A stretch of 64,000 nucleotides of DNA from Patescibacteria group bacterium (GTDB lineage: Bacteria; Patescibacteriota; Microgenomatia; UBA1400; PJMF01): positions 14,351 through 78,350 of the forward strand of contig JBDTME010000002.1 in NCBI GenBank assembly GCA_039934415.1, read 5' to 3'. How positions within the stretch are numbered: the stretch's first letter is position 1; each line of letters starts with the position of its first letter. This document shows positions 1 through 64,000 of this stretch, piece after piece. The notes beneath the pieces were generated by a model. It saw nothing but the letters and a program-made list of their open reading frames with translations, did no database searches and was not told the DNA's origin. Both the position numbers and the translations under genes were made by a program.

Positions 1-210
1 AACCCCATGCTAAACAGAAATTTCTTCAGAAATCCCTCATATGCTTTAGACATGGGGAAAAGTACAAAAGAATAATCAGGAAAACTGGATGATAATTTTT
101 TTTCGCGCTCTAACAACTCAAGGGAAAGTAAAATTTGACGCTGTTGATCTGGCTCTAAAGACCCAAACCAAGCAGATGAGGTGACATTTTGGATGGTCAT
201 GATTCGAATG

Positions 211-1035
211 TTATTTTAAAAACGGCATGCCGGTTTTAATATTGTACTTCGCCGCAGCACTTTTTCCTTGAATCACAAAACCTAAAAATCTTCTATTTTC
301 TATACCAGAGCTTCCCACTATCAAACCAGTCTCTCCGTTAGGAACATCTTTTAACCGTTGATAGCACATAACTTCTCCAAACTGCGTCTGAATCTTCTTA
401 CCGGCTTCATGACCGACATCTTCAGGGAAGAGTGAAGTGACACAGTTACCAAAATTATCCACCCACCAAATACAATCGGGCATATCCTCAATTTGATCTA
501 TTGAGAGCGTTTCACTAGGAATTGCTATTCCATCGAATAACCACTTGGCCACTCGAGGAATGAATTCATAGCTTCTAAATTGGCTATCAACGACTAGTCT
601 ACGGTAGGTCTTATCAAAATGACCTTGCTCGATCATAGCGTCAATAACAGTTGGAATATCCATTAATTGGACAGAGTCAACCAATTTCATTTTCTTGATT
701 AACGATAGACTGTACCCATCAATCGTCGAGATAATGAGTGTCTTTTTGTAATAAAAGTAACAAAATGGAGTACCATTTGGCCACTTTTTGCCTTTACCAT
801 GTCGATTTGCGACATTGACAAGAATGACGCCTTCACTACTATTACTAGCATCCAGTGTGTCGATTAAATTCCCAGCGGCTTCAATCTCACCACTGCCCAG
901 GGTACCAAAATCACTGACACCTAAGGTCGAAACAGATGCACCAAATAAACTAGCTACTCGAGTAGCTTGTCGATTCATCGCATTTTGATCATTACAATCA
1001 TTGATGATAGAAACGAACATAGGTCTCCCGTTCAT
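211..1035 (-). CDS. SAM hydroxide adenosyltransferase-like protein (DUF62 family), tentative
   Basis: 274-aa ORF. The C-terminal block IWWVDNFGNCVTSLF resembles the hFGNlitN motif of DUF62 SAM hydrolases; the N-terminal block is divergent (INDCND instead of LTDFG). Divergently oriented to the PBP gene. Confidence 0.4.
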   Translation of the reverse strand: MNGRPMFVSIINDCNDQNAMNRQATRVASLFGASVSTLGVSDFGTLGSGEIEAAGNLIDTLDASNSSEGVILVNVANRHGKGKKWPNGTPFCYFYYKKTLIISTIDGYSLSLIKKMKLVDSVQLMDIPTVIDAMIEQGHFDKTYRRLVVDSQFRSYEFIPRVAKWLFDGIAIPSETLSIDQIEDMPDCIWWVDNFGNCVTSLFPEDVGHEAGKKIQTQFGEVMCYQRLKDVPNGETGLIVGSSGIENRRFLGFVIQGKSAAAKYNIKTGMPFLK

Positions 1036-1127
1036 TTAATTTGAGAAGAAAAACAAAAACAAGAGGTTATGATAGCATATGTGATCGAGAAAATAAATCG
1101 AAAGAACATCAAGTACGAGCACAATCC

Positions 1128-1164
1128 TCCTCTCCTGCACATTTGCCTTCAAAAAAGCTATAAT
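1128..1164 (+). promoter_or_regulatory. putative sigma70-type promoter in the divergent intergenic region upstream of PBP gene
   Basis: Consensus -10 TATAAT at about 1159-1164. No good -35 at 17-bp spacing (TTGCCT lies only 9 nt upstream). The ATG at 1196 is preceded by the RBS GGAAGG. Confidence 0.25.
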
Positions 1165-1195
1165 CAGTAGGTACCTTTTTCGGAAGGTTTTTTGT

Positions 1196-3574
1196 ATGTT
1201 TAGTAAATTAAAACCAAAAACCAAGAAACATAAAAAGTCAGTTCCTAAAAAAAGAATCCTTTGGAAACGGATTCCTAAAGGAGTGAAATTATTTACAGTG
1301 GGAATGACAGTAGCAGTGATGTTGGCTCTGGTCTTCTTCTTATACTCTATCTTTAAAGACCTGCCTTCTCCCAAAAATTTGAACTCTCCAAATAGCTTTG
1401 CAGTCAGTAGTGAGATTTATGATCGAAATGGCACCTTGCTGTATCAAATTTTTGCGGACGAAAACCGCACCCCAATCAAGCTCAAGGACTTACCACCGTA
1501 CGTGTACCAAGCGTCAATTTCAATTGAAGATAAAAGTTTTTATAAACATTTTGGTTTTGATTTTCTGGGCATGATTCGGGCTGTTCGCAATACTTTCTTT
1601 AATCAGTCTTTGCAAGGTGGTTCCACTATTACACAGCAACTTGTTAAAAATGTGTTACTGACTAAAGACCGTACTTTAAAACGTAAAATCAAAGAAGCAA
1701 TCCTGACTGTTGCGACCGAAGCCTTGTATTCTAAAGATCAAATTCTGGAGATGTATTTAAATGACATTCCATATGGTGGAACTTCCTACGGAGTTGAAGC
1801 AGCTTCAAAGGCGTATTTTAATAAGAGTGCCAAAGACTTAACGATTGGGGAAGCAGCTTTACTAGCAGGTCTTCCTCAAGCTCCTTCCCGTTATTCTCCA
1901 TTCCAAAGTGATCCTAAAAACTCAAGGAACCGCCAAGCAGAAGTGTTACGCAGAATGCGCGAAGATGGTTACATCACGACAGAACAGGAAACTCACGCGA
2001 ATACCGAAGAACTTCACTTTGCTTTATCACGAACAAATATTAAAGCACCTCATTTTGTTTTCTATGTCAAAGATCAATTGATTCAAAAATACGGAGAGGA
2101 TGTGGTCGAAAAAGGCGGACTGCGTGTCAGAACAAGTTTAGATCTCGGCTTACAAGAAGTAGCGCAAGCCTCTCTCTCTGCAGAAGTCGATAAATTGGCC
2201 AGGGCTAAGGTTTCCAATGGCGCAGCCATGATCACCAAACCAGATACAGGTGAAATTTTATCTATGATTGGGTCAAAGGATTATTTTGATGCAACTTCGG
2301 ACGGTCAAGTCAATGTAACAATTGAGCAACGTCAACCAGGTTCATCAATCAAACCAATTGATTTAGCCGTCTCTTTTGAAGATCGAAAACAAACCCCAGC
2401 GACAATGATTTTAGACATTCCAACTTGCTTCGTGAATGCAGGCCAAGCTTTGTATTGTCCTCAAAACTATGATCATAGTTTCCATGGACCGGTTCAGCAA
2501 CGCTTTGCCATCGGCAATTCGTACAACATTCCTGCTGTCAAAACGCTGTATATCAATGGCGTGGCTCATTTTATCGACATGGCCAAGAGGTTTGGAATTA
2601 CTACATGGGGCGATGCAAGTAATTATGGAATTTCACTCGGACTAGGCGCGGGAGAGGTTCGCATGAGTGAAATGGCCGAAGCATATGGCACTATTGCTAA
2701 TCAAGGCGTTCATGTTCCTTTGCTTTCTATTTTAGAAGTAAAAGATTATCAGGGAAAAGTGTTGGAAGATAATAGCGTGGCAAAACGGAAAGTGGACTTA
2801 CAGCAGATGACTGATGATGAATCGATTGAGGAGCTTGACGATTTGACCCGAGCTATTCACCGGGCACCCAGTTACTTGATTAGTCATATTATGCTTGATA
2901 ATAATGCTCGTACGGGCGCATTCGGCTCTAACTCAAAGTTGATTATTAAAGATCAAGTAGTCAGTGTCAAAACGGGTACGACAAATAACATTAAAGATAA
3001 CTGGACAGTTGGCTTTACTCCAGAATTTTTAACGATCACTTGGGTTGGCAATAATGACAACACATCCATGAATCAAAACTTGGTGTCCGGCGTCACTGGG
3101 GCAGCTCCCATTTGGAACGATATTATGACGTACGTATTGAAAGATCAAAAACCTCTCCCACCAGTTCAACCAGGGGATGTGGTTGCAGCACAAGTGTGTA
3201 CTATGAGTGGCTTACTTCCCAATCTTGAGAGTCCTTGTTCCACTAGAACTGAGTATTTCTGGGAAGGAACCGAACCAACTGCCATTGAAAACATTTCCAA
3301 AGAAATTTGGATTGACCCTACGACAGGCTTGCCACCAACTTTCGGTCAATCTTGGGAAGGCCTAGATCTCCAGCTCCAACGTCACACTGTTTTGTCAGAC
3401 CCATTCACTACAGACTATTGTTTGGATTGTACTCGAACCGTCGATGACAAAGGCAAAGTACAGTACGAAAGATACTCCATACCTGGCAATTTTGACCCAT
3501 CAGCCTTTAATCCAAACGATCCTAATGAACAAGTAGGACAACCTGGTCAACCCACTCCGACTCCAGCTCCGTAA
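1196..3574 (+). CDS. class A penicillin-binding protein (bifunctional transglycosylase/transpeptidase, PBP1A family)
   Basis: 792 aa with an N-terminal TM segment. GT51 motifs IEDKSFYKHFGF and GGSTITQQLVKN. Transpeptidase motifs SSIKP (SxxK) and KTGTTN. Pro/Thr-rich C-terminal tail. Confidence 0.9.
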   Translation: MFSKLKPKTKKHKKSVPKKRILWKRIPKGVKLFTVGMTVAVMLALVFFLYSIFKDLPSPKNLNSPNSFAVSSEIYDRNGTLLYQIFADENRTPIKLKDLPPYVYQASISIEDKSFYKHFGFDFLGMIRAVRNTFFNQSLQGGSTITQQLVKNVLLTKDRTLKRKIKEAILTVATEALYSKDQILEMYLNDIPYGGTSYGVEAASKAYFNKSAKDLTIGEAALLAGLPQAPSRYSPFQSDPKNSRNRQAEVLRRMREDGYITTEQETHANTEELHFALSRTNIKAPHFVFYVKDQLIQKYGEDVVEKGGLRVRTSLDLGLQEVAQASLSAEVDKLARAKVSNGAAMITKPDTGEILSMIGSKDYFDATSDGQVNVTIEQRQPGSSIKPIDLAVSFEDRKQTPATMILDIPTCFVNAGQALYCPQNYDHSFHGPVQQRFAIGNSYNIPAVKTLYINGVAHFIDMAKRFGITTWGDASNYGISLGLGAGEVRMSEMAEAYGTIANQGVHVPLLSILEVKDYQGKVLEDNSVAKRKVDLQQMTDDESIEELDDLTRAIHRAPSYLISHIMLDNNARTGAFGSNSKLIIKDQVVSVKTGTTNNIKDNWTVGFTPEFLTITWVGNNDNTSMNQNLVSGVTGAAPIWNDIMTYVLKDQKPLPPVQPGDVVAAQVCTMSGLLPNLESPCSTRTEYFWEGTEPTAIENISKEIWIDPTTGLPPTFGQSWEGLDLQLQRHTVLSDPFTTDYCLDCTRTVDDKGKVQYERYSIPGNFDPSAFNPNDPNEQVGQPGQPTPTPAP

Positions 3575-3769
3575 ATAACTTGAAATAGAAGCCTACTTTC
3601 CTTCTTTTATCTTTCTTGTTGAAGTGTTATTGCTTACTTTAGCTATCTCTTGTGCCATCCTTTTTGCATTCTTCCTCCTCAAACGTAAGAAGTCGTAACT
3701 CTCCTCGAAATACTTTCCTTAATTAAAGTGGTGATTAAATCAATTCTATTTACGAAAGATTTCTCAACT

Positions 3770-3805
3770 TCGCTGCTTTCCTTTCCTAAATTTCCTCTAT
3801 ATAAT
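3770..3805 (+). promoter_or_regulatory. putative promoter for second PBP gene, possibly giving a near-leaderless transcript
   Basis: TATAAT at about 3800-3805, only 7 nt before the ATG at 3813. No obvious Shine-Dalgarno sequence. Confidence 0.2.
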
Positions 3806-3812
3806 CCAGCCG

Positions 3813-6230
3813 ATGAAAACACGAAGAGTTATAGAATATTTTCAAACTGTTGGAAGGCCAGCTTACTACGCAGTTGCGTTTTGTTGGATCGCATATTTAA
3901 CGCTCCTTCTCAAAATAGAGCTCACATTTAGACCAGCACTTCACCTTGTCCTCAATCGTCTATCCGCTACATATACATACCTTTTCAGTCCATCTTTCAC
4001 TCAGAAAATAACCAAGCAGTTGCAGTCACTTTCATCAACAAAAGTAAGAGTTAAAAAAGCCTGGCCACTGCTCATCTTCTTGAAAAATGTCGGTGTGTTT
4101 TTCATTAAAAGTGTACTTACGCCGTTTTGGCTCTTAGAAAAAATTGTCCTGCTTCCTTTCCGGCTCCTACCCAGACGACCTCTCCTTCGTTTCTTGGCAG
4201 TTTCGTCAGTTTTTCTGTTGATATTGTCTGGACTAAGTTGGTGGGGATACATTTATATCTTTAAAGATCTGCCCTCACCCAAAGAGTTAACTAACCGTGA
4301 TCAAATTCTGACCACCAAAATCTATGACCGAACAGGCAAAGAGCTGTACAGCATTTATAAAGACGAAAATAGAAGATTGATTAAACTAAGCGACCTTCCT
4401 CCTCAGGTTATCCAAGCTACGTTGGCCATCGAGGATGCCGGCTTCTACAGCCATGCTGGATTCTCAATCAAAGGAATCTTGAGAGCAGCCAAAATCAATT
4501 TAACAGAAGATAAAGTCCAAGGTGGTTCTACTATTACTCAGCAGCTTGTCAAAAATACTCTCCTTACTTCAGAAAAAAAATTCCGCCGCAAGATCAGAGA
4601 GTTATTTTTGGCAATTGCTGTAGATGCCAATTATGAGAAAAATGAGATTCTGGAGATGTATTTTAATCAAATTCCATACGGAGGTTCGACATACGGAATC
4701 GAAGAAGCATCCGAAAAATATTTAGGTAAACATGCTAAAGATTTGACACTCGCAGAAGCAGCCCTCTTGGCCGGTATTCCCGCTTCGCCAACAGCCTATT
4801 CACCATTCAGTTCTACTCCTGAACTCGCCATTGATCGCCAACATGAAGTCCTGGCTCGCATGGTTAAAGAAGGCTATATCACTCCTGAACAATCTCAAAA
4901 AGCGATGGCTGAACCAATAAAGCTCGTGGAGAATCGTAATAGAATTGAAGCGCCTCACTTCGTGATGTATGTCCGCTCACTTTTGGCTGAAAAATTTGGC
5001 GAGGCTATGGTGTCGCAAGGTGGATTAGAGGTCTACACAACCCTTGATCTCGACACACAAAACCAAGCACAAGAAATCGTCACGAACGAAGTCAAAGACA
5101 TCAAGAAATTTCACATTACCAATGGTGCAGCCTTACTTACCCAACCTAGTGACGGTGAAATCCTCGCCATGGTAGGAAGTATTGATTACTTTGATCTGAA
5201 AAATGACGGCCAAGTCAACTTAACTGACCGACTCAGACAACCTGGGTCTTCCATCAAACCCCTTACCTACGCTATAGCACTCGAAAATGGATACACACCG
5301 TCAACTACAATTGCTGATGAGCCAATCACTTTCCAAATTCCAGGCAGTGCTCCATATTCACCAAAAAACTATGATGGGAAATTTCATGGCGCTGTCACTG
5401 TACGCCAAGCATTAGCAAGTTCCTACAACATTCCTGCTGTCAAAACACTAAACGCAATTGGTATCAACAGAATGATTGATAAAGCTCAGGAAATGGGTAT
5501 TAGTACTTGGCAAGATCGAAGTCGTTTCGGCCTTTCGTTAACATTGGGCGGCGGTGAAGTCTATATGACAGATATGGCCCAGATGTACGGAACATTTGCG
5601 AACATGGGGTATACCGTGCCTCTCAATCCACTTTTATTAGTTAAAGATTCCAAAGGAAACGTTCTATACGAGAATGAATGTGTAAGAGATGCCAGTAAAT
5701 GTGCAAGAAAGCGAACATTAGACCCTCGAGTAGCTTATCAAATCACTGACATGCTCTCTGATAACAATGCCCGTTCATCTGCATTCGGTCTCAACTCAGT
5801 TTTAAACATTCCAGGACAGCAAGTCGCCGTTAAAACTGGCACAACAAACAACCTAAAGGATAACTGGACGATCGGCTATACGACCGATCGACTCGTTGCA
5901 ACCTGGGTCGGCAACAACGATGGCACACCAATGAGTTATGTGGCTTCAGGAATTACTGGTGCTTCACCAATGTGGAATAAAATTATGAGAACCCAATTAA
6001 ACTCAGATTCACCAAACACCTTTAGTCTCCCTTCAGATTTGAAAAAAGTAGCCGTCTGCGTCAAAACTGGTACCTTGCCTTGTGGTGGTTGTCCTAATGT
6101 CAAAGAAGAGTACTTTATCCCTGGAACAGAACCTCAGAAAGCTTGCTCTCCAGAACAGTTTAAACCCAAAGAACAAAAAGATTCTAAAAATCCGACAGAA
6201 ATTAATTTGGATACACCAAACCCTCAATAA
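3813..6230 (+). CDS. class A penicillin-binding protein, tandem paralog with N-terminal extension
   Basis: 805 aa. GT51 motifs IEDAGFYSHAGF and GGSTITQQLVKN; transpeptidase SSIKP and KTGTTN. About 55 percent identical by eye to the upstream PBP over the transglycosylase domain. Has an extra hydrophobic N-terminal region of about 100 aa with no internal Met, so the true start may be a non-ATG codon such as the TTG near 4019. Confidence 0.85.
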   Translation: MKTRRVIEYFQTVGRPAYYAVAFCWIAYLTLLLKIELTFRPALHLVLNRLSATYTYLFSPSFTQKITKQLQSLSSTKVRVKKAWPLLIFLKNVGVFFIKSVLTPFWLLEKIVLLPFRLLPRRPLLRFLAVSSVFLLILSGLSWWGYIYIFKDLPSPKELTNRDQILTTKIYDRTGKELYSIYKDENRRLIKLSDLPPQVIQATLAIEDAGFYSHAGFSIKGILRAAKINLTEDKVQGGSTITQQLVKNTLLTSEKKFRRKIRELFLAIAVDANYEKNEILEMYFNQIPYGGSTYGIEEASEKYLGKHAKDLTLAEAALLAGIPASPTAYSPFSSTPELAIDRQHEVLARMVKEGYITPEQSQKAMAEPIKLVENRNRIEAPHFVMYVRSLLAEKFGEAMVSQGGLEVYTTLDLDTQNQAQEIVTNEVKDIKKFHITNGAALLTQPSDGEILAMVGSIDYFDLKNDGQVNLTDRLRQPGSSIKPLTYAIALENGYTPSTTIADEPITFQIPGSAPYSPKNYDGKFHGAVTVRQALASSYNIPAVKTLNAIGINRMIDKAQEMGISTWQDRSRFGLSLTLGGGEVYMTDMAQMYGTFANMGYTVPLNPLLLVKDSKGNVLYENECVRDASKCARKRTLDPRVAYQITDMLSDNNARSSAFGLNSVLNIPGQQVAVKTGTTNNLKDNWTIGYTTDRLVATWVGNNDGTPMSYVASGITGASPMWNKIMRTQLNSDSPNTFSLPSDLKKVAVCVKTGTLPCGGCPNVKEEYFIPGTEPQKACSPEQFKPKEQKDSKNPTEINLDTPNPQ

Positions 6231-6244
6231 AACGGGAATTTGGT

Positions 6245-6439
6245 CTATTTTTGAAGAAAACGAAGTATTATTGCAGCGATAACGGTCAGTAGCAGTAAAA
6301 TAACACCCCAATACCGACCTTTTTTTTCTTTCTCTTCCTTTGTTTCTCTTTTCTTTTTCGGCTCTTTTTCAAGGAGATCATTATCGTGCATCTTCACTTT
6401 AACCGGTTTTTCTGAACTCGAATGTGACAGGTGCTTCAT
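6245..6439 (-). CDS. small lysine-rich membrane protein, hypothetical
   Basis: 64 aa with a C-terminal TM helix. Its start overlaps the cmk stop by 4 nt, consistent with translational coupling. Confidence 0.3.
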   Translation of the reverse strand: MKHLSHSSSEKPVKVKMHDNDLLEKEPKKKRETKEEKEKKGRYWGVILLLLTVIAAIILRFLQK

Positions 6440-7143
6440 TTTTGTCTCGTCAAATGTTCTCGAGTAACTTTGACTCTCGCTTCAATAGAATCAACTACTT
6501 TTTCAATTTCTAAATCGCTGGTATCTAATACCCAAGCGTCAGACGTAATATGCAGAGGATCAACTTCTCTTTGCATATCTCTCTGGTCTCTTTCTAATAA
6601 ATCTTTGTAGACTGATTCAAACTCCACATCCTGACCACGAGTCTGCAACTCTTGATATCGCCGTTTCGCTCGAACAATATCTGATGCCGTCAGGAAAACT
6701 TTTAACTCTGCCTCTGGTAATACTCTAAAAGTAATATCTCTGCCTTCCATCACTACACTCTGGGTTTGAGCAATTTTCTGCTGTTGTTTGACTAACGCGG
6801 CACGAACTTTGGGAAACTGGGCAACTTTTGAAGCTCCAACACTGATTTGCTCTGTCCGTATCTTCCAAGACACATCTTCTCCATTAAGGATGACCGTAGT
6901 CAATCTACCATCCTTCTCTGCTTCGGTGGGATTCTGCATGTCCATCGTGCTTTTTTCAATGAGTTTACACAACGCCACTTCATCTTCTAAATTCACTTTC
7001 GCCTCTAGAGCAAGGTAGGCTACCATTCGGTACATCGCACCCGTATCGACATACAAAAAATTCAATCTATTTGCTACTAAACGAGCCACTGTACCTTTAC
7101 CGGCAGCGACTGGTCCATCCATTGCGATACGAAATACAGACAT
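6436..7143 (-). CDS. cmk: cytidylate kinase
   Basis: P-loop MDGPVAAGKGTVAR and conserved YVDTGAMYR block; 235 aa. Confidence 0.9.
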   Translation of the reverse strand: MSVFRIAMDGPVAAGKGTVARLVANRLNFLYVDTGAMYRMVAYLALEAKVNLEDEVALCKLIEKSTMDMQNPTEAEKDGRLTTVILNGEDVSWKIRTEQISVGASKVAQFPKVRAALVKQQQKIAQTQSVVMEGRDITFRVLPEAELKVFLTASDIVRAKRRYQELQTRGQDVEFESVYKDLLERDQRDMQREVDPLHITSDAWVLDTSDLEIEKVVDSIEARVKVTREHLTRQK

Positions 7144-7215
7144 AATTTCCTTATCTCACTAGAAGTCTAATGCCAAGATGATAAACAATTCAATTGGGAA
7201 AATCTAGAGAACAGA

Positions 7216-7428
7216 TTATTTCTTTTTCTTTGATGAACGGCCATGAGGAATAAGTTTTCTCTTTTCAGGATCAACACAAATCAATCCCACCAATCCAGCG
7301 ACTACCAACACGACAGGCCAGATCGCCATCACACTATTGGGAATCACACCCATGTTTCCTAATAACAATATCACACCAACAAAAATCACAGTCACAGCTA
7401 TTAACAGCGTCATTGATTTGGGCAGCAT
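7216..7428 (-). CDS. small two-TM membrane protein, hypothetical
   Basis: 70 aa, two hydrophobic helices and a basic C-terminal tail. Confidence 0.3.
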   Translation of the reverse strand: MLPKSMTLLIAVTVIFVGVILLLGNMGVIPNSVMAIWPVVLVVAGLVGLICVDPEKRKLIPHGRSSKKKK

Positions 7429-7512
7429 AAATTCCTTTCAAATATCTCTTTACTCATTATGGGAAATTCAGAGTGAAAAATCAACTGCAAAAAGTTATAA
7501 CATTCTGGAAAC

Positions 7513-8433
7513 TCACAAATATTTTTTGAGAACATCTGCCGATTTCCTTAAATTGTCTTGTTCTGATTCGTTTAGTGATAGCCTTAATTGTCGTTCTACC
7601 CCTCGAGCACCGATAATACATGGAATGCTCAGTGAAACTTGTGACACTCCATAGAAATCTTGCACTGGTACTGATGCTGGTAGAACGGTCTTGGCGTCAT
7701 TAAAAATGACGTGAGAAATTTTACGAATTACTGTTGCAATTGCATAGTAAGTCGAACCTTTGGCTTCGATAATTTTAGCCGCAGCAGAACGAGCAGATTG
7801 AAAGGCTTGCATAGCTTTTTCCGGAGAATATTCTGGAAAAGTGCTCAAGAGTTGCCCACCTACGCTGGCAGAAGATAAAACTGGAAAAGAACTCTCTCCA
7901 TGCTCACCAAGAATATAAGCATGAATACTGCGGGCACTCACATTTAATAATTCAGACAAATGAAATCGAAAACGCGCTGTATCAAGCATGGTGCCAGTAC
8001 CAAAAACTTGCCCTTCAGGAAGTCTCGCAAGCTCTACAGCTCGATAGGTTAAAATATCGACAGGATTAGCCACAATTACAATTGTCGCAAGCGGAGCTGC
8101 AGCTACAATTTTGGGAATAATCTCTTCAATAATTGCTAAATTTTTCTGAACTAAATCGAGTCTAGTCTCACCCACTTGTTGCGCGACACCTGCTGTGACT
8201 ACCACAAATTGAGAACCGGCAATCAAACCATAATCATCAGTCGCAGTAATCTCAGTAGATTGTAAGAATGGAATCGAATGTTCCAAATCCAACTGCTCAC
8301 CAATCAATTTGTTAACGTCACGAGACACCAATACGATATCTGTCGCCAGCCCATCAAGCAGCAATGCATACGCCGCCGTGACACCTACATGACCACCACC
8401 AACGATTGAAACTTTAAAGGTACATTTTGCCAT
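7513..8433 (-). CDS. ldh: L-lactate dehydrogenase (LDH/MDH family)
   Basis: Rossmann motif VSIVGGGHVG and active-site block ILGEHGES. Gln at the substrate-specificity position (VAQQVGETR) favours lactate over malate. Confidence 0.8.
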   Translation of the reverse strand: MAKCTFKVSIVGGGHVGVTAAYALLLDGLATDIVLVSRDVNKLIGEQLDLEHSIPFLQSTEITATDDYGLIAGSQFVVVTAGVAQQVGETRLDLVQKNLAIIEEIIPKIVAAAPLATIVIVANPVDILTYRAVELARLPEGQVFGTGTMLDTARFRFHLSELLNVSARSIHAYILGEHGESSFPVLSSASVGGQLLSTFPEYSPEKAMQAFQSARSAAAKIIEAKGSTYYAIATVIRKISHVIFNDAKTVLPASVPVQDFYGVSQVSLSIPCIIGARGVERQLRLSLNESEQDNLRKSADVLKKYL

Positions 8434-8465
8434 ATCTAATTACTTATATACCCTTTTTTCTCTCT

Positions 8466-8933
8466 CTACCATGCTTTGCCTCGTTTTAAATCTCGGGCTG
8501 TTTCTCTTTTAATATCTCGTTCCTTCAACTCTTTACGTCGATCGTAAAGTTTCTTTCCTTTAGCTATGGCGAAATTTAACTTTATTTGATTGTGAGCTAA
8601 CTCGAATGATAACGGAATTAAAGCTTTTCCTTTGAGACTAGACGCTTCAATCAATGCAAAAATCTCTCTTTTTCTGAGCAGCAATTTTCGAGATCGCTTA
8701 GGGTCATACTCTTTATTATCGGAGAATTTATACGGTGAAATTTGGGCACCCACCAAGAAGAGTTCATTACCAACTGGTTTGACAAAACTACCGTGCAAAC
8801 TTCCATTCTTGTTACGAATACTTTTAACCTCTGCACCCGACAAAACGATACCTGCTTGATAGGTTTCTATAATTTCGTACTCAGCTCGGGCTTTTCGGTA
8901 TTCGATCAGAATCATGAGGTGATTATATCGCAT
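8466..8933 (-). CDS. smpB: SsrA-binding protein SmpB
   Basis: Conserved AGIVLSGAEVKSIR and LVGAQISPY blocks and a basic C-terminal tail. Start moved to an internal Met (MRYNHL) to match the usual SmpB length; the ORF-track start is 8963. Confidence 0.85.
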   Translation of the reverse strand: MRYNHLMILIEYRKARAEYEIIETYQAGIVLSGAEVKSIRNKNGSLHGSFVKPVGNELFLVGAQISPYKFSDNKEYDPKRSRKLLLRKREIFALIEASSLKGKALIPLSFELAHNQIKLNFAIAKGKKLYDRRKELKERDIKRETARDLKRGKAW

Positions 8934-8978
8934 GCGCTTGATTCGCACATCGCAGTTACACAAAATCTCTATGATCTC

Positions 8979-10850
8979 TTAAAGCTCTAGTTCATAGACA
9001 AGACTGCCAGCCAATGCATAAGCTTTGTTTGTGGTTGGGGAAAAAATGATATCGGTTGCTGCTCCGAGTGATGGACTTTGAATCTGACGCACAAACACAC
9101 CATCTTTCGATAAACGAACAACGCGGTTCTTACCAGATTCAAGCACAAAAAGTGAGTCGAGATTTTCTTTGGTATACACTTTTACCATGGACGAAAAAGG
9201 ATCCTGCAAACCTTGCACACTAAAAGCAGCGGGATTTCCACGTTGATATCGGAGTATTTGACCTTGTTGAGTACCTAACCATACATCTCCATCGATCGCG
9301 AATGAACTAATGCTTGGAAAGTCCAAATCTTTTTTATCTTGGAACCAACCAATGGGTTGAGGAGCTTCATCACCGTCTTTCGCAACTGAGTAACGAAATA
9401 AATTTCTTTTCTCCGCATTAAAAACATAGATGTAATCACCAAACACTCGCACGAACTGACCTTCTCTATTTGAATCTCCTTCAGGAATAATTTTCTCGGC
9501 TGCTTTCTTGGAATCAATCGGGAATTTATACACACCATCAGCGAGCACAAAAAGCTGATCAGTTGAAAAACTCAAATCTTTTAAGGTGGGATACTGACCA
9601 ATAGGCAGTAGGGTCTGTTGTTTTGTATCCAACATTAACGAAATGGCCACTTGTTTTTCCAAATCTAGAAACACAGCGGAATTTTGATCAGTGTCAGCTT
9701 TGGCAGCGATGAAATCAGCACGAACTAACCGGAAATCATAAAAAATGGGTAACGTTTGAAGCTCCACTTTCCCAGATACATCTTTAACAAATGATGAAAC
9801 TTGAGATGAAAACGCAGTGAGTGAACCTTTTACAAAAAGATTACCTTTTAATCCTGTCTGTTGAGACTCAAATTCCTTTTGTAAAACGAGTACTTGATCT
9901 CGAGCAGCAACAGTATCCGTGTTGGCCAGCTGCGAAAGCAGCTCCAGTCTTTGTTGGAAAGGTTGAAGGAATACTTGCCCTTGATGTATTTGAACTGATC
10001 GAAATACTAAGAATCCAATGAGAACAAAACCAATGGCACAAACTGAGAGCAACGCAACTGCAATTTTTCTCCGTTGATCTTTAGTCCATTGTCGATTTTT
10101 AAGTTGACGTAGTTGGGCAATTGCAGGAGGTATCTGTCGCACACCTTCGCGGCTTAGCAGGATCGCTTTTCTTGATATTTTTTTGAGAATGTAAAGATAT
10201 TTTTTTAGCTTAACTGACCAAGAAACTTGAGGTACAGTTGGGGTAACAGCTGGAGTGTCTGGTTGTACGTTCATTGGCTCAGCAACAACTTCAACAACAC
10301 TCACTACGCAGCGGTCAGATAAACCAGATGAATTAATGTGTGATTGAATATGCAATTGGATATCTGAAAAATGCAGTTTGCCTTCAGTAACTTGTGCAAA
10401 AAGTGGTGAAAGGGCAACAGAGGTAGATTGAGTCAGCACAAGATAGTTATCTTGATCCTGAACGCGACCTTCAACTACTTTTAATTCCTCACTACTTTTC
10501 AAAACTCGTCCGAATTTTTCGCCCCGTTTTAACCAAATCTCACCGTTCATTACTAACAAGTACATTTTTTCTTCAAAGACAAACACAGCTGCCAGCTCCC
10601 CATACAATTCACTCCACTGCTCTTTTGCACGTTCGATCAATGATAAAAAAGACGTCGGAGAATCAACATCAGTGTGCTGAAATTTTGCTTGAATGTCTTT
10701 AGAAATTTGTTGAGCATCAGGTCCAGAGATCGCAAACGCTACACAATGATCTAACCCTGAAGCAGTTTGAGCTGCAGCAAGAGTACTGGATTGACCAACA
10801 AATGATGTAGTGCGTAACTGAGCCATCTTAAAAAAGTACGATAAAGGCAA
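8979..10850 (-). CDS. hypothetical single-pass membrane protein with cytoplasmic N-domain and extracellular beta-propeller-like C-domain
   Basis: 623 aa with one central TM (IAVALLSVCAIGFVLIGFLVF). The C-terminal half has repeated beta-strand-rich segments (ILRYQRG, VVRLSKDG, LVYELEL). Co-oriented with the next two genes. Confidence 0.45.
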   Translation of the reverse strand: MPLSYFFKMAQLRTTSFVGQSSTLAAAQTASGLDHCVAFAISGPDAQQISKDIQAKFQHTDVDSPTSFLSLIERAKEQWSELYGELAAVFVFEEKMYLLVMNGEIWLKRGEKFGRVLKSSEELKVVEGRVQDQDNYLVLTQSTSVALSPLFAQVTEGKLHFSDIQLHIQSHINSSGLSDRCVVSVVEVVAEPMNVQPDTPAVTPTVPQVSWSVKLKKYLYILKKISRKAILLSREGVRQIPPAIAQLRQLKNRQWTKDQRRKIAVALLSVCAIGFVLIGFLVFRSVQIHQGQVFLQPFQQRLELLSQLANTDTVAARDQVLVLQKEFESQQTGLKGNLFVKGSLTAFSSQVSSFVKDVSGKVELQTLPIFYDFRLVRADFIAAKADTDQNSAVFLDLEKQVAISLMLDTKQQTLLPIGQYPTLKDLSFSTDQLFVLADGVYKFPIDSKKAAEKIIPEGDSNREGQFVRVFGDYIYVFNAEKRNLFRYSVAKDGDEAPQPIGWFQDKKDLDFPSISSFAIDGDVWLGTQQGQILRYQRGNPAAFSVQGLQDPFSSMVKVYTKENLDSLFVLESGKNRVVRLSKDGVFVRQIQSPSLGAATDIIFSPTTNKAYALAGSLVYELEL

Positions 10851-11094
10851 AAATGATCATGCTGACTGCAAAGAAAAAATGTACAAATGAGAACATTTTG
10901 AGTACTATCCCCGCAGTCGTTTTAAAAGTGGATGCCATTAAGAAGACTTGACGAATTACGATCAAGGCGAAAAGTGCATAAACAAAAAAGCCAATCAACA
11001 ACATGAGTCCAATCACATCCCAGAAAAGAGTGACACCTGTTGAAACGTTTAGGAAAGGTAGAAGAAGCTGATCGAAAGGGACGTTTGTATTCAC
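10828..11094 (-). CDS. small 3-TM membrane protein (YdbS-like?), hypothetical
   Basis: 88 aa, strongly hydrophobic. Lies between the PH-domain protein and the 623-aa protein with overlapping stop/start. Confidence 0.4.
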   Translation of the reverse strand: MNTNVPFDQLLLPFLNVSTGVTLFWDVIGLMLLIGFFVYALFALIVIRQVFLMASTFKTTAGIVLKMFSFVHFFFAVSMIIFAFIVLF

Positions 11095-11798
11095 CGAATT
11101 CTCCCTTCAAGTTGTTCACGTTCTTCTTCCATAATGAGTTCATTTAAAATCTGCACAATTTTCTCAGGATTTGGCACTTGTTCAAAACTCAGTTCTCGAC
11201 TGTTCGCGGCGGTTTGAATATCGACGGTTCCATAATCGAGTAACGAACCCAAAAACCCACCTGTCGTACTCGTAACATCTTCAATTCGATCTATTTGCGC
11301 CGTAGATAATTTCTTGTAGAGCATCGAATAAAAATCAATATCAACAACTCTCTCATCGGTAAGAATATTTACATTAAAAAACCACAATAAAAAACTCTCC
11401 AATGCAAAACCAAAAATGAACGTGTACCAACCAGCCAAAAACACTAAGTGGAATCGCTCAGGAAAAAAGTCCAACAATGGCACAAAAGACAAAATGATAG
11501 GTAAAAGTGCAAGGATTATCGCGACAAGTATCCACCAAATTTGCGTAGCGAAATGTCTACGCACAAATAGCACGATTCGCTCTTCTTCTGCTTGTGATTC
11601 AAAACTGACTTGAAGAGGTCTAGGGGAAAACGCTACATAGGGATTAGTACACCGAGGTGTATCACGTAAAACTTGCGAAAATTCAGTAATATCGCGAAGT
11701 TCACCTCGACGAGAACGGCGTGGTGTTTCAGCTTCCGACTCTGGTTGGACCTCAGTCTTAGCTACTGGTTTTTTTGGCGCAACATACACATCTGGCAT
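11091..11798 (-). CDS. membrane protein with bacterial PH domain (YdbT/DUF304-like)
   Basis: 235 aa. A cytoplasmic acidic/basic N-terminus, then two TM helices, then a C-terminal domain with the typical bPH_2 layout. Confidence 0.45.
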   Translation of the reverse strand: MPDVYVAPKKPVAKTEVQPESEAETPRRSRRGELRDITEFSQVLRDTPRCTNPYVAFSPRPLQVSFESQAEEERIVLFVRRHFATQIWWILVAIILALLPIILSFVPLLDFFPERFHLVFLAGWYTFIFGFALESFLLWFFNVNILTDERVVDIDFYSMLYKKLSTAQIDRIEDVTSTTGGFLGSLLDYGTVDIQTAANSRELSFEQVPNPEKIVQILNELIMEEEREQLEGRIR

Positions 11799-11885
11799 GA
11801 AGGTAGTATAACATATTGAGGAAATTTTCGATTTTACAAATTCACAACTTTTGAAGTGCTTCTAGTCATGTCGCTATTCTTCTTT

Positions 11886-13673
11886 TTAGCGTTCTAAGAC
11901 TGCCAAAAATGCTTCCTGATTTAACATCACTTTTCCAATTTCTTTCATTCGTTTTTTACCCTTTTTTTGTTTCTCTAACAGCTTTTTTCGACGAGTGATA
12001 TCACCACCATACAATTTTGCTGTGACATCTTTGCGATATGCTTTGATTGTTTCGCGTGCTACGATCTTGCCACCAATAGCAGCTTGAATCGGCACTTCAA
12101 AGTTTTGTCGTGGGACAACTTCTTTTAATTTCTTAACTAACTTTCTCCCTATAAACTCCGCTTTATCACGCACTACCACTTGTGAAAGTGCTTCGATGTG
12201 CTCGCCTTGAATCATGATATCAAGTTTCACTGCATCGACTGGGTCGAAAGTGCTCACTTCATACTCCATACTAGCAAATCCCTGACTGGCAGATTTTAAT
12301 TGATCATGAAAGTTGATGATTAACTCAGCCAACGGCAAAGTGTAGACCATCTGAACACGAGCACCTATGTTTTGTACTTCAAGTAATGTGCCACGAAACT
12401 CTTCAGTTAAAACTAAGATGTTTCCGTAATACTCTTTAGGCGTAAAAATTGTCATTTTTGTCATGGGTTCAAAAATGGTTTTGATCAAACTTGGATCTGG
12501 GAAATCAGCGGAATTGTGAATTTCGTGTCGAGTACCATTCGTTAATTCAACCTGATATGTCACTGATGGTGACGTCGTGATAAGTTCAAGATTAAACTCA
12601 CGCTCAAGCCGTTCTTTGACAATTTCGTTGTGTAAAATTCCAAGGAAACCAACCCGCAAACCATTACCTAATGCAACAGAGTGAGTAGAGGTATATTTCA
12701 ACGCCGAGTCATCAAGAATGAGCTTTCCCATCGCATCTTGTAATAAGACATAATCATCACCATCTATTGGGTAAAAATCCATATAGACCATTGGTTTTGG
12801 CTCATTGTAGCCTGGCAATGAATCAAAGGCAGGATGGTTTGCAGATGTGATCGTGTCACCTACCCGAACGCTGGTCACATCTTTGAGTCCAGTCGCAACG
12901 TATCCGACTTCACCAGTTTTTAAACTGGGAATCGGTTGCATTTGTGGTGAAAAAATACCAATCTCGACTGGAAGAGCAGATGTTTTAGTGACCATGAATT
13001 GAAGCATCTCTTTAGTGAGTTCACCGTCGATCACACGACTGTATGCAATGACACCTTTGTGTTGATCGTACTTAGACGTAAAGATGAGGGCACGCAGGGG
13101 CTGATCCGAGTCACCCTGTGGAGCAGGGATTTTTTGAACAATAGCTTCAAGAAGGGTGTCAATATTGAGACCAGTCTTTGCTGAAACTAATATCACTTCT
13201 TCTTCCTGAATATGGAACAACTCCATAAGATCAAGAATGACGGTTTCCACATCTGAAGATGGCAAATCAATTTTGTTTAAAACTGGAATAATGGTGAGAC
13301 CGAGCTGTCTTGCTTTTTCGTAGTTAGACAAAGTCTGAGCTTGAATGCCCTGGGTGGCATCAACAACGAGCAGCGCACCTTCACAAGCAGCTAAAGATCG
13401 CGAAACTTCATAACCAAAATCAACATGCCCTGGTGTATCAATTAAATTTAACTGATACTGTTGACCATCCTTGGCTTGATAATTCATCCGCACCGGAGCG
13501 AGTTTAATTGTAATCCCACGCTCTTTTTCAATCGGATTACTATCCATCATTCTTTCCTCGAGTACTCGCTCGCTGACTGTACCTGTAGCATGAAGCAATC
13601 GATCAGTCAGCGTCGTTTTGCCGTGATCGATGTGTGCAATGATAGAAAAATTACGGATGTGAGATTGAGGCAT
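11886..13673 (-). CDS. lepA: elongation factor 4 (LepA)
   Basis: G1 motif AHIDHGKTTL, DTPGHVDF and NKID; length 595 aa; conserved LepA C-terminal domain. Confidence 0.95.
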   Translation of the reverse strand: MPQSHIRNFSIIAHIDHGKTTLTDRLLHATGTVSERVLEERMMDSNPIEKERGITIKLAPVRMNYQAKDGQQYQLNLIDTPGHVDFGYEVSRSLAACEGALLVVDATQGIQAQTLSNYEKARQLGLTIIPVLNKIDLPSSDVETVILDLMELFHIQEEEVILVSAKTGLNIDTLLEAIVQKIPAPQGDSDQPLRALIFTSKYDQHKGVIAYSRVIDGELTKEMLQFMVTKTSALPVEIGIFSPQMQPIPSLKTGEVGYVATGLKDVTSVRVGDTITSANHPAFDSLPGYNEPKPMVYMDFYPIDGDDYVLLQDAMGKLILDDSALKYTSTHSVALGNGLRVGFLGILHNEIVKERLEREFNLELITTSPSVTYQVELTNGTRHEIHNSADFPDPSLIKTIFEPMTKMTIFTPKEYYGNILVLTEEFRGTLLEVQNIGARVQMVYTLPLAELIINFHDQLKSASQGFASMEYEVSTFDPVDAVKLDIMIQGEHIEALSQVVVRDKAEFIGRKLVKKLKEVVPRQNFEVPIQAAIGGKIVARETIKAYRKDVTAKLYGGDITRRKKLLEKQKKGKKRMKEIGKVMLNQEAFLAVLER

Positions 13674-13699
13674 GAAAACAGTGTTAGTAGCACTATCCG

Positions 13700-13724
13700 C
13701 CTTCGGCGGAAGTAGTCAGTATCA
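13700..13724 (-). terminator. GC-rich hairpin between rpsT and lepA (possible weak terminator/attenuator)
   Basis: CCGCC-TTCG-GCGG stem-loop. No clear U-tract on either strand. Confidence 0.15.
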
Positions 13725-13780
13725 AGGAATTATAAACGAATGAAGTGTCAAACTCGATATGACTAATGCAATCCACTCAC

Positions 13781-14107
13781 TTATTTCTTGGCTTTTTTAC
13801 TCTTAGACTTGGTAGACTTCTTGGCTGTTGCTTTTGATTTCGCTTTAGGTGCTACTTCAGGTTTCGCATCTCCGCCAGCAAGTTTTTTACTCAACTGAGA
13901 TTTCAAACGAGCAGCCTTGTTTGGGTGAAGCAAGTGCTTACGAGCAGCGCGATCAATCGCAGAAAAGGCACCAGAAATGGTGTCGACTGTGATCGATTTC
14001 TTGGCTTTATCCATCATGGTCTTCATTTTTGACTTGACGACCTGATTTCGCTCAGCTTTACGTTTACTCACACGAAGAGCTTTTTTAGCATTCTTTAAAA
14101 TTGGCAT
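13781..14107 (-). CDS. rpsT: 30S ribosomal protein S20 with Lys/Ala-rich C-terminal extension
   Basis: N-terminal AKKALRVSKRKAERN and AIDRAARKHLLHPNKAARLKSQLSK match S20. There is an extra KAKSKATAKK tail. Confidence 0.8.
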   Translation of the reverse strand: MPILKNAKKALRVSKRKAERNQVVKSKMKTMMDKAKKSITVDTISGAFSAIDRAARKHLLHPNKAARLKSQLSKKLAGGDAKPEVAPKAKSKATAKKSTKSKSKKAKK

Positions 14108-14183
14108 AAAACTCCAAAAACTAATACGAAAGAAAGGCTATTTTACCCTAGAAACCGGGGGAAGGCAACAAGGCAGGGACGAC

Positions 14184-14948
14184 CTAAAGAGCGGGAGTCG
14201 CCGATGGAGTCGCTTCGCCAACTGAAGTTTGATAAGTGAAATTGAAAGTAGACAGAATTTGGTCAAACTCTAAGAGGTACTTTAAATCACTTAATGTCAC
14301 TATATATAACTCTTCAGACTTGGTAATGTAGACAACGATCTTGCTTCCCAAGCCTGGTCCATCAGAGATTGTTTCTTGTTGTTGGATTGCTGGAAATCCA
14401 GCAACGGTAACATTTTTTCTGTTTTGAACGACAGGACTAGTACTCGTTGTATCTGGAATAGTTACAACTTTAGGATCAGCGACTTTTTGGACAGAAATGC
14501 TGCCTGGGGCAGTATCAAAAGCACAACTAACAGTTGTGTCAGCGAGAATAGAGGGTCCCACAAAGGTGCTTGCTACACCTGAGTCACACAGCAAATAATG
14601 CCAGTCGTTTGGCACTTTAAAACTCCAATTGTAATTTTGTACCAATCTCCACCCCCCCAATGGGTCAATTGTCATCGTAGGCATAGGAGATAAAGGCACT
14701 TCAGTTGGGGAAACCGTAATCTGATTCACAGTCTTAGGTGTCATGGGATACATCTGCCCTAATGCGTAGCCCCCAGCACCTACGGCCACCAGCAACAAAA
14801 CACCGATGAATAGATAAAGTGCATTTGATTTGGATTGGGTCTTCGCGACCGGTTGCGAAGGTGGGACTGAAATCATTGGAGTTTGGACTGGTTCATCCGA
14901 AAAATGAGCAGTAAGGTCATTTGTGGGCAATTGGGCGGGATTTTCCAT
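14184..14948 (-). CDS. hypothetical membrane-anchored extracellular protein
   Basis: 254 aa; N-terminal region, then TM (LYLFIGVLLLVAVGAGGYALG), then a Ser/Thr/Pro-containing ectodomain. Confidence 0.4.
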   Translation of the reverse strand: MENPAQLPTNDLTAHFSDEPVQTPMISVPPSQPVAKTQSKSNALYLFIGVLLLVAVGAGGYALGQMYPMTPKTVNQITVSPTEVPLSPMPTMTIDPLGGWRLVQNYNWSFKVPNDWHYLLCDSGVASTFVGPSILADTTVSCAFDTAPGSISVQKVADPKVVTIPDTTSTSPVVQNRKNVTVAGFPAIQQQETISDGPGLGSKIVVYITKSEELYIVTLSDLKYLLEFDQILSTFNFTYQTSVGEATPSATPAL

Positions 14949-15028
14949 TCTACTATCATCTCAACTTTGAGCCGTATTGTCAAAATACTTTTCCCTCTTC
15001 AGAGATTGAATAGTTGCACCTATAATCC

Positions 15029-16756
15029 ATGGATAGTTTCCATGACTTTTATCCTCAAAACTTGCCTATGACTCTTCACCTTCCCAAATTTATCACCTAT
15101 GGCAATCAGTGGCTCGAAAAGCAGCAGGTGAGTATCTTATCTGGAGCAGTCATCATTACAACGGCAGCATTGGTATCTGGAATTGTCGGTTTTTTACGAA
15201 CGTATGTATTAATTGCCTACTATTATCAAAATGGTAGCAATCCTTTAATCGACGCGTTTTACGTTTCATTTCGGTTACCTGAACTTGTATTTCAGCTACT
15301 TGTCATTGGTGCGCTCTCTGCAGCGTATATCCCAGTTTTCACAAAATATGAACACCAATCAAAAGAGAGCGCTTTTCGGATGGCATCAAGCGTTTTAAAT
15401 GTCATTCTGCTCTGTTTTGTATTTTTTTCTGCACTGATTTTTATCTTTGCAGTCCCTATTACTCGGTTCATGACAGGAAGTGGGTTTAGTGATAATCAGA
15501 TCATGGTGTCTGCACAATTAACTCGAATCATGATTTTCGCGCAGTTCTTTTTTGCAATTTCAAATTTCCTATCTGGGACGATTCAGTCATATAAACGTTT
15601 TATCATTCCTGCTATCACCCCCATTGTTTACAACTTTGGAATTATCATTGGCATGGTGCTTTTTCATAATTCACTGGGTATTTACGCTCCTGCTATTGGT
15701 GTAGTCATCGGCGCATTTTTACATTTCGCACTACAGATTCCTCTGGCAATCAAACTTGGATTTCAGTACTTTCCAACTATCGATCTGAAACATCCCGGTG
15801 TGAGAGAAATGTTCCGACTCATGACTCCGCGTACTCTTGCGGTATCAGTCGATCAGATAGAGCTTTTTGCTCTCACTTTCTTTGCAACACATCTGGCTGC
15901 AAATAGTATTGTGATCATTAATCTTGCCCAATCTTTGATGACTTTCCCAATCCGTTTATTCGGTGCACCAATTGGACAAGCTGCACTGCCATTTTTATCT
16001 AAAGAGTCGAACAGTGGACATACCGAACCATTTCGCCAGCTCATGGATGAGTCTTTGCATCAGATCTCTTTCTTTGCAATGCCCGCTTCAGTTTTACTCC
16101 TCATTCTAAGAATCCCAATTGTGCGCTTAACACTGGGTAGTAAGGGATTTCCTTGGGCAGCTACGGTTTTGACTGGTCGAGTTGTAGCGGTTTTGGCCAC
16201 GTCTATTGCGGCACAAGCTATGGTCCATGTCCTGATTCGCGCGTTGTACGCTTTGCACAATACCAAAGCACCGTTAGTGGCTTCGATGGCCAGCACGGCG
16301 ATCTTTCTTTCTATGAGCTACTATTCTGTCTTCTACACTTCATGGGGATTACTAGGATTGGCAGCAACATTATCATTCGCAACTATTTTTGAAATGATCT
16401 TACTACTCCTTCTTTTGGATCGTAAAATTCCTTTTATTCTCGAAAAACGCTTCTGGTTTCCTCAAATTAAAATTATCATCGCAAGTTTTTTGATGGGAGT
16501 CTTTTTGTGGTTGCCATTTCGCATCCTTGACCAGTTAGTATTTGACACGACACACACTGTTGAATTACTCGGATTAACCGTCTGCGTGAGCACCATCGCC
16601 ATGCTGACCTACATTTTATTTGCCTATTTGCTCGACATTAGAGAGCTATCAATCATTTCTCGAATATTCGATACTTTTGGAAATTGGAAAGCAATTTTGT
16701 CTAAATCACCAGAACTGGTCGAAGCTGCCGGACAAAGCAGTGAAACGACAATGTGA
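15029..16756 (+). CDS. murJ: lipid II flippase MurJ (MviN family)
   Basis: 575 aa with about 14 TM helices and the typical MurJ N-terminal block FLRTYVLIAYY...NPLIDAFYVSFRLPELV. Confidence 0.85.
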   Translation: MDSFHDFYPQNLPMTLHLPKFITYGNQWLEKQQVSILSGAVIITTAALVSGIVGFLRTYVLIAYYYQNGSNPLIDAFYVSFRLPELVFQLLVIGALSAAYIPVFTKYEHQSKESAFRMASSVLNVILLCFVFFSALIFIFAVPITRFMTGSGFSDNQIMVSAQLTRIMIFAQFFFAISNFLSGTIQSYKRFIIPAITPIVYNFGIIIGMVLFHNSLGIYAPAIGVVIGAFLHFALQIPLAIKLGFQYFPTIDLKHPGVREMFRLMTPRTLAVSVDQIELFALTFFATHLAANSIVIINLAQSLMTFPIRLFGAPIGQAALPFLSKESNSGHTEPFRQLMDESLHQISFFAMPASVLLLILRIPIVRLTLGSKGFPWAATVLTGRVVAVLATSIAAQAMVHVLIRALYALHNTKAPLVASMASTAIFLSMSYYSVFYTSWGLLGLAATLSFATIFEMILLLLLLDRKIPFILEKRFWFPQIKIIIASFLMGVFLWLPFRILDQLVFDTTHTVELLGLTVCVSTIAMLTYILFAYLLDIRELSIISRIFDTFGNWKAILSKSPELVEAAGQSSETTM

Positions 16757-16863
16757 CCAACTCTTTAATCTGCAAGAGCCCATATTTCAAGTCAGTAAGA
16801 TACCTAAGATTTTTACACGTTGAAAATGGGAAAATGGTAAACTGAAAATTTCAGTCCCCTTTC

Positions 16864-16892
16864 TTGCATCCAGTGAAGCGAATCAGTATGCT
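16864..16892 (+). promoter_or_regulatory. putative promoter for pilN-like operon
   Basis: TTGCAT, 17-nt spacer, TATGCT, located about 28 nt upstream of the ATG at 16920. Confidence 0.3.
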
Positions 16893-16919
16893 ATAGGTGA
16901 AACGATAATTACTCTGCCC

Positions 16920-17510
16920 ATGTTTTCCAAAAAAAATAAACTCACCATCGATCAAACCAGGATCAACTTAGCACCAAAAGATCCTTACCTAGAAAGTTTC
17001 CTGGGAAAAATTACGACTTGGGCGCTGTCAGTCGGCCGGTACTTAGTCATCTTCACTGAATTAACGGTTATCATCAGTTTTCTGACTCGTTTCCAACTCG
17101 ATCGCCAAGTCACAGATCTCAATAGCTCAATTGTTAAGCAACAACGAATCATTGAATCCTACGGAGACCTCGAGCAGAACGTGCGTGATGTGCAGAAAAA
17201 AATTCTTGACTATAACCAGCTTAAAGTCGGAAAACCAATGAAAGAAATTTTCGAGCAGCTCACGGCGATTACACCAGAAGAAATCAAGTACCAGGAACTT
17301 GACATTAATTCTCAAAAAATCATAATTCATGCTCATGCGAACTCTCGCCAAGCGCTTGACCGATTCATTCTCAACATTCAAGCAAGCAACTATTTTTTAA
17401 ATCCCGTTTCCGATAATATTTCCAATAAAGACTCTCGCACGCAAGGCTACGATTTTCAAATTTCCGCACAAATCGGTGAATTAAAAACCCAGGATGCAGC
17501 AACACAGTAA
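16920..17510 (+). CDS. type IV pilus assembly protein PilN-like
   Basis: 196 aa; an N-terminal INLAP motif then a single TM, as in PilN/fimbrial assembly proteins; coiled-coil periplasmic region. Confidence 0.5.
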   Translation: MFSKKNKLTIDQTRINLAPKDPYLESFLGKITTWALSVGRYLVIFTELTVIISFLTRFQLDRQVTDLNSSIVKQQRIIESYGDLEQNVRDVQKKILDYNQLKVGKPMKEIFEQLTAITPEEIKYQELDINSQKIIIHAHANSRQALDRFILNIQASNYFLNPVSDNISNKDSRTQGYDFQISAQIGELKTQDAATQ

Positions 17511-17516
17511 ATTGAT

Positions 17517-18209
17517 ATGGCCGAACAACCAAAAAAAATAAATCCAGCTGTGCAAGTCCAACAAGCGAAACGCTTCTTGTTGGAATTTTATCAAAAACCG
17601 GTAGCGCAAATTTCTACTGAACTTTTCTTCACGATTGCAGCGACCATCTTTTTTGCTTTATTCGCAATCAGACCAACTATCATCACCATGACTGAACTCG
17701 TCAAAGAAATCGATGACAAGAAAAAAGCACTTGAACTATTAACTAGAAAAGTAGCTGCACTTTCCACTGTTCAAAATCAATACTTTACGCTCCAAGATCA
17801 ATTTTATTTGTTCGATGAAACCATTCCCACCAACTTATCTTTCCAAAAGATTTTACAAATCATCGAAAAAACTGCAAGCGATTTACAAATCAGCATTACC
17901 TCACTACAGGTACAACGACTGCCGATCTCCACTGTAGACGAGCTACCTTTCAGTGGAAAAAAACCACAACTTGTTAATTTGACGATATCTATCACTGGAA
18001 GTTACGCACAAATTCGTGATTTTGCTGATCAATTGACTAGACAGAGACCTTTATTAACTATCGATAGCGTAAGCATCGCTAACGGCGAAAAGAGTGAATC
18101 ACTCGACTTTCTAACAGCCACAATCACAGTACAAGCTCATTACTATGGCAAAGAAGTGCTCAAAAAGAATGCTGTTCCAACAACCAATACGCAAGAACCT
18201 ACCCTATGA
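17517..18209 (+). CDS. type IV pilus assembly protein PilO-like
   Basis: 230 aa; N-terminal TM then a coiled coil (KKKALELLTRKVAAL); sits immediately after the PilN-like gene. Confidence 0.45.
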   Translation: MAEQPKKINPAVQVQQAKRFLLEFYQKPVAQISTELFFTIAATIFFALFAIRPTIITMTELVKEIDDKKKALELLTRKVAALSTVQNQYFTLQDQFYLFDETIPTNLSFQKILQIIEKTASDLQISITSLQVQRLPISTVDELPFSGKKPQLVNLTISITGSYAQIRDFADQLTRQRPLLTIDSVSIANGEKSESLDFLTATITVQAHYYGKEVLKKNAVPTTNTQEPTL

Positions 18210-18652
18210 ATAACGTAAATACATCAAAACCATTTTACCTTCAAGCACTCGCTGCACTCCGTCGCAGAGAAACACTGTTTCGAATCTTGTTGTTTACTCT
18301 TGTTACCGCTGCTTTTTGGATCGGATTTAGCATCTTCTTTTCTCAACAAAAAACTAAGGTGAGTATTGATATTCAAAAACACACTGAACCTTTGAATCCG
18401 AACATTGATAAAACATCATTAGAAGAACTAGCAACTAGAAGAGCGTTTACAGATCAAGAACTCGCTAATTTTCCGTTGTATGACCGAGTCGTCGGTGAAG
18501 ATAAAATCAGCAAGTTGGTGATCGCAGGGTCAGTTGTGGATGGGGTGGTGCAAGAAACTCCCGCAACAGCTTTAGTTATTAGTTCCTCTTCTGCTATTCC
18601 TTCAGCCACCACCGAGGCCGTACCACAAGCAACAGATTCTGGAAATTTCTAG
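18206..18652 (+). CDS. hypothetical membrane protein (pilus-operon associated)
   Basis: 148 aa, one TM, Ser/Thr-rich C-terminus; start overlaps the stop of the PilO-like gene. Confidence 0.35.
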   Translation: MNNVNTSKPFYLQALAALRRRETLFRILLFTLVTAAFWIGFSIFFSQQKTKVSIDIQKHTEPLNPNIDKTSLEELATRRAFTDQELANFPLYDRVVGEDKISKLVIAGSVVDGVVQETPATALVISSSSAIPSATTEAVPQATDSGNF

Positions 18653-18774
18653 AGTTAGTTGCTCTTATAAAACATCCCGATTTTTCTTGCACTACTTGTA
18701 AATTTCAGACGAATTCTTTAGAGTTAATGACAGAGTTTCAAAGAACCTGTTTGTAATAGGTCTCCGTTCTTTTT

Positions 18775-19860
18775 ATGGAAACAAAATCACTGCTCAACAA
18801 GCGTATTCCTACAATTTTAGGGCTCATTGTCCTATTTGGTGCTTTGGGAGCTGGTGTTTTTTTCATTGGCGCAGGACCCGGCTTGTTTAGTCCGCGCGCA
18901 ACCCCTCAAACTACTCCGAAAAATGTCAAAATTACGAATATCACTGACACAACATTTACTGTTTCTTTTTTGACAGACGATTCCTCTGCTTCATTTGTTA
19001 AGTATGGGACTTCTGCAACCTCTCTCACCAACAGAGAAGGTGATGATCGTGATCAACTTGCCGGCAACGTTGGTACCTATAACACACACCACATTACTCT
19101 GCGTAATTTACAGTCGGGAACAAACTATTTCTTTACGATTGGCACGAGTTCCAATGGTCAATTTGATAACAATGGAAAACCTTACACAGTTAAAACCGTT
19201 CAAAAAGCGAGTAACCAATCTGCAGCTCAAACTATCTACGGCACAGTCTTAACGCAAGATTCCAATCCTGCAGACGGCAGTATTGTCTACGTGACAGTGG
19301 ATAAAGGGGCAGAAATGTCTGCATTAGTTCGGTCTTCAGGGACTTGGGCCATTCCTCTCTCTCAATTACGTGGTACTGATGGAGGCGTTCCGCCAGCAAT
19401 TACAACAAATACATTGATGCTCGTATTTGTACAAGGAAAAACCCCTCAAGATACTGCCACACTTACCACTACAGTAGGACAACCACAGTTTCCAGTCAAA
19501 ACTATTACATTGGGAGAGAATAACGCACCTGCAACGACAACAGCGCCAAGCACAGCTACTCAAGCACCTGCACAAGTTCAACCAACTTCTACTCCACAAT
19601 CTGGGACTAATGCTCAACCAGTTATCAGTGCATCTGGTTCGGCCAGTCCAACTATAAAAGTTTCAGTGACTATTAAACCAACAAGCACAACAGTTCCATC
19701 TAAGACACCAACGCCTACCACCGATACGGATATTACTATTCCTGCTACCAACGCACCAAAACCAATCTCTGGATCAGCAGAAGACACACTCGCTGTTTTC
19801 GTCGCTGGCCTTCTTCTGATATCATTTGGAGGTGTCTTGTATCTTTCAATTCGAAAGTGA
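18775..19860 (+). CDS. cell-surface protein with FN3-like domain and C-terminal PISGSA-TM-IRK sorting-signal-like tail
   Basis: 361 aa. N-terminal signal anchor. FN3/purple-acid-phosphatase-N-like block (TFTVSFLTDD...VKYG...HHITLRNLQSGTNYFF). Thr/Pro/Gln-rich linker. C-terminal motif, hydrophobic helix, basic end. Confidence 0.5.
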   Translation: METKSLLNKRIPTILGLIVLFGALGAGVFFIGAGPGLFSPRATPQTTPKNVKITNITDTTFTVSFLTDDSSASFVKYGTSATSLTNREGDDRDQLAGNVGTYNTHHITLRNLQSGTNYFFTIGTSSNGQFDNNGKPYTVKTVQKASNQSAAQTIYGTVLTQDSNPADGSIVYVTVDKGAEMSALVRSSGTWAIPLSQLRGTDGGVPPAITTNTLMLVFVQGKTPQDTATLTTTVGQPQFPVKTITLGENNAPATTTAPSTATQAPAQVQPTSTPQSGTNAQPVISASGSASPTIKVSVTIKPTSTTVPSKTPTPTTDTDITIPATNAPKPISGSAEDTLAVFVAGLLLISFGGVLYLSIRK

Positions 19861-19861
19861 T

Positions 19862-19897
19862 GAATTGATCGATACACTTTTTAAATCGATCAATTCA
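19862..19897 (+). terminator. perfect 11-bp inverted repeat immediately after the stop codon (hairpin; terminator or regulatory palindrome)
   Basis: AATTGATCGAT, 11-nt loop, ATCGATCAATT. T-rich loop but no downstream U-tract. Coordinates approximate to about 2 nt. Confidence 0.3.
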
Positions 19898-19940
19898 GGT
19901 AGAAACGCACATTCCTTACTGCAAAAATCACTAATTACCC

Positions 19941-21068
19941 ATGCCCACATCAACTCCGACCACTCCACCCGCTGCAGCACCACAGAACCCACCTGGAGGT
20001 TTTTTTATTCCCCAGAAAACAACGACAACAACAAACTTGAGTGAGTCACCAGTACTTTCAAGTCCAGCGATTAAAAACACTCCACCGGTAACACCAAATG
20101 TGGGACTCAAACCTTCGTCTTCAAGAAATAAAATACTGTTAGGGCTCTCGGTCGTAGTTGTTATATTAGTTTTGATTGGCGTCGGTGCTGGTCTCTATTT
20201 AACTCAAACAAACGTAGACAATCGGCAACAAGCCTCAACGTCCTCTGGCTCAGCAAAACTGACAGTTTCACCTGACTCTGGTACTTTCAAAGGAAACACT
20301 GAGCAACAAGTTAATTTTAGCCTAGACCTTACTTCGACTCCGATCACGCTATCAGATATCGAACTGTCCATCAGTTTTGCTGGGAAAATTCCGAGTGATC
20401 TGCAGTTTTTTCCTCAGCAACTCCAAAACTTTCTGCCTGCTGATATATCTATTACTGATTCTGATACAGGTAAATTACTTATTATTAGTTTCAAACCAAG
20501 TGGTACTCAAGGATTTAGTGCCACATCAACGAATATCAGTTTAGGTGTGCTTAAATTTACTAGCCCAGATTCTGGCCAGCTGAATTTACGGTTCAACGCC
20601 AGTGATTCAAAAGTACTGCTGCAACAATCTAATCTCGATATCCTCAGACCACCCAGCCTCGTCAGTTACTCTTTTGAGTCTAGCCTCACGCCATCCACAC
20701 TCCTAGAAAATGACCTCACGAATCTAGCATCAAGTTCAGGAAATGAAGTCGCGACCAACAGCGCAACGCCAACTCAAAGTCCAACTCCAACACTATCTGG
20801 AATAGGTGGCGCTATTCCTACAAACACACCGACACTGCTCGCCCAAATAAATACAACTACGACGCCAACCAATACACCCACCAAGACGCCTAGTTTGACA
20901 CCTACGCCAACTGACGTTCGAGAAAGTTCATTACCCGCTAACACGCAAGACACCCCAGTTTCAGGCTCTGCTGGCCTCACCGTTACTCTATTCGGATCTG
21001 GACTCCTATTCATCCTCACAGGCTTCTATTTGATACCAAAGAAAAAGGCGCTTCGATCTGACCACTGA
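19941..21068 (+). CDS. cell-surface protein, Thr/Pro-rich, with NRQQA leader and C-terminal PVSGSA-TM-KKK tail
   Basis: 375 aa. Pro/Thr-rich N-terminus. TM followed by YLTQTNVDNRQQA, which resembles the leaders of the Cys-rich proteins at 48930 and 51971. PT-repeat linker near the C-terminus. C-terminal motif, TM and basic tail. Confidence 0.5.
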   Translation: MPTSTPTTPPAAAPQNPPGGFFIPQKTTTTTNLSESPVLSSPAIKNTPPVTPNVGLKPSSSRNKILLGLSVVVVILVLIGVGAGLYLTQTNVDNRQQASTSSGSAKLTVSPDSGTFKGNTEQQVNFSLDLTSTPITLSDIELSISFAGKIPSDLQFFPQQLQNFLPADISITDSDTGKLLIISFKPSGTQGFSATSTNISLGVLKFTSPDSGQLNLRFNASDSKVLLQQSNLDILRPPSLVSYSFESSLTPSTLLENDLTNLASSSGNEVATNSATPTQSPTPTLSGIGGAIPTNTPTLLAQINTTTTPTNTPTKTPSLTPTPTDVRESSLPANTQDTPVSGSAGLTVTLFGSGLLFILTGFYLIPKKKALRSDH

Positions 21069-21075
21069 CAAGTAT

Positions 21076-21729
21076 GTGTCTGCTGGTTACAATGTCGGCA
21101 TGTTGGCTGTTGAAATCTCACCGTATTTTTTTTCGCGAGAGAAACGCATATTTGACATACTTGTATCTATTTTTTTACTCGCCTTACTTGTTCCACTCTT
21201 TCTCATCATTTCAATCCTGATTATTTTTACTTCAGGGTTTCCCATTTTCTTTATTCAAGACAGAATCGGTAGAGATAAGAAACGTTTTAAAATAATTAAA
21301 TTTCGCACCATGTACCCTCATGCTCACAAAGATCAAAAAAAGTATTGGAAGCTCAATGAGTCTCCTTTTCCAGCCTTCAAACTCGCCGATGACCCTCGGT
21401 TCGTTGGCATTGGGAAATGGCTATCCAAAACGGGCTTGGATGAGCTTCCTCAGCTCATTAACATCCTTCGAGGTGAAATGAGTCTCATCGGTCCACGACC
21501 ACTTCCTCCTCTAGAAGCAAAAAAAATGACAGGAAGTTGGGATTTTCGGTATAAAGTCAGACCAGGAGTTATCTCTTTATGGGCATTATCAGATAAAAGA
21601 CACAAGTCACTGAAGCATTGGCAAAGACTGGAGATACAAACATTGAAAAAAGCCAATCTGCTTAAAGATTTTCTGATTATTTTTCAATCTATAAAAGTGC
21701 CGTTAAAAAATGGACGAAATCATTATTGA
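21076..21729 (+). CDS. polyprenyl-phosphate sugar-1-phosphate transferase (bacterial sugar transferase family, WbaP/PglC-like initiating enzyme)
   Basis: 217 aa with an N-terminal TM. Conserved blocks KFRTM and LDELPQLINILRGEMSLIGPRP are typical of PF02397. Confidence 0.8.
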   Translation: MSAGYNVGMLAVEISPYFFSREKRIFDILVSIFLLALLVPLFLIISILIIFTSGFPIFFIQDRIGRDKKRFKIIKFRTMYPHAHKDQKKYWKLNESPFPAFKLADDPRFVGIGKWLSKTGLDELPQLINILRGEMSLIGPRPLPPLEAKKMTGSWDFRYKVRPGVISLWALSDKRHKSLKHWQRLEIQTLKKANLLKDFLIIFQSIKVPLKNGRNHY

Positions 21730-24641
21730 AAGACTTGCTGCCAAGTTTTTTCACCTTTTATAATTTCACCGACTTTTTTAAATCTATCTTTATCACTATA
21801 CCCTTGATGGAGACAATCTTGATGAGATCCTGGGAATTCTGAAACACATTTACTGTATTCAACTTCCATCTCAGCTTTGTCACCAACAGATAAGAAGTAA
21901 TTGCCAAGTTGTTGGGTGATCCAAAAATCGTTTGGTTTCAAAACATTCATAAACCTTAAAATCATCACTGTTTCCTCAGGATTATTCTTTTGCAACGACT
22001 CTTCAGCCTGGGTCTCTAATTGCCGAATAAATAAATCTAAGCTTGTGTTGTCAGACAATTTAAAAAATTCCGCTAAAGCTAAATATTTTTTTACGCCCTC
22101 CAAGTTTCCTTGCTCATACAAATGGAGACATAAATAAAGTAAAAGTTGATAACTTTTTGCTTTTCTACCTTCATTAATTTTAGGGTAATAATTTTCAAAT
22201 GAGTCAAAATACTTTTGTGCATCCTCAGATTTTATTGATTCAACTGACTCAACATCTAAAAAATGGCCAGTTTTGCTGTTAAAAATCCAGGGATTGATAC
22301 TCAGGGCAGTTTTATAATTTTCAAGTAAGTAATCAAAGTCAATATGTACAGTTTCATTTCCAACCTGAATTAAAGAGCTGGCAAGCATCACCTGATATTT
22401 GTCATCAATATATCCCGCTTTTTTGAGCATCAATTGCCTCGTGTCACTCCAAATCGCTAGCGATTTTTTTGCGCTATCTAAATCCTTATTCGTTTTTGAA
22501 ACATTCATTTTTTCTTGAATCATCCGAGAAATATCAGGCCAAATCAGATGTGCTGTGCCAGGCGAAATGTCTATTGCTCGGTGAAGGCTTAAACTGGTTT
22601 TCTCAAATTCATTCTGATCAAACTGCCATTTAGCAAGCTCCCAATATTTTTGAGCGTATACCCTATTTTGGATTCCAAAATTGTCGGCAGGTATTTGATT
22701 AAGTTGAGTTAAAAATTGCTCTAGTTCCAAACCAGTAACATGCTGCAACTTATACTCATGATCTTGGATACTGAAATGTACTAGTGCATGAGAAAGTACA
22801 TATAACTTTCCTGCAAGCTCAGCTTGCCCTGACAGTAAAAGCTCATCTGCAAAATAGAGTGTTTTATTGGCTAATATCTTTTTTTGTTCAAAAGTAAGAT
22901 TCTGACCATGTGTATTTTTCTCGGCAAATATAACGAACTGTGCCAAGTTAAACACAGTGTCCTGATTCAAACCCATCTTTTTAAAATCTCTCAAGTCTTG
23001 TGTCGAAAAAAAGACAAGCTTCCACGGATCTAAAATGAATAAAGTATTGTTATCTTGGATACTATTTACTGCTGTTCCTACGTCATCAGTGAGAACATAC
23101 GTTTCACTATCGCTTCGATATATCTGTTGGAAAAATGTCGTTTGTTCAGGAGTTAATGATTGACTCGTCAAAAAAGCTTTTCTTTGATAAAAATAATACG
23201 GAAAAATTTGAAATGCAGTGGAAAATTTCCTTTGTGAAAGCAGGCTCTCATTGAGTAAAAATAGGATGCTGTATGCAAAAATAAATATACACGTTATGGT
23301 TGAAATCATGAGTAACCCATGTTTAAGATGAATATCATTCATTTTTTTACTTTGTGTATTACGAGTACCTCTCAAGATAATCGCAATCAGAATGACAACT
23401 ACTAAAAAGAGTGCGGAAAATGACCAGCTAAAATCAAAAAAACTATCAATAGAAGTTGAAAGTAGTGCAACTAACAAAAACGATTGTTCGCTAAATGGCT
23501 GAAGATTTCTTCTGGCATGACTCAAGACAACGAGGAAAATACTGACAAAAAGCAAAATGAAAAAAACGCCGGTAAAAATCCCTGATTCACTAAAAACTTG
23601 TAAAAACGAATTATGCGAGAACGTCGTGAACGCATATGAAGTGGCTCTATATTTACTTGAGATCAGTTGAAAAGTTCCTGGTCCATACCCAGTTAATGGA
23701 TAATTTTTAACACCTTGAAATGCTTCCCTCCAATATTCTGAGCGTAGATCTTTGTCAAGATTCTTGCACAACTTATTTTGCAAAGAAGGAAACGGACATA
23801 CAAATGAAGGTTGAATAATTTGAACAACAGAAAAAAACAATTTAAACGCTATTATCCCTATAAATAAAATTCCCAGGAAAAAAAGTGTGATTCTGTCAAA
23901 ACTGGTTTGTAATTTAATTACACTGGCCCTTTTATTGAAAGAGTGAAGAAAAATAAAGACGTATGATAATTGAAAGAATCCAATGAGAATTGCTACTCGT
24001 GCAAAAGTCGTTAGCAGTAATAGATTGAAAAACACATATAGATACAGGAATTTGTGTTTTTCAAATTTATCAAAATATTTTTTTTCTTCTCGATTTTGTG
24101 GTATTTTTTTAAAATTTAACAAAAAAATAATTGGATTAATCAGTATAATATAAGAGGCAATATGATTATGACCATATGTTTCATATATAAAATTCATGCC
24201 TGGTAAGTGAATTGCCCATTCTAGGTTGAGACGGACCAAAGTACTGATCACAAAAAGCACTCCCCCTATAAGTATCAAAATTAAAAAAAGAAATGATTTA
24301 TTTAAAAAGTTGGACGAAACAAGTAGAAAAAAAACAAAGACAATAAAATAAATACCAGAGAAAAAAATGGATTGCAGACTGAGTGGGAGATTATGGGTGA
24401 AAAAAGCTGAGACACACAAAAAAAATAAGTACAATAGCCACACAGAAATGACAAAAATGTTTGATTGATATTTAAGTTGATTCCAATCTAGTTCCCGCAC
24501 AAAAAAACAAACAAGTACTATAAACGCTCCCCCAGTTACTATTCCCAAGTAGGTCTCTCCCAAAAGAAATTGACACAAAAGAAGAATACTAAAAAAGAAT
24601 AAGAAAAAAAGATCTTTAATTCCAATCAACTTTGAGACCAT
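21723..24641 (-). CDS. O-antigen ligase/Wzy_C-family polytopic membrane protein fused to large C-terminal TPR-like domain
   Basis: 972 aa, at least 12 TM helices. Wzy_C signature SHNSFLQVFSESGIFTG. A C-terminal soluble region of about 500 aa is rich in helical repeats. Confidence 0.6.
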   Translation of the reverse strand: MVSKLIGIKDLFFLFFFSILLLCQFLLGETYLGIVTGGAFIVLVCFFVRELDWNQLKYQSNIFVISVWLLYLFFLCVSAFFTHNLPLSLQSIFFSGIYFIVFVFFLLVSSNFLNKSFLFLILILIGGVLFVISTLVRLNLEWAIHLPGMNFIYETYGHNHIASYIILINPIIFLLNFKKIPQNREEKKYFDKFEKHKFLYLYVFFNLLLLTTFARVAILIGFFQLSYVFIFLHSFNKRASVIKLQTSFDRITLFFLGILFIGIIAFKLFFSVVQIIQPSFVCPFPSLQNKLCKNLDKDLRSEYWREAFQGVKNYPLTGYGPGTFQLISSKYRATSYAFTTFSHNSFLQVFSESGIFTGVFFILLFVSIFLVVLSHARRNLQPFSEQSFLLVALLSTSIDSFFDFSWSFSALFLVVVILIAIILRGTRNTQSKKMNDIHLKHGLLMISTITCIFIFAYSILFLLNESLLSQRKFSTAFQIFPYYFYQRKAFLTSQSLTPEQTTFFQQIYRSDSETYVLTDDVGTAVNSIQDNNTLFILDPWKLVFFSTQDLRDFKKMGLNQDTVFNLAQFVIFAEKNTHGQNLTFEQKKILANKTLYFADELLLSGQAELAGKLYVLSHALVHFSIQDHEYKLQHVTGLELEQFLTQLNQIPADNFGIQNRVYAQKYWELAKWQFDQNEFEKTSLSLHRAIDISPGTAHLIWPDISRMIQEKMNVSKTNKDLDSAKKSLAIWSDTRQLMLKKAGYIDDKYQVMLASSLIQVGNETVHIDFDYLLENYKTALSINPWIFNSKTGHFLDVESVESIKSEDAQKYFDSFENYYPKINEGRKAKSYQLLLYLCLHLYEQGNLEGVKKYLALAEFFKLSDNTSLDLFIRQLETQAEESLQKNNPEETVMILRFMNVLKPNDFWITQQLGNYFLSVGDKAEMEVEYSKCVSEFPGSHQDCLHQGYSDKDRFKKVGEIIKGEKTWQQVFQ

Positions 24642-24642
24642 A

Positions 24643-25362
24643 TCATGATTTTTGAGCTAGAATGATAACGCTCGAGCCAAATGGCAAATTAACATGTTTT
24701 AAGGCCCAAGCTTCAAACTTCATTATTTTTTTCAGGATTGCATTCAAAACTGAAGGAACTTTGTCGACATAATTCTCACTTTGTATCTGCTTTTTAACCA
24801 ATCGATGTAGTATGAAAAGAGGAAAAACAAAGCAAAAAATATTCGACGATCGCAATACTTTGAATCCAGATAATTTTATTAACTCTTCTAACTCCTTTTT
24901 TCGAAATCTTTTTTTTGCTTCCATTGCCTCATCATGCTTACTCCATAACCAAGGACAAATACAGTCAGTAACAATGATATATCCCTTATGCTTTAACACT
25001 CGATGAGCTTCTGACAGAGCTTTTATTTCATCTACTTGCTTATGATAGAGCACGTCGCAAAAGGCAACTAGATCAAAATTAGTGTCTTGCAATGGCAGGA
25101 CGTTGGCCGAACCTTTTATTGCTGTTATTTTCCTTCTTAATAGTTTTTCGTAAGCTAACTGATTTTTTTCTACGGCAGTGACTTTACCCCATTCTGAAAA
25201 GAGAGTAGTTATTCCACCTGTTCCTGCGCCAACATCCACAATTTTTTTTCTACCATCACCTAAAAACTGAGTAATGAAAACTCGAATGAAATTTCTTTTT
25301 GAAATAAACCACCAATGGTGATCTTCTAAATCAGCCATTTGAGTGTACTCATTTTTTTTCAT
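24643..25362 (-). CDS. class I SAM-dependent methyltransferase
   Basis: Motif I VDVGAGTGG; 239 aa; lies within the glycan locus. Confidence 0.7.
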   Translation of the reverse strand: MKKNEYTQMADLEDHHWWFISKRNFIRVFITQFLGDGRKKIVDVGAGTGGITTLFSEWGKVTAVEKNQLAYEKLLRRKITAIKGSANVLPLQDTNFDLVAFCDVLYHKQVDEIKALSEAHRVLKHKGYIIVTDCICPWLWSKHDEAMEAKKRFRKKELEELIKLSGFKVLRSSNIFCFVFPLFILHRLVKKQIQSENYVDKVPSVLNAILKKIMKFEAWALKHVNLPFGSSVIILAQKS

Positions 25363-25440
25363 AACTAAAAAGTGCTTTATGGCGAATTAACGCATATAAT
25401 GTGCTGGCATTCCGTTCAAATTGAATATCTATCATAACTT

Positions 25441-25890
25441 ATGAAAATTTTAATTGTAACCTCATCTGGAGGGCACTTATTTAAGACTTTTCAACTTAAG
25501 CCATGGTGGTCAAAGTATGAAAGAGTTTGGGTTACCAAAAAAGACGAGTTTTCGGAGAGCATCTTAAATGGTGAGAAGATTATTCCCGGCAATTTTCCTG
25601 AACAAAGAAATATACTAAATTTTTTTAAAAATTTGTTCTTTGCTCTCAAATTACTCCGTACCGAAAAACCAGACCTCATCTTCTCGATGGGCGCTGGCAT
25701 TGCTCCACCGTTCTTTCTGGTTGCAAAACTATATAAAATTAAGACAGTCTTCATCGAAACATTTATCTCTATTAGTCAATCAACCATTTCAGGGAAAATG
25801 ATTTACCCACTTGCTGATCTCTTTTTAGTACAAAATAAAAAGCTGCTGCACGTCTATAAAAAAAGTCTATACTTGGGACCAATCCTGTGA
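25441..25890 (+). CDS. Alg14-like glycosyltransferase membrane-anchor subunit (PssD/Cps14F-like)
   Basis: 149 aa; N-terminal ILIVTSSGGH; overall Alg14-like layout; overlaps the downstream Alg13-like gene. Confidence 0.6.
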   Translation: MKILIVTSSGGHLFKTFQLKPWWSKYERVWVTKKDEFSESILNGEKIIPGNFPEQRNILNFFKNLFFALKLLRTEKPDLIFSMGAGIAPPFFLVAKLYKIKTVFIETFISISQSTISGKMIYPLADLFLVQNKKLLHVYKKSLYLGPIL

Positions 25891-26375
25891 TATTTATCAG
25901 TTTGGGCACTACATTAATACCCTTCCCTAGGCTGATTGAATCCAGTTTAGAAATCTTGAGTAACACCAGACAAGAGATTCACATTCAACACGGAAATACT
26001 CCAGTTGAGAGTCAAAGTAAATCAATCATCACAACACCATATATTTCTAACTCTGAAATGATTGAGGAAATAAGAAATGCAAACATGATAATATGTGCTG
26101 CAGGAGAGGCAACAGTTTTTCAGATATTACAAAATGCTCGTTATAAACCCATCCTTTTCCCTAGATTAAAAAAGTTCCATGAGCACGTTGATGACCAGCA
26201 ATTGTCTATTGCACAATACTTTGAAAAAAAAGATAAAGCATATTGTGCTTTAGATAGTGAACAACTTCAACAAATTATGAATGAATATCCAGTATTAGAA
26301 AAGAATAACCATCTAAGAAAAGAAACGAATAAAAAAATAATTGACAAATTAATTAGATTTACCGAAAACTTGTGA
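25887..26375 (+). CDS. Alg13-like glycosyltransferase catalytic subunit (GT28 C-terminal domain, PssE/Cps14G-like)
   Basis: 162 aa; starts IFISLGTT like Alg13/MurG C-domain proteins; paired with the Alg14-like gene. Confidence 0.55.
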   Translation: MIFISLGTTLIPFPRLIESSLEILSNTRQEIHIQHGNTPVESQSKSIITTPYISNSEMIEEIRNANMIICAAGEATVFQILQNARYKPILFPRLKKFHEHVDDQQLSIAQYFEKKDKAYCALDSEQLQQIMNEYPVLEKNNHLRKETNKKIIDKLIRFTENL

Positions 26376-27352
26376 ATAAAAAACAAAAGAAAATAATTCT
26401 GGTGACTGGTGCTGCAGGCTTCATTGGGTCAAACTTAGCAAACGAACTGCTTCGCCTCAATTACCAAGTAGTTGGTCTCGATAATTTTTTAGATAACTAT
26501 GAGGTTTCCATTAAAAAAAATAATATTCGACGGCTGTTAAGTTTTAAGCACTTCACTTTTTATGAAACCAACATACTTGATGTAACTGACTTAGAAAAGA
26601 TTTTCAGTACCTACCGATTTGACATTATTATTCATTTAGCCGCTCGAGCTGGTATCCGTCCTTCACTAGTACTGCCCCAAGCATATTTTGAAACAAATGT
26701 GATAGGCACCATCAATATCTTAGAGCTCATGCGAAAAAAATCCATTAAACAACTTATTTTCGCAAGCTCTTCAAGTGTGTACGGAAATAACAAAAAAACG
26801 CCTTTTTCAGAAACAGACAATACTGATCATCCTGTTTCACCATATGGGGCTTCCAAAAAATCAGCGGAAATTATTTGTCAGACGTACGCCCATCTTTACC
26901 AAATCCAAACCACTGTTTTCCGATTCTTTAGTGTGTATGGAAATGCAGGTCGACCTGATATGGCACCCTATATTTTCTCTCAAGCAATCCTCCATAAAAA
27001 ACCCATTCGAGTATTTGGCAAATCAATAACTAGAGACTACACCCATATCGACGATATTGTGCGTGGGATCATTTCTGGGATTGAGCATCCAACCCAATTT
27101 GAAATCATTAACTTAGGAAACAACTCACCAATTGGTCTGGAACAGCTAATAGGTTCCTTGGAAAAAATCCTGCACAAAAAATCAGACGTGATACATGAAG
27201 GGAGAGTTTCTGGAGACGTGAATACTACTTATGCTGATATTCGAAAAGCAAAAAAATTACTTGATTGGGAACCGCTTGTCTCTCTAGAAAAAGGACTTAA
27301 ACAATTCACAAAGTGGCTACAAATGAACGGCCCTACACATGATTCCAGTTAG
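26372..27352 (+). CDS. NAD-dependent nucleotide-sugar epimerase/dehydratase (extended SDR)
   Basis: Rossmann motif VTGAAGFIGSNL and catalytic YGASK (YxxxK); 326 aa. Confidence 0.85.
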   Translation: MNKKQKKIILVTGAAGFIGSNLANELLRLNYQVVGLDNFLDNYEVSIKKNNIRRLLSFKHFTFYETNILDVTDLEKIFSTYRFDIIIHLAARAGIRPSLVLPQAYFETNVIGTINILELMRKKSIKQLIFASSSSVYGNNKKTPFSETDNTDHPVSPYGASKKSAEIICQTYAHLYQIQTTVFRFFSVYGNAGRPDMAPYIFSQAILHKKPIRVFGKSITRDYTHIDDIVRGIISGIEHPTQFEIINLGNNSPIGLEQLIGSLEKILHKKSDVIHEGRVSGDVNTTYADIRKAKKLLDWEPLVSLEKGLKQFTKWLQMNGPTHDSS

Positions 27353-28451
27353 TCGAACACATATACCAAAAAAATCAGTGCAGCTTGTAACAGAGTGTCT
27401 CAACAGCGGTTGGATTTCTGGTCAGGGCAAATATGTTGAAAAATTTGAAAAAAAGTTTTCTCAATTCGTCGGTACAAAGTACGCATTAGCTACGAATTCA
27501 GGCACATCCGCACTTCATTTAGCGATACTAACTCTAGGTATTGGCCCGGGTGACGAAGTGATTTTGCCAGCATCAACCATTGCATCCTGTTTTTTTGCGA
27601 TCTGGTATACAGGAGCAAAAGCCATTCCTGTTGACGTAACACCCGACACCTACACTATAAATCCTCAGCTCATAGAGTCACACATCACAAAAAACACTAA
27701 AGCAATCATGGCTGTTCATCTCTATGGACATCCTTGCGACATGGATGCATTAGTTCATCTCTGTCATAAGCACAAATTATTCTTGATTGAGGACGCAGCT
27801 GAAGCACACGGAGCAGAATACAAAGGTAAAAAAGTTGGAAGTTTTGGTGACGTAAGCTGTTTTAGCTTCTACGCTAATAAACTCATCACAACTGGCGAAG
27901 GTGGCGCAGTGGTAACAAATAGTAATTCACACCATGTGCTTGCTAAAAAACTAAGAACACTTTATTTTTCTGATCAAAAACGATTTATTCATGATGGTAT
28001 CGGATATAAGTACGTGATGACAAATCTGCAAGCAGCGCTCGGCCTCGCTTCTCTAGCAGAGATAAAGAAATCAATTTCATTCAAAAAGAAAATGGCAGAG
28101 TTATACCAAAATCATCTCTATGAGATTCCAGGTTTAATACTTCCGATAGAAAAAGTGAACTGTTCAAACGTATATTGGATGTATGCCATTTGTATTGAGG
28201 AAAAAAAGTTTGGAATGAATAGAGATCAACTCATGGATATTTTATGGAATAAATATCATATCGAAACGCGAACATTTTTTTATCCCCCAAACATAGCCTT
28301 TGCATCTCTAGGCGTTTTCTCAAAACAATATTTCCCTATAGCTGATAAAATCTCTCAAGAAGGTCTGTACTTACCATCAGGTCTAGGGAACACTACTGAA
28401 GAGTTTAAGGCAGTTTGTAATGCAATCCAAAAAATTTCCAAAACCCATTAA
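27339..28451 (+). CDS. DegT/DnrJ/EryC1/StrS-family PLP-dependent sugar aminotransferase (ArnB/WecE-like)
   Basis: 370 aa; N-terminal block VTECLNSGWISGQGKYVEKFEKKF...ATNSGTSALHLA and a Lys-containing active-site region typical of the family. Confidence 0.85.
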   Translation: MIPVSRTHIPKKSVQLVTECLNSGWISGQGKYVEKFEKKFSQFVGTKYALATNSGTSALHLAILTLGIGPGDEVILPASTIASCFFAIWYTGAKAIPVDVTPDTYTINPQLIESHITKNTKAIMAVHLYGHPCDMDALVHLCHKHKLFLIEDAAEAHGAEYKGKKVGSFGDVSCFSFYANKLITTGEGGAVVTNSNSHHVLAKKLRTLYFSDQKRFIHDGIGYKYVMTNLQAALGLASLAEIKKSISFKKKMAELYQNHLYEIPGLILPIEKVNCSNVYWMYAICIEEKKFGMNRDQLMDILWNKYHIETRTFFYPPNIAFASLGVFSKQYFPIADKISQEGLYLPSGLGNTTEEFKAVCNAIQKISKTH

Positions 28452-30531
28452 GTTTTTTTTAAAAAAGGAAGTGCTTGCAGTTTGTTGCTGCTTTTTGTTT
28501 ATTTTGGCACTTTCTTGGAAAGGCTTGAATTGGGGGAGATATGAATCCTGGAATGCTGATCAGATGGCATTCAAAGACATTTTTATACAGAATGAAACCC
28601 CATTCAATCCAAAGTGGTTTCTAAAACCTCCGTTCTACACATACTTTATTTTTTTTGTAAGTGAGTATCCTCTAAATACGCTCTCTACCTTCCTCCACTT
28701 AAACCTAACTGACTTAGACACTATGAAATACTTGTGGGCAAAGATTTTGAATGTTCTAGCTTATAGTCTCTCCTGCGTCATCTTATTTAAAATCATTAGA
28801 AAAATTCGGCCAGTTGAAATAGCAGTAACTCTTACTGTCATTTTTATAACAAGTGCAGGAATGATTCCTTTTCTTTTTTTTCTGACACCTGACCTTTTCT
28901 TAATTTTATGGATGCTACTTTCCTTTTATTTCTCTCAATTAGTCTATGTCACTGACGATAAAAAAATAACAAACTATGTTCTTGCTGGTTTTTTTGTAGG
29001 AGTATCTACAGCATGCAAATATAACGGCGGCATTGTTTTGTTTGCTCTAATGATTTTTCACTTTTTAAGTCTGAAGAAATCCAATTCAAACTTGATAACC
29101 ACAAAAAAAAACCTCTTATTGTTTTCAGCCATGGGGGTTGCCGCACTTGCCTTTTTGATCTGTAATCCTTTCTCAGTTTTTGATTTCCCCACTTTCTCTT
29201 CAGACCTGTACTATCTTCTTACTACTGATGGCGCATATTTCGACATGGTAGTGAATTCGCAAAATGGACTAATTCGTTTCATTTTGCAGTTTCTTGAACT
29301 GATGGGAATTCCGGCTTTTATCCTACTCTTTATTTCAGTTGCACTTTCATTTAAAGCAAGAGCACAATGGAAAATGAAACTGACCGCGACTTTTCTTGCT
29401 TCATTTAGTTTGCTCCTAATTCCAGCTTTTATATTTTATAGTTATCGCGAAATACCAACTCGTTACGTGCTTCCTCTGTATCCGTTTTTACTCATTTCAG
29501 TAGCATGTTTATTTGATAAAAAAGTTATCTTCCAAAAAATTTTCATTGCCTCTCTGCTACTAACTCTTTCTTACAACATATTTTGTTCACTACAAGTCAG
29601 CACTCGATTTTCCCAAGATCCTCGGACACAGATGCAACGTGAAATCCTGACACTCATTCCTCCTTTTTCTAAAGTTGAACAAACCGCTTTCACGCCCAAT
29701 ATACCAACTGCATCAAAATCAAAATTCTTAATCTCTGAAATACCCATGATCACAGGTAGGAATCGCTACTTCAAAGAAAAATTCAAAGACAATGAGAAAA
29801 TTTTGAGTTTGATTGATCATCACGAAGGTACCGAAAATCTCAATTGGTTTAGTTCTGAAAATTTTCAAAAGAGAAACCCGGATTACATCATTTTGGACTC
29901 TTGGCAATATTTCTATGTGGGTAGCCCGTACATACAACAAAACTACCCTGAACTCGTAAGCTATTACAACTTCTTACTAGAGAAACACGATAAATATAGG
30001 GTGGTTTTTCAAAAGCAGACACCACTTCCACCCTGGTATCTATATCCTCGTGATATTGATTTTTTACAAAACACGATTACTTTACTTGAGCTCGATAATA
30101 ACGAAGTGAATTATGATATTGACGTTACAAATATCCGCCAGCAACTACTAAGTCAAACCCGTCTTATCCTTCTAAATACTGAACAAAAAAAACTGATGTA
30201 CAAATTTGCTACCTTCGAATCTATAAATAGTAATATGGAGAAATCTCAATTACTCTACAATCTCGCAGTTCACTTTAATGGTAAAATCCCACCAGAGCTA
30301 ATTGAAAATCTTTTGCAATTAAGTGTCACAACCTCGCCTGGTTGGAGTCATTTTTATATTGAAACGGCTAATTACTATTGGGAACATAGTGAGTATCAAA
30401 AAGCTCAAGATACGTTAAGAGCATGTTTGAAAATTCAAGTAGCGCAAGAACATTGCTTCAACATTTATAAAAAAGATACCTTGGGGAAATTTGGTGAGCT
30501 TTTGAAGTCCATTAATTCACTACCACAATGA
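28420..30531 (+). CDS. GT-C fold polytopic membrane glycosyltransferase (ArnT/PMT-like, GT39/GT83 family), tentative
   Basis: 703 aa. The N-terminal ~400 aa carry about 11 TM helices, with an acidic first-loop motif (RYESWNADQ). Soluble C-terminal domain. Follows the aminotransferase. Confidence 0.45.
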   Translation: MQSKKFPKPIKFFLKKEVLAVCCCFLFILALSWKGLNWGRYESWNADQMAFKDIFIQNETPFNPKWFLKPPFYTYFIFFVSEYPLNTLSTFLHLNLTDLDTMKYLWAKILNVLAYSLSCVILFKIIRKIRPVEIAVTLTVIFITSAGMIPFLFFLTPDLFLILWMLLSFYFSQLVYVTDDKKITNYVLAGFFVGVSTACKYNGGIVLFALMIFHFLSLKKSNSNLITTKKNLLLFSAMGVAALAFLICNPFSVFDFPTFSSDLYYLLTTDGAYFDMVVNSQNGLIRFILQFLELMGIPAFILLFISVALSFKARAQWKMKLTATFLASFSLLLIPAFIFYSYREIPTRYVLPLYPFLLISVACLFDKKVIFQKIFIASLLLTLSYNIFCSLQVSTRFSQDPRTQMQREILTLIPPFSKVEQTAFTPNIPTASKSKFLISEIPMITGRNRYFKEKFKDNEKILSLIDHHEGTENLNWFSSENFQKRNPDYIILDSWQYFYVGSPYIQQNYPELVSYYNFLLEKHDKYRVVFQKQTPLPPWYLYPRDIDFLQNTITLLELDNNEVNYDIDVTNIRQQLLSQTRLILLNTEQKKLMYKFATFESINSNMEKSQLLYNLAVHFNGKIPPELIENLLQLSVTTSPGWSHFYIETANYYWEHSEYQKAQDTLRACLKIQVAQEHCFNIYKKDTLGKFGELLKSINSLPQ

Positions 30532-30932
30532 TAGAACACATTATTTTTCTAGAAGAAAAAATTGCAACAATCGTTAGAGGTACACACACTGTGGAGAATT
30601 TAGAGTTCTTCACCGATGACACAAACCCCTTGCAAGTAGGCATGCACAGTAAAAAAGCTGGCACTAATCTTACTCCTCATATTCATCTTTCAAAAACTAA
30701 AGTGATAACAGAAATTCAAGAAGTTTTATATCTCATTAAAGGCAAAGTGAAGGTTACTTTTTATACAATAGAGGGTGATATTATTGATGAAAAAACTCTA
30801 AATACCGGGGATATTGCCATTTTAATGAAACTTGGTCACGGTTTTGAAGTTATAGAAGATAGTCTCATTTTGGAAGTTAAACAAGGACCGTACCCAGGTA
30901 CGCAACATGCGAAAATCTATTTAAAAAAATAG
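30528..30932 (+). CDS. cupin-fold protein (WbuC/sugar ketoisomerase-like?), tentative
   Basis: 134 aa; PHIHLSK...GDIAILMKLGHGFEV arrangement fits the two-motif cupin pattern. Confidence 0.3.
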   Translation: MIEHIIFLEEKIATIVRGTHTVENLEFFTDDTNPLQVGMHSKKAGTNLTPHIHLSKTKVITEIQEVLYLIKGKVKVTFYTIEGDIIDEKTLNTGDIAILMKLGHGFEVIEDSLILEVKQGPYPGTQHAKIYLKK

Positions 30933-30944
30933 AACAGTAATGAA

Positions 30945-31652
30945 TTATTTACTTGAAAGTGAGTACGCTACTTTAAGGTAACTAAAAAACATTTCCAGAA
31001 ACTTCGATTTGCTCCTACCTGAAGTCCTGTTAGGGTAATACACAGGTACTTCTTTTATAACAAATGCACTTTTCTTTGCCCAATATACAAGCCGAAGATG
31101 GTAGTCACCATAACCTTGGTATATTTCCTTCATATCAAGCATGAACAATTTATTTCTTTTAACAGCATAAAAGCCGCTGGTATTATCGTGGACTGGAAAC
31201 TGGAAAAAAAATTGGAGAAGCACGTTAAAAAGATAACTCGTAAGAAACCGCCACTTATCTTCCATGCCGCCACCATTGATGAACCGAGTGCCCACAACAA
31301 TATCTGCTGTTTTTAATGCCTGTAACATGGGAATCAGATGTCTTGGATGATGGTTAAAATCAGCATCCATACCAATAATGAAGGTACCTCTACTTTCTTG
31401 TATTCCCAATATAATAGATTGGCTGAGATCTCTAGGTGCGTTATGAGTAAAAACCTTAATATTTTTATTCTTTGTAGAATAATCTTTTACGAGATTAAAA
31501 GTCCCATCAGTACTCTCATCATCCACTACTATGATCTCGAAACGGTACTGAACTAAAGTTTTTGATATTTCATCAAGTAATCTCTGGATGTTTCCTACCT
31601 CATTAAAAGTAGGTATGATGATGGATATTAAATCTTTAGATTGAAATGCCAT
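30945..31652 (-). CDS. GT2 polyprenyl-phosphate glycosyltransferase (DPM1/ArnC/Ppm1-like)
   Basis: 235 aa; SIIIPTFNE, VVDDESTDGT and DADFNH blocks typical of Dpm1-like GT2 enzymes; convergent with the GT-C gene. Confidence 0.75.
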   Translation of the reverse strand: MAFQSKDLISIIIPTFNEVGNIQRLLDEISKTLVQYRFEIIVVDDESTDGTFNLVKDYSTKNKNIKVFTHNAPRDLSQSIILGIQESRGTFIIGMDADFNHHPRHLIPMLQALKTADIVVGTRFINGGGMEDKWRFLTSYLFNVLLQFFFQFPVHDNTSGFYAVKRNKLFMLDMKEIYQGYGDYHLRLVYWAKKSAFVIKEVPVYYPNRTSGRSKSKFLEMFFSYLKVAYSLSSK

Positions 31653-31669
31653 ATTGAAAAGCTAGCGTT

Positions 31670-32674
31670 ATGAAAAGACTAAAAAAAATCATATTTCTCA
31701 TATTTTTTTCTGTATTGTCTTGCATTGTTGCATTTTATCTGTCTTTTTATATTACAGAAAAGTTTTTTTTCGATAAAGTTTTTCTTCAAAAGAGTATTTT
31801 GCATGGATATGTGCTACCAGGCTCAATGGATCATCCCGAAATATTTGGACAAAGAATAGCAGGAATCATTTCTATTAACAACTTTTTGGCAAATGACTCG
31901 AAACAAGTGTTAGGAGAGAACATTACAAAAGATGAAAATAAAAAGCCCTTTGTTGTAGCTGTATTTGGTGATTCCTATGTGTTCGGAGCCGGGGTAAGAA
32001 ACGAGCAAGTCTTTCCACTTTTGTTAGAAAAGAAACTGAACCGGATACGACCCACCAAAGTACTTTCTTTCGCCTTATCCGGTGATACTATATTCGATAA
32101 TTATGAAAAATACAAAATCATTCAGGAAATGGGAGTACAACCCAATGTAGTTGTATTCGGTTTGGTCAATAATGATTTACTTCTTTCACCATTAAAATGG
32201 GCACCTTCCCCTACCATATATACAAGGTTTTCCGTAGAGTCTAGTAACATTTTCAATGGATGTACTGGGGAAATTATCAGACAGGAAGATGGTGACTCAT
32301 ATGAAAGAGACGTGTCGGCCCCTTTTGAAGTAGATACACTAAATTACTGTGGTTTTTTAAAAACTCTGACTCTTTTACCTAAAGAGAAAGCGATTTATTT
32401 CAATTTTTGGGATGTTAACCTGGAACCTGATACTCGAATGGAAAAGTTAATAGCTGGATTATCATCAAAAGGACTTCACATTGTCACACCTTTAAAAGAG
32501 TTCAAAAAATATCTTGGTAATAATAACGATAAAATTTCTGAAGTACCGGCTTTCCATGTTAGCAAGTTAGACTTTCATCCGTCGGCTGTCTCGCACGAAT
32601 TATTCGCAGAATCACTGTTTCAAGAAATTACATCGAATACTGACTATCAGTTCATGCAAATTAAACAAAACTGA
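31670..32674 (+). CDS. membrane-anchored SGNH/GDSL-family hydrolase, paralog 1
   Basis: 334 aa; N-terminal TM plus FFDKVFLQKS leader; block I VAVFGDSYVFGAGV, block II LSGDT, block III GLVNND, block V DFHPSAVSHE. Confidence 0.6.
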   Translation: MKRLKKIIFLIFFSVLSCIVAFYLSFYITEKFFFDKVFLQKSILHGYVLPGSMDHPEIFGQRIAGIISINNFLANDSKQVLGENITKDENKKPFVVAVFGDSYVFGAGVRNEQVFPLLLEKKLNRIRPTKVLSFALSGDTIFDNYEKYKIIQEMGVQPNVVVFGLVNNDLLLSPLKWAPSPTIYTRFSVESSNIFNGCTGEIIRQEDGDSYERDVSAPFEVDTLNYCGFLKTLTLLPKEKAIYFNFWDVNLEPDTRMEKLIAGLSSKGLHIVTPLKEFKKYLGNNNDKISEVPAFHVSKLDFHPSAVSHELFAESLFQEITSNTDYQFMQIKQN

Positions 32675-32699
32675 CAATATTTATCTAAAGTAAATTGGA

Positions 32700-33686
32700 A
32701 TGAGTACTAAATTAAAAAATGTAATTCTATTAACTCATTTTTCCATTTTGACTTGTTTAATTGCATTTTACGTTTCATTTTTCTTCACTGAAAAATTCTT
32801 CTTCGATAAAGTCTTTCTCGAAAAAAGTGCTTTGCATGGCTATCTTCACGTCAACCAATTGAGCAAACTCGAAATTTTTGGACAACGATCTGAAGGAGAG
32901 AGAGCTCTAAGAGAGTTTTCATCCACCTCATCTAAAAAAGTATTGGGTGAATATTATGATGCAGACCAGAAACAAAAACCTTTTTTGGTTATTATCATTG
33001 GTGATTCGTTTGTTTGGGGGCAGGGAGTAAGAAATGAATCCCTTTTTCCAGTGCTATTGGAAAAAAAATTAAATAGTATTAGACCAGCTAAAGTGCTTGC
33101 TTTTGGATTTCCAGGCGATACCATCTTTGATTATTACAAGAAATACAGAACCATTAACGAGATCGGATTAGAACCCGATTTAGTTATTTTTGGCTTAGTA
33201 GACAATGATTTAATCCTTCAGAACTACTTTGACGAAAATTCAGATACTGACATGCAAAGAATATTTCACGACTGTACAGGACCATTAATCAAACAAAAAA
33301 AAGATGCTACGTACGAAGAAGAAGTTCTAGAATCATTTAAGGATGGTAATAAGAATTTTTGTGCATTTTCAAACCTTTTAGACAAATTGCCAAAACGACA
33401 TGCTATTTATTTCAACTTTTGGCCAGTTGAGTTACAAAGTAATGTCGGAATCATTACGTATATAAAATCATTCCAAGATAACGGATTTCGGGTCACTAGT
33501 CCATTGAATGAAATGAGAAGTTTTGTACAAAAGAATGACTTTCAGATTGGGGATATTCCTGACTTTCATGTCAGCCAAATAGATTATCATCCCTCTGCAA
33601 CGGCTCACGAGATATTTGCACAGTCTTTATTTAATGAAATTACGAACAATAACGAGCTCGGCTTTAAGATTACAAAGGATAATTGA
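32700..33686 (+). CDS. membrane-anchored SGNH/GDSL-family hydrolase, paralog 2
   Basis: 328 aa; same leader (FFDKVFLEKS); IIIGDSFVWGQGV, PGDT, GLVDND, DYHPSATAHE. Confidence 0.6.
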   Translation: MSTKLKNVILLTHFSILTCLIAFYVSFFFTEKFFFDKVFLEKSALHGYLHVNQLSKLEIFGQRSEGERALREFSSTSSKKVLGEYYDADQKQKPFLVIIIGDSFVWGQGVRNESLFPVLLEKKLNSIRPAKVLAFGFPGDTIFDYYKKYRTINEIGLEPDLVIFGLVDNDLILQNYFDENSDTDMQRIFHDCTGPLIKQKKDATYEEEVLESFKDGNKNFCAFSNLLDKLPKRHAIYFNFWPVELQSNVGIITYIKSFQDNGFRVTSPLNEMRSFVQKNDFQIGDIPDFHVSQIDYHPSATAHEIFAQSLFNEITNNNELGFKITKDN

Positions 33687-33729
33687 GATACAATAGTATT
33701 ATCCTTGAGAAAATGCTACATTGCATGAC

Positions 33730-35526
33730 ATGTGTGGAATTCTAGGTTTTACGGGCAAAAAAGATCCTTCTGTAACCAGAGGTTTATTAAAACTCATTCA
33801 CCATCGAGGATTTGATGATGAAACAATTGGATATCAATCTGGGCTAAATTACGCAATGAATCGGCTCGCTATTGTCGATCTGACTAAAGGATATTATCCC
33901 TTCCGATATAAACATTTTTCATTGATCTATAACGGTGAAATATACAACTACCCAGTTTTGAAAAAAAAGTTGATCAAACAAAAAGTCCAGTTTAAAACAC
34001 ATTGTGATGCCGAAGTCATCCTGCCACTTTTTGATAAATATGGTCCAAAAGCTTTTGCCATGTTGGAAGGTATGTTTGCAATTTGTATCATTGATCATCA
34101 AAAAAAAATTGTTTATCTATCTCGAGACAAATCTGGAGAGAAACCTTTATATTATAGTCAAACCCGAGGATTTAGTTTTGCTTCTGAGATGAAGGTTCTT
34201 CTGAATTTATCTTCTACAAAGATCCTTGATCGAGAGTCACTTTCTCAATATTTAACTCACGGCTCAGTGTTTGGGGAAAATACTCTAGTGACAGACATAA
34301 AAAAAGTTCCTCCTTCTCATTACCTTCGCTATTCATTAGAAACTCAACAAATTGAGGTGAAACAATACTGGAGTCCTGAGCTTTTTCAAGAGAACAACTA
34401 TCAAGAAGATTGTGTTTCTCACCTCACTTCACTGATCAAGAATGCAGTCGAAATAAGGTTACTCGCAGATGTTCCGGTAGGTACTTTCCTTAGTGGTGGA
34501 GTGGACTCAAGTTTGGTGACATATTTTGCAATGAATAAACTCAAAAAACTCAAAACCTTTAGCATCTCTTTTCCTGATCAAGCAGAAGACGAATCACAAT
34601 ATTCGCAAATCGCTTCCAAGTTTCTAGGGACAGAACATACTGAGATCCCCTGTACTTCGACTCATGTGCGAACAATTATGGAACAAATCGGTGAAATTAT
34701 TGATGAACCAATCTCAGATCCAGCAATATTACCTACCTTTCTAATGAGTAAAGTTGCTCGAAAACAGGTCAAAGTTGTTTTAGGCGGTGAAGGTGCTGAT
34801 GAGTTATTCGGCGGTTACTATCGCTATCAGAAACAACTGTTTCAACTTTATGTAAACAGAATATTGAGTGCTCATCATCTCTTGCCTAAGTTGTTACAAA
34901 ATATCCCTTCCAATAGAGTTAAAAACTTTTTAAAAAGTGGTAAAGAGGCATACTCAGCTCAAAACATCTGGACCGAAAATGAGCTATCAGAACTCCTGAT
35001 TACAGGATCTAACACTAAAGTACTAAAGAGAGATCCCGCAGTACTTCGTTCTAATCCTATGTTGTTTTTACAACTAAGTGATTATCGTGAATACTTACCG
35101 GATCAGCTGCTCATGAAGGTTGACAAAATTACCATGCAGCATAACTTGGAAGCGAGGGCCCCTTTTCTTGATACCAAATTAATCAACTTTGCTTTTAATT
35201 TAAAAACCAAAGAAAAAATACATGGTTTGCATAATAAGTACTTACTGAGAAAAGTCGCCGCTCAATTTTTGCCACCTGAGATTGTTTGGCGGTTAAAACA
35301 TGGCTTCTCACTACCTTTGAATGACTGGTTTCGAAATGAACTCAAAGATTTTGCATACTTAACACTTGAGAATGTGAAAGAATATCGACACATCTTTAAT
35401 GTTGATTTCTTCTCCAAAAAACTTGAAGAGCACATGACTAGTGAAGTTCGATATCGTGACAAAATTTGGAGTATTTTTGTACTTACTGAGTGGATGAAGA
35501 AATACCAAATTATAGAGTGCCAATAA
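33730..35526 (+). CDS. asparagine synthase (glutamine-hydrolysing)-family amidotransferase
   Basis: Ntn catalytic MCGILGF directly at the ATG (the ORF-track start 33721 is a TTG three codons upstream); synthetase-domain PP-loop FLSGGVDSS. Confidence 0.85.
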   Translation: MCGILGFTGKKDPSVTRGLLKLIHHRGFDDETIGYQSGLNYAMNRLAIVDLTKGYYPFRYKHFSLIYNGEIYNYPVLKKKLIKQKVQFKTHCDAEVILPLFDKYGPKAFAMLEGMFAICIIDHQKKIVYLSRDKSGEKPLYYSQTRGFSFASEMKVLLNLSSTKILDRESLSQYLTHGSVFGENTLVTDIKKVPPSHYLRYSLETQQIEVKQYWSPELFQENNYQEDCVSHLTSLIKNAVEIRLLADVPVGTFLSGGVDSSLVTYFAMNKLKKLKTFSISFPDQAEDESQYSQIASKFLGTEHTEIPCTSTHVRTIMEQIGEIIDEPISDPAILPTFLMSKVARKQVKVVLGGEGADELFGGYYRYQKQLFQLYVNRILSAHHLLPKLLQNIPSNRVKNFLKSGKEAYSAQNIWTENELSELLITGSNTKVLKRDPAVLRSNPMLFLQLSDYREYLPDQLLMKVDKITMQHNLEARAPFLDTKLINFAFNLKTKEKIHGLHNKYLLRKVAAQFLPPEIVWRLKHGFSLPLNDWFRNELKDFAYLTLENVKEYRHIFNVDFFSKKLEEHMTSEVRYRDKIWSIFVLTEWMKKYQIIECQ

Positions 35527-35528
35527 AT

Positions 35529-36536
35529 ATGTGGAACTACAAACAATCGCTCCTTCTTTTATTTCTACTTGCCTCATCACTGATAGTCAGTTTCTTAGGC
35601 GCTTTCTACATTGGTGAACATTATTTTTTTGACAAACTTTTTTATCAAAAATCGGCAATTCATGGATATGAAAAAGATACGGCCTCGCTCGTCACCTCTC
35701 TCTATAAAAATAATTCGGATCTCCCAAAAGAACAGCAACCTTCTTGGTTTATAAAAGAAAGAATAAAGGATCTTCATCAACTTGTCGCTTCAAACACGAA
35801 TTCTCCAATACTCGGAGTATCAACTTCCAAAGAAGAGAATTCTGTATTCAAAATAGTTATTATTGGAGACTCTTTTGTTTACGGAACGGGTGTAAGAGAA
35901 AACCAAAGATTTGGCAATGTTTTAGAAGAAAAATTAAATAAAATAAAACCAACAAAGGTATATAGCTTGGGTTTGAACGGCGACAGTATTGTTGATAACT
36001 ATCTAAAATATCTGCTTGCACAAAAAGAAATTCAACCTGATCTTGTCATATTTGGCATGGTTGAAAATGACCTTTTCTTAAACTCTCCCAGATATCCGAA
36101 TCATGAAAATCTAATGAACACACTAAAAGAAAAATGTACTTTGCCACAATTTGAATACTATTTTGAAGATCCGACAGCTTCCTATGATGAACAATTAGCT
36201 AAAGCCTACTTACCTAGTTTTTCTGATGAGTATGGGAATATATGCTATATGGACCAAATTCTCCAACAAATTGATATGTCAAAATCCTTCTTTTTTGTCT
36301 TCAATGACCTTTATTCTCAGAATGAAGATCAACCACAAAAGAAAATAATGACAAAATATGAACGGATGGTTATAGATCATAATGGTGTGGTCATTCACCC
36401 AAGTGATCCTGAAAATGCACATTATTACACTGTTTCAAAACAAGAAGGTCATCCCTCCGCTCGACAACACGAAGAGTATGCAGAGAAACTCTTCAGCGAA
36501 ATTACGTCCAACTCCACATGGGGATTCAAAGAATGA
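35529..36536 (+). CDS. membrane-anchored SGNH/GDSL-family hydrolase, paralog 3
   Basis: Same TM plus YFFDKLFYQKS leader; IVIIGDSFVYGTGV, NGDS, GMVEND, C-terminal GHPSARQHEE. Start placed at the ATG right after the asnB-like stop (ORF-track start 35490). Confidence 0.55.
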   Translation: MWNYKQSLLLLFLLASSLIVSFLGAFYIGEHYFFDKLFYQKSAIHGYEKDTASLVTSLYKNNSDLPKEQQPSWFIKERIKDLHQLVASNTNSPILGVSTSKEENSVFKIVIIGDSFVYGTGVRENQRFGNVLEEKLNKIKPTKVYSLGLNGDSIVDNYLKYLLAQKEIQPDLVIFGMVENDLFLNSPRYPNHENLMNTLKEKCTLPQFEYYFEDPTASYDEQLAKAYLPSFSDEYGNICYMDQILQQIDMSKSFFFVFNDLYSQNEDQPQKKIMTKYERMVIDHNGVVIHPSDPENAHYYTVSKQEGHPSARQHEEYAEKLFSEITSNSTWGFKE

Positions 36537-37645
36537 AAAGAAAATTACTAATTGTCATCTGGGACATGGCATTGGGTGGCATTCAAAAAAGAGTTCGTGA
36601 TCTCATTCTCGAGATAAATACCAACCAGCCTGATTGGGAAATCCATTTATTGCTCAAATTTGAAGAACCTGCATATTTCCTCGACAGCCTAGCAGACTGT
36701 AAAAATCTTCACCTTCATTTTTACAAAAAGAACAGAGAACAACTTGGCAGGAGCCTGCCACTGGCTTGGATTATTCAACCTTTTTTTTCCATAAAACCAG
36801 ATGTGTGCCTCACTTTTCTAGAACATTTATCGATTAGCATGGTTATCGTTAAACATTTAATGCGCTGGCGGAAAGACTCTCGACTCGTTTTAAATGAGGG
36901 AATCTTAACTTCAACATATCTAGGACTTAATAAGGACATTTTAGGTTGGAAACCATATGCTTTTTTGATAAAAATATTTTATCGATTTTCAAATCTCATC
37001 ATAGTTCCTACAAAAGAAGTAAAAGAAGATTTGGTCTTCTCTTTTAAAGTTCCCTCCAACAAAATTAAGGTGATTTCAAACTGGACACTTTTTCCTCCCA
37101 AAAGCGCCGATAAGAAAAGGTACGATCTCATTTATGTTACAAGATACGAAAGAGAGAAAAATCCAAAGCTATTTCTAGAAATCATAGATAATCTGAAAAA
37201 AAAGCTACCCAATATTAAAGGCTGCTTAGTTGGAGAAGGTAGTCTTAAAAAGGAGCTAGTACAGTTTGTGAAAGACCATAAACTTGATAAAAATGTGAAA
37301 ATTCTTGATTTTCAAGCAAACACACAAGCTTTTCTCCTAGATTCGAAAATCTTTGTAATTACTTCTAAAAATGAGGGGATGCCAAATGTCGTTCTAGAAG
37401 CTGGGATATCCTCTTTACCGACTGTTTCAACAAACTTTCGAGGAAGTAATGAAGTCATCATACAAGGCAAAACTGGCTACATCTTAAAGGATGGTTCTGT
37501 TACCGAATTTACTCACTATTGTTTCGAATTACTGAAAAACGATGTTAAAAGAAAAAAAATGGGTCAAGCAGCTCAGAGACACATTGTTCAAAATTTTTCG
37601 TACAACACACAGCAAAAGTTTATTAAATATTTATTAAAAGTCTAG
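36533..37645 (+). CDS. glycosyltransferase family 4
   Basis: GT4 C-terminal EGMPNVVLEAGISSLPTV block. Its ATG overlaps the upstream stop (ATGA); ORF-track start 36518. Confidence 0.8.
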   Translation: MKRKLLIVIWDMALGGIQKRVRDLILEINTNQPDWEIHLLLKFEEPAYFLDSLADCKNLHLHFYKKNREQLGRSLPLAWIIQPFFSIKPDVCLTFLEHLSISMVIVKHLMRWRKDSRLVLNEGILTSTYLGLNKDILGWKPYAFLIKIFYRFSNLIIVPTKEVKEDLVFSFKVPSNKIKVISNWTLFPPKSADKKRYDLIYVTRYEREKNPKLFLEIIDNLKKKLPNIKGCLVGEGSLKKELVQFVKDHKLDKNVKILDFQANTQAFLLDSKIFVITSKNEGMPNVVLEAGISSLPTVSTNFRGSNEVIIQGKTGYILKDGSVTEFTHYCFELLKNDVKRKKMGQAAQRHIVQNFSYNTQQKFIKYLLKV

Positions 37646-38767
37646 TATCGCTGAAGAAGTGCAAATGACACTAGCTGTTTTTTTGATTAAATCTTTGTTA
37701 TATCTTTGCTTAATCTCTTGTCTTGCATTCTTTCCAAACTGATTTCTAAATTGAGCATTATTTAGTAAAAACTCAATATTTCTTTTCATTTCTTGAAGAT
37801 CTTCGCCAATATAACCTGTCATGCTATCGCTGAAGTACTCTTTCAAACCTGGGTAATTAAGTACTACCGACGGTAATCCCATAGCCATAGCCTCCAAAAG
37901 TATCATTGGATGACCTTCAAAATCTGAGGTGAGAATCATGATTCGAGACTGTGATAACAATTTTAAAATATTTTGAGCTGGTTTTTTAAAGATGATATGT
38001 TGAGAAAGTTTCTTTTGCTTGACTACCAAACGCAACATATCTTCTTCGATACCAGTACCAACTAAAAGCACCTTCATTTTCTTATTCTTTATTGTCAGAA
38101 GCTCGGTGAGTTGTATGATTCGTTCTATTCTTTTTTGCCGAACGAACCTGCCTGAGAAAATTAAATCAAACTTCTTAGTTGTTTTTTTAAATTGAGGAAG
38201 TAAAAATGGTCCCCAATTCGGAATGACCTGGATTTTATCATTCGGCACCTTGTAGTGAAGAAATAAATCCTTTTTTGCATACTTAGTTTGCACAATGACA
38301 ATGTCTACTAAAAAAAATAATTTGCTTAATAGCCAAGTGGGAAGAACTGTATTTAGGTGAGGCCGTTTATTATAGAGTGACAAGATATTGTCATTGCTCA
38401 CCACAATCTTTGCCCTCTTGAATCTAAAAATCAAAAAAAAGCGAGCCATAATCACGTATGGCAGATTAAACTGGAGGAAAGTGAAAATGACGTCTGGTTT
38501 CCAGCCAAAAACGTATTTAATGAAGTAAAAAAGATGAACAACTTTTACTATTTTTTTTGAATAACTCAAAGAGGGTAATTGATACAAACAACAACGAGGA
38601 TTACGAATTTGATTCAAGAAAGAAAATTCTTTACAGTCTCTATATACCAAGCTTATCTCTATATCATTAGCGGATTCAAGAAAATTGATGATATCAATTA
38701 TTTTTCTTTGAACCCCTCCTAGACCCATATCCGGAAAAAAGATGAGTATTTTTTTTCTTAAAACCAT
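37634..38767 (-). CDS. glycosyltransferase family 4
   Basis: EGHPMILLEAMAMGLPSVV block; 377 aa. Confidence 0.8.
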   Translation of the reverse strand: MVLRKKILIFFPDMGLGGVQRKIIDIINFLESANDIEISLVYRDCKEFSFLNQIRNPRCCLYQLPSLSYSKKIVKVVHLFYFIKYVFGWKPDVIFTFLQFNLPYVIMARFFLIFRFKRAKIVVSNDNILSLYNKRPHLNTVLPTWLLSKLFFLVDIVIVQTKYAKKDLFLHYKVPNDKIQVIPNWGPFLLPQFKKTTKKFDLIFSGRFVRQKRIERIIQLTELLTIKNKKMKVLLVGTGIEEDMLRLVVKQKKLSQHIIFKKPAQNILKLLSQSRIMILTSDFEGHPMILLEAMAMGLPSVVLNYPGLKEYFSDSMTGYIGEDLQEMKRNIEFLLNNAQFRNQFGKNARQEIKQRYNKDLIKKTASVICTSSAILDF

Positions 38768-38770
38768 ACT

Positions 38771-39613
38771 TTATAGTTCTTTTTCTTCAAGAATCTCTGT
38801 GATGATTGCGTAGGATACTGATGATTTTTCAGTTTGAGCCCAGACTTGCATACCAATCTTTATTGGTTGATCTTCGTTGAAATAACACACGCCTAGTTCA
38901 CAATTTGCAGTAAGTTGAACTTCAGTTTCAATATTACGATGTAGATCACTTTCAACAAATTGCATGGTCCCTCCCTCTACTTTAGCTACCTCTTCAGTGG
39001 AAGGTTTCACCGAAAGCACTTTTACAATCTGGAAAATTTGATTGTTCTTTTCGTCATAAACTGTAAAGGAATCGTCATACGTCTTCAGTAACCAAATAGG
39101 AACATTTCTCATAAAAAGTTTTAATCTAAACTTTTTTTTTGAAACTATATTTTGATCTTCAGAGTTATGAATTCGCTGAATTAAACCTGTAAATTTTACA
39201 TTCTTAATAGTTAACGTAAGATTATCACCAATCCTTAATCTTTGATTTCCATAGCTATAGAGTTGAGTTCTGCTATTTAATAACGCATCTATCCCTACAG
39301 ACACTCTTAAGTAGCGAAATTCTCCACCATAGTCAACATTTTGTACTTTGTTGACAGTTCCAACCAGTTTGCCAAATTCATTGTATATCTTATCTTGTTC
39401 ATGAATCGAGTTTGTCAACCAATATTGAGGTGGTGGACCACCTGGGTAGTAACTAGACTGCGCAACTAAATCAATTATTACTTGTTTTTTTGACCTGGAA
39501 AACCAAAAAAGTGAAAACAAAATTGCGACCGCAACGATAAGAATGATTAACATCTCTATTAAAGTTAATTTTCTAATTTTTCTCAGAATCGATGAAAAAA
39601 ATTGATTTGTCAT
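38771..39613 (-). CDS. hypothetical membrane-anchored protein
   Basis: N-terminal TM (LIEMLIILIVAVAILFSLFWF). Start placed at the internal Met abutting the stop of the Wzy-like gene; the ORF-track start 39727 would overlap it by 118 nt. Confidence 0.35.
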   Translation of the reverse strand: MTNQFFSSILRKIRKLTLIEMLIILIVAVAILFSLFWFSRSKKQVIIDLVAQSSYYPGGPPPQYWLTNSIHEQDKIYNEFGKLVGTVNKVQNVDYGGEFRYLRVSVGIDALLNSRTQLYSYGNQRLRIGDNLTLTIKNVKFTGLIQRIHNSEDQNIVSKKKFRLKLFMRNVPIWLLKTYDDSFTVYDEKNNQIFQIVKVLSVKPSTEEVAKVEGGTMQFVESDLHRNIETEVQLTANCELGVCYFNEDQPIKIGMQVWAQTEKSSVSYAIITEILEEKEL

Positions 39614-41055
39614 GTTATTGTTCCTTTTTTTTCGGCTAAAAAGCTTAATCCTATCATTATCCAAAAAATCTCTGCCAATGGTGAACGAAGTAGGTATGGA
39701 TATGCCTGAGAAGCAGTAATATAGCATACACCACAGAGGAATATTGCAAGAAAAAAATCATCTTTTGCTTCTAACCAATAGACAAATTGTCTTTTAAAGG
39801 AGAAATATAAAAATATACAAAAACTGAAAAGTCCAAGAATACCTGAGCCCACTGCAACTTCGACTAATATATTGTGAGGTGATGTTGGATCATAAGAAAA
39901 AAGCTCAGGTGGGAAATTTCCTAATATCTCATACTTAAACATTCCTAGACCAATTCCAAAAGGATTATTTAATATGTACTGCAAAGATAATAGATAATGT
40001 GACAATCGGTAATCAATTCCACCACCACTACTAAAGGTATATGAAAAGTTTGAAAGTCTAAGAATAATTAACGGAATAAATAACAAAGAAGTGACACCCA
40101 TTAAGATGGCAAACTTTTTATATTTTGTAAATAATCTTATAGCAAGTTGCCGATATTTTTTTTGACTGAGATAAAAAAATCCCAATAATAAAGTTACTAT
40201 CCAAACAAATCTACTAGAGGTAATAATGAGTCCTACTATGGCAAAGAAAAGTAAAAAGACATAAAATAAATTTTCAAATCTGTTTTTCTCACTTCCAACG
40301 ATTTTGTAAACTACAAGAGGTAGGATCGTAATAATTAAAGTTCCAGCTGCATTTGGGTCAAAAAAGTATCCTCCAGGACGATATTTATTTTGCGCCTCCA
40401 CTTGAAAAGATCCAAATGGGCTCTCATCCGAAACTTGTTCTAGTTCAATACCTAACTGACTTCCTTTCCTAAATTGTAGACAAAGCAGCGCGACAAGAAC
40501 AAAACAATGAATAAGTAGAATGGGAAATACAAAATTTAAATGCGGCTTATATCTCTGAATAAGACCACTAATAACACTAAGAGAAACAACTAGAGAAAAA
40601 GTAAGGTATTGATAAAAAGCAAATGATGTATATGTTGCATTAAAAGAGGATAATCCCGCTATAATTAAAAAAAAGAAAAGAAAAAACAGTTCTTTTGGTG
40701 ATCTAGTATCGAAGATATTTGAGTTTCCATGAAGTACTTTTAATCTTAAAAAAAGGCCGATTAAACAAAGGATGATAAAATCAGAAAATTTAAAATAATA
40801 CTCAATATTGATTGGAAAATTTCCTCCCCAAAATTCTTTTTCTACTACAAATGATAAAAAATAGCGCCCTCGCTGAAAAGGAAAGATGGTAAGAAAAATA
40901 TGCCATAAGGCAATAATGGCATTTTTATTGATTTTATAAGAAATCACAAAAAAAAACGCCAATAAAAAAATGTAACCTTTATTTGAAAAGTTATAAAGAT
41001 GACAAAAAATGAAAAATATGGAAACAGCAGAATTTAATAATTGTTTATTTATCAT
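39610..41055 (-). CDS. O-antigen polymerase/ligase (Wzy_C)-family membrane protein
   Basis: 481 aa, about 11 TM helices; Wzy_C-like block SPHNILVEVAVGSGILGLFSF. Confidence 0.6.
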   Translation of the reverse strand: MINKQLLNSAVSIFFIFCHLYNFSNKGYIFLLAFFFVISYKINKNAIIALWHIFLTIFPFQRGRYFLSFVVEKEFWGGNFPINIEYYFKFSDFIILCLIGLFLRLKVLHGNSNIFDTRSPKELFFLFFFLIIAGLSSFNATYTSFAFYQYLTFSLVVSLSVISGLIQRYKPHLNFVFPILLIHCFVLVALLCLQFRKGSQLGIELEQVSDESPFGSFQVEAQNKYRPGGYFFDPNAAGTLIITILPLVVYKIVGSEKNRFENLFYVFLLFFAIVGLIITSSRFVWIVTLLLGFFYLSQKKYRQLAIRLFTKYKKFAILMGVTSLLFIPLIILRLSNFSYTFSSGGGIDYRLSHYLLSLQYILNNPFGIGLGMFKYEILGNFPPELFSYDPTSPHNILVEVAVGSGILGLFSFCIFLYFSFKRQFVYWLEAKDDFFLAIFLCGVCYITASQAYPYLLRSPLAEIFWIMIGLSFLAEKKGTIT

Positions 41056-42190
41056 GCCATTGGATCATCCTTTTGAGCTCACTGCTGATTACCAAAACCA
41101 AACAGCTCAGATCTTATCACGGAAATACCAGTTCAAAGTACTAGCTTACAGAGCTTATGAAAGTCAAATTAGGCCATGGAAACTATTCCAAAAGACTAAC
41201 AGAAAAAAATTGTTTGAAATTAGTCCACAGGGAAATATTCTGTTGGTGAGTCCTGTTCACATTATACCATTTGAAAGATTTCAATTTATCTATGAGATTA
41301 ATAAAAAAATTTCCTTTGTTTTGTGGGTACTCGCTGCCCAAATTTATTTTAGAAAAATACAAACAACCTTATGGATATTTCATCCAAGGTTTTTTTGGAC
41401 TGTGAGTAGTTCGTCAATTATTTTTGCTAAAAAAAGAGTTGTTTACGATTGTTTAGATTATTTAAGTTCGATCAAAAAAAAAGAGGAAAGCTTGCTCAGA
41501 ACCGGCGAAAAGTATTTATTTAAAAAAAGTGATCTTGTCGTTTTTAATTCCCAGTTTTTGGCAAACTTTCATAAAAAAAACATTTCAGATGGTCTTGTCT
41601 CTCCCTCTGGATTTGTGGTACCTACACAACTTCTAGAAAAAGAAAAAAAAACGGAAGAAGTACCAAACATTGGTTTTGGTGGTTCAATAAATTACAGGAT
41701 CGACTTTGATCTAATAACTGAGGTGTGTAAAAAATTACCTAATTTTCAGTTCAAATTTTATGGTGAATCATATACAGCGGAAGAGGACGATTTATTAGAT
41801 GTAAAAAAGAAAATGGAAACGTTTTTTAAATTGAAAAATGTCGAGCTTGTTCAATTTACGCCCCGGGAAAAACTTTATAAACAGATGGTTAGTTGGGACG
41901 TTGGTATTATTCCTTATAACCTTAAGGTTCCTTTAAATTATTATTGTAAGCCTTTAAAGTTGTATGAATATTTCTATTTTGGACTTCCAGTTGTAAGCGT
42001 GCCAATTCCGTCTATTAGACAATACTCTGATGTTGTATATTTGGCTGAATCGGCAAATGATTGGATCCAGGCCATTCAAGAGGCTGTAAAAAATAAACAG
42101 ACCAGCCACCAATTGTCATACAAAAAAAATGAAGCACTCAATAACTCCTGGGAGAAAAAAATCGAATTTATTTTAAAAAAAATGAAATAA
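41054..42190 (+). CDS. glycosyltransferase (GT1/GT4-like C-terminal domain)
   Basis: C-terminal GLPVVSVPIPSIRQY after KPLKLYEYFYF resembles the GT4 donor-binding region. Start moved to an internal Met to avoid overlap with the convergent Wzy gene (ORF-track start 41009). Confidence 0.45.
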   Translation: MPLDHPFELTADYQNQTAQILSRKYQFKVLAYRAYESQIRPWKLFQKTNRKKLFEISPQGNILLVSPVHIIPFERFQFIYEINKKISFVLWVLAAQIYFRKIQTTLWIFHPRFFWTVSSSSIIFAKKRVVYDCLDYLSSIKKKEESLLRTGEKYLFKKSDLVVFNSQFLANFHKKNISDGLVSPSGFVVPTQLLEKEKKTEEVPNIGFGGSINYRIDFDLITEVCKKLPNFQFKFYGESYTAEEDDLLDVKKKMETFFKLKNVELVQFTPREKLYKQMVSWDVGIIPYNLKVPLNYYCKPLKLYEYFYFGLPVVSVPIPSIRQYSDVVYLAESANDWIQAIQEAVKNKQTSHQLSYKKNEALNNSWEKKIEFILKKMK

Positions 42191-42191
42191 A

Positions 42192-43109
42192 ATGGAATTT
42201 TCAATAATTGTCCCAACTAGAAATCGATATGTTTTATTAAAAAAACACCTGGACAGACTTCTCTTTCTTGACTATCCAAAAGATAAATATGAAGTGATCG
42301 TAGTAAATAACTCAGCTGAAGACGATCAAACTCAAATATACCTTCGTGAACTTTCTAAAAAGCATAAGAATTTTCGTTTTCATCAGGAAATGCGTTTAGG
42401 CCCATCGTTTGCTCGGAATGCTGGAATAAAAATGGCAAAATATCCATTTCATATTCTTATTGATGATGATATTGAAGTAAAAAAAACACTTTTAAAAGAA
42501 TTTGTGTTAGCTTGGCAGAAGCATAGTAAAGCAATCGCAATTGGTGGAAAAATCATTGCTAAACCTACCATAGGTCAACTTGGTGAGAAACAAGAGAGGT
42601 TGATCACAAAACACAGTTGGGTATTTGGACAGCAAGACAAAGGCTCTCAAGAAGTTCAAATTCAAAAAGGTGAAATGTTATGTTCAGGTACTCTTGGACT
42701 ACATCAAAAGGAAAAAAATCTGATTCTATTCGATCACAGGTTAGGAATCAGTCTGAACCCAGATACAATATTGTATGGTGAAGACAGTGAATTATGTACT
42801 CGATTATTTTTAAATAAACATGAGATTTGGTATGTTCCTGATATTATTACAATCAATCACTTCAATAGACAACGTTTAACAGATAAATACCTCTCCAAGC
42901 GGTATTTCACTAATGGTTTAGAAATTTATTTGGCTGATTCAATCTTAAAAAAACACTTTCCTCATTACGATTCTTCCTATGGAATAAGATTAAAACAAGA
43001 ATTGACAAAATTATTATTTTTTAATTTTTCAGTCTTCAAGAAATATATAAGAACTAAATATGATTTTATAATGATATTTAGTTATTTTTTCTGTGGCAGA
43101 TATTTTTAA
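42192..43109 (+). CDS. glycosyltransferase family 2
   Basis: FSIIVPTRNR, VIVVNNSAEDDQT and IDDDIEV (DxD) blocks. Confidence 0.75.
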   Translation: MEFSIIVPTRNRYVLLKKHLDRLLFLDYPKDKYEVIVVNNSAEDDQTQIYLRELSKKHKNFRFHQEMRLGPSFARNAGIKMAKYPFHILIDDDIEVKKTLLKEFVLAWQKHSKAIAIGGKIIAKPTIGQLGEKQERLITKHSWVFGQQDKGSQEVQIQKGEMLCSGTLGLHQKEKNLILFDHRLGISLNPDTILYGEDSELCTRLFLNKHEIWYVPDIITINHFNRQRLTDKYLSKRYFTNGLEIYLADSILKKHFPHYDSSYGIRLKQELTKLLFFNFSVFKKYIRTKYDFIMIFSYFFCGRYF

Positions 43110-44023
43110 AAAATTCTCTTGCCAAAAGATAGTATGGAGTAAAAAAAATTAAAACTCATTTTTTTTACAATATTCGTGGTTTTACTTCTTTTTCGTTGAG
43201 TAAGATTTACTTCATCACTTGTAAGGAGATAGTGCTTCCACATTGTTTGAAAATAACTTTTATTCTGCCAAGGTTTAGCGCTATTTCCAAATGGACAAAA
43301 ATGTAGAATGGTTCCCCAGATTAAAAAATATGGCAAAAAATATTTGATGTGAATATATTCTGGAGATGTGTTGAAACGCAAAGGCAATTTCTGCCACTGT
43401 TTATAAAAATAAAAATTCAAGATTGATTGATCACCATAATATGAAATGTCGTTATATTTTTTTTGAAATTTTTTTAATTTTTGGAAAGTGTTTTTCTTAA
43501 TAACAGAAGTTTCAAATGCGAGGACTCCACTATTGAAAGAAGGCTCTGTAAAGTCTAAATCATTGAGAAGCTCTTGCCTCAATCTTTCGTGTTTGTCTTT
43601 CATTTTTTTGAATGAATCATTTTTACGGAATTGATATCCTAAAGTGTGATCATCTAAATCTGGTGCAGCCCAAAATCCTTTTACTTTTTCAAAAAAATCT
43701 AAGTTGTGTGTAACAATTGCATCTGCATCAATATAAAGAACAGTATCCCATTTTTTAAAGTATCTTGTAAAAAGTCGTAATTTTAAGCCAACTATAGAGG
43801 GCATAATACCAATTTCCCGTTTATCTTTGTTAGAGTAAGTTTTGACTAGAATACCTCTATTCTGAAACCATTGAACTTCGCGCAGTGGAATTCCATCAGT
43901 AATGAGTAAATAATCACCTTTCCAACCAGAGGTATGATAAACACTTGAAAAAAGCTGTTTGGCTTGTGAAATATATTTCTTATTCGCTAATGTAGCAATC
44001 ACACTGCTTGACATAACAATCAA
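43106..44023 (-). CDS. glycosyltransferase family 8 (LgtC/glycogenin-like)
   Basis: GT8 triad of motifs: YIDADAIV, FNSGVLAF, GDQSILNF. Confidence 0.65.
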   Translation of the reverse strand: MIVMSSSVIATLANKKYISQAKQLFSSVYHTSGWKGDYLLITDGIPLREVQWFQNRGILVKTYSNKDKREIGIMPSIVGLKLRLFTRYFKKWDTVLYIDADAIVTHNLDFFEKVKGFWAAPDLDDHTLGYQFRKNDSFKKMKDKHERLRQELLNDLDFTEPSFNSGVLAFETSVIKKNTFQKLKKFQKKYNDISYYGDQSILNFYFYKQWQKLPLRFNTSPEYIHIKYFLPYFLIWGTILHFCPFGNSAKPWQNKSYFQTMWKHYLLTSDEVNLTQRKRSKTTNIVKKMSFNFFYSILSFGKRIF

Positions 44024-44053
44024 ATATTAAAATTATGGCTAAGTTATAAACTT

Positions 44054-44950
44054 TTATAATGATAAAAAACCTGCCAAGTAACCTGAAAAGAACGCTATAT
44101 CTCTTATAAAAAATCCAAATTTATATTTTTTATCCAAATTTGGTATTGATAGCGACTCTATGGTTTTAAATATATGAAAAAAATGAAAGAAAAAATTCTT
44201 CAACTTGCTACTAGCATGTAGATCTATGGATTGCCGAGAAAAAGAAAAAGTTCCAAGTCCATAGTAATACCATTGTCTAAAAAAACTCCTTAGACTTGTT
44301 CTAAAATCATCAAAAACGATAATAGATGAATCGAAATCAAGCTTCCCGCCTTTTGCTAATATTTGCTGACAAAAATCATAGTCTTCAATAACACCTTTAA
44401 AAATTCGAATCTTAATTTTATTTTTGTGTATGTATTGAATATCAAAAATGCTATTCCCACCAGGGATAAAGTGAATCTTGTTTGTTTTCAAGTATCTATT
44501 AACTTCAATCTTTTCCCATATTTGGTTCCAATAATTATTCTCGTAATGAGAAGTTCTCTTTCCTCCCAATCCAACAACACTGGCATTTTTTTGGAAATAT
44601 TTCTGAATATTTAAGATCCAATCTTTATCTGGAATTTGATCATCATCCAAAAAAGCCACATACCTGGATTTAACTAGAGATAATCCTTTGCTTCTTGCCA
44701 CATCAACACCTTTAATTTCAGGGATTTCTTTATATGTATACGGAACTGAAGATTGGTCTAGTAACTTTAAGACTGTTTTTCGAAAAAAAATCGAGATTGC
44801 ATTAATTGCAACACTGTTGTCTATAATTATGATATTTTCTGGCAAATTTGTATTTAAAAGGAGAAAAGTAACAGCCCTAAGTAACAACTCAGACCTATCT
44901 CTAGTAATAATGAGTACATCGACCTTGGGGATTGTTTCTTTAACACTCAT
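44054..44950 (-). CDS. glycosyltransferase family 2
   Basis: VDVLIITRDR, IIIIDNS, AFLDDDQ. Confidence 0.75.
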   Translation of the reverse strand: MSVKETIPKVDVLIITRDRSELLLRAVTFLLLNTNLPENIIIIDNSVAINAISIFFRKTVLKLLDQSSVPYTYKEIPEIKGVDVARSKGLSLVKSRYVAFLDDDQIPDKDWILNIQKYFQKNASVVGLGGKRTSHYENNYWNQIWEKIEVNRYLKTNKIHFIPGGNSIFDIQYIHKNKIKIRIFKGVIEDYDFCQQILAKGGKLDFDSSIIVFDDFRTSLRSFFRQWYYYGLGTFSFSRQSIDLHASSKLKNFFFHFFHIFKTIESLSIPNLDKKYKFGFFIRDIAFFSGYLAGFLSL

Positions 44951-45063
44951 ACATTAATTCAATTATATTCAAAGATGCTTATATAAAACATTTAGCAATA
45001 CTTATTCCGAATAGCGATCTGTCAATTTTTTTTTGAGGCCTATTGTAAAGCCTCAGACTCCTT

Positions 45064-45801
45064 TTAAGATATCATCTGGAATTTTTTGTATTTTTTAATG
45101 ACACTAATAGAACCACTCTCCTCAATCTCTCCTTTTTTAATCCAAACAATTCTGTTACATCTTGCTTCAAGGTAATCAAGCCAGTGACTCACAACGATTA
45201 TCGTTTTTTTAAGTTTAAAAAATTCTTCAATTTTTTGAGTGGATTTCTCCACAAAATTCTGGTCCCCAGCGCTAATTCCTTCATCTAAAACTAGAATATC
45301 TGGATCAGCAAATACTCCTATCGAAAATCCCACTCTGAGTTTCATCCCCAATGAATAAGTATACATTGGTGCATCAATGAAAGTTCCGATGTCTGCAAAC
45401 TGCACAATATTATCAAACTTTTCTTTGATCTCTTTCTGAGACATACCAACAATGAGACCATTAAGATAGATATTCTCTACTCCAGTTAGATCAGGATGAA
45501 AACCAGCTCCTAAATCTAATAAAGACACAATTTTGCCTTGTGTGACTACAGTACCCACATTAGGGGCTGTAACTCCGGTGATGAGTTTAAGTAAAGTGGT
45601 TTTTCCGGCTCCATTAGATCCGATAATGCCAACCTTTTCCCCTTTATAAATAGTCAGGTCAATATCATTCAATGCTGTAAAAATTTGCTTCTGGCTTCTT
45701 TTGAGTAATTTTTCCGAAAAAGTTGGTTTTTCGTGATGAATTGTATATCGTTTTGTAACGTTAGTGAGCTTGATAGCGATTTCGCGAGAATTTTTTTTCA
45801 T
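45064..45801 (-). CDS. polysaccharide-export ABC transporter ATP-binding protein (Wzt/TagH-like)
   Basis: Walker A GIIGSNGAGKTT, signature LSAGDQ-like region, Walker B ILVLDE. Confidence 0.85.
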   Translation of the reverse strand: MKKNSREIAIKLTNVTKRYTIHHEKPTFSEKLLKRSQKQIFTALNDIDLTIYKGEKVGIIGSNGAGKTTLLKLITGVTAPNVGTVVTQGKIVSLLDLGAGFHPDLTGVENIYLNGLIVGMSQKEIKEKFDNIVQFADIGTFIDAPMYTYSLGMKLRVGFSIGVFADPDILVLDEGISAGDQNFVEKSTQKIEEFFKLKKTIIVVSHWLDYLEARCNRIVWIKKGEIEESGSISVIKKYKKFQMIS

Positions 45802-45813
45802 AAGTCACTAGAT

Positions 45814-46623
45814 CTACATCCAATCATCAAAGAATTTAGCTTCTTTTTGAAAATACCACCAACCGATCATAAAAATAAAAAAAGCCGTGAGTAAATTACA
45901 AAAAATAAATAGAGGTGAGCTAAACGTCTGATTAAGTAGTATGACTTGAAAACCTTCAATCAGTGAAGTCATCGGGTTTAACATAAATAACCATCTGACT
46001 TTTTCTGGAAGCAAATTGAGTTGATATACCACTGGTGTCACATAAAACCAAAGAGGCATAATGGCAGAGACCACGAAGTTTACATCACGGTATTTGACAT
46101 TAAGCGCGCTAGTTAATAGCACAGTCCCAGCTGTGAGCACACAAAGCCAGATGATTAAGGGCAGAGTCCACAACATATTTCCCAAATACATCAGTAAATG
46201 AAAAAAAGTATAGCGCTCAAAAAACATTTTGTTGAAAACTAAGGCAAGTAATAACAGGCTAAATGCGATCAAAAAGTGAAATAAGTTCGATAAAATTATC
46301 GAAAGCACAATTGACTCTCTAGGGAATTTGGCTTTTTGAATCAAGGATCTTTCAAAGATAATGGCTGGAGTACATTTTAAAACAGTCATTGAAAAGAAGT
46401 TCCAAGGCAGAAGTCCTGTGAACAAAAACAAAAAATAGTTATCAACTTTCACTGGTACAAAAAACTGAAACACAAACCCCATAACAAGCATCTGAAGTAA
46501 CGGATTTAAAACGATCCATAAGAAACCAAGGACTGCAAATTTATACCTGGCCTTGATTTCCTTGCCAGTCATTGCCAGAAGAAAATCAATATAATATTTT
46601 TGCTGAGTGGTAAGTATTTGCAC
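45814..46623 (-). CDS. ABC-2 type polysaccharide-export permease (Wzm/TagG-like)
   Basis: 269 aa, 6 TM helices; adjacent upstream of the ATPase gene. Confidence 0.75.
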   Translation of the reverse strand: MQILTTQQKYYIDFLLAMTGKEIKARYKFAVLGFLWIVLNPLLQMLVMGFVFQFFVPVKVDNYFLFLFTGLLPWNFFSMTVLKCTPAIIFERSLIQKAKFPRESIVLSIILSNLFHFLIAFSLLLLALVFNKMFFERYTFFHLLMYLGNMLWTLPLIIWLCVLTAGTVLLTSALNVKYRDVNFVVSAIMPLWFYVTPVVYQLNLLPEKVRWLFMLNPMTSLIEGFQVILLNQTFSSPLFIFCNLLTAFFIFMIGWWYFQKEAKFFDDWM

Positions 46624-46755
46624 GGTCGCTACTATAGCAGGGAAATTTTAAATTTCTAAGGGTCTGTTTACTTTAGATTCATGACTTTTTTTTAGATCTA
46701 TTCTCACCCCAAATTGCTAATAGAAAAATATTAATGTTATACGTAGAATGGCCCT

Positions 46756-46974
46756 ATGCTTCAACGTCTGTTCGCTTTCAAAAAACTTCTTCAAGAAAAA
46801 ATTGAATGGTTGCTTAACTTTCTGGCGTTGGTATTTGTCTACCCATTGGGAATTGGCTTGACTTCATTTTTTGCGAAAGTTTTTCAAAAAAGATTTTTGG
46901 ATCGTGATGTTCACCAGAAATCTTTTTGGCGAGAGGTTCACTACGATGATCAATCAAATACTCATATGTTTTAA
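46756..46974 (+). CDS. small membrane protein upstream of carbamoyltransferase (possible SxtJ-like partner), hypothetical
   Basis: 72 aa with one TM; function unknown. Confidence 0.3.
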   Translation: MLQRLFAFKKLLQEKIEWLLNFLALVFVYPLGIGLTSFFAKVFQKRFLDRDVHQKSFWREVHYDDQSNTHMF

Positions 46975-46983
46975 AAGGGCAGC

Positions 46984-48678
46984 ATGCACATTTTAGGCAT
47001 TTCTTGTTTTTATCATGACTCTGCGGCTAGTTTGGTTCGGGATGGTAAAGTCATTGCTGCAACAGCTGAAGAACGTTTTACTCGCAAAAAGCATGATAAT
47101 AATTTTCCCTATAAATCAATAGATTTTTGTTTGGACTTTGCAGGATTGGCCATCAATGAATTAGATGCGATTGTCTTTTACGAAAAACCAATCGTCAAAT
47201 TTGAGCGGATTTTATCTCAGCACCTTGATCATTTCCCCAAAAGTTATGCGTCTTTTTTCAACACCTCAGCATCGTGGTTGAATCAAAAGCTGAACATCAA
47301 AAAAATACTTAAAGATGAACTCCACTATCACGGTGAAGTGTTGTTCATTCCGCATCATTTGTCACACGCAGCGAGCGCATATTATCTCTCCCCTTTTTCA
47401 GAAGCCTCGATCGTTACTATAGATGGAGTCGGAGAATGGGCCACGACTACGGTTGGTATTGGTAAAAAAGCTGAGGTCAGCATTCAAAAAGAGATTTGTT
47501 TTCCTCACTCACTTGGTTTGCTCTACAGCACCTTGACGACCTACTTGGGTTTCTCAGCAAATGATGCTGAATACAAGGTCATGGGGCTCGCTGCCTATGG
47601 TGATCCCAAACCATTTCGCAAACATTTCAACAAAATAATTCAGATCAAAAAAGATGGCAGCTACTGTCTCAACATGGAGTATTTTGATTTTGACTGGGCG
47701 GAACACATGGCATCCTCAAAAATGGTTGAACTGTTTGGTTATCCAGCACGCGAACCTGAGAGTAAAGCCTACTCATATCATGAGAACATTGCCGCTTCTC
47801 TCCAAGAGAAACTCGAGCAGGTCGTGTTCAATCTGCTAGACGCAACGTACAAAGAACACCAACTCCCCAATCTCTGCTTAGCAGGCGGTGTAGCTTTAAA
47901 CTCGGTGATGAATGGCAAGATTTTGTCGAAGACCAAGTTTAAGGAATTATTTATTCCACCTGATCCGAGTGATGCCGGTGGTTCAATGGGTGCGGCATTG
48001 TATGTATGGCACCAGACGCAAAAGAAAAAAACGAATCCCCATTTTAGTCCGTATTTAGGACCGAATTTCCCGTCCTATCAGGTAGAGCAAATTTTAAAGC
48101 AACATAAACTGAAATATGAATTTGTTGAAAAAAAGAAGTTGGTCAAGAAGATGGCTAAGTGCATTGTTGATCAAAAAGTGATTGGTTGGTTTCAAGGCAG
48201 AATGGAGTGGGGTCCACGCGCTTTAGGAAATAGAAGCATCCTTGCTTCTGCTGCTACTGAAAAAATGAAAGATATTATTAACGCTCGAGTCAAACATCGG
48301 GAGTTGTTCCGACCATTTGCACCAGTCATTTTAGAAAAATACGTCAGTACTTATTTTGAAGCTGATAAAAATGTGCCGATATCGGCTAAATGGATGTTGA
48401 TGGTGTATCCATTTAAAAAAATTGGCAAAAAAAATGTGCCTGCGGTCTACCATGTTGATGGAACTGGCAGACTGCAAACGCTGTCACGAACTGATAACTC
48501 ACTTTACTATGATCTGGTTTTGGAACATTACCGATTAACCGGTGTGCCAATTATCATTAATACCTCTTTTAATGTGCGCGGTGAACCTATTGTGTGCACG
48601 CCTGAAGATGCGATAAACTGCTTTTTGAAAACAGATATTGATTATTTGGTCATCGACCAATTTCTGGTTTCAAAATAG
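46984..48678 (+). CDS. carbamoyltransferase (NodU/CmcH/NovN family)
   Basis: N-terminal ILGISCFYHDSAASLVRDGKVIAATAEERFTRKKHD (ASKHA-like Carbam_trans_N); 564 aa with the C-terminal Carbam_trans_C region. Confidence 0.85.
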   Translation: MHILGISCFYHDSAASLVRDGKVIAATAEERFTRKKHDNNFPYKSIDFCLDFAGLAINELDAIVFYEKPIVKFERILSQHLDHFPKSYASFFNTSASWLNQKLNIKKILKDELHYHGEVLFIPHHLSHAASAYYLSPFSEASIVTIDGVGEWATTTVGIGKKAEVSIQKEICFPHSLGLLYSTLTTYLGFSANDAEYKVMGLAAYGDPKPFRKHFNKIIQIKKDGSYCLNMEYFDFDWAEHMASSKMVELFGYPAREPESKAYSYHENIAASLQEKLEQVVFNLLDATYKEHQLPNLCLAGGVALNSVMNGKILSKTKFKELFIPPDPSDAGGSMGAALYVWHQTQKKKTNPHFSPYLGPNFPSYQVEQILKQHKLKYEFVEKKKLVKKMAKCIVDQKVIGWFQGRMEWGPRALGNRSILASAATEKMKDIINARVKHRELFRPFAPVILEKYVSTYFEADKNVPISAKWMLMVYPFKKIGKKNVPAVYHVDGTGRLQTLSRTDNSLYYDLVLEHYRLTGVPIIINTSFNVRGEPIVCTPEDAINCFLKTDIDYLVIDQFLVSK

Positions 48679-48706
48679 GATCAAAAATACTAATTGAAAG
48701 ACAATT

Positions 48707-48850
48707 ATGTACAAAGAACTTTTTCATTTCCTGATGCAAAATAAAAAATGGTGGTTGCTGCCGCCAATTATTATTTTCGTTATATTTGGTGCATTGGTTA
48801 TTTTTTCGACAACATCACCTGTCAGTCCTTTTATCTACATGTTATTTTGA
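48707..48850 (+). CDS. DUF5989-like micro-protein (47 aa) associated with carbamoyltransferases
   Basis: Not in the ORF track (under 60 aa). Translation MYKELFHFLMQNKKWWLLPPIIIFVIFGALVIFSTTSPVSPFIYMLF has the KKxWLxP...GAL...PFIYxLF pattern remembered for DUF5989/SxtK-like peptides. Starts 29 nt after the carbamoyltransferase stop. Confidence 0.45.
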   Translation: MYKELFHFLMQNKKWWLLPPIIIFVIFGALVIFSTTSPVSPFIYMLF

Positions 48851-48929
48851 TGTTTTATGGAAAATAATCAGACCGAAAGAGGTCGCTGAGTTCAAGAAGT
48901 TTAGTATTCCGTATTGACTTCATACCCTC

Positions 48930-50495
48930 ATGGTTTGTATCCTGAATAGTAAGATATTACACACGCTACTCAATAAGCGAATTTCTATGTCAAACATTCC
49001 AGACCGCCTCACAGCTGCATTTAGCCAAGTTAAAAAAGATGTCAAAATGCTGACCAGTTCTCAAACATATTCCAAAATGTCACAGAACCAGATCATCGGC
49101 GGATTGACAATGCTGCTATTGACTGTGGGCGTAGCCGCTGGAGTATATCTCGGTCAGATCAGTCAAGAAAATAGACAACAAGCATTTGTTCCTTATGACA
49201 CTTGTGTAAGTGGTGACAGTAATTGTATAGGACATGGTGATGGTTTCGCCTGCAGCAGTAACGGTCGCTGTGCATTAAGCCAACTTACTGGAAGTTGTTC
49301 ATGTGACCAAACAAATCCAATACCAACTGGCACAATCAGTCTCGGTTGTAGTTCAGGGCAAGAGTTTTTAAATGAAAATACCTGTAATGCTATTTGTGGA
49401 GGAGGTTGTATCCAAGGTGGCATTGGGTATTGCTGTGTGGGTACAGGCCCGACTAGCACACCTGCTTTAGATAATGGCTGCGCTGCTAGTGGCGGTACTT
49501 GCAAAGGGACTTGCGGAGCTAGTGATACACAAACTGGCCTTTGTTCTGGTTCAAGCTCTGGACCAAAATGCTGTAAACCAGTATTACCAACAGCCACCCT
49601 TTTCTGTTGGGGCGCAGGAACGGCTTGCGGAAACTCAGGTGGTAGCGCATCTTGTTGCCCAGGGCTGTCCTGCACAATTGATACTTCCGACAATAATACC
49701 GCCAAGTGTACGGCCCCTGCTAATTGTGGAAATAATGTCTGCTCACAAGGTGAGAATTGTACTACCTGTCCAACTGATTGTGGTCTTTGTCCTCAACCGA
49801 CCAACACGCCTGTCCCAGTGAGTTCTTGCCCATCTGGTGAAACTTGTGTAGAAACAGCAGGTACTTGCGGAGGCATCGGCGGTTCTTTGACATCTAATCG
49901 TTGCGGATCAGGAAATTCACAGTTTTGTTGTTTAGTTATCGATTCATGTCCAAGTGGAGAAACTTGTGTCGAAAATGTTCAAGCTTGTGGCATCATCGGC
50001 GGAACGACTACAAGTAATAGGTGTGGCTCAGAACAAGATTCGAAAACATGTTGTAAGTTGAACTCTGGTCCATCGGCTGCACCTCGTCCAACCAACACAC
50101 CAGTTCCATTACCAACGAACACATCAGTGCCTGTCAGTCCAGGGCAACCAACAAATACGCCTGTTCCAAATCCAAACCCAACGAATACGTCAGTGCCTGT
50201 GGCAACAGACGTACTCGCCCCAGTCTGTGTGAATATCACAATGAACAATCCAGCATCACTGACACCTAATACTCCACCTAACACGGGTGACGTGGTGACC
50301 TTCACCTGTTCTCAAGTGGCTGGCGCAAGTCGATATGAGTTCCGCGTCAAGTTACCAGACAACTCATATGTCAACATCAACCCAAGTCTGGCAACACTCT
50401 ATGTGTCGCAGCAATACCAGATCCCTTCAGCTGGTACTTTCACAGCTGCTTGCCGACCATGTAACGCAAACGCCTGTTCAGCTTGGGAGAATTAA
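48930..50495 (+). CDS. secreted/anchored Cys-rich surface protein, paralog A (type-B leader; C-terminal RYEFR-WEN domain)
   Basis: 521 aa. TM then YLGQISQENRQQAF. A Cys-rich module about 90 percent identical to the one in 51971. Further Cys-rich repeats, a PTNT linker, and a conserved C-terminal domain ending ...CSAWEN-stop. The true start may be the internal MSNIPDRL. Confidence 0.6.
   Translation: MVCILNSKILHTLLNKRISMSNIPDRLTAAFSQVKKDVKMLTSSQTYSKMSQNQIIGGLTMLLLTVGVAAGVYLGQISQENRQQAFVPYDTCVSGDSNCIGHGDGFACSSNGRCALSQLTGSCSCDQTNPIPTGTISLGCSSGQEFLNENTCNAICGGGCIQGGIGYCCVGTGPTSTPALDNGCAASGGTCKGTCGASDTQTGLCSGSSSGPKCCKPVLPTATLFCWGAGTACGNSGGSASCCPGLSCTIDTSDNNTAKCTAPANCGNNVCSQGENCTTCPTDCGLCPQPTNTPVPVSSCPSGETCVETAGTCGGIGGSLTSNRCGSGNSQFCCLVIDSCPSGETCVENVQACGIIGGTTTSNRCGSEQDSKTCCKLNSGPSAAPRPTNTPVPLPTNTSVPVSPGQPTNTPVPNPNPTNTSVPVATDVLAPVCVNITMNNPASLTPNTPPNTGDVVTFTCSQVAGASRYEFRVKLPDNSYVNINPSLATLYVSQQYQIPSAGTFTAACRPCNANACSAWEN
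49174..49441 (+). repeat. dispersed direct repeat copy 1 (Cys-rich module DNA)
   Basis: About 270 bp; roughly 85-90 percent identical by eye to 52211-52478. Confidence 0.7.
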
Positions 50496-50509
50496 AATTA
50501 GACTTATTG

Positions 50510-50545
50510 GTAGGGGTTTCAGCAATTGGAATCCCTACTGTTTAA
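50510..50545 (+). terminator. hairpin after Cys-rich protein A gene (weak terminator candidate)
   Basis: GTAGGG, 17-nt loop, CCCTAC, followed by TGTTTAAT. Confidence 0.25.
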
Positions 50546-50606
50546 TAACTGACTCGTTATTTTGAATGAAAAATGCAACCACGATTGAACGAAAAAGTAA
50601 TATTTT

Positions 50607-51962
50607 ATGGATAGGAAACCTAACCTCCCCTTCCGGTGGAACTCTGTTTTAATCATAGGTCTCATTGTTTTAGTCGGAATTTTTGCAGTTGCCACAGCTC
50701 TTTTTCAGAGAAATCGTGGCCCTCTCGCTCCAAATGCACCTGGATCTCAACCAAAAGCTGATGTTGTCACTGAAGGATGCACGGTTCGCTTCTCCATTTC
50801 AGATGATGCTAATCTCACATGCACCAAAAGAGCATTTCTAGATGAGCTCGACAACATTGCAGGAACCTATCATTTAAGAAATGAAATTCAAAGCATAAAA
50901 GCTGGTGATATCGTCGTCTTCAATATAGATATCCAAAATAACAGCAGCACTGGAACGACTGTGAATTTAAATGATTTGTTTGCAGTGAGTCCCTCTGTTT
51001 CAAATGCCGTGGAATACATTGACTCAAATTGCCCAGGAGGCGGTACCTTTAATCAAAGTACACTCAATTTGACCTGCTCAAATAAATTTGTCGGCGGCGG
51101 TCAAAACCAACAACTCACTTTCCGAGTCAAAGTAAATGCCGCTGCCACAATAGGTACTCAGATCAGTAACACGGCTACAACTTCCGATGGAACAAGTACC
51201 GCAATTTGTACTAGGAGCATCATCGTTGCTGAAGCAACGACTCAAAAAGCCTGCAATCAAAGCTGCGAAACAAGTAAAGAATGTACTGGCACTTTAGAAT
51301 GTACGAATGTAAATGGTTTGTTTGTTTGTAGAGATCCACAAATTCCTAGCGATTCAACATGTGGTGCACCGACTGCCACCCCAACCTTTACTCTAGTCCC
51401 CAGTTCTACGTCTACTTCAACACCAACACGTACGCCGACCAGTACTCCTACTCCTACTCATACTCCAACGGCTACATTCACTTTAGTGCCTACGGCGACG
51501 AGTACTCGAACACCAACTCCAACATTTACTAATACGCCAACTAACACTCCTACAAGAACTCCGAGCCCAACGGCTACTTACACACCGTCGCCTACTTTCA
51601 CTGCACTGCCAACAAGCACAGGCACGGTTACACCAACGGCCACGTTCACTATTACTTTGACACCATCTGCTACGGCTACAACAAGAGTTCTCGCTCAATG
51701 TAACCAGGGTTGCAGTACTAATGCTGATTGTGCCAACTCTAATCAAATTTGTTACACCACGAATGATGGAAATCGTTGTCGTCTCGCAGATAACGTCGGC
51801 AGCGACAATTGCTCGACCACCATCGCTTCGGGTGCAACGTCGACTCCATTCATTCCTCAGTTACCAAAATCTGGTAGTGAAAACCAACGAGTGTTGCTCA
51901 TAGGTGGGGTCATCCTAGTTGTGATCATCATCGGAATTGTGGGCTTCTTACTCATTTTGTAA
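50607..51962 (+). CDS. surface protein with type-A leader ([11 protein letters not shown]), PT-repeat linker, Cys-rich C-terminal module and LPKSG-TM C-terminus
   Basis: 451 aa. TM then [29 protein letters not shown]. Thr/Pro tandem repeats. C-terminal [33 protein letters not shown]-stop. Confidence 0.6.
51365..51690 (+). repeat. imperfect tandem ACN-CCN (Thr-Pro) coding repeat tract
   Basis: Encodes TPTxT/TPTFT repeats inside the 50607 gene. Confidence 0.6.
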
Positions 51963-51970
51963 AAGATTTT

Positions 51971-53548
51971 ATGAGTGATCAAAATTTACCACCACAATCA
52001 AATAATGGCCTGGATGAAATCCTGAAAGAGTTGGAACAACGCTTTGGCATTAATACTGACCAATCGGAAAACCAATCCGACTCCAAAAAAAATAGTGGTG
52101 TTAATTTTAAACGATACGGCAAAAACCAAATTATTGGTGGATTAACACTGGTACTCTTGGTTGTTGGTGCAGTTGCCGGTATATACCTTGGTCAAACAAA
52201 TCAAGAGAACAGACAACAAGCATTTAATCCTTATGACACTTGCGTAAGTGGTGATGGTAATTGTTTAGGACATGGTGATGGTTTTGCCTGTAGTAGCAAT
52301 GGTCGTTGTTCACTGAGTCAGCTCAATGGGAGCTGTTCCTGTGACCAAACAAATCCGATACCAACTAGCACCATTAGTCTCGGTTGTAGTTCGGGGCAAG
52401 AGTTTTTAAATGAAAGTACTTGTAATGCCATTTGTGGTGGCGGATGTATCCAGGCTGGCATTGGGTATTGCTGTGTCGGAAGTGGTTCTAACCCAACCAA
52501 TACTCCGAGTAGTCCAGGCATCACTAACACCCCCAAACCCACCAACACTTCTGTCCCCACTACTCCTGGAGCTCCGACAAATACACCCGTCCCAGTGTCG
52601 ACAACCCAACCACCTGCAAGTACACCTGGCAATCCAGTCAACACACCTGTCCCCGTCCCTGCCACTGCCACACCGCCTACTTCGTGCGGAAATAGTATCG
52701 TGAATACTGGAGAACAATGTGATGACGGAAATTCAAACAATAATGATTATTGTTTGAATAACTGCACATTGAGTTCTTACTGTAAATTTTATGATTTAGA
52801 GGGTTTACCCATTGGAGAAATGCAACCGCTAGGAAGTCCCTACTCAGCAGATGGCATACAATTTTCTAGCAACGGTCAATATTGGGTTGGGAACTATGCC
52901 AGTGTCTTAATTGACCCAGCAGGTGGAGCTGCCTCACCGGTGCACGGTATCTGCGTAAATAACTGTGCTCAAGGGGCATTCGATATATTCTTTAATCCAC
53001 CGGTCGATTTCTTTGGCATAGTTGTGTTTAGTGGACCGAGTTTAGATCCAGTAACATCAACAACAGGACTTACATATTATTACGGCACGAGTAGTAGCCA
53101 GTATGTTAGTAATACTGAGACAGCATACACGCGACATACTATTTCACAAACTGGCATCAATCGCGTCAATTTAACATCATCAAATTCTTATGAAGGTTGG
53201 GATGATATAGTCATTTGTAGATTTCCAACACCAACAAGTACACCGACTACCGCAATTGGCCCTACGTGTAATGGAATCAAAGTTTCATACGGAAACAGCA
53301 ACGAACCAACCAGACCTGTTCGGATTGGTGATAACTTAACGTTCACTTGTGGCACCTTAAGCAGTGCAGCTCGCTATGAATTTAGACTGTTCTTAAACGG
53401 AGTTTTCTTGCAAAACATCAATCCAATTTCCACATCGGCTAGTATTTCGCAACCATTTCCTATTGCACAAAGCGGGAACTATAGTGCACAATGTAGGATG
53501 TGTACTGATAGTACAGCTACAAGTTGTCAATCTTGGGAACCACTATGA
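51971..53548 (+). CDS. secreted/anchored Cys-rich surface protein, paralog B (type-B leader; C-terminal RYEFR-WE domain)
   Basis: 525 aa. TM then YLGQTNQENRQQAF. Cys-rich module near-identical to paralog A. PTNT linker, then a central beta-rich region. C-terminal ...ARYEFRLF...CQSWEPL-stop. Confidence 0.6.
   Translation: MSDQNLPPQSNNGLDEILKELEQRFGINTDQSENQSDSKKNSGVNFKRYGKNQIIGGLTLVLLVVGAVAGIYLGQTNQENRQQAFNPYDTCVSGDGNCLGHGDGFACSSNGRCSLSQLNGSCSCDQTNPIPTSTISLGCSSGQEFLNESTCNAICGGGCIQAGIGYCCVGSGSNPTNTPSSPGITNTPKPTNTSVPTTPGAPTNTPVPVSTTQPPASTPGNPVNTPVPVPATATPPTSCGNSIVNTGEQCDDGNSNNNDYCLNNCTLSSYCKFYDLEGLPIGEMQPLGSPYSADGIQFSSNGQYWVGNYASVLIDPAGGAASPVHGICVNNCAQGAFDIFFNPPVDFFGIVVFSGPSLDPVTSTTGLTYYYGTSSSQYVSNTETAYTRHTISQTGINRVNLTSSNSYEGWDDIVICRFPTPTSTPTTAIGPTCNGIKVSYGNSNEPTRPVRIGDNLTFTCGTLSSAARYEFRLFLNGVFLQNINPISTSASISQPFPIAQSGNYSAQCRMCTDSTATSCQSWEPL
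52211..52478 (+). repeat. dispersed direct repeat copy 2 (Cys-rich module DNA)
   Basis: Matches 49174-49441. Confidence 0.7.
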
Positions 53549-55503
53549 AACAAAAATACCCCATCCTTTCATCACAATTCGTTGATTCGGTGTTCACACC
53601 GCTGTCACTCGTTCTAATTAGTATTGTTGCCATCATTGCTGTGGCAGTGGCTTTGTTCCAAGTGAATAAAGGTCCAGTAGCTCCTAATGCTCCTGGGTCA
53701 CAACCAAAAGCAGCCGACTTTACAGGACAAACTTGTGCCCTCACATTTGTCGTTGCTGGACCATCAGCAACACCAGCTCCTCAGGTCATTGATTTAGAAT
53801 TACAAAAGACCGCAGATAAGTCAGCAGTAAATGTCGGTCAACAAATCACCTTCACAGTTTCACTTTTCAACCGAGGACCTGCAGATGCAACAAATGTCCG
53901 AGTTCAGGATATTTTGCCAACCGGGTTGCAGTACGTTTTAGATACTAGCAGCGGTGCATACAACTCGACGAGTGGCGTTTGGAGCATTGCTAGTTTAGCT
54001 GCGAATCAAACTGTCAGTCTCAATATTACGGCAACAGTAACTCAATCTGGTTCTTTAACTAACTACACTCAAGTTTCAGCTGCAGATCAAACCGATGTGG
54101 ACTCCACTCCAGGAGATAATTCTGGAACTGGCACAGTTGCACATCAAGACGATGACAGCGCAGTTGTGATCAATTCAACAGCCAACACTAGTGACCTTGA
54201 ATTAACCAAACGTGCTAACACTACAACTCCTTCAGTCGGAGGCTCAGTAGTATTCACTATTGATGTTGTGAACAAAGGCCCACAGAACGCAACCGGTGTC
54301 AAAGTAGCCGACTTACTCCCAACTGGATTGAGCTATCTGTCTCACTCCACTGCAACCGGCAACTTTAACTCTACTTCAGGTATCTGGGATATCGGGAATT
54401 TAGCAACAGGTTCAACTGTGAGTTTGACATTGACTGCACAAGTCAACACCACCTCACCTGTAACAAATTACTCTCAGATCACAGCCAGTTCCCCAACGGA
54501 TTCAGATTCAACACCTGGAAATAACTCAGGAAACGGAACAGTGCCACACGAAGATGATGATGACTCGGTCGTACTGACCCCTCAGTCAACACCTACGAAC
54601 ACACCTCCGGCAGTAAGTGCTGATCTATCACTGACCAAACAAATCAGTAATAGTACACCAAAAGTCGGAGAGAACATCACATACACTGTTACGGTCTACA
54701 ATGCCGGACCAAATGACGCAACCAACGTAACAGTCAGTGAGCCACTCGTAGGAGGAACAACATTCGTCTCTGCTACACCGTCTCAAGGTACTTACAATGT
54801 ATCGGCAGGCCTTTGGACAATTGGCACCATTCCTGTCAACCAAAGCAGAACCTTGCAGATCGTCGTGACTGTCAATGTCTCGACCAGCATAACCAACACT
54901 GCACAAGTTCAGCACAGTGACCAACCTGATCCAGACTCTACACCGGGCAATAACAACCCAAATGAAGATGATCAACAGTCAGCTACAACAAACCCTGTTG
55001 CACAAGGCGCTGATCTATCACTCAACAAACGAGTCAATGTGACCAGACCAGTCGTTGGACAGAATGCAATCTTCACAGTTGAAGTGCATAATGCAGGACC
55101 TCTGCAAGCAGATAATGTGACCGTCAAAGACTTGGTCCCATCAGGCACCACCTTTATTGATGCTCAACCTTCTCAAGGTAGCTACAATTCAGGAAACGGT
55201 ATCTGGACGATCGGTTCGATCACAAAAGATTCTACGGTAAGCATACAATTAACGCTGAGAGTTGATACCAACTCACAGATCGTAAACGTGGCAGAAGTAG
55301 CATCAAGCAGTCAACCTGACCCTGACTCTACACCAAACAATAACAATCCAAACGAGGATGACCAAGATGATGCAGTTCTAAATCCTCAGACAGCAGCAGC
55401 TTTACCAAAGTCGGGAAATGCTTCAAACACCACCCTCTTTGTCATAGCAACTGGAGTCATAGTATTGATCATCGGAGCCATGGGACTGCTACTCCTTCTG
55501 TAA
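53545..55503 (+). CDS. DUF11-repeat surface protein with type-A leader and LPKSG-TM C-terminus
   Basis: The ATG overlaps the upstream TGA (ATGA); ORF-track start 53524 is a TTG. TM then [28 protein letters not shown]. Five DUF11-like repeats (LTKxxS...VxNxGPxxATxVxVxDxLPxGxxF). DSTPGNN spacers. C-terminal LPKSGNASNTTLFVIATGVIVLIIGAMGLLLLL-stop. Confidence 0.7.
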   Translation: MKQKYPILSSQFVDSVFTPLSLVLISIVAIIAVAVALFQVNKGPVAPNAPGSQPKAADFTGQTCALTFVVAGPSATPAPQVIDLELQKTADKSAVNVGQQITFTVSLFNRGPADATNVRVQDILPTGLQYVLDTSSGAYNSTSGVWSIASLAANQTVSLNITATVTQSGSLTNYTQVSAADQTDVDSTPGDNSGTGTVAHQDDDSAVVINSTANTSDLELTKRANTTTPSVGGSVVFTIDVVNKGPQNATGVKVADLLPTGLSYLSHSTATGNFNSTSGIWDIGNLATGSTVSLTLTAQVNTTSPVTNYSQITASSPTDSDSTPGNNSGNGTVPHEDDDDSVVLTPQSTPTNTPPAVSADLSLTKQISNSTPKVGENITYTVTVYNAGPNDATNVTVSEPLVGGTTFVSATPSQGTYNVSAGLWTIGTIPVNQSRTLQIVVTVNVSTSITNTAQVQHSDQPDPDSTPGNNNPNEDDQQSATTNPVAQGADLSLNKRVNVTRPVVGQNAIFTVEVHNAGPLQADNVTVKDLVPSGTTFIDAQPSQGSYNSGNGIWTIGSITKDSTVSIQLTLRVDTNSQIVNVAEVASSSQPDPDSTPNNNNPNEDDQDDAVLNPQTAAALPKSGNASNTTLFVIATGVIVLIIGAMGLLLLL

Positions 55504-55535
55504 AAGTAGAAAGAGTTCGTTTAAAACGTAAAAAG

Positions 55536-55569
55536 AAAAGAGGTCTTATTCATTAAGGCCTCTTTTTTT
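55536..55569 (+). terminator. rho-independent terminator after DUF11 surface-protein gene
   Basis: AAAAGAGG, 15-nt loop, CCTCTTTT, then a T7 run. Confidence 0.5.
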
Positions 55570-55659
55570 CAAGAAGAAAGTGAGCATAAAAGTTAGGTGA
55601 AAAAGTAAACAGGATAGAAAGTTAAGTACTTTTTATAAAATTTTTAGAATATAAACGAG

Positions 55660-56535
55660 ATGCAAGAAAGTTTTACTCCTCCGACACAAACTGAACCACA
55701 AGTTTCAAGAGTATCCAAAGTAAAAATGGTTTTGCCTATTTTAGGAGTGGTGGTGGTTGCAGTTGCTGCCGTAGCAGTGAGTTTATTTTTATCACAAAAG
55801 CAGGAACCAGTTGCACCAAATGTCCCCGCCTCACAGCCAAAAGCCTCGGAGATCGTTAATGATATTACTTGTACTTTGAACTTTGAGGTACTCGCACCGA
55901 CTCCGACGCCCACCTTTACTGCAACCTTGACGCCAAGCAATACACCTACTGCTACCCCTACTTTTACGCCAACGAGAACGCCGACCGCCACGCCTACTTT
56001 TACCCCTACACCTATTCCTCCAACGAGTACTCCTACTCGAACACCAACACCAACTGCTACAGCCACTCCGACTGCTACACCAACGAGAACACCAACACCG
56101 ATTCCACCGACCAGTACTCCGACAAATACGCCGACATCGACACCAACATCGACACCAACTGCCACTCCGACTAGAACACCAACGATCACGTTAACACCGT
56201 CAGCAACTGCTACTTACACTCCATCAGCGACTCCAACCTCACCAATTGCCGCTACTTGTAACTCTATTAAGATGATCTATGGCGTTGGGGAGCCAGACAG
56301 AGCACCAAAACTCTCTGACAATGTTCAGTTCCAATGTGGAACAATTGCAGGTGCATCTCGATATGAGTTTAGAATTCTGGCTCCTGCACCGAACAATACC
56401 TACCAACCTTGGCCAGCTATCTCTGGAGGAACATTATCTCAACCATATACCATCGCTGCGTATGGTTCGTACAGCGCGCAATGTCGAGCTTGTGCCGGAG
56501 TTGATGCTTCAAGCTGTCAGCCATGGGAAAACTAA
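55660..56535 (+). CDS. surface protein with type-A leader, long PT-repeat linker and C-terminal RYEFR-WEN domain
   Basis: 291 aa. TM then [31 protein letters not shown]. About 110 aa of TPTxT repeats. C-terminal ...[10 protein letters not shown]...CQPWEN-stop. Confidence 0.55.
55893..56245 (+). repeat. imperfect tandem ACN-CCN (Thr-Pro) coding repeat tract
   Basis: Encodes PTxTPT repeats. Its reverse complement yields the spurious GV-repeat ORF 55644-56189. Confidence 0.6.
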
Positions 56536-56611
56536 CGACTACATTGATCTTCACCAGATTGTTTTTTTAAGAAAAATTCTCTACACTTAAAAGTGGAATC
56601 AATTAATATAC

Positions 56612-58261
56612 ATGCTTACTTTATCCAGTCTCTGGCGGTCGAAGCGTTCAGTGATGGCAGTGCTTGCCATCGTAGTTGTGGCTGTAGCAGCTGTAGGTAT
56701 TTCACTTTTTCAACGTTTTTCGCAAGGAACCCTCGCTCCCAACGCTCCACAGTCTCGACCAGCGGCTTCAGAAGTAAACTCAAATACCTGCACATTAAGT
56801 TTTTCAGTTGAACCACCCGCTGCTCCGTGTATCGCATTGACAAAAGTTGCTAGCCCCATCTGTTTGCCAAATGGTTCACCTGGCGCCCAAATTACTCTCG
56901 GAACGAACGCGACTTGTCCTCCTCAACCAGGAACTCGTAAACCAGTTGATGTCATGATCGTGATGGATAACTCAACTTCTCTATCTGCCGATAAATTTTG
57001 GGGTCCGATTAAAACTGCAACTGCTAATAGTGTGATGAATTTCGATCCAGCTGTAGACAGAGTTGGTTTAGTAACTTTTAATCGCAGTGCGACACTTCGC
57101 TCTGGTTTGACGAATAATCTTAGTTCAGTTCAATCAATTGTTGATAATTTGTCCGTTCCAGCCAGTGGATCAGCGACCAATATCGGTAATGGATTAGAAA
57201 TAGCAAAAAATACACTGGCGAGCACTGCCCGACCAGAAGCAGTCAAAGTAGTTATCTTATTCACAGATGGCCAGGCAAATGCAGATTCCACACTCACGAT
57301 CTGCGATACCTTTGATCTGAACTGGAACTCATGCAAACAGCACGCTCAAACTCAAGCAACGCTTATTAAGAGTGCTGGAAGCACCTTGTATGCTGTTGGA
57401 TTTAATACGGTGAGTGAAACACAGCATCCAGGCTCAACTGCGATGTTGCATGATTTACTTTTACAAATGGCCTCTTCGAGTAACACGTATTACACCTCAA
57501 ACAACTCCACTGAACTCGCTGCTGCATTTGCTCACATTGCAGATACTATTACCGATACTTTGGCAAATAGCGCAGTGATCACAGATATTCTTCCTCCGGG
57601 AATTTCGCTCGTTTCCGGAAGCGCCATCCCTGCTTTTACAACTCAAAGTGGCCAAACGCTCACTTGGAATCTGGGTACAGTTGGAGTTGATCAACAAACC
57701 ACAGTGACATTTCAAGTTGCTTTACCCAACTTCTCAGCCAACCAACTCGTTGACGTCTATCCCGACTCCGAAATCAACTACACTGACCACTTAGGCAATC
57801 CTATTACATTGTCTTTCCCTGAAACTCGAGTTTCACCGAATACTTGTGCGACACCAACTGCTATTCCTTCACCTACTTCTAATCCAACTAACACACCAAC
57901 AAGTAGTCCAACGCCGACTTTCACGGCCACCCCAACTAACACCAGGACGCCTACACCAACTTTTACAGCAACTCCGACGAACACGCCAACAAATACTCCA
58001 ACGCCTACCAATACTGCAACCAATACGCCAACACGCACCCCAACACCGACGGCTACTGCCACAGCGACGAGTACTCCTTCACATACACCTACGCTGACTG
58101 CAACCAATACAGCAACTCAAACACCAACATCGACATTCACGCCTACTCCAACCCCACCAGGACTGCCGAAAGCTGGCACTACAGGACCAACATTCATGAT
58201 TCTAGGAATCGGCGTTGCAGCAATCGCCTTCGGACTGCTGGGAATCTTGTTACTCTTCTAG
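56612..58261 (+). CDS. von Willebrand factor A-domain surface protein with type-A leader and LPKAG-TM C-terminus
   Basis: 549 aa. TM then [28 protein letters not shown]. vWA blocks [12 protein letters not shown] (MIDAS DxSxS), [17 protein letters not shown]-repeat linker. C-terminal [32 protein letters not shown]-stop. Confidence 0.7.
57850..58160 (+). repeat. imperfect tandem ACN-CCN (Thr-Pro) coding repeat tract
   Basis: Encodes PTNTPT repeats. Reverse strand gives the spurious ORFs 57778-58107 and 57846-58097. Confidence 0.6.
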
Positions 58262-58282
58262 AGTTGCAAATCAGACTTCGTT

Positions 58283-58312
58283 CTTCAGTCTTCACCAACC
58301 TGGCTGTATAAT
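58283..58312 (+). promoter_or_regulatory. putative promoter for tRNA gene
   Basis: TATAAT at about 58307-58312, 15 nt upstream of the tRNA 5' end; the -35 is weak or unclear. Confidence 0.25.
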
Positions 58313-58327
58313 CCACCTATCTTGATA

Positions 58328-58401
58328 GCGCCTGTAGCTCAATCGGTTAGAGCATCAAGCTTATACCTTGAGGGTTCTAGGTTCGAGTCCTAGCAGGCGC
58401 A
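58328..58401 (+). tRNA. tRNA-Ile with anticodon UAU (TAT)
   Basis: 74-nt cloverleaf folded by hand. Acceptor GCGCCTG/CAGGCGC with discriminator A. D-arm GCTC/GAGC. Anticodon stem TCAAG/CTTGA, loop CTTATAC with U33 and A37. T-arm CTAGG-TTCGAGT-CCTAG. No encoded CCA. Confidence 0.85.
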
Positions 58402-58413
58402 CAGGAAAAAATT

Positions 58414-58818
58414 ATGCAACCCGATTTCTTTTTTTGGTTATCAGTAGCCACTTCAACTATTAGCGCCGTTCTCTTGTTTATTTCTATTTGGCAATATTTT
58501 GATGCTCAGAAAGAGCGTGATAAAAATAAAGCCCAGGTTAAAGTATGGATGCAAGACGCAAACGGATTAGCACAAGCTCTTCGACGAATTGTCGTTGATA
58601 ACCTTGAAAAGAGATATAGTTCAACAGATGACGTATGCAATGCTATCTGGGCACTTCATGCAAGCTCATTTTCACTTTATCAATCACTTTATGAAGAAAG
58701 GTGTGTAACTGAAAAAGAATACAAAGAACAACAGAAGCAACTCATGGAAGAATTGAAAAGAACCCAAAAAGTAATTAGTGAGGATCTAAAAACCATAACA
58801 GAGAAATCTACGAAATAG
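58414..58818 (+). CDS. hypothetical membrane-anchored coiled-coil protein
   Basis: 134 aa; N-terminal TM; RBS AGGAAA 8 nt upstream; immediately downstream of the tRNA. Confidence 0.4.
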   Translation: MQPDFFFWLSVATSTISAVLLFISIWQYFDAQKERDKNKAQVKVWMQDANGLAQALRRIVVDNLEKRYSSTDDVCNAIWALHASSFSLYQSLYEERCVTEKEYKEQQKQLMEELKRTQKVISEDLKTITEKSTK

Positions 58819-58831
58819 TCAGAATTTTACT

Positions 58832-61165
58832 TTACAATTTCGCTCGTTTATTCATATCTTCTTCGACAACGGCACGGGGTTTGCCATATTTCAGTCGTGA
58901 CAGTTCTTTGATCATCTCAGCAAGCTTGGGGTTCATCTGAGCTTTTTGAGCATCCATGTCCTTTTTCAGAGACATGCTAAATGGTGGAACGGGTTCATTT
59001 CCGACAATTGTCTTGATATACACGTTATATTTTTCAATATTAGTTAAATCATTTTCGGAAAACACCGGTGCAAATTCGTGCTGCAAGAAATTGGCATCAG
59101 GTACACCGACACGGAAACAAATCATGGTACCAACGTTTCCAAACACAGCATTTTTGACATCTTCTTCGATCTGGGCTACAAATTGATTTGCCACAATTAG
59201 ATTCAATCGATATTTCCGAGCCTCGGACAGAATAACGGCAAAATCTTCAGTCGCATAATTCTGAAACTCATCAACGTATAAATAGAAGTCAGTACGCTGT
59301 TCCATCGGAATATTTGCACGACCCATTGCAGCTGTCAACACTTTCGGCACCAAGATCAAACCCAAGAACTTTGCATCCTCTTCACCCAACTTTCCTTTAG
59401 ACAAGTTCACTAATAAAATTTTCTGCTCATCCATAATTCTGCGAACATTAAACGCACTATCCGATTGACCAATGATATTACGCATCGTTTTATTGGTAAT
59501 AAATCGACCGAACTTTGACACAATATAGTCCAGCACTTCTGACTTATGAAAATCAGACGTTTGAGCAATTTGATCCGTCCAATATCGGCGCACGATTGGA
59601 TCTTTGACATACGGTAGCATCTCTTCTACAAACTTCGCGTCGGTCAGTAAGCGAACCATCTCAATAAACGTTCCACCTGGTTTCGACATGATCGTTAACA
59701 TTGCGTTACGAATGGCGTGTTCGAATCGAGGACCGATGATACCTGTCTTGTGTGGATCGTACAGTTTATACATTAACCCAATCACGGATGACGCCACAAA
59801 ATGCTGCTCTTCTTCTGTAAAGGCCTCCATCATATTCATACCCATCGGTCGATCTGTATCAGACGGATTAAAATAAATCACATCCTCAGCACGCTCTGGT
59901 GGCATCAGCTGCATCACATCTTCCACAAACTCTCCATGCGGATCGATCGCGCAGACCCCTTTTCCATCCACAATGTCCTGCAAAATCATTTCTTTCAGGA
60001 ACTCCGATTTTCCTGTTCCAGTCTTTCCAATGATGTACATGTGACGTCGACGATCATCTAATCCCAAGAAGATTTTCTTATCTTGACCACGATAGGAACT
60101 TTTCCCAAGATACAAACCAGTCTGAGAAATGTTTTCAGGAGCCGGTGCGCTTTTCGCGTTTAACCAAAAAATGTGGTGAGTCTCGACAGTTTTATTAGGA
60201 AAATGAAAAACAGTCGCCAACTCTTCTGAGTTTAAAATAAATGAGCCACGATTAAACATCGGTATATACCGATAAATCATGTCGATCATGAATAATTGTT
60301 TGACCCAAATTCGAGTTTTTTCAAACGCATTAAATGACGAAGTGTATTGGGCGAAAGCACTCACTATATTATTTAAATGCGATTGAGCCGTCCTTTCTTG
60401 GGGAGAGGAGACCACAATTCGCATACTTACACGAAAACCTGGACGACTCACTTTATTATCAATACTTTCTAGTTGTTTTGGATCATTTCTGTATGAAGCT
60501 TTCTCTGGATCCGCTTCTTTCTTTTTGATATTAGAAACATACGAACTCCCACTTTTTTGCCACCCTTCGCCTTCTGGTTGAATCAGAATCTGCAACACAG
60601 CACCTTCACCATCCACCATTTTTGACATTGCAGAAGTGATCAAAGATAAACCATCTGTTGGCAAATCTTTGTAGGTTTTAATAGGAAAATAATTTGGATG
60701 TTTGAGATGAATAGCGCTAAAAGCCACTTTGCCGTGCTCAGAAAAAATATTCACCTCGTCGTGCTCTTCAATTCGTGCGCCAGGATACGCCCCATGAACT
60801 TGCTTCTCCACTAAGTCTCGCAGTGATCGAGGGACATTGATATAAAACTTAATTTCTTCTTTTAAGGCTACAATCTCAAAACCAATATGAGGCTGTGGCT
60901 TTAAGAAAGAGAACCAACCATCCTCACGCAATGAATGCAGTGACGCAAACATTTGCTCAGCTGCATCAATTTTAATTTCATTATCTTTAGGAAGTGCAAC
61001 TAACAGTGTGACAAAATCTAAGGAATATTTTTCTTTATTGCGATATTTAAACCATTGAAAAAACATGTACAAGAACACTGCCAAACCAAGCAACGAGATA
61101 AACAACAACACGAGCATGCTGACGTACACGAGCGACTGGGCGATGAGTTCGTTAAGTTGATTCAT
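58832..61165 (-). CDS. membrane-anchored P-loop NTPase of the TraD/TraG/VirD4 coupling-protein (FtsK-HerA superfamily, DUF87-like) type
   Basis: 777 aa. Two N-terminal TM helices. Walker A IIGKTGTGKS, resembling TraD GxTGxGKS. Walker B LYVDEFQNY followed by LIVANQ. Overall T4CP-like layout. Exact family not resolvable by eye. Confidence 0.5.
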   Translation of the reverse strand: MNQLNELIAQSLVYVSMLVLLFISLLGLAVFLYMFFQWFKYRNKEKYSLDFVTLLVALPKDNEIKIDAAEQMFASLHSLREDGWFSFLKPQPHIGFEIVALKEEIKFYINVPRSLRDLVEKQVHGAYPGARIEEHDEVNIFSEHGKVAFSAIHLKHPNYFPIKTYKDLPTDGLSLITSAMSKMVDGEGAVLQILIQPEGEGWQKSGSSYVSNIKKKEADPEKASYRNDPKQLESIDNKVSRPGFRVSMRIVVSSPQERTAQSHLNNIVSAFAQYTSSFNAFEKTRIWVKQLFMIDMIYRYIPMFNRGSFILNSEELATVFHFPNKTVETHHIFWLNAKSAPAPENISQTGLYLGKSSYRGQDKKIFLGLDDRRRHMYIIGKTGTGKSEFLKEMILQDIVDGKGVCAIDPHGEFVEDVMQLMPPERAEDVIYFNPSDTDRPMGMNMMEAFTEEEQHFVASSVIGLMYKLYDPHKTGIIGPRFEHAIRNAMLTIMSKPGGTFIEMVRLLTDAKFVEEMLPYVKDPIVRRYWTDQIAQTSDFHKSEVLDYIVSKFGRFITNKTMRNIIGQSDSAFNVRRIMDEQKILLVNLSKGKLGEEDAKFLGLILVPKVLTAAMGRANIPMEQRTDFYLYVDEFQNYATEDFAVILSEARKYRLNLIVANQFVAQIEEDVKNAVFGNVGTMICFRVGVPDANFLQHEFAPVFSENDLTNIEKYNVYIKTIVGNEPVPPFSMSLKKDMDAQKAQMNPKLAEMIKELSRLKYGKPRAVVEEDMNKRAKL

Positions 61166-61186
61166 ACAAGAAGACTACAATTTTTC

Positions 61187-61747
61187 TTAAGCAGTCTTTT
61201 CTCTAAAAAGAACGCTACCACCAAATATTTTTTGAATCTTCTCAGTGAACTCTGCCAACCATCTGCGAGCAGTGTCAGGTGATGCTTTTTTACCTTCTTC
61301 AAATTCTTCTTGGGTCATTGGCAGTACGATCACAGGTTGAGCAATGAAACCATTGGCCGGCTGAACTAACTTTTGGTCGGCTATGACAACTTCATGAGGA
61401 AATGACGAAGGCTCCTCGGCCACCTGCTCAATATACTTCTCAACCTCTGGTGAAATTTCAGGCGTTCTTAACGCTTCAACACTTTGCATACCTGCCGGCA
61501 TCTCTCCAGAAACTTCAATATTCAGCGGTGCATTTTCTTTGACTGAAGATGTTGGATGAGCGGGATTGAGTGGGTCAGGTTGCGTAGCAACCTGAGACAT
61601 CATCGCATTCATCGCAGCAAGTGGACGATCATTTTGCAATTGAGCTTGATTGAATACTTCCTGAGAAGGCTGCATCACAGGATCTGGTTGTACTTGATCG
61701 TTCGGTACATTTTGAACTGGAGTATTAGGATCTTGAAAGTCTTGCAT
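61187..61747 (-). CDS. hypothetical Gln/Pro-rich protein co-transcribed with the T4CP-like ATPase
   Basis: 186 aa; low-complexity Q/P-rich N-terminal half; more structured C-terminus; 21 nt upstream of the ATPase gene. Confidence 0.4.
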   Translation of the reverse strand: MQDFQDPNTPVQNVPNDQVQPDPVMQPSQEVFNQAQLQNDRPLAAMNAMMSQVATQPDPLNPAHPTSSVKENAPLNIEVSGEMPAGMQSVEALRTPEISPEVEKYIEQVAEEPSSFPHEVVIADQKLVQPANGFIAQPVIVLPMTQEEFEEGKKASPDTARRWLAEFTEKIQKIFGGSVLFREKTA

Positions 61748-61809
61748 AAGATCCCACTATGATAGCAAATTCAAGAGAGAGACGAAAGGATGACTCACTA
61801 AAAATCACA

Positions 61810-62439
61810 CTACTCTTTGACGCCTAAGTATTTCTCAATGACTGCATGTATGTTTACTGGAACTTGAATTTCAAATTCCGACAGCATTTCAACAACTTTC
61901 ACTAAGGGAAATCCGATAACATTTGTCCAACTCCCCTCCAAGTGATCGAGAAACGGTCGTGCCCCTGACTGCAGACCATATGCGCCGGCTTTCCCCAAGG
62001 ATTCACCAGTTTGTATATATTTTTCAATCTGGACTTCACTTAATTTTTTAAAAGTAACGGCGCTTTCTATTGATTGAGTAAGGGTTTTACCGGAAGAACT
62101 ATCTGTTACGGTCACACCAGAAAAAATGAGATGGGTTCTATCCGACAATTTTCTCAAGATGTTTCTCGCATCATCTAAATCTTTGGGTTTCCCAATTGCT
62201 TCTCCATCACAATCAACCAACGTGTCACCTGAGATAATAACTGCATCAGGAAAATGATCTACGACACTGAACGCTTTCCCAAATGAAAGTGCCTCGACAA
62301 AAGTCGCCGTGGATGGGAAAGAAGATCGAGAAAGTTGAGCCTCTTCAAAATTCGGCGCAATAATCTCAAAGACCAAACCGGTCCATTTCAAGAGTTCTTG
62401 TCTGCGAAAGGAAGTAGAGGCCAAAATTAGTTTTTTCAT
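61810..62439 (-). CDS. maf: Maf-family nucleoside triphosphate pyrophosphatase
   Basis: LILASTSFRRQELL N-terminal motif and GKP...GAYGLQ regions; 209 aa. Confidence 0.85.
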   Translation of the reverse strand: MKKLILASTSFRRQELLKWTGLVFEIIAPNFEEAQLSRSSFPSTATFVEALSFGKAFSVVDHFPDAVIISGDTLVDCDGEAIGKPKDLDDARNILRKLSDRTHLIFSGVTVTDSSSGKTLTQSIESAVTFKKLSEVQIEKYIQTGESLGKAGAYGLQSGARPFLDHLEGSWTNVIGFPLVKVVEMLSEFEIQVPVNIHAVIEKYLGVKE

Positions 62440-62903
62440 TGGTCGCTCAATGTTACCTTGTCACCTACTTTTAAGTTTTCCTTTTGAGCAAAGCCTGCGT
62501 TTACCTCAAGCATCATATCCACTTGTTGAGCTGGCTTATAAATTGGTAACTGTACTGCTTTATCCTGCGGCCGTGGCACATTTGGCATAATCTCAACAAT
62601 TTCACCTTTACGTATCCAAATAAAGTCCAAATCAAATAACATATCTTTCATCCAAAACTTGGGAGTACCGGGAGAATTAAAAACAAACAACATTCCGTCA
62701 CTTCCAATTGCTGTTCGGTCACTCAAGCCTTGCTCTTGTTCTTGAGCAATCCGCGCCAGTTCAATCGGATAGATCTTTTCGTTAATCAATAATTTTGCGG
62801 ACCGATCAGATGAAAAAGAACTAAACTGTTTCTTGCAGCCACTCAAGATAGCACCAATAATGAATATCACTCCCAAAACAATAAGCGTGGTGCTGAATCT
62901 CAT
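62436..62903 (-). CDS. DUF192 domain protein (COG1430)
   Basis: N-terminal lipoprotein-like signal (ILSGC); GLSDR...GMLFVF...MKDMLFDLDFIWI matches the DUF192 core. Confidence 0.6.
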   Translation of the reverse strand: MRFSTTLIVLGVIFIIGAILSGCKKQFSSFSSDRSAKLLINEKIYPIELARIAQEQEQGLSDRTAIGSDGMLFVFNSPGTPKFWMKDMLFDLDFIWIRKGEIVEIMPNVPRPQDKAVQLPIYKPAQQVDMMLEVNAGFAQKENLKVGDKVTLSDQ

Positions 62904-62961
62904 AAGATTTCTAATTATTTTGTAACTTCAAGTTCATTCAGAAAGAATGTGGAACATTTTG

Positions 62962-63741
62962 TTACACATTTTTTTTCTGTTCATTTTTATGTTGCCAATA
63001 AAATAATACTGTACTCACCACAAACACTCCAACCATCATCCACTGTGCAGTCGTGAGTATACTGAGGGGAAATACAGAACCTCGACTGCTTTCGATCCGT
63101 AAAAACTCTAGTAAAAACCGTATGACAGCATAATACATTCCATAAACAGCAAGATACTTTCCGGTTCCGACATCACCCAGTGCTTTTTTTCTATACATCC
63201 ACCAAATCAAAACTCCAAACGACACCATTGCCAAACTCTCGTATAAAAATAACGGATGATACCTTGCATTCAAATCTAGTCCCGGTAATAAATGCTCAGC
63301 CGAAATATGAATTCCCCAAGGCAAACTCGTCGCGACACCATACAACTCTTGATTGAAAAAATTCCCCCATCGCCCAATAGCCTGACCAAACGGTAGACTC
63401 AAAGCACACATGTCTCCAATTAGCCAAATTTTCTCTACTTTTTTTTGAACATATAAAAAACACCACAAGCCAATTACTCCCCCGATCAATGCACCAATGA
63501 TACCGATACCTCCATTCCAAACCGCAATTAAATCCCAAAAAGAAGCCTGAGTGTACAGCTGCCAATCAGTAACCAAATGATAGACCCGAGCACCCACAAT
63601 CCCAGGAATAATCATCCACACTGTCAGTTGATTGATTGGTAAACCTAACTTCTCTTTTTCGGCCACTTTCTCAAACAAAAGTAACGCCGTCGCGATCCCT
63701 AATCCGACAAAAAAACCGTAGAGATGAAATTGAAAGATCAT
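62962..63741 (-). CDS. lgt: prolipoprotein diacylglyceryl transferase
   Basis: Lgt signature GRWGNFFNQELYG; 259 aa; multiple TM helices. Confidence 0.9.
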   Translation of the reverse strand: MIFQFHLYGFFVGLGIATALLLFEKVAEKEKLGLPINQLTVWMIIPGIVGARVYHLVTDWQLYTQASFWDLIAVWNGGIGIIGALIGGVIGLWCFLYVQKKVEKIWLIGDMCALSLPFGQAIGRWGNFFNQELYGVATSLPWGIHISAEHLLPGLDLNARYHPLFLYESLAMVSFGVLIWWMYRKKALGDVGTGKYLAVYGMYYAVIRFLLEFLRIESSRGSVFPLSILTTAQWMMVGVFVVSTVLFYWQHKNEQKKNV

Positions 63742-63932
63742 AAAGCAACGAAAAAGGACACGATGAGAAATAGCACCACAAATGCACTCATCAGTTTCTG
63801 GACATCAGCGTCACTCACTTTTGATGACAACTGCTTAAAATACAACATCCTTACTCCACTCACTTTTTTGTAACTCAATATGAAATGAGCACTATATGAC
63901 AGTCCTAAACCAAGCATCAAGCCCGTCCCCAC
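63738..63932 (-). CDS. small hydrophobic ORF upstream of lgt, hypothetical (could be the 3' end of a longer gene)
   Basis: 64 aa; C-terminal TM; overlaps the lgt start by 4 nt. Confidence 0.2.
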   Translation of the reverse strand: MGTGLMLGLGLSYSAHFILSYKKVSGVRMLYFKQLSSKVSDADVQKLMSAFVVLFLIVSFFVAL

Positions 63933-64000
63933 TACACTGCCGCTCGATGAAATTAAGTAGAGTGCTAAAGGAAAGTATATAAGTAAAAAATAAAACGACG

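Follow-up and report, generated by a model that had tools for sequence, protein, structure and literature searches.

A conserved Patescibacteria locus proposed to encode modular surface fibres or adhesins joined by plug and socket

To our knowledge, few means are known by which Patescibacteria hold on to the other microbes to which they are attached, apart from type IV pili and the recently described Pam pili. The latter, found in CPR bacteria (Ca. Mycosynbacter amalyticus), combine truncated Ig-like domains with donor strands. Their pilins, PamA/B, have a 9-strand N-terminal domain, a linker donor strand and a truncated Ig-like C-terminal domain; the operon also encodes the PapD/FimC-like chaperones PamC/D, which carry a TM helix, and PamR, which has a strand at its N-terminus and a TM helix at its C-terminus, is the proposed membrane anchor (bioRxiv 10.64898/2026.03.03.709456). 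A different kind of connection is used by the Ena appendages of Bacillus endospores, monoderm fibres in which Cys-bearing N-terminal connectors are disulfide-bonded to neighboring subunits (bioRxiv 10.1101/2020.08.21.260141). By analogy, these two systems, the donor-strand pili of CPR and the disulfide-linked Ena fibres, appear to be the closest precedents for the locus described here. The first-pass annotation of this DNA had stated that nothing comparable was known in such organisms, a claim that the 2026 preprint on the Ig-fold donor-strand Pam pili has made dated.

The window analyzed, i.e., the whole stretch of 64,000 nucleotides, comes from an uncultured ultra-small bacterium and contains an array that is conserved in Patescibacteria and that we propose to encode modular fibres or adhesins of the cell surface, joined by plug and socket. 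ORF calling confirmed the coordinates (48930-58261) of the six co-oriented ORFs on the + strand, with two alternating C-terminal types, that had been annotated. Their parts are given below, where “socket” stands for the C-terminal domain with the signature RYEFR...WEN and “plug” for a short strand that follows one of the two leader types.

48987..50495, + strand: g1, socket-only (candidate “tip”) protein, from the ORF, its homologues and the RYEFR profile; in order, cytoplasmic segment, TM helix, leader B (QENRQQA), then Cys-rich modules and PT linkers
~50211-50492, + strand: g1 RYEFR domain, truncated FN3-like, C-terminal (profile match 1.2e-37)
50607..51962, + strand: g2, plug and anchor protein, 17 Cys; body of a CLIPPER-like Ig domain, then a PT linker (aa 253-359), then a Cys module
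50778-50798, + strand: g2 putative plug strand CTVRFSI after leader A (Cys58)
51861-51875, + strand: g2 LPKSG, followed by a TM helix without basic tail
51971..53548, + strand: g3, socket-only (candidate “tip”) protein, 25 Cys, its stop overlapping the start of g4; in order, leader B, a Cys-rich module in common with g1, PT linker, cysteine-rich acidic repeat (domain search), a beta-rich domain without assignment
~53249-53545, + strand: g3 RYEFR domain (profile match)
53545..55503, + strand: g4, plug, stalk and anchor protein, 652 aa
53734-53754, + strand: g4 putative plug strand CALTFVV after leader A (Cys64, sole Cys in the 652 aa)
53779-55365, + strand: g4 four CLIPPER/DUF11 repeats, with Lys, Asp/Glu and Asn positions kept
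55402-55416, + strand: g4 LPKSG, followed by a TM helix
55660..56535, + strand: g5, plug and socket protein (candidate adaptor or shaft unit), 6 Cys
55870-55890, + strand: g5 putative plug strand CTLNFEV after leader A (Cys71), then a PT linker of ~120 aa
56245-56532, + strand: g5 RYEFR domain
56612..58261, + strand: g6, plug, VWA adhesin and anchor protein, 7 Cys
56789-56809, + strand: g6 putative plug strand CTLSFSV after leader A (Cys60)
56948-57520, + strand: g6 VWA domain with the MIDAS motif DNSTS
58163-58177, + strand: g6 LPKAG after a PT linker (aa 413-519), followed by a TM helix

The longest ORF of g1 starts at 48930. However, its start is probably the ATG at 48987 (502 aa), since residue 20 is where the alignments to homologues start and where the database copy (P0127, 502 aa with 47 Cys) begins. 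The g5 protein is identical to NCBI ABI425_02965. From g1 to g6 the intergenic gaps are, in order, 111, 8, -4, 156 and 76 nt. The first-pass annotation had described three tightly spaced pairs, which holds for g3/g4, where the ATGA start/stop overlap was found as annotated at 53545-53548 (and again in the relatives L003, L004, L005 and L008), but not as a general rule, since the closest spacing short of overlap, the 8 nt between g2 and g3, falls between two of the supposed modules. The array lies in a neighborhood with MurJ-PilN-PilO and a VirD4-like ATPase, and adjoins a large glycan-synthesis island.

SEG-masked BLASTP among the six proteins indicated that the building blocks they have in common, as had been annotated, extend well beyond low-complexity PT linkers. 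The N-termini of g1 and g3 are 74% identical over 123 aa (at the DNA level, a 300-nt repeat with 81%), a C-terminal domain of ~95 aa is common to g1, g3 and g5 (37–46% identity, E 1e-13 to 1e-24) and a leader block of ~35 aa to g2, g4, g5 and g6. That the six genes are fragments of one degraded larger gene was rejected, each being equipped with a separate N-terminal TM leader and C-terminal module. In nine contigs of related Patescibacteria the array occupied the same place in the genome, and g2 is 64–72% identical to its orthologues. The description as a modular, mosaic surface-protein repertoire is supported by the shuffling of modules among relatives: L005 has a VWA protein ending in RYEFR and another VWA protein ending in LPRAG, and L003 and L004 have a leader-B protein with an LPKAG end. 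The annotated order of an RYEFR-ending gene followed by an anchored gene is kept in the close relatives (L003, L004, L005 and L008) and was also found in the distant loci L011-L014, L016 and L017, with a gap of 2–23 bp. Altogether the socket gene was directly 5' of the plug-and-anchor gene in 10/10 loci, with the ATGA overlap in 5/10. Some socket proteins are encoded singly (e.g., L015).

The RYEFR...WEN end is, as modeled, an FN3-like domain without annotation that ends where the FN3 strand G would begin. DSSP of the predicted model assigned strands A to F and no G, and in complete tandem FN3 repeats the RYEFR profile match stops just before the “TVVTL”-type strand G. The domain contains five invariant Cys. 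Searches of the PDB, by sequence and by fold, gave generic FN3/Ig matches only. The family is large, with 1191 representative clusters at E<=1e-3 (392 at E<=1e-10) in a library of 1.84 billion proteins, and the domain was located at the extreme C-terminus in 97 of 121 strong domain matches. As for the plug, leader A (g2, g4, g5 and g6) ends in a strand C-x-x-x-F-x-V with one Cys, just past the N-terminal TM leader. A search of 185,579 species genomes with the pattern used here detected leader A with its plug in only 4. The socket family being far larger, the majority of sockets must be partnered in some other way, if at all. The leaders are atypical: 20–75 cytoplasmic residues lie ahead of the TM helix, and position -3 of the putative cleavage site is a Pro, so that the N-termini may remain in the membrane, which would complicate a linear fibre of tip, shaft and base.

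The Cys content follows the presence of the two modules. In the arrays of ten loci, Cys totals were odd in socket-only proteins (e.g., 15, 19, 21, 23, 25, 29, 31, 35, 39, 47, 49, 67) and in plug-only anchored proteins (1, 3, 5, 7, 9, 15, 17, 19, 43), and even in proteins with both plug and socket (6, 12) or with neither (14, 16, 18, 20, 22). Among 98 independent representatives (at <=50% identity) the totals were 76 odd and 8 even without plug, against 2 odd and 12 even with plug (Fisher p = 1.2e-8); four of the eight even exceptions without plug were fragments of 83–104 aa. In the g4 family the one Cys in ~650 aa is that of the plug. Read from sequence, this parity indicates one unpaired Cys per plug or socket module, a pattern compatible with hetero-pairing and with homodimerization alike. 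Parity alone also fits a rather different reading, i.e., independent surface proteins without hetero-assembly, where g2, g4 and g6 would simply be fibrillar adhesins of the ordinary kind, anchored at their C-terminus, and g1, g3 and g5 would be displayed separately, their FN3-like end binding a cell-wall glycan or homodimerizing through the spare Cys, and where duplication and the shuffling of domains would have produced the array, as a means of varying antigens or host range. Among Gram-positive surface proteins, wall-binding modules are often found at the C-terminus, which favors such a reading, as do the glycan-synthesis island next to the array and the sockets that are encoded alone.

Several observations point instead to a contact between plug and socket. 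The AF2 model of full-length g5 gave pLDDT values of 74–91 to the plug residues 61–80 despite ~120 disordered residues before the socket, and with the socket deleted and the MSA unchanged they dropped to 58–59, docking being inferred from this difference over an MSA of only 8 sequences. The contact predicted in g5 is intramolecular, and instead of standing in for pairing in trans it might itself be the physiological form. Natural variants have a plug in cis as well, in the form of a Cys-bearing strand directly behind an internal socket. In L012 (4608-5882), the internal socket is followed 10 residues on by “ACNTNFTLAAV” and the Cys total is even; in the tandem-socket proteins P0163, P0215 and P0212 the Cys-bearing strand comes behind the first copy and the totals are odd. 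Independent proteins would account poorly for this dependence of plug confidence on the socket, for the cis variants, for a socket that stops exactly at the expected start of strand G and for the strict adjacency or translational coupling of socket and plug genes across wide divergence, and we consider that reading unlikely, albeit one to be taken seriously.

The model that we regard as best, computational in its basis throughout and to which we would give an even chance, is that the socket obtains its missing strand from the plug and that the two are locked together by a disulfide. In this donor-strand complementation, a plug strand would enter the strand-less groove in the socket domain of another protein, and the spare Cys of each would pair. 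As a further precedent, MdbA-like disulfide oxidoreductases, VKOR and sortase are described in the literature as enriched in CPR. The socket-only g1 and g3 would then be distal tips, g5, with plug and socket, an adaptor or a head-to-tail polymerizing shaft unit, and the plug-only g2, g4 and g6, with their C-terminal anchor, bases held in the envelope either by the TM helix or through a sortase whose gene lies elsewhere in the genome. The overlap of g3 and g4 would supply one tip per stalk, and recombination within the PT linkers would swap bodies among constant plug, socket and anchor modules. The partner relation put forward in the first-pass annotation stands as regards the pairing, and is better explained by a match of plug and socket, the N-terminus of the anchored protein fitting its partner's C-terminal domain. 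Donor-strand systems normally require a PapD-like chaperone, and the absence of any such match in the window ORFs (Pfam, which a divergent chaperone could escape) counts for that reason against the donor-strand model. More tentatively, and with a chance well short of even, the locus may exemplify sortase- and chaperone-independent surface fibres of monoderm ultra-small bacteria, in which an N-terminal strand fits into a G-less C-terminal FN3 domain and is sealed by a disulfide, plug, socket and anchor modules set the roles of tip, shaft and base together with a combinatorial display of shuffled adhesin bodies, and the socket represents a large unannotated CPR family.

The locus offers a testable assembly rule for the surface proteins of Patescibacteria. 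If the rule holds, plug, socket, anchor and Cys parity would predict tips, linkers and bases from sequence alone, a domain family of >1000 clusters would acquire a function and the mosaic evolution of the adhesins would be explained. The small disulfide-locked pair of strand and domain could, if real, also serve as a protein-ligation tool, like isopeptide domains.

Compared by description, the array and the Pam system belong to the same superphylum and, if the model holds, have in common Ig-like-fold surface fibres in which a truncated C-terminal Ig-like domain takes the strand of the next subunit, a socket-only tip (PamT), an anchor (PamR) with FnIII domains, a TM helix at the C-terminus and a further strand at the N-terminus, and no trans-envelope machine. 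The array could accordingly be read as a divergent Pam pilus, with chaperone-assisted strand exchange, PapD-like membrane chaperones encoded elsewhere and Cys that merely stabilize the fibre. Pam pili occur in Microgenomatia and Saccharimonadia, and it is in a Saccharimonadia MAG that the LepA of the present genome has its best named relative (66% identity). However, no PapD-like chaperone genes were found by Pfam in or near the array, the plug is N-terminal and not an inter-domain linker, the socket is FN3-like, one spare Cys per side predicts a covalent lock, and the long PT linkers, the CLIPPER, VWA and Cys-knot bodies and the LPXTG-like anchor motif set the array apart. The gene neighborhood described above also differs from that of the pam genes, which adjoin ATP synthase genes (bioRxiv 10.64898/2026.03.03.709456). 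We judge a divergent Pam pilus improbable.

The division of roles proposed here is also that of chaperone-usher (Fim/Pap) pili, with a tip adhesin that has the socket and lacks an N-terminal extension, shaft subunits with both elements, a terminator or anchor with the plug and a pilin fold without strand G. Those pili are however Gram-negative, have no inter-subunit disulfide and no detectable sequence relationship to the array, and require a periplasmic chaperone and an outer-membrane usher, neither of which was found here (no Usher or PapD match among the window ORFs in Pfam). CPR bacteria are described in the literature as devoid of an outer membrane, with PilQ absent. With Ena only the principle of the disulfide connector is common, the fold here being FN3-like. 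No array protein matched DUF3992 (Pfam), the single jellyroll subunit that is stacked laterally in Ena, and those fibres, which are found on spores, use neither an FN3 socket nor an anchor motif for membrane or wall.

The remaining comparison is with the sortase-anchored adhesins and pili of Gram-positives, to which the first-pass annotation had likened the array. The annotated ends of g2, g4 and g6 were verified (LPKSG, LPKSG and LPKAG), each followed by a hydrophobic helix of ~22 residues; g2 scores barely above the TIGR01167 cutoff (16.7 vs. 15.9 bits), and distant orthologues of the anchored proteins carry the canonical LPETG or LPRTG. Isopeptide-type (CnaA-like) stalk domains, a VWA/MIDAS adhesin domain and Pro/Thr-rich wall-spanning linkers are further points in common. 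A sortase-assembled pilus island would have g6 as tip, g4 and g2 as shaft pilins polymerized by LPXTG-to-lysine transpeptidation and the RYEFR proteins as accessory. True pilus islands encode their own class C sortase. No Sortase domain (Pfam) in ORFs of >=120 aa and no TLxTC motif were found in the window, which covers 64 kb of a 163.6-kb contig, nor any sortase in ~220 kb of related loci by a scan for sortase-like motifs. In the literature a sortase is reported in more than half of CPR genomes. Regular-expression scans of the six proteins revealed neither a YPK pilin motif nor an E-box-like motif, there is no K or R within the last 10 residues of g2, g4 and g6, i.e., no basic tail, and position 4 of the sorting motif is S or A. 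The array leaders, moreover, are long and conserved, and every anchored protein comes with a socket protein. Given also that the parity rule, the truncated FN3 domain and the conserved order of socket and plug genes would be left unexplained, the likeness is weak and such an island seems to us very improbable.

The adhesin bodies themselves were recovered by HMM search as annotated. The VWA domain (PF00092) of g6 covers residues 113–303 (E 4.6e-21), with the DxSxS MIDAS motif at residue 119, and g4 contains four DUF11 (PF01345)/CLIPPER repeats (1.8e-127). CLIPPER domains are isopeptide-type stalk domains (PMC12617251). At the positions of the predicted isopeptide bonds, all four g4 repeats keep the Lys and the Asn, and the acidic residue is D, D, E and D; a profile of the repeats finds the crystal structure of a CLIPPER domain (9IFR, E 1.6e-4), Lys and Asp being aligned.

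The region 48930-58261 had been read in the first-pass annotation as six co-oriented genes, and ORFs were found on the + strand at all of these positions:

48930/48987-50495, + strand, g1, ORF with two candidate starts
50607-51962, + strand, g2, ORF
51971-53548, + strand, g3, ORF
53545-55503, + strand, g4, ORF
55660-56535, + strand, g5, ORF identical to NCBI ABI425_02965
56612-58261, + strand, g6, ORF

The intergenic distances from g1 through g6 are 111, 8, -4, 156 and 76 nt, with an ATGA start/stop overlap between g3 and g4 at 53545-53548. The overlap is as described earlier, but the description of each pair as tightly spaced is inexact: two of the three pairs have a wider gap between their genes than the 8 nt between g2 and g3 and, therefore, spacing alone does not define the pairs. 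When the six proteins were compared all against all by SEG-masked BLASTP, real shared domains appeared beyond the Pro/Thr-rich (PT) linkers. The N-termini of g1 and g3 have 123 residues in common (74% identity), and their DNA contains a 300-nt repeat with 81% identity. A C-terminal domain of ~95 aa is common to g1, g3 and g5 (37–46% identity), and a block of ~35 aa, located past the N-terminal TM helix, is common to g2, g4, g5 and g6. The masking rules out that only PT repeats are in common. Equally ruled out is that the genes are fragments of one degraded gene, since every gene comes with a leader and a terminus of its own and the orthologues are intact. Pfam/NCBIfam searches confirmed the predicted VWA domain (in g6, 4.6e-21, with the MIDAS motif DNSTS) and DUF11 (in g4, four DUF11/CLIPPER repeats, 1.8e-127), and gave a cysteine-rich acidic repeat in g3 and a borderline LPXTG-anchor match in g2; no match was obtained in these databases for g1, g5 or their shared C-terminal domain. 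In the CLIPPER repeats of g4 the Lys, Asp/Glu and Asn positions are retained, and a profile of the repeats matches structure 9IFR (PMC12617251). A PDB sequence search with g4 gave nothing significant. Long Gly/Val-rich ORFs lie antisense to the PT linkers (52318-52740, 55644-56189 and 57778-58107, all on the - strand) and were rejected as genes, being by-products of ACN-CCN codon repeats.

The C-terminal domain shared by g1, g3 and g5 (RYEFR) is a truncated FN3-like domain, to which we refer as the socket. In an alignment of fourteen copies, five Cys are invariant and the pattern is of the Ig/FN3 type, GDxVxFxC ... YEFR ... GxYxAQCRxC ... CxxWE. In the AF2 model of g5 the domain was predicted with a pLDDT of 85–94, and strands A to F are present and G is absent. 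The socket profile also matches complete tandem FN3 repeats in unrelated proteins, and there the match stops right before a “TVVTL”-type strand; the terminal RYEFR domain therefore ends where strand G should begin. A word-indexed homologue search with the profile retrieved only three short proteins and an exhaustive search of representatives was needed: among 1.84 billion representative proteins, 1191 clusters were matched at E<=1e-3 and 392 at E<=1e-10. The socket is a large domain family, undescribed before. Neither the PDB sequences (nothing significant with the profile) nor Foldseek against the PDB (no match at E<=1e-3) provided a relative. The domain was located at the extreme C-terminus in 97 of 121 strong matches, and at the N-terminus these proteins usually have a TM helix and then Q[DE]xRQQA (leader B). 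Ahead of the TM helix, the cytoplasmic segments likewise form conserved families (g1 aa 20-55, g3 aa 1-50 and many database socket proteins of the P01xx series), with examples such as “...DRLTAAFxQVKKD...” for the g1 type and “...LDDILKELEQRFG...” for the g3 type. Plain Sec signal peptides rarely show such conservation, a hint of a dedicated step in targeting or regulation.

The second recurrent element is a short strand with a single Cys, the plug. Leader A consists of a TM helix and the motif [LV]AP[NT]AP.S.P.A, and 7–10 residues on comes an invariant C-x-x-x-F-x-V. In distant loci the plug strand sits behind leader B or a small Cys module (“ACVLNFVA” in L014; “TCSLDITI” and “LCTVIFNV” in L017; “ICTLGFTA” in L016). 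A lipoprotein role for this Cys was rejected, as there is no lipobox and the residue is ~25 residues past the TM helix.

The number of cysteines follows the module composition with zero exceptions among the array proteins of ten loci. The count is odd in socket-only and in plug-only anchored proteins, and even in proteins with both plug and socket or with neither. In the g4 family the plug Cys is the only one in ~650 residues. Just one of the leader-A proteins has an even count, L005_3 (the VWA-carrying counterpart of g2 in locus L005), and this protein has no plug strand. Among independent representatives (<=50% identity), those without plug were 76 odd and 8 even (binomial p for 76/84, 5e-15), four of the eight exceptions being fragments of 83–104 aa; those with plug were 2 odd and 12 even (Fisher p = 1.2e-8, plug vs. 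no plug). The parity rule implies that the other modules carry paired Cys, and that socket and plug have one spare Cys each. The main alternative explanation would be that these are independent proteins, which use the spare Cys for homodimerisation or wall binding, something that we consider about half as likely as the mechanism proposed below.

Several observations bear on whether plug and socket meet. When g5 was modelled at full length, residues 61-80, i.e., the plug segment, were predicted as two strands (pLDDT 74–91), although ~120 disordered PT residues lie between plug and socket; when the socket was removed and the same 8-sequence MSA used, the pLDDT of the segment dropped to 58–59. 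In L012 a protein (4608-5882) with an even Cys count has an internal socket and, 10 residues on, the sequence “ACNTNFTLAAV”. Three database proteins with tandem sockets (P0163, P0215 and P0212) have a short Cys-bearing strand after the first copy, and their odd totals are as expected if the last copy alone is open. Finally, socket and plug genes are adjacent or translationally coupled across wide divergence. The gene pairs of the first-pass annotation are real, but their reason is likely plug-socket complementarity and not sortase polymerisation.

We propose that the plug would complete the socket by donor-strand complementation, and that a disulfide would lock the joint. The socket-only proteins g1 and g3 would be tips, g5 (plug and socket) an adaptor or polymerising unit, and g2, g4 and g6 (plug and anchor) bases. 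At every joint the distal protein would contribute its C-terminus and the proximal protein its N-terminus, with the last C-terminus in the envelope. The counterparts of g5 in relatives have an extra middle domain. Judging from the sequence regularities and the two AF2 monomer models, we would give this plug-and-socket mechanism about an even chance of being correct.

Chaperone-usher pili follow the same logic, with a tip without plug, a shaft with both and a terminator with plug. The closest system is that of the recently described Pam pili of CPR bacteria, in which the proposed membrane anchor, PamR, combines an N-terminal strand with FnIII domains and a C-terminal TM helix (bioRxiv 10.64898/2026.03.03.709456). 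In contrast to Pam, no PapD-like gene was detected in the window by Pfam, the plug is N-terminal, a covalent disulfide lock is predicted, there are PT linkers and an LPXTG-like anchor motif, and the gene neighbourhood is different. For the idea of a disulfide connector there is precedent in the Ena fibres of Bacillus (bioRxiv 10.1101/2020.08.21.260141). The locus would encode donor-strand-assembled surface fibres of a form not described before; we regard the finding as genuine, and the array as of greater interest than a mere catalogue of adhesins.

The suggested likeness to sortase-assembled pili did not hold at two defining points, a linked class C sortase and a pilin motif with E-box. No sortase domain or TLxTC motif was detected in any ORF of the window, nor any array-linked sortase in ~220 kb of related loci. 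Sortase reportedly occurs in over half of the CPR genomes, being near-ubiquitous among Microgenomates, and MdbA-like oxidoreductases and VKOR are enriched in CPR (PMC6744442). The C-termini of g2, g4 and g6 consist of LPK[S/A]G, ~6 polar residues and a ~22-residue helix ending in ...LLLL without basic tail. In the orthologues the motif varies (LPRSG, LPRAG, LPETG, LPRTG) and the layout is constant. Two other proteins of the window (18775-19860 and 19941-21068) carry P[IV]SGS, a TM helix and a basic tail at their C-terminus, representing another type of LPXTG-like anchor within this genome; because of these two proteins, S at position 4 may be the usual sortase motif of the lineage.

Related loci (L003, L004, L005, L008, L011-L013, L014, L016 and L017) keep the array in the same position, after an ABC-2 transporter or a MurJ-PilN-PilO-FN3 cluster and before a VirD4-like ATPase. 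Orthologues of the g1-g2 pair can be recognised in L003, L004, L005 and L008, the overlapping g3-g4 pair is retained in all closer loci, and the third module is variable. Pairing had been expected to be conserved among relatives, and the gene order does persist into the distant loci, where the minimal unit is a gene ending in RYEFR followed, 2–23 bp later, by a gene with plug strand and anchor (LPETG, LPRTG, LPAAG, LPQAG and other LPXTG-like motifs). The proposed shuffling of building blocks is also apparent: in L005 one VWA protein ends in RYEFR and another in LPRAG, and in L003 and L004 leader-B proteins end in LPKAG. A search with leader A found it in 5 loci from 4 genomes only. In L003 the g6-like VWA/LPKAG gene is split (11443-12441, 332 aa, and 12489-13130, 213 aa), which reflects either a frameshift/pseudogene or an assembly error. 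A socket-only protein in L015 (6001-7137, 378 aa, exactly 5 Cys and a Cys-free body), from the same sample as L004, is encoded alone and far from any array, suggesting that additional “tips” are dispersed over the genome. The MAG records of L009-L011 and L013, with a Patescibacteria-type locus, are titled “uncultured Pseudomonadales bacterium”, probably a mislabelled submitted taxonomy.

Elsewhere the window contains two class A PBPs, LepA (best named relative a Saccharimonadia MAG, 66% identity), SmpB, MurJ, PilN/PilO and a carbamoyltransferase. The class A penicillin-binding proteins, with transglycosylase and transpeptidase, are in tandem at 1196-6230 (+), which fits with a peptidoglycan wall that could serve for the attachment of surface proteins. 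The conserved cluster of MurJ, PilN, PilO, a ~150-aa protein and an FN3/Pur_ac_phosph_N protein adjoins the array or is located upstream (window 15029-21068; L012 1095-4607; L014 205-5225; L016 1-4775), and PilM is not adjacent to PilN. Between a Bac_transf gene and the array there is a glycan-synthesis island (~21700-46600) of low GC (31–37%), with glycosyltransferases, two Wzy-like proteins, a PMT_2-family transferase, GDSL esterases, Asn synthase and an ABC-2 exporter. This island has the look of an insertion, since in L014 and L016, where the MurJ-PilN-PilO-FN3 cluster precedes the array, no such island lies between them. O-glycosylation of the PT linkers might be carried out by the PMT_2 enzyme (28420-30531).

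Past the array are tRNA-Ile(UAU), a VirD4-like DUF87 ATPase, Maf, DUF192 and Lgt. The tRNA-Ile gene (anticodon UAU, 58328-58402, + strand; ARAGORN, and Rfam 74 bits) comes directly after the array; tRNAs of this kind decode AUA without lysidine and are uncommon in bacteria. The VirD4/TrwB-like membrane ATPase (DUF8128, DUF87 and TrwB_AAD_bind; window 58832-61165, - strand) is found downstream of the array, on the opposite strand, in every locus that reaches far enough (L003 from 20576; L016 14216-16468; L017 17407-19740), which could indicate a functional link to the array or mere synteny.

Follow-up and report, generated by a model that had tools for sequence, protein, structure and literature searches.

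The question raised by this locus is what three proteins gain from ending in the same cysteine-containing stretch. They are encoded by a Patescibacteria group bacterium (GCA_039934415.1, contig JBDTME010000002.1) within a window of 64,000 nt, positions 14,351-78,350 of the forward strand, which is the whole stretch of DNA analysed here. The Patescibacteria (CPR) make up a very large, mostly uncultured share of bacterial diversity and are attached to other cells. Apart from type IV pili and the recently described Pam pili, little is known of the apparatus on their surface. An earlier note on this DNA had proposed that the shared ending is a portable module for binding the wall or a partner, or for secretion or sorting.

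The shared C-terminal domain (CTD), approximately 95 aa long, was confirmed at the end of three plus-strand ORFs, designated genes A, B and C (Table 1). The three copies display pairwise identities of 37-40% and have 26 invariant columns. An HMM of these copies, searched against the window translated in all six frames, matched only the three ORFs (E values of 8e-52, 9e-51 and 4e-49) and no fourth copy was found; since the next-best match reached an E value of only 0.27, the three matches are not due to chance. The residues preceding each stop codon are as the earlier note described them. The upstream architectures also differ as claimed, with a TM helix and Cys-rich modules in A and B, and a TM helix, a short motif and a Pro/Thr linker of about 110 aa in C. 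However, the count of four conserved cysteines in the note was wrong. Five are present, including in its own pattern (C..I, TFTC, QCRxC and C..WE), and all five are invariant across 170 domain instances.

The family is present well outside this genome, as an exhaustive HMM search matched 558 clusters. Such a search is required, because a word-prefiltered homologue search overlooks the family, returning nothing from the three-sequence alignment and short fragments only from an eight-sequence alignment. The domain is indeed portable, and was found on Cys-rich, PT-linker, VWA, beta-propeller-like (GGK(I/V)(W/Y) repeats in a protein of locus L002) and other bodies. C-terminal placement is strong, with the CTD lying no more than 10 residues from the stop codon in 128 of 146 family members (88%). 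The other 18 members (~12%) have more than 10 residues after it, including LamG, propeller-like or FISUMP domains or a second copy. The earlier note could not match the domain to a known family, and the CTD is absent by sequence from Pfam, NCBIfam and the PDB. Pfam returned no match over the CTD in the three window proteins, fn3 (PF00041) included, and across 73 diverse members it returned only sub-threshold matches to ChitinaseA_N (11/73, best E value 6e-4) and Y_Y_Y (6/73). The best NCBIfam match among family members (E value 0.012) was below the cut-off, and precomputed Pfam annotation of the relatives' loci assigns no domain to the CTD. Laminin_G_3, VWA and Fib_succ_major domains are recognized elsewhere in three members. 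We conclude that, as judged by sequence, the CTD is an undescribed domain family that is real and widespread, and that it identifies hundreds of large "hypothetical" surface proteins rich in Cys.

The fold itself is not new. The CTD is a divergent FN3/Ig-like sandwich, sharing the beta-sandwich fold with Pfam fn3, the IgSF and the "GATRY" FN3-like repeats of proteins P0118 and P0149, together with the B-strand/loop/C-strand signature V.F.(W/C)..V.GA.RY.(L/F).V. The CTD profile matches FcRL5 (E value 3.6e-5) and CEA (E value 2e-4), with TFTC and Y..QC aligned to IgSF Cys positions, so that the cysteines of strands B and F sit in the alignment where the IgSF disulfide sits. A Foldseek comparison with the PDB yielded no significant match. 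An AF2 model built for the CTD of protein C (pLDDT 86.8) has predicted strands A, B, C and F, and after the F-G loop DSSP assigns only a one-residue bridge. An hhalign match between the CTD and complete FN3-like repeats (92.7% probability, E value 4e-7; profile columns 34-96 against 13-76 of 99) covers strands B to F only, ending at F. Furthermore, the sequence continues for only 3-16 residues (median 6) past the last CTD cysteine. These results suggest that the last strand of the sandwich (G) may be missing or vestigial, a point we hold no more firmly than the docking proposal set out below, for which the chances appear even. Alternatively, the few residues of the C..WE tail might serve as a minimal G strand, and the fold would then be complete. 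The CTD differs from FN3/Ig-like domains in falling below all Pfam thresholds, in its five invariant cysteines, in its apparent lack of a G strand and in being nearly always C-terminal. Tandem internal repeats in P0005, P0075, P0118 and P0149 were considered as CTD copies and rejected, as these are ordinary Cys-free FN3-like repeats with the B-C strand signature only.

Table 1. Genes and features of the three CTD/partner pairs in the window.
Feature	Position	Strand	Description
Gene A	48930..50495	+	N-terminal TM helix, QENRQQA motif, Cys-rich modules, PT linker, CTD; putative acceptor only
CTD of A	50196..50492	+	Predicted truncated FN3-like domain, 5 Cys, WEN-stop
Partner 1	50607..51962	+	Signal/TM, AP(N)AP motif, candidate donor strand, beta-sandwich and Cys knots, PT linker, LPKSG and TM
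Partner 1 candidate donor strand	50727..50798	+	...CTVRFSI, N-terminal, putatively unpaired Cys
Partner 1 anchor	51861-51962	+	LPKSG and TM
Gene B	51971..53548	+	TM helix, QENRQQA motif, Cys-rich modules (one myxo_disulf repeat), CTD; putative acceptor only
CTD of B	53237..53545	+	WEPL-stop
Partner 2	53524..55503	+	Four DUF11 repeats, LPKSG and TM anchor
Partner 2 candidate donor strand	53680..53754	+	...CALTFVV
Partner 2 anchor	55402-55503	+	LPKSG and TM
Gene C	55660..56535	+	TM helix, candidate donor strand, ~110-aa PT linker, CTD; putative donor and acceptor
Gene C candidate donor strand	55813-55890	+	APNVP...CTLNFEV
CTD of C	56227..56532	+	WEN-stop
Partner 3	56612..58261	+	Candidate donor strand, VWA domain, PT linker, LPKAG and TM anchor
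Partner 3 candidate donor strand	56735-56809	+	APNAP...CTLSFSV
Partner 3 anchor	58163-58261	+	LPKAG and TM

Two start sites in this region deserve mention. NCBI annotates gene A as a 502-aa form with its start at 48987, and the likely start of partner 2 is the ATG at 53545, which overlaps the stop codon of gene B as ATGA.

The expectation that CTD genes co-occur with LPKSG-type partner genes was borne out. Across 16 loci, 23 of 25 CTD genes directly precede a co-directional gene encoding an LPxxG motif and a TM helix, although many of these loci are mutually related and neither this pairing count nor the cysteine parity counts given below are phylogenetically independent. For the remaining two, the next gene is a second CTD gene, followed by LPxxG genes. 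The CTD ties each such protein to a specific anchored partner with adhesin domains (VWA, DUF11). All three partners in the window contain LPKSG or LPKAG followed by a TM helix; partner 1 alone matched TIGR01167 (16.7 bits, with the cut-off at 15.9), and a PDB sequence search with this protein returned nothing relevant. At the N-terminus the partners bear AP(N/T)AP and then an isolated strand, CxLxFxV. The strand was identified in 22 of 23 partners, where it is usually bounded by Pro, as well as in CTD proteins built like protein C. A conserved candidate donor strand on the partner is a feature of donor-strand-complemented pilins, and the partner sequences appear to share it.

Additionally, CTD proteins and their partners generally have matching cysteine parity. 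The extracytoplasmic Cys count is odd in 90 of 102 complete CTD proteins (p=6e-16) and in 23 of 23 partners. Within the window, odd counts were found for the gene B protein (25), partner 1 (17) and partner 3 (7), and the DUF11 protein, partner 2, has a single cysteine, which is located in its N-terminal candidate donor strand. The parity is reversed where a CTD protein also contains the CxLxFxV strand: 9 of 10 such proteins have an even count, protein C (6 Cys) being an example, versus 3 of 92 without the strand (Fisher p=9e-10). Four neighboring secreted proteins with neither CTD nor donor motif all have even counts; three are Cys-rich bodies with a QExRxQA N-terminus and one has a VPVTG anchor.

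Based on these results, we propose that the CTD is a docking (acceptor) module that takes up the N-terminal strand of its partner and is locked to it by a disulfide, a proposal we regard as evenly poised between right and wrong. The role of partner binding suggested in the earlier note fits both the gene context and the Cys parity. The acceptor would be an FN3/Ig-like sandwich with strand G missing or vestigial and with one unpaired cysteine. The gene immediately downstream would supply a surface protein anchored at its C-terminus, in the manner of sortase substrates, via LPxxG and a TM helix, and the mature N-terminus of this protein would present the Pro-flanked isolated strand with an unpaired cysteine of its own. 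Donation of the strand into the CTD, followed by disulfide formation, would then mount the CTD protein covalently on its anchored partner. In such an assembly proteins A and B, which have the acceptor only, would form distal caps, the LPxxG proteins, which have the donor only, would form bases, and protein C, with donor and acceptor joined by the PT linker, would act as an extender. Docking would also account for a CTD that ends at the stop codon, since the place of strand G has to be left free. Natural Cys-loss patterns give no pointer to the putative free CTD cysteine, since none of the five is lost in any of the 170 instances. The data themselves establish the family, its fold class and C-terminal position, the gene pairing, the Cys parity and the donor motif, from which strand insertion, the disulfide, the choice of free cysteine and the sequence of assembly are inferred.

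Several observations count against docking. Sequence follows the CTD in the ~12% of members described above, and the window contains four candidate donor strands versus three acceptors. P0079, which has two CTDs, has an odd Cys count, whereas a simple tally predicts an even one. Also, no sortase gene was found near the loci with a TLxTC-type regex (window and loci) or in precomputed Pfam lists, and no PapD/FimC/PamC-like chaperone Pfam families were found among the neighbors in the window and 12 further loci, a search that divergent chaperones could escape.

Other explanations of the CTD must be weighed against docking. It could be an FN3/Ig-like head that binds a ligand or adheres on its own, carried at the distal end of a stalk with an N-terminal anchor and directed at glycans or proteins of the host cell or matrix, with the odd cysteine serving as a free thiol or as a ligand or metal binder and the adjacency to LPxxG genes reflecting merely a shared adhesin operon. 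Patescibacteria are episymbionts in need of adhesins, the Cys-rich or PT regions upstream of the CTD are stalk-like, and the weak matches to ChitinaseA_N and Y_Y_Y point in the same direction. However, the invariant CTD residues are core or Cys positions and form no obvious surface-binding patch, and a binding head explains neither the matched odd parity of both gene partners, nor its flip when CxLxFxV is present in cis, nor the conserved Pro-flanked strand at the partner N-terminus, nor a fold that appears to stop at strand F. We therefore consider this set of assumptions, taken together, unlikely. Similarly, the CTD could be an ordinary structural FN3-like spacer whose position and pairing were inherited from one ancestral operon by duplication and kept by descent rather than by function. 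The three window pairs and the syntenic loci L001 and L019 do resemble tandem duplications of one pair, and many loci have common flanking genes (MurJ-PilN-PilO and a TrwB-like ATPase). Yet the bodies upstream of the CTD are mutually unrelated, and the same bodies may end in LPxxG in place of the CTD (L001 5135-6196), which indicates module shuffling under a positional rule. The five invariant cysteines and the parity statistics argue for functional constraint, and inheritance by descent, with all it entails, seems quite improbable.

The earlier note had also likened the CTD to the sorting domains of the T9SS, and this part of its suggestion was not supported. A C-terminal secretion or sorting signal, read and possibly cleaved off by an export or attachment machine, would be in keeping with the extreme C-terminal position in most members, with the ~90-aa size and Ig-like fold, which resemble those of T9SS CTDs, and with the TrwB/VirD4-like ATPase that recurs nearby. 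In contrast, TIGR04183 (Por_Secre_tail) matched only 1 of 73 members, with an E value of 0.078, and every member already has a signal or TM helix at its N-terminus. The domain is internal or duplicated in some proteins, and known sorting domains are not marked by five invariant cysteines and odd parity. Patescibacteria are generally held to have no outer membrane, which also counts against this explanation. Taken together, these points make a sorting signal highly improbable.

If docking is correct, it provides an annotation rule in which the CTD denotes an acceptor and AP(N/T)AP-CxLxFxV a donor, a testable assembly model for the host-attachment structures of CPR bacteria, and a small natural covalent peptide-domain pair for protein engineering. 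We further hypothesize, with somewhat less confidence than in docking itself, a natural "tag-catcher" pair that represents a previously undescribed way for Patescibacteria to build modular surface fibers. The catcher would be the C-terminal FN3-like domain without strand G and the tag the N-terminal CxLxFxV of the LPxxG protein, fixed by a disulfide, perhaps with the aid of the CTD's own QC(R/Q)xC motif. Proteins such as C, which have both elements, could link subunits into chains. If true, Gram-positive-type appendages would have a third covalent logic in addition to sortase isopeptides and Ena disulfides.

Strand donation of the kind proposed for the CTD is not unique. The Pam pili of CPR bacteria (PamA/PamB/PamT/PamR) include an anchor, PamR, in which FnIII domains are combined with a strand at the N-terminus and a TM helix at the C-terminus (bioRxiv 10.64898/2026.03.03.709456). 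Like the CTD system they are found in CPR/Patescibacteria, and they are described as Sec-dependent, with paired cysteines in the subunits and no need for an envelope-spanning machine (bioRxiv 10.64898/2026.03.03.709456). The likeness is one of described architecture. The donor in Pam pili is the strand that links the two domains of a pilin, and their operon also encodes the chaperones PamC/PamD, whereas the candidate donor of the CTD system is an N-terminal Pro-flanked strand with a cysteine, the partners bear LPxxG, a disulfide lock is implied and no chaperone homologue was seen near the CTD loci. The chaperone-usher pilins (Pap/Fim) also have an incomplete Ig-like fold without strand G, which another subunit completes with its N-terminal extension, as proposed for the CTD. 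These pilins belong to another sequence family and assemble non-covalently in the Gram-negative periplasm, aided by a chaperone and an usher, while the CTD host is presumably monoderm, the domain is FN3-like, the anchor is LPxxG and the proposed link is a covalent disulfide.

In Bacillus Ena pili, N-terminal connector peptides lock via disulfides (bioRxiv 10.1101/2020.08.21.260141). Cys-bearing N-terminal connectors, inter-subunit disulfides and beta-sheet augmentation (bioRxiv 10.1101/2020.08.21.260141) are the points of likeness; Ena pili differ in being homopolymeric helical fibers of single jellyroll domains on spores, with neither LPxxG partner nor FN3-like acceptor. The operon arrangement, the LPxxG and TM helix of the partners and their adhesin-type domains (VWA, DUF11), which resemble those of tip pilins, recall sortase-assembled Gram-positive pili and LPXTG adhesins. 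In contrast to these, the CTD proteins contain neither LPXTG nor a conserved pilin-motif Lys, the partner anchors lack a basic tail, no sortase gene was found near the loci, and the two proteins would be joined by a strand and a disulfide rather than by an isopeptide bond. The CTD and the APNAP motif were each considered as a sortase Lys acceptor and rejected, as the CTD has no conserved Lys and the Lys in SQPKA varies among donor motifs.

The six genes at 48.9-58.3 kb of the window all run in one direction, and three of them encode proteins (A, B and C) that share a C-terminal domain of approximately 95 residues, here called the CTD. The three copies are 37-40% identical to one another, with 26 invariant columns. 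A three-copy profile run against a six-frame translation of all 64 kb matched only A, B and C (E ~1e-49 to 1e-52; next-best E 0.27), indicating that the copies are genuine paralogues and that the window holds no fourth. The earlier note had described the shared domain with four conserved Cys; the domain is confirmed and extended here and its Cys are indeed conserved, but they number five. In the NCBI annotation each protein (MEO8581518, MEO8581520, MEO8581522) is a 'hypothetical protein' of a 'Patescibacteria group bacterium' MAG.

A search of related genomes, suggested in the same note, established the CTD as a family: exhaustive HMMER searching of 1.84 billion representative proteins yielded 558 clusters with E<=1e-3, of which 224 reach E<=1e-10. 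The five Cys are invariant across 170 instances, and the consensus reads GP.C..I.M...P..GD.VTFTCG.V.GA.RYEFRV..P.G...S...TI...G.Y.AQCR.CTG.....C..WE. Among the 150 matches listed, four (P0005, P0075, P0118 and P0149) were rejected as ordinary Cys-free FN3-like repeat proteins, P0075 lacking a domain match on re-scan. In 128 of the 146 listed matches kept, the CTD ends within 10 residues of the protein C-terminus; in the exceptions it is followed by a LamG, propeller-like or FISUMP domain, further Cys-rich sequence, or a second CTD. P0118 and P0149, whose repeats are the nearest sequence relatives outside the family, begin with a dockerin-type region and continue with 7-9 tandem FN3-like repeats that lack Cys (V.F.W..V.GATRY.LEV...Y.WRVRA).

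As that note had supposed, no known family covers the domain. Pfam gave no match over the CTD of the three window proteins and only sub-threshold matches (ChitinaseA_N, Y_Y_Y, Ig_3, PKD) in 73 diverse members, in which NCBIfam returned nothing, the T9SS tail model TIGR04183 appearing in 1/73 at E 0.078. Against PDB sequences the CTD profile produced weak IgSF matches (FcRL5, 3.6e-5; CEA, 2e-4) that place the B- and F-strand Cys opposite TFTC and Y..QC of the CTD. An AlphaFold2 model from the 73-sequence alignment (pLDDT 86.8, pTM 0.74) had no Foldseek match in the PDB at E<=1e-3, and hhalign aligned the CTD with complete FN3-like 'GATRY' repeats at 92.7% probability (E 4e-7). Together these results assign the CTD to the FN3/Ig-like fold class as a divergent member, and mark it as a new family.

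The hhalign match is confined to strands B to F, pairing columns 34-96 of the CTD profile with 13-76 of the 99 repeat columns, and the complete repeats run about 20 residues further, through the F-G loop and strand G. In the CTD, strand F is followed by a Cys-closed F-G loop and then xxWE, the last Cys lying a median of 6 residues from the stop. AlphaFold2 assigned strands A, B, C and F, and beyond the loop a one-residue bridge only. From the alignment, tail length and prediction, the fold appears to end before strand G.

One genome scan, one metagenome scan and exact-protein look-ups supplied additional loci. Of 25 CTD genes with a readable downstream gene (16 loci, many mutually related, so that counts are not independent), 23 are followed directly by a co-directional gene for a protein ending in an LPxxG motif and a TM helix (LPKSG, LPKAG, LPVAG, LPRTG, LPETG and others); for the remaining two, LPxxG genes come only after a second CTD gene. 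The co-occurrence with LPKSG partner genes raised earlier thus holds. An ATGA overlap suggests translational coupling of B and partner 2. The window anchors lack the basic tail of typical sortase signals, and partner 1 alone scores above the TIGR01167 cut-off. A motif search found no sortase-like TLxTC in the window, and no recognisable chaperone or sortase genes lie near the CTD loci. A and B share with about half of the CTD family, and with some LPxxG partners, the motif Q(E/D)xR(Q/K)QA, which might be a site of processing.

Features of the CTD cluster, its surroundings and related loci
Feature	Position	Strand	Description
Protein A	48930-50495	+	CTD, WEN-stop
Partner 1	50607-51962	+	beta-sandwich and Cys knots
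Protein B	51971-53548	+	CTD, WEPL-stop
Partner 2	53524-55503	+	four DUF11 repeats; TTG start at 53524 in the ORF listing, upstream of ATG 53545
ATGA	53545-53548	+	partner 2 ATG overlaps TGA stop of B
Protein C	55660-56535	+	CTD, WEN-stop
Partner 3	56612-58261	+	VWA domain
LPKSG/LPKAG anchors	51861-51962, 55402-55503, 58163-58261	+	purely hydrophobic ends (...GLLLLL-stop)
YLGQxSQENRQQA	49164-49184, 52202-52222	+	directly after N-terminal TM helix of A and B
tRNA-Ile (TAT)	58328-58402		directly after the six genes
TrwB/VirD4-like coupling ATPase	58832-61165	-	DUF87 and TrwB_AAD_bind
Same, locus L019	10216-12570	-	downstream of cluster
Same, locus L020	9588-10607	-	downstream of cluster
Low-GC (31-36%) island	21700-46600		~25 kb; Wzy_C x2, GT2/GT4/GT8, Asn synthase, PMT_2, ABC-2 exporter
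LepA-to-Bac_transf block	11.9-21.7 kb		LepA-MurJ-PilN-PilO-Pur_ac_phosph_N-Bac_transf
P0128, locus L024	5001-6782		VWA protein, donor strand, CTD in place of LPxxG
Ending swap, locus L001	5135-6196		A/B-type Cys-rich protein, LPKAG in place of CTD

Cys were tallied after the N-terminal TM helix. The count is odd in 90/102 complete CTD proteins (p=6e-16) and in 23/23 LPxxG partners, many loci again being related, and in 0/4 neighbouring secreted control proteins having neither CTD nor donor motif. The DUF11 partner has a single Cys, located near the N-terminus in a conserved element that consists of AxA|LFQ (a likely cleavage site for signal peptidase), AP(N/T)AP.S.P.A, a spacer of about 8 residues and C-[TSA]-[LVM]-x-F-x-[VIA]. 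This last seven-residue stretch, the donor strand, occurs in 22/23 partners and is mostly flanked by prolines or runs directly into a PT linker, which places it outside any globular domain. Some CTD proteins (protein C, P0011, P0028, P0057 and others) also carry the element, and their count flips: 9/10 are even, versus 3/92 without it (Fisher p=9e-10). Thus CTD and donor strand, encoded by adjacent genes or within one protein, each have one unpaired Cys. P0079, with two CTDs, is an exception to this parity; the L001 protein ending in LPKAG has an even count and no donor motif. The window encodes four donor strands and three acceptors.

We see an even chance that the CTD acts as a docking module, or acceptor: the N-terminal strand of a partner would stand in for the absent edge or G strand, fixed by a disulfide that would involve whichever CTD Cys is free. 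The LPxxG proteins, perhaps anchored by a sortase, would serve as bases, A and B, possibly after signal-anchor cleavage, as distal Cys-rich caps, and C (donor, PT linker, acceptor) as an extender or adaptor. The generic fold is consistent with a stand-alone adhesive head, a reading that we consider unlikely since it is at odds with the parity and donor-motif data. A structural spacer whose position was kept by descent is less probable again: the bodies upstream are unrelated (Cys-rich, PT linker, VWA, propeller-like), and the L001 protein and P0128 show bodies exchanging CTD and LPxxG. The T9SS-like sorting signal entertained in the earlier note is very improbable, given the TIGR04183 result and a CTD that is not always terminal.

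The proposed acceptor function would represent a new variant of donor-strand assembly. The closest known systems are Pam pili, which terminate in PamR, an FnIII-domain protein with a strand at its N-terminus and a TM helix at its C-terminus (bioRxiv 10.64898/2026.03.03.709456), Bacillus Ena pili, disulfide-locked through N-terminal connector peptides (bioRxiv 10.1101/2020.08.21.260141), chaperone-usher pilins and sortase-assembled pili. Unlike all four, the CTD system belongs to a different domain family, brings together a donor strand that is N-terminal and carries a Cys with a partner anchored through LPxxG, and has no recognisable chaperone or sortase genes nearby.

The TrwB/VirD4-like ATPase a few kb downstream, whose relatives additionally contain DUF8128, may reflect plain synteny or a functional link to export. 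The glycan-synthesis island stands between the CTD cluster and the LepA-to-Bac_transf block, which directly adjoins the CTD gene in L011 and, without Bac_transf, in L018. Loci L001 and L002 are GTDB-representative MAGs with syntenic clusters titled 'uncultured Pseudomonadales bacterium', probably mislabelled since in gene content they are similar to the Patescibacteria window. In L012-L017 (JGI Ga0490044-Ga0490054) the source calls break the CTD gene into four ORFs (51/44/116/124 aa), and translation table 11 gives a single intact 462-aa ORF with TM helix, QExRxQA motif and CTD.

Follow-up and report, generated by a model that had tools for sequence, protein, structure and literature searches.

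Among the closest described counterparts of the genes considered here are the Pam pili, which are CPR-specific and have been reported from Saccharimonadia and Microgenomatia, and in which each subunit lends one beta-strand to fill the truncated Ig-like C-terminal domain of its neighbour (Troman et al., bioRxiv 10.64898/2026.03.03.709456). The Pam tip subunit has an acceptor domain and no donor strand, and the terminator PamR combines an N-terminal donor strand with a C-terminal membrane helix (10.64898/2026.03.03.709456). A similar logic of tip, shaft and base can be recognised in our window (the whole 64 kb stretch of DNA from an ultra-small Patescibacteria (CPR) bacterium that was analysed), with the proteins 48930 and 51971 resembling the tip, 55660 the shaft, and 50607, 53545 and 56612 the base. 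In Pam, however, the donor strand connects two folded domains of the pilin, the cysteines are all reported to be paired, and the operon encodes PapD-like membrane chaperones; no APNAP leader of the kind presented below, LPXTG signal or inter-subunit disulfide is reported in that paper (10.64898/2026.03.03.709456).

Chaperone-usher pili are similar to the present proteins in that the Ig-like fold of one subunit is completed by the N-terminus of the next, an amphipathic strand in which hydrophobic residues alternate, and in that the tip adhesin has no donor strand. These are, however, Gram-negative structures that depend on a chaperone in the periplasm and an usher in the outer membrane and use neither a covalent lock nor sortase; Pfam scans revealed no counterpart of the chaperone or the usher among the present genes, and the scans of neighbouring genes yielded no PapD-like family. 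The Enas of Bacillus endospores are reportedly disulfide-linked pili in which Cys-bearing N-terminal connectors are joined by intermolecular disulfides to the beta-sandwich core of neighbouring subunits, but they consist of a DUF3992 jellyroll, are assembled at the spore surface and lack a Sec anchor and sortase. Gram-positive surface proteins and pili assembled by sortase share with our proteins the C-terminal LP-x-[TSA]-G sequence with the TM that follows it, as well as isopeptide (CLIPPER/DUF11, RrgB-type) and VWA stalk domains, and YSIRK is an earlier example of a variant N-terminal signal that goes together with LPXTG proteins. Unlike these systems, the proteins described here have their conserved motif after the helix, no conserved pilin Lys and no basic tail on the sorting signals, and the linkage that we propose would be made by a strand and a disulfide, in contrast to the isopeptide of sortase pili.

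Four proteins encoded on the + strand of the window (Table 1) carry near the N-terminus a helix some 20 residues long and free of charges, which is followed by [PT]-[LV]-A-P-N-[AV]-P-x-S-x-P-x-A (the APNAP motif) and then by C-[TA]-[VL]-x-F-x-[IV] (the Cys strand); the n-regions preceding the helix are not conserved between the copies. An ORF check found the order of helix, motif and Cys strand just as the sequence-only reading of this DNA had described it, but several of its details had to be corrected. LFQ closes the helix in all copies but 55660, which has LFLSQ there, and the gaps are shorter than had been claimed, amounting to 3–5 residues instead of about 8 from LFQ to G/E-P and to 6–8 instead of about 10 from the motif to the Cys. 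Its remark that the codons differ substantially between copies was borne out, as identical residues are encoded by different codons in 58% of the comparisons in the motif (33/57) and 73% in the strand (16/22). This codon divergence and the retention of the module across distant Patescibacteria place the conservation at the protein level, as had been argued.

Table 1. Window coordinates of the leader genes, their upstream partners and the elements that they encode. Proteins are named by the start of their ORF; "cargo" and "anchor" denote predicted roles.
Protein	Feature	Position	Strand	Remarks
48930	Putative cargo protein	48930..50495	+	Directly upstream of 50607; Cys-rich modules
48930	TM of type-2 leader	49092-49154		Followed by YLGQISQENRQQA
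48930	C-terminal Ig-like CTD	50211-50492		First Cys 50226-50228
50607	Leader/anchor protein 1	50607..51962	+	451 aa; 17 Cys
50607	TM	50643-50705		
50607	APNAP motif	50721-50759		
50607	Cys strand	50778-50798		CTVRFSI
50607	C-terminal sorting signal	51861-51959		LPKSG + TM
51971	Putative cargo protein	51971..53548	+	Cys-rich modules; 25 Cys
51971	TM of type-2 leader	52130-52192		
51971	C-terminal CTD	53252-53542		First Cys 53267-53269
53545	Leader/anchor protein 2	53545..55503	+	652 aa
53545	TM	53602-53658		
53545	APNAP motif	53674-53712		
53545	Cys strand	53734-53754		CALTFVV
53545	Sorting signal	55402-55500		LPKSG + TM
55660	Leader + CTD protein	55660..56535	+	291 aa; 6 Cys (1 + 5); without LPXTG
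55660	TM	55738-55794		
55660	APNAP motif	55807-55845		
55660	Cys strand	55870-55890		CTLNFEV; then PT-rich linker
55660	Ig-like CTD	56242-56532		First Cys (C200) 56257-56259
56612	Leader/anchor protein 4	56612..58261	+	549 aa; 7 Cys; identical to NCBI MEO8581523.1
56612	TM	56648-56710		
56612	APNAP motif	56729-56767		
56612	Cys strand	56789-56809		CTLSFSV
56612	Sorting signal	58163-58258		LPKAG + TM

The expression APN.P..[QR]P found only the four leader sites in all six frames of the 64 kb, and an HMM built from the four window leaders matched 151 cluster representatives at E<=1e-3 in a search of 1.84 billion proteins, every match lying at the protein N-terminus; such agreement is far beyond chance. 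The motif core is present in 137/150 of the representatives listed, it starts 7–10 residues past the TM in 132 of 142 proteins, and the Cys follows 13–24 residues from the motif start. According to sequence logos of 141 sequences, the family consensus is P-V-A-P-[NT]-[AV]-P-x-S-x-P-x-A, with A, P, P, S, P and A invariant in 133–141 of them and a variable residue, never Pro, after P-x-A, and the strand reads C-[TS]-[LV]-x-F-x-[VIL]. A domain can be inserted between the APNAP motif and the strand, which moves the strand away and leaves the motif next to the membrane, and the leader is made of two separable elements, the APNAP segment and the Cys strand. Related loci come from MAGs of ten GTDB species, several of them Patescibacteria or Paceibacterota. 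The module is not a described signal class, as had been suspected: scans with Pfam and NCBIfam found no model that covers it, and the motif appears in no paper of the literature searched.

The bodies of the window leader proteins contain domains of load-bearing Gram-positive fibres, namely DUF11/CLIPPER, isopeptide-forming RrgB-type and VWA. Protein 53545, for which the ATG at 53545 was adopted as the start (the ORF list gives TTG 53524), has four DUF11/CLIPPER domains (PF01345 E=1.8e-127) and, as its sole Cys, that of the strand (residue 64), whereas 56612 carries a VWA domain (PF00092 E=4.6e-21) and a PT linker. The match of 50607 to the RrgB isopeptide domain is weak. The LP-x-[TSA]-G signals of the three anchor proteins are accompanied by a hydrophobic stretch of 23–25 residues (for 50607 the sorting-signal model TIGR01167 gives 16.7 bits vs a cutoff of 15.9; PF00746 scores 17.8, below the cutoff of 20), and no basic tail follows, the proteins ending in ...FLLIL, ...LLLLL and ...ILLLF without Arg or Lys. 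A regular expression search of the window ORFs revealed no TLxTC-type catalytic motif of sortase, and scanning the genes of the window and those of the neighbourhoods with Pfam yielded no sortase or peptidase family, nor is there one among the recurrent neighbour families. Sortase is reported to be near ubiquitous in Microgenomates (PMC6744442). The neighbours that recur are PilN, PilO, an FN3 protein, a PMT enzyme and a MacB-type ABC system.

The gene immediately upstream of a leader gene typically encodes a protein that ends in an Ig/FN3-like domain (CTD). This was the case for 38/44 distinct leader genes having an upstream ORF on the same strand, the median gap between the two genes being 9 nt, and only 51/1594 ORFs of these loci bear a CTD. 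The pairs in the window are 48930-50607, 51971-53545 and 55660-56612, and the stop codon of 51971 overlaps the ATG of 53545 (ATGA). The 12 CTD sequences scanned matched no Pfam family at significance, structural matches of the CTD were limited to generic Ig/FN3 folds, and the CTD profile found no pilin among PDB sequences.

The number of cysteines follows the distribution of the two elements. Leader proteins with a C-terminal TM have an odd number of Cys in 100/106 cases (p=4e-23) in a set of representatives with pairwise identities of <=50%, 15 of them having a single Cys. In the related loci, where the counts include orthologous proteins that are not independent samples, the number is odd in 34/34 leader proteins with a C-terminal TM and in 26/27 CTD-only proteins, and it is even in 3/3 proteins bearing both elements (9/12 among the representatives); other N-terminal-TM proteins, taken as a control, were odd in 55 cases and even in 53. 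Protein P0030 has exactly two Cys, C56 in the strand and C127, the first of the CTD, and in the second CTD class, to which it belongs, every member keeps the first Cys and has at most one more Cys pair. Protein 48930 has 48 Cys, or 47 if its true start is M20 at 48987. In P0106 the strand Cys is missing and the total of 8 Cys is even, as are the 12 Cys of the protein encoded upstream as its partner; P0107, with the strand lost, also has an even count. P0095 has an extra Cys within its TM, and P0044, P0055 and P0133 are leader proteins with even Cys, three exceptions to the odd rule. This pattern shows one unpaired Cys in each element, though not that the two pair with each other.

In the AF2 model of 55660, residues 71-77 form a beta-strand (block pLDDT 88). 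The linkers on either side of it mostly score below 50-55, and the sole further region with strands is the CTD, with block pLDDT of 69-91. For P0030 the corresponding values are 73-78 for the strand 56-62 and 81-96 for the CTD. The strand was docked on the CTD in both proteins modelled, which represent two CTD classes and were predicted as single chains from shallow alignments of 9-10 sequences; the APNAP segment was disordered in both.

Taken on a purely computational basis, these data incline us, with rather more confidence than doubt, to the view that the leader strand docks as a donor strand on the CTD of the upstream protein and is locked there by a disulfide. The Sec-type signal-anchor helix is followed, 7–10 residues on, by the disordered Ala/Pro segment and then by an amphipathic beta-strand with one unpaired Cys, which would serve as the donor strand or "tag". 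This strand would dock onto the Ig/FN3-like CTD of a separate protein, encoded by the gene immediately upstream, and would be held there by a disulfide that joins its Cys to the first Cys of the CTD in the other protein. Since an LPXTG-type sorting signal is found at the end of most leader proteins, those with such an end in the window (50607, 53545 and 56612) may be wall-anchored stalks, presumably fixed by sortase. The Cys-rich cargo proteins or adhesins without a wall anchor of their own (48930 and 51971) would be hung covalently on these stalks; 55660, bearing both elements, could extend the chain. The sequence-only reading had listed a docking segment next to a processing, secretion or sorting signal. 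Cys parity, gene adjacency and the two AF2 models favour docking for the Cys strand, and processing or sorting would concern the APNAP part.

Docking leaves the APNAP segment unexplained, and we take it to be a site read at a fixed height by a membrane-bound enzyme, for either O-glycosylation or maturation cleavage. Each of these two possibilities concerns this segment only, and each appears to us doubtful when considered singly. If APNAP is an O-glycosylation acceptor, a membrane-embedded transferase of PMT type or Wzy_C/PglL type would modify its Ser, which is invariant in 133/141 sequences and flanked by Pro; such a role would be compatible with docking. In 11 loci the next gene downstream of the leader gene, in convergent orientation, is that of a PMT-family O-mannosyltransferase, although this link is confined to one sub-lineage, and the glycan island near the cluster in the window encodes two Wzy_C proteins and a PMT_2 protein. 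PglL-type enzymes favour Ser in disordered Ala/Pro-rich regions (PMC8423747). The known O-glycosylation sequons are, however, loose and do not comprise 11-13 invariant positions, and the PT-rich linkers are the more obvious PMT substrates.

By analogy with type V pilin activation, a leader peptidase might instead cut after P-x-A, freeing the strand and licensing it for docking. The fibre or stalk arrangement needs the N-terminal helix to be released, its geometry being awkward if the helix is kept, and we infer that the helix would be removed. A cleavage site would also agree with the alternating conservation of S at -5, P at -3 and A at -1 before a variable residue and with the fixed distance from the membrane. 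Pro at -3 is, however, unusual for signal peptidase I, which counts against a maturation site here, as does the position of the site about 20 residues past the helix; the recurrent neighbours include no gene of a dedicated peptidase, and an A-x-A-like canonical site at the helix end, seen in window copies (AVA/LFQ, ATA/LFQ), could serve instead.

That the whole module is no more than a special signal for export or processing, akin to YSIRK or accessory-Sec signals, and that the Cys serves some other chemistry than CTD docking, such as a link to lipid or glycan, wall or S-layer, is in our opinion unlikely. The constant spacing after the TM helix, the resemblance of S-x-P-x-A and its variable follower to a peptidase subsite pattern, and the C-terminal sorting signals that accompany the leader in about 80% of full-length matches are all in keeping with it. 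An export signal, however, explains neither the upstream gene ending in a domain with its own unpaired Cys, nor the even Cys count of proteins with both elements, nor the AF2 docking; the Cys, about 25-30 residues past the helix and preceded by variable residues, is not in a lipobox, and the strand can be moved away behind an inserted domain. That the motif is a CPR pilin motif, in which the Lys of S-Q-P-K-A acts as the nucleophile for a pilin sortase and is joined to the LPXTG Thr of the next subunit, is highly improbable in spite of the LPXTG-type signals, the pilin-like domains and the occurrence of QPKA in three of the four window copies (with RPAA in the tip-like VWA protein 56612), as Lys occupies that position in only 38/141 sequences (A, Q, S, R or E in the others), no other amine is conserved, and Cys parity and CTD adjacency are left unexplained.

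Several known classes were rejected outright. A YSIRK or KxYKxGKxW signal does not fit the unconserved n-regions and a motif placed after the helix, and no NCBIfam or Pfam signal model matches; a lipobox is contradicted by T, A, S or N at -1 and by variable residues at -2 and -3 without Leu preference. The G|F/M-x-x-x-E motif of type IV prepilins (class III) is absent in every copy, the Gram-positive pilin motif (YPKN-type) was dismissed on the same low frequency of the candidate Lys, and an Ena subunit was discarded as Pfam scans of 12 CTD sequences and six window proteins gave no DUF3992 match.

To our knowledge, every member of the Patescibacteria in cultivation lives on the surface of a host microbe, and little has been described of how the attachment structures are built. 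Returning to disulfide-locked docking, we tentatively suggest, at slightly less than even confidence, that the module belongs to an undescribed and widespread Patescibacteria fibre or adhesin pathway, comprising the APNAP leader, a Cys donor strand, a disulfide-locked Ig-like "catcher", chains of tip, extender and base, and a base fixed to the wall by sortase; APNAP would then represent a novel type of signal, for maturation or glycosylation, that a membrane enzyme recognises. If the disulfide-locked docking is real, single-membrane bacteria would have a third means of linking their surface subunits, beside sortase isopeptides and the non-covalent strand exchange of Pam type, and a natural tag/catcher pair reusable in protein engineering. 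The module marks >150 protein clusters, each paired with a partner gene, and would offer a simple sequence rule for any CPR genome, in which stalks would be recognised by the APNAP leader plus Cys strand and cargo adhesins by a CTD with one odd Cys.

The register of the strand (C.L.F vs C..L.F) varies with the subtype of CTD2 (Fisher p=0.005), a covariation that may be due to lineage. The sequence-only reading had mentioned neither the complementary domain at the C-terminus of 48930, 51971 and 55660, nor the LPXTG-type ends on three of the four leader proteins, nor the bipartite build of the leader.

Between 48.9 and 58.3 kb of the window lie six consecutive genes on the + strand whose products are secreted. 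In four of these products, named by their start coordinates (50607, 53545, 55660 and 56612), the open reading frames, a regular-expression scan and a codon comparison bear out the shared leader described in the sequence-only reading. In each copy a short, basic N-terminal stretch leads into a helix of some 20 residues that carries no charge and terminates in LFQ in three of the four copies and in LFLSQ in 55660. The APNAP segment, [GE][PT][LV]APN[AV]P.S.P.A, starts 3-5 residues past the end of the helix, and a Cys-bearing strand, C[TA][VL].F.[IV], follows the motif after 6-8 residues; the order of motif and strand is the one first reported, while the spacings given with it (about 8 and about 10 residues) were slightly in error. 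When all six frames of the window were scanned, APN.P..[QR]P was restricted to the four leader sites, which together with the profile search described below rules out a chance or low-complexity match. At residues identical between copies the codons differ in 58% of cases in the motif and in 73% in the strand (a DNA alignment was also made), and this divergence rules out recent gene conversion and places the conservation at the protein level, as had been proposed.

At the C-terminus of 50607, 53545 and 56612 an LPKSG or LPKAG pentapeptide precedes a hydrophobic helix, an LPXTG-type sorting signal from which the usual basic tail is absent; the TIGR01167 score of 50607 is marginally over the cutoff. 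Their passenger regions differ: that of 50607 weakly matches an RrgB-like isopeptide domain, 53545 has four DUF11 domains and 56612 a VWA domain. DUF11 is now called CLIPPER, a family to which intramolecular isopeptide bonds are ascribed (PMC12617251). The fourth protein, 55660, is without an anchor and carries a PT-rich linker and a terminal Ig-like domain (the CTD; five Cys in some 95 residues), in which the interleaved Cys-rich proteins 48930 and 51971 also end. Identical NCBI entries, both from a 'Patescibacteria group bacterium' MAG, are labelled 'VWA domain-containing protein' (56612, MEO8581523.1) and 'hypothetical protein' (55660, MEO8581522.1). The antisense ORFs with GVGV-type repeats in this region are shadows of ACN/CCN codon repeats opposite the Pro/Thr-linker DNA and not genes.

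Features of the window and of related loci (L numbers) discussed in the text
Feature	Position	Strand	Remarks
Two adjacent class A penicillin-binding proteins	1196-6230		transglycosylase + transpeptidase; 792 and 805 aa
murJ-pilN-pilO-FN3 genes	15029-21068		MurJ at 15029-16756
Type-2 leaders	20150-20240; 49092-49200; 52130-52240		carriers 19941-21068, 48930 and 51971
Glycan-biosynthesis island	21700-46900		about 25 kb, GC 31-37%; includes GT1 + GT2 enzymes, asparagine synthase, carbamoyltransferase, ABC-2 exporter
Wzy_C proteins	21723-24641; 39610-41055		in glycan island
PMT_2 protein	28420-30531		in glycan island
Residues 1-19 of 48930	48930-48986		M20 at 48987
Leader gene 50607	50607-51962	+	preceded by CTD gene 48930 (+)
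Leader gene 53545	53545-55503	+	preceded by CTD gene 51971 (+)
ATGA overlap	53545-53548		51971 stop and 53545 start
Leader + CTD gene 55660	55660-56535	+	
Leader gene 56612	56612-58261	+	preceded by CTD gene 55660 (+)
GVGV-type antisense ORFs	49979-50305; 52318-52740; 55644-56189; 57778-58107	-	
tRNA-Ile	58328-58402		anticodon TAT (UAU); ARAGORN
VirD4/TraG/TrwB-like coupling ATPase	58832-61165	-	777 aa
PMT-family protein	L122:3923-6304; L006:13327-15747; 9 further loci	convergent to leader gene	about 800 aa
MacB-type tripartite ABC system	L003:4177-7194; L005:12124-15124; L008:11978-14981		HlyD/YknX-like adaptor, ABC ATPase, FtsX/MacB permease
Strand peptide, predicted partner of 51971 CTD			...TGQTCALTFVVAG

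A leader HMM of 57 columns, built from the four window copies and run against 1.84 billion cluster representatives, matched 151 proteins at E<=1e-3 (15 of them at E<=1e-10), always at the N-terminus, and the core AP[NT][AV]P was present in 137 of the 150 matches listed. In the consensus the TM helix is followed by 7-10 residues, often RLYQLRQQ or QRQRQ, and by the segment P-V-A-P-[NT]-[AV]-P-x-S-x-P-x-A, of which A, P, P, S, P and A are each kept in 133-141 of 141 sequences; after 4-12 variable residues comes C-[TS]-[LV]-x-F-x-[VIL], with a Pro/Thr-rich linker very often straight behind it. No Pfam or NCBIfam model covers the element and the literature search found no paper containing the peptide string, in agreement with the first impression that this was not a described signal class. 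As an N-terminal module the leader is real, widespread and so far undescribed. Scanning a single genome for each GTDB species gave 10 loci, several of them titled Patescibacteria or Paceibacterota, and further loci were retrieved from JGI metagenomes with a degenerate DNA pattern. The titles 'uncultured Pseudomonadales' (L001, L002, L007, L009, L010) and 'Methylococcaceae' (L008) look taxonomically wrong; the gene content of these loci (type-2 and APNAP leaders, VirD4-like ATPase) matches Patescibacteria. No leader relatives were found in a scan of viral contigs, and a word-indexed protein search, which is nearly blind to this lineage, returned one fragment for the leader profile and none for the CTD.

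Comparison of the leader genes indicates that the module consists of two separable elements, the APNAP motif and the Cys strand: in L020:1554 and L006:9968 the motif stays just past the helix, and the strand (AACTISFNV and SCTDLAFAL, respectively) is separated from it by an inserted domain about 120-200 residues long. In the AF2 model of 55660 (single chain, 10-sequence alignment) the TM helix occupies residues 25-46, the APNAP segment (52-66) is disordered with pLDDT <50, and a beta-strand at 71-77 comprises exactly CTLNFEV (block pLDDT 88) between linkers of mostly low confidence. The CTD is predicted as a beta-sandwich (pLDDT 69-91 in 10-residue blocks) and is the only other strand-bearing region, so that the strand must pair with it in the model. 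The same result was obtained for P0030 (single chain, 9-sequence alignment), a representative from the profile search composed of leader, PT linker and a CTD of a second class, CTD2; here the strand lies at 56-62 (pLDDT 73-78), the CTD reaches 81-96, and the first CTD strand, 126-133, contains C127. Both models therefore predict docking of the strand on the CTD within a single chain, a result that does not extend to the distance between the strand and CTD cysteines. In fold searches the CTD resembled Ig/FN3 sandwiches of a generic kind and was assigned to no particular family.

The number of cysteines follows a parity rule. The total is odd in 100 of the 106 representatives that combine the leader with a C-terminal helix (pairwise identity <=50%; binomial p=4e-23), in 15 of which the strand Cys is the sole one, as it is in 53545, and in all 34 such proteins of the independently fetched loci. 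Proteins with a CTD and no leader are also odd (26/27), whereas those possessing both are even in 3/3 cases in the loci and in 9/12 among the representatives, with 6 Cys in 55660 and 6, 12, 12, 12, 12, 14, 22 and 2 in others; control proteins with an N-terminal helix were divided 55 odd vs 53 even. These data imply that leader and CTD each supply one Cys without a partner in its own protein, and parity together with the 15 single-Cys proteins argues against an intramolecular disulfide of the strand Cys. The exception among CTD-only proteins is 48930, with 48 Cys, one of them at residue 3, before the probable true start M20. The start of its longest ORF is probably too early, the L001 homologue beginning at the equivalent of M20, and trimming residues 1-19 drops the Cys responsible for the even count. 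Most of the remaining exceptions fit the rule as well: the strand Cys has been lost from P0106, which has 8 Cys next to the 12 of its CTD2-like upstream partner; P0107, from which the strand itself is lost, has an even count; and the surplus Cys of P0095 is situated within the TM helix. P0044, P0055 and P0133 are left as exceptions. In CTD2, which ends ...EFYDEYTIP...HH..LGWF, the first Cys, at the start of the first strand, is present in every member with at most one further Cys pair, and P0030 has exactly two Cys, C56 of the strand and C127, the first of the CTD. The strand register also varies with the CTD2 subtype, C..L.F occurring with 'EFYDEY' and C.L.F with 'DFCQ.Y' in 12/13 systems (Fisher p=0.005), to which shared ancestry may contribute.

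All ORFs of the fetched loci were annotated with HMMs built in this analysis. A CTD1 or CTD2 gene lies immediately upstream of 38 of the 44 distinct leader genes having an upstream same-strand ORF, with CTD carriers making up 51 of the 1594 ORFs of >=100 aa in these loci; of the six exceptions, three are leader + CTD proteins themselves. The median gap in the 38 pairs is 9 nt, which together with the ATGA overlap of 51971 and 53545 suggests translational coupling. The pair is extended to a triad in several distant genomes by a third gene, located ahead of it, whose product combines a type-2 leader (TM-YL.Q..Q[DE].RQQA) with a sorting signal and an even number of Cys; the window counterpart of this gene appears to be 19941-21068. 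The type-2 leader, a second post-TM element (TM-G[LV]YL[GT]Q..Q[ED].RQQA), is also found in the window CTD proteins 48930 and 51971, and in distant Patescibacteria loci (upstream genes of L002-L010) in all the cargo proteins and the first gene of the three-gene set.

For the strand part of the leader, the best explanation is a tag that docks covalently on the Ig-like domain of a partner. The donor strand would complete or extend the CTD of the partner and would be locked in place by a disulfide linking its Cys to the first one of the CTD. Leader proteins with the LPXTG-type signal would then be wall-anchored stalks, a role suited by CLIPPER, RrgB-type isopeptide and VWA domains as parts of load-bearing fibres; the Cys-rich CTD-only proteins with type-2 leaders would be the cargo or tip, and leader + CTD proteins could lengthen the chain. 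The motif, its distribution, the Cys parity, the gene adjacency and predicted docking within one chain are supported directly by the data; that separate proteins dock, which cysteines form the disulfide, that sortase anchors the stalks and that the N-terminal helix is removed is inferred, and we regard the mechanism as a whole as moderately probable.

Such a system would represent a new variant of donor-strand surface assembly, here joined with sortase anchoring. The Enas of Bacillus, which differ in fold, offer a precedent, their subunits reportedly being cross-linked by disulfides through N-terminal Cys connectors, and our literature search returned no donor-strand pilus with an intermolecular disulfide besides them. 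Chaperone-usher pili have the N-terminal donor-strand principle in common with the leader-CTD system, and sortase pili share the anchor and stalk domains but differ in linkage. Closest in logic are the Pam pili of CPR bacteria, with a donor strand and a truncated Ig-like C-terminal domain, a tip subunit without a donor strand and an anchor with an N-terminal strand and a C-terminal helix; the published account of them reports paired cysteines only, PapD-like chaperones, and neither an LPXTG signal nor an APNAP leader (bioRxiv 10.64898/2026.03.03.709456).

The docking model leaves the APNAP segment, the most conserved part of the leader, without explanation. Its constant spacing from the membrane points to a reader that is itself membrane-bound, and two candidate functions, of which processing had already been suggested along with docking and sorting, carry about equal weight. 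As a maturation site the segment would be cleaved after P-x-A, in keeping with the alternation of S-x-P-x-A and the variability of the residue that follows; Pro at -3, however, is atypical for signal peptidase I sites, and no peptidase gene recurs among the neighbour families of the fetched loci. Alternatively, its Ser would be an O-glycosylation acceptor, being invariant within a disordered Ala/Pro-rich stretch of the kind preferred by PglL-type enzymes (PMC8423747). A gene of a PMT-family O-mannosyltransferase lies directly downstream in 11 loci, and two Wzy_C proteins and a PMT_2 protein are encoded in the neighbouring glycan island; O-glycosylation may affect the PT-rich linkers or the Ser of the motif. 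A pilin-type motif is rejected, as the Lys occurs in only 38 of 141 sequences (27%), and a lipobox is ruled out by the position of the Cys and the residues around it (spacing survey, sequence logos).

No sortase or dedicated processing enzyme recurs beside the cluster in the window or among the neighbour genes of the fetched loci. CPR bacteria are known to be enriched in sortase, which almost all Microgenomates possess, and also in MdbA-like oxidoreductases with VKOR, which could form extracellular disulfides (PMC6744442). The two class A penicillin-binding proteins and MurJ show that peptidoglycan, which anchoring by sortase requires, is made by the organism. The glycan island between the murJ-pilN-pilO-FN3 genes and the surface-protein cluster looks like an insertion, because the blocks flanking it are contiguous in L004 and L006. 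Just past the cluster is a tRNA-Ile with the UAU anticodon, which is uncommon in bacteria. The cluster is adjoined by the VirD4-like ATPase, and in L003 and L008 close homologues of it (778-782 aa) are encoded downstream of the leader genes at a distance of a few kb; type IV secretion systems of Patescibacteria have been reported to be essential for the epibiotic lifestyle (PMC12857230). In one sub-lineage a MacB-type tripartite ABC system is located directly downstream of the leader gene.
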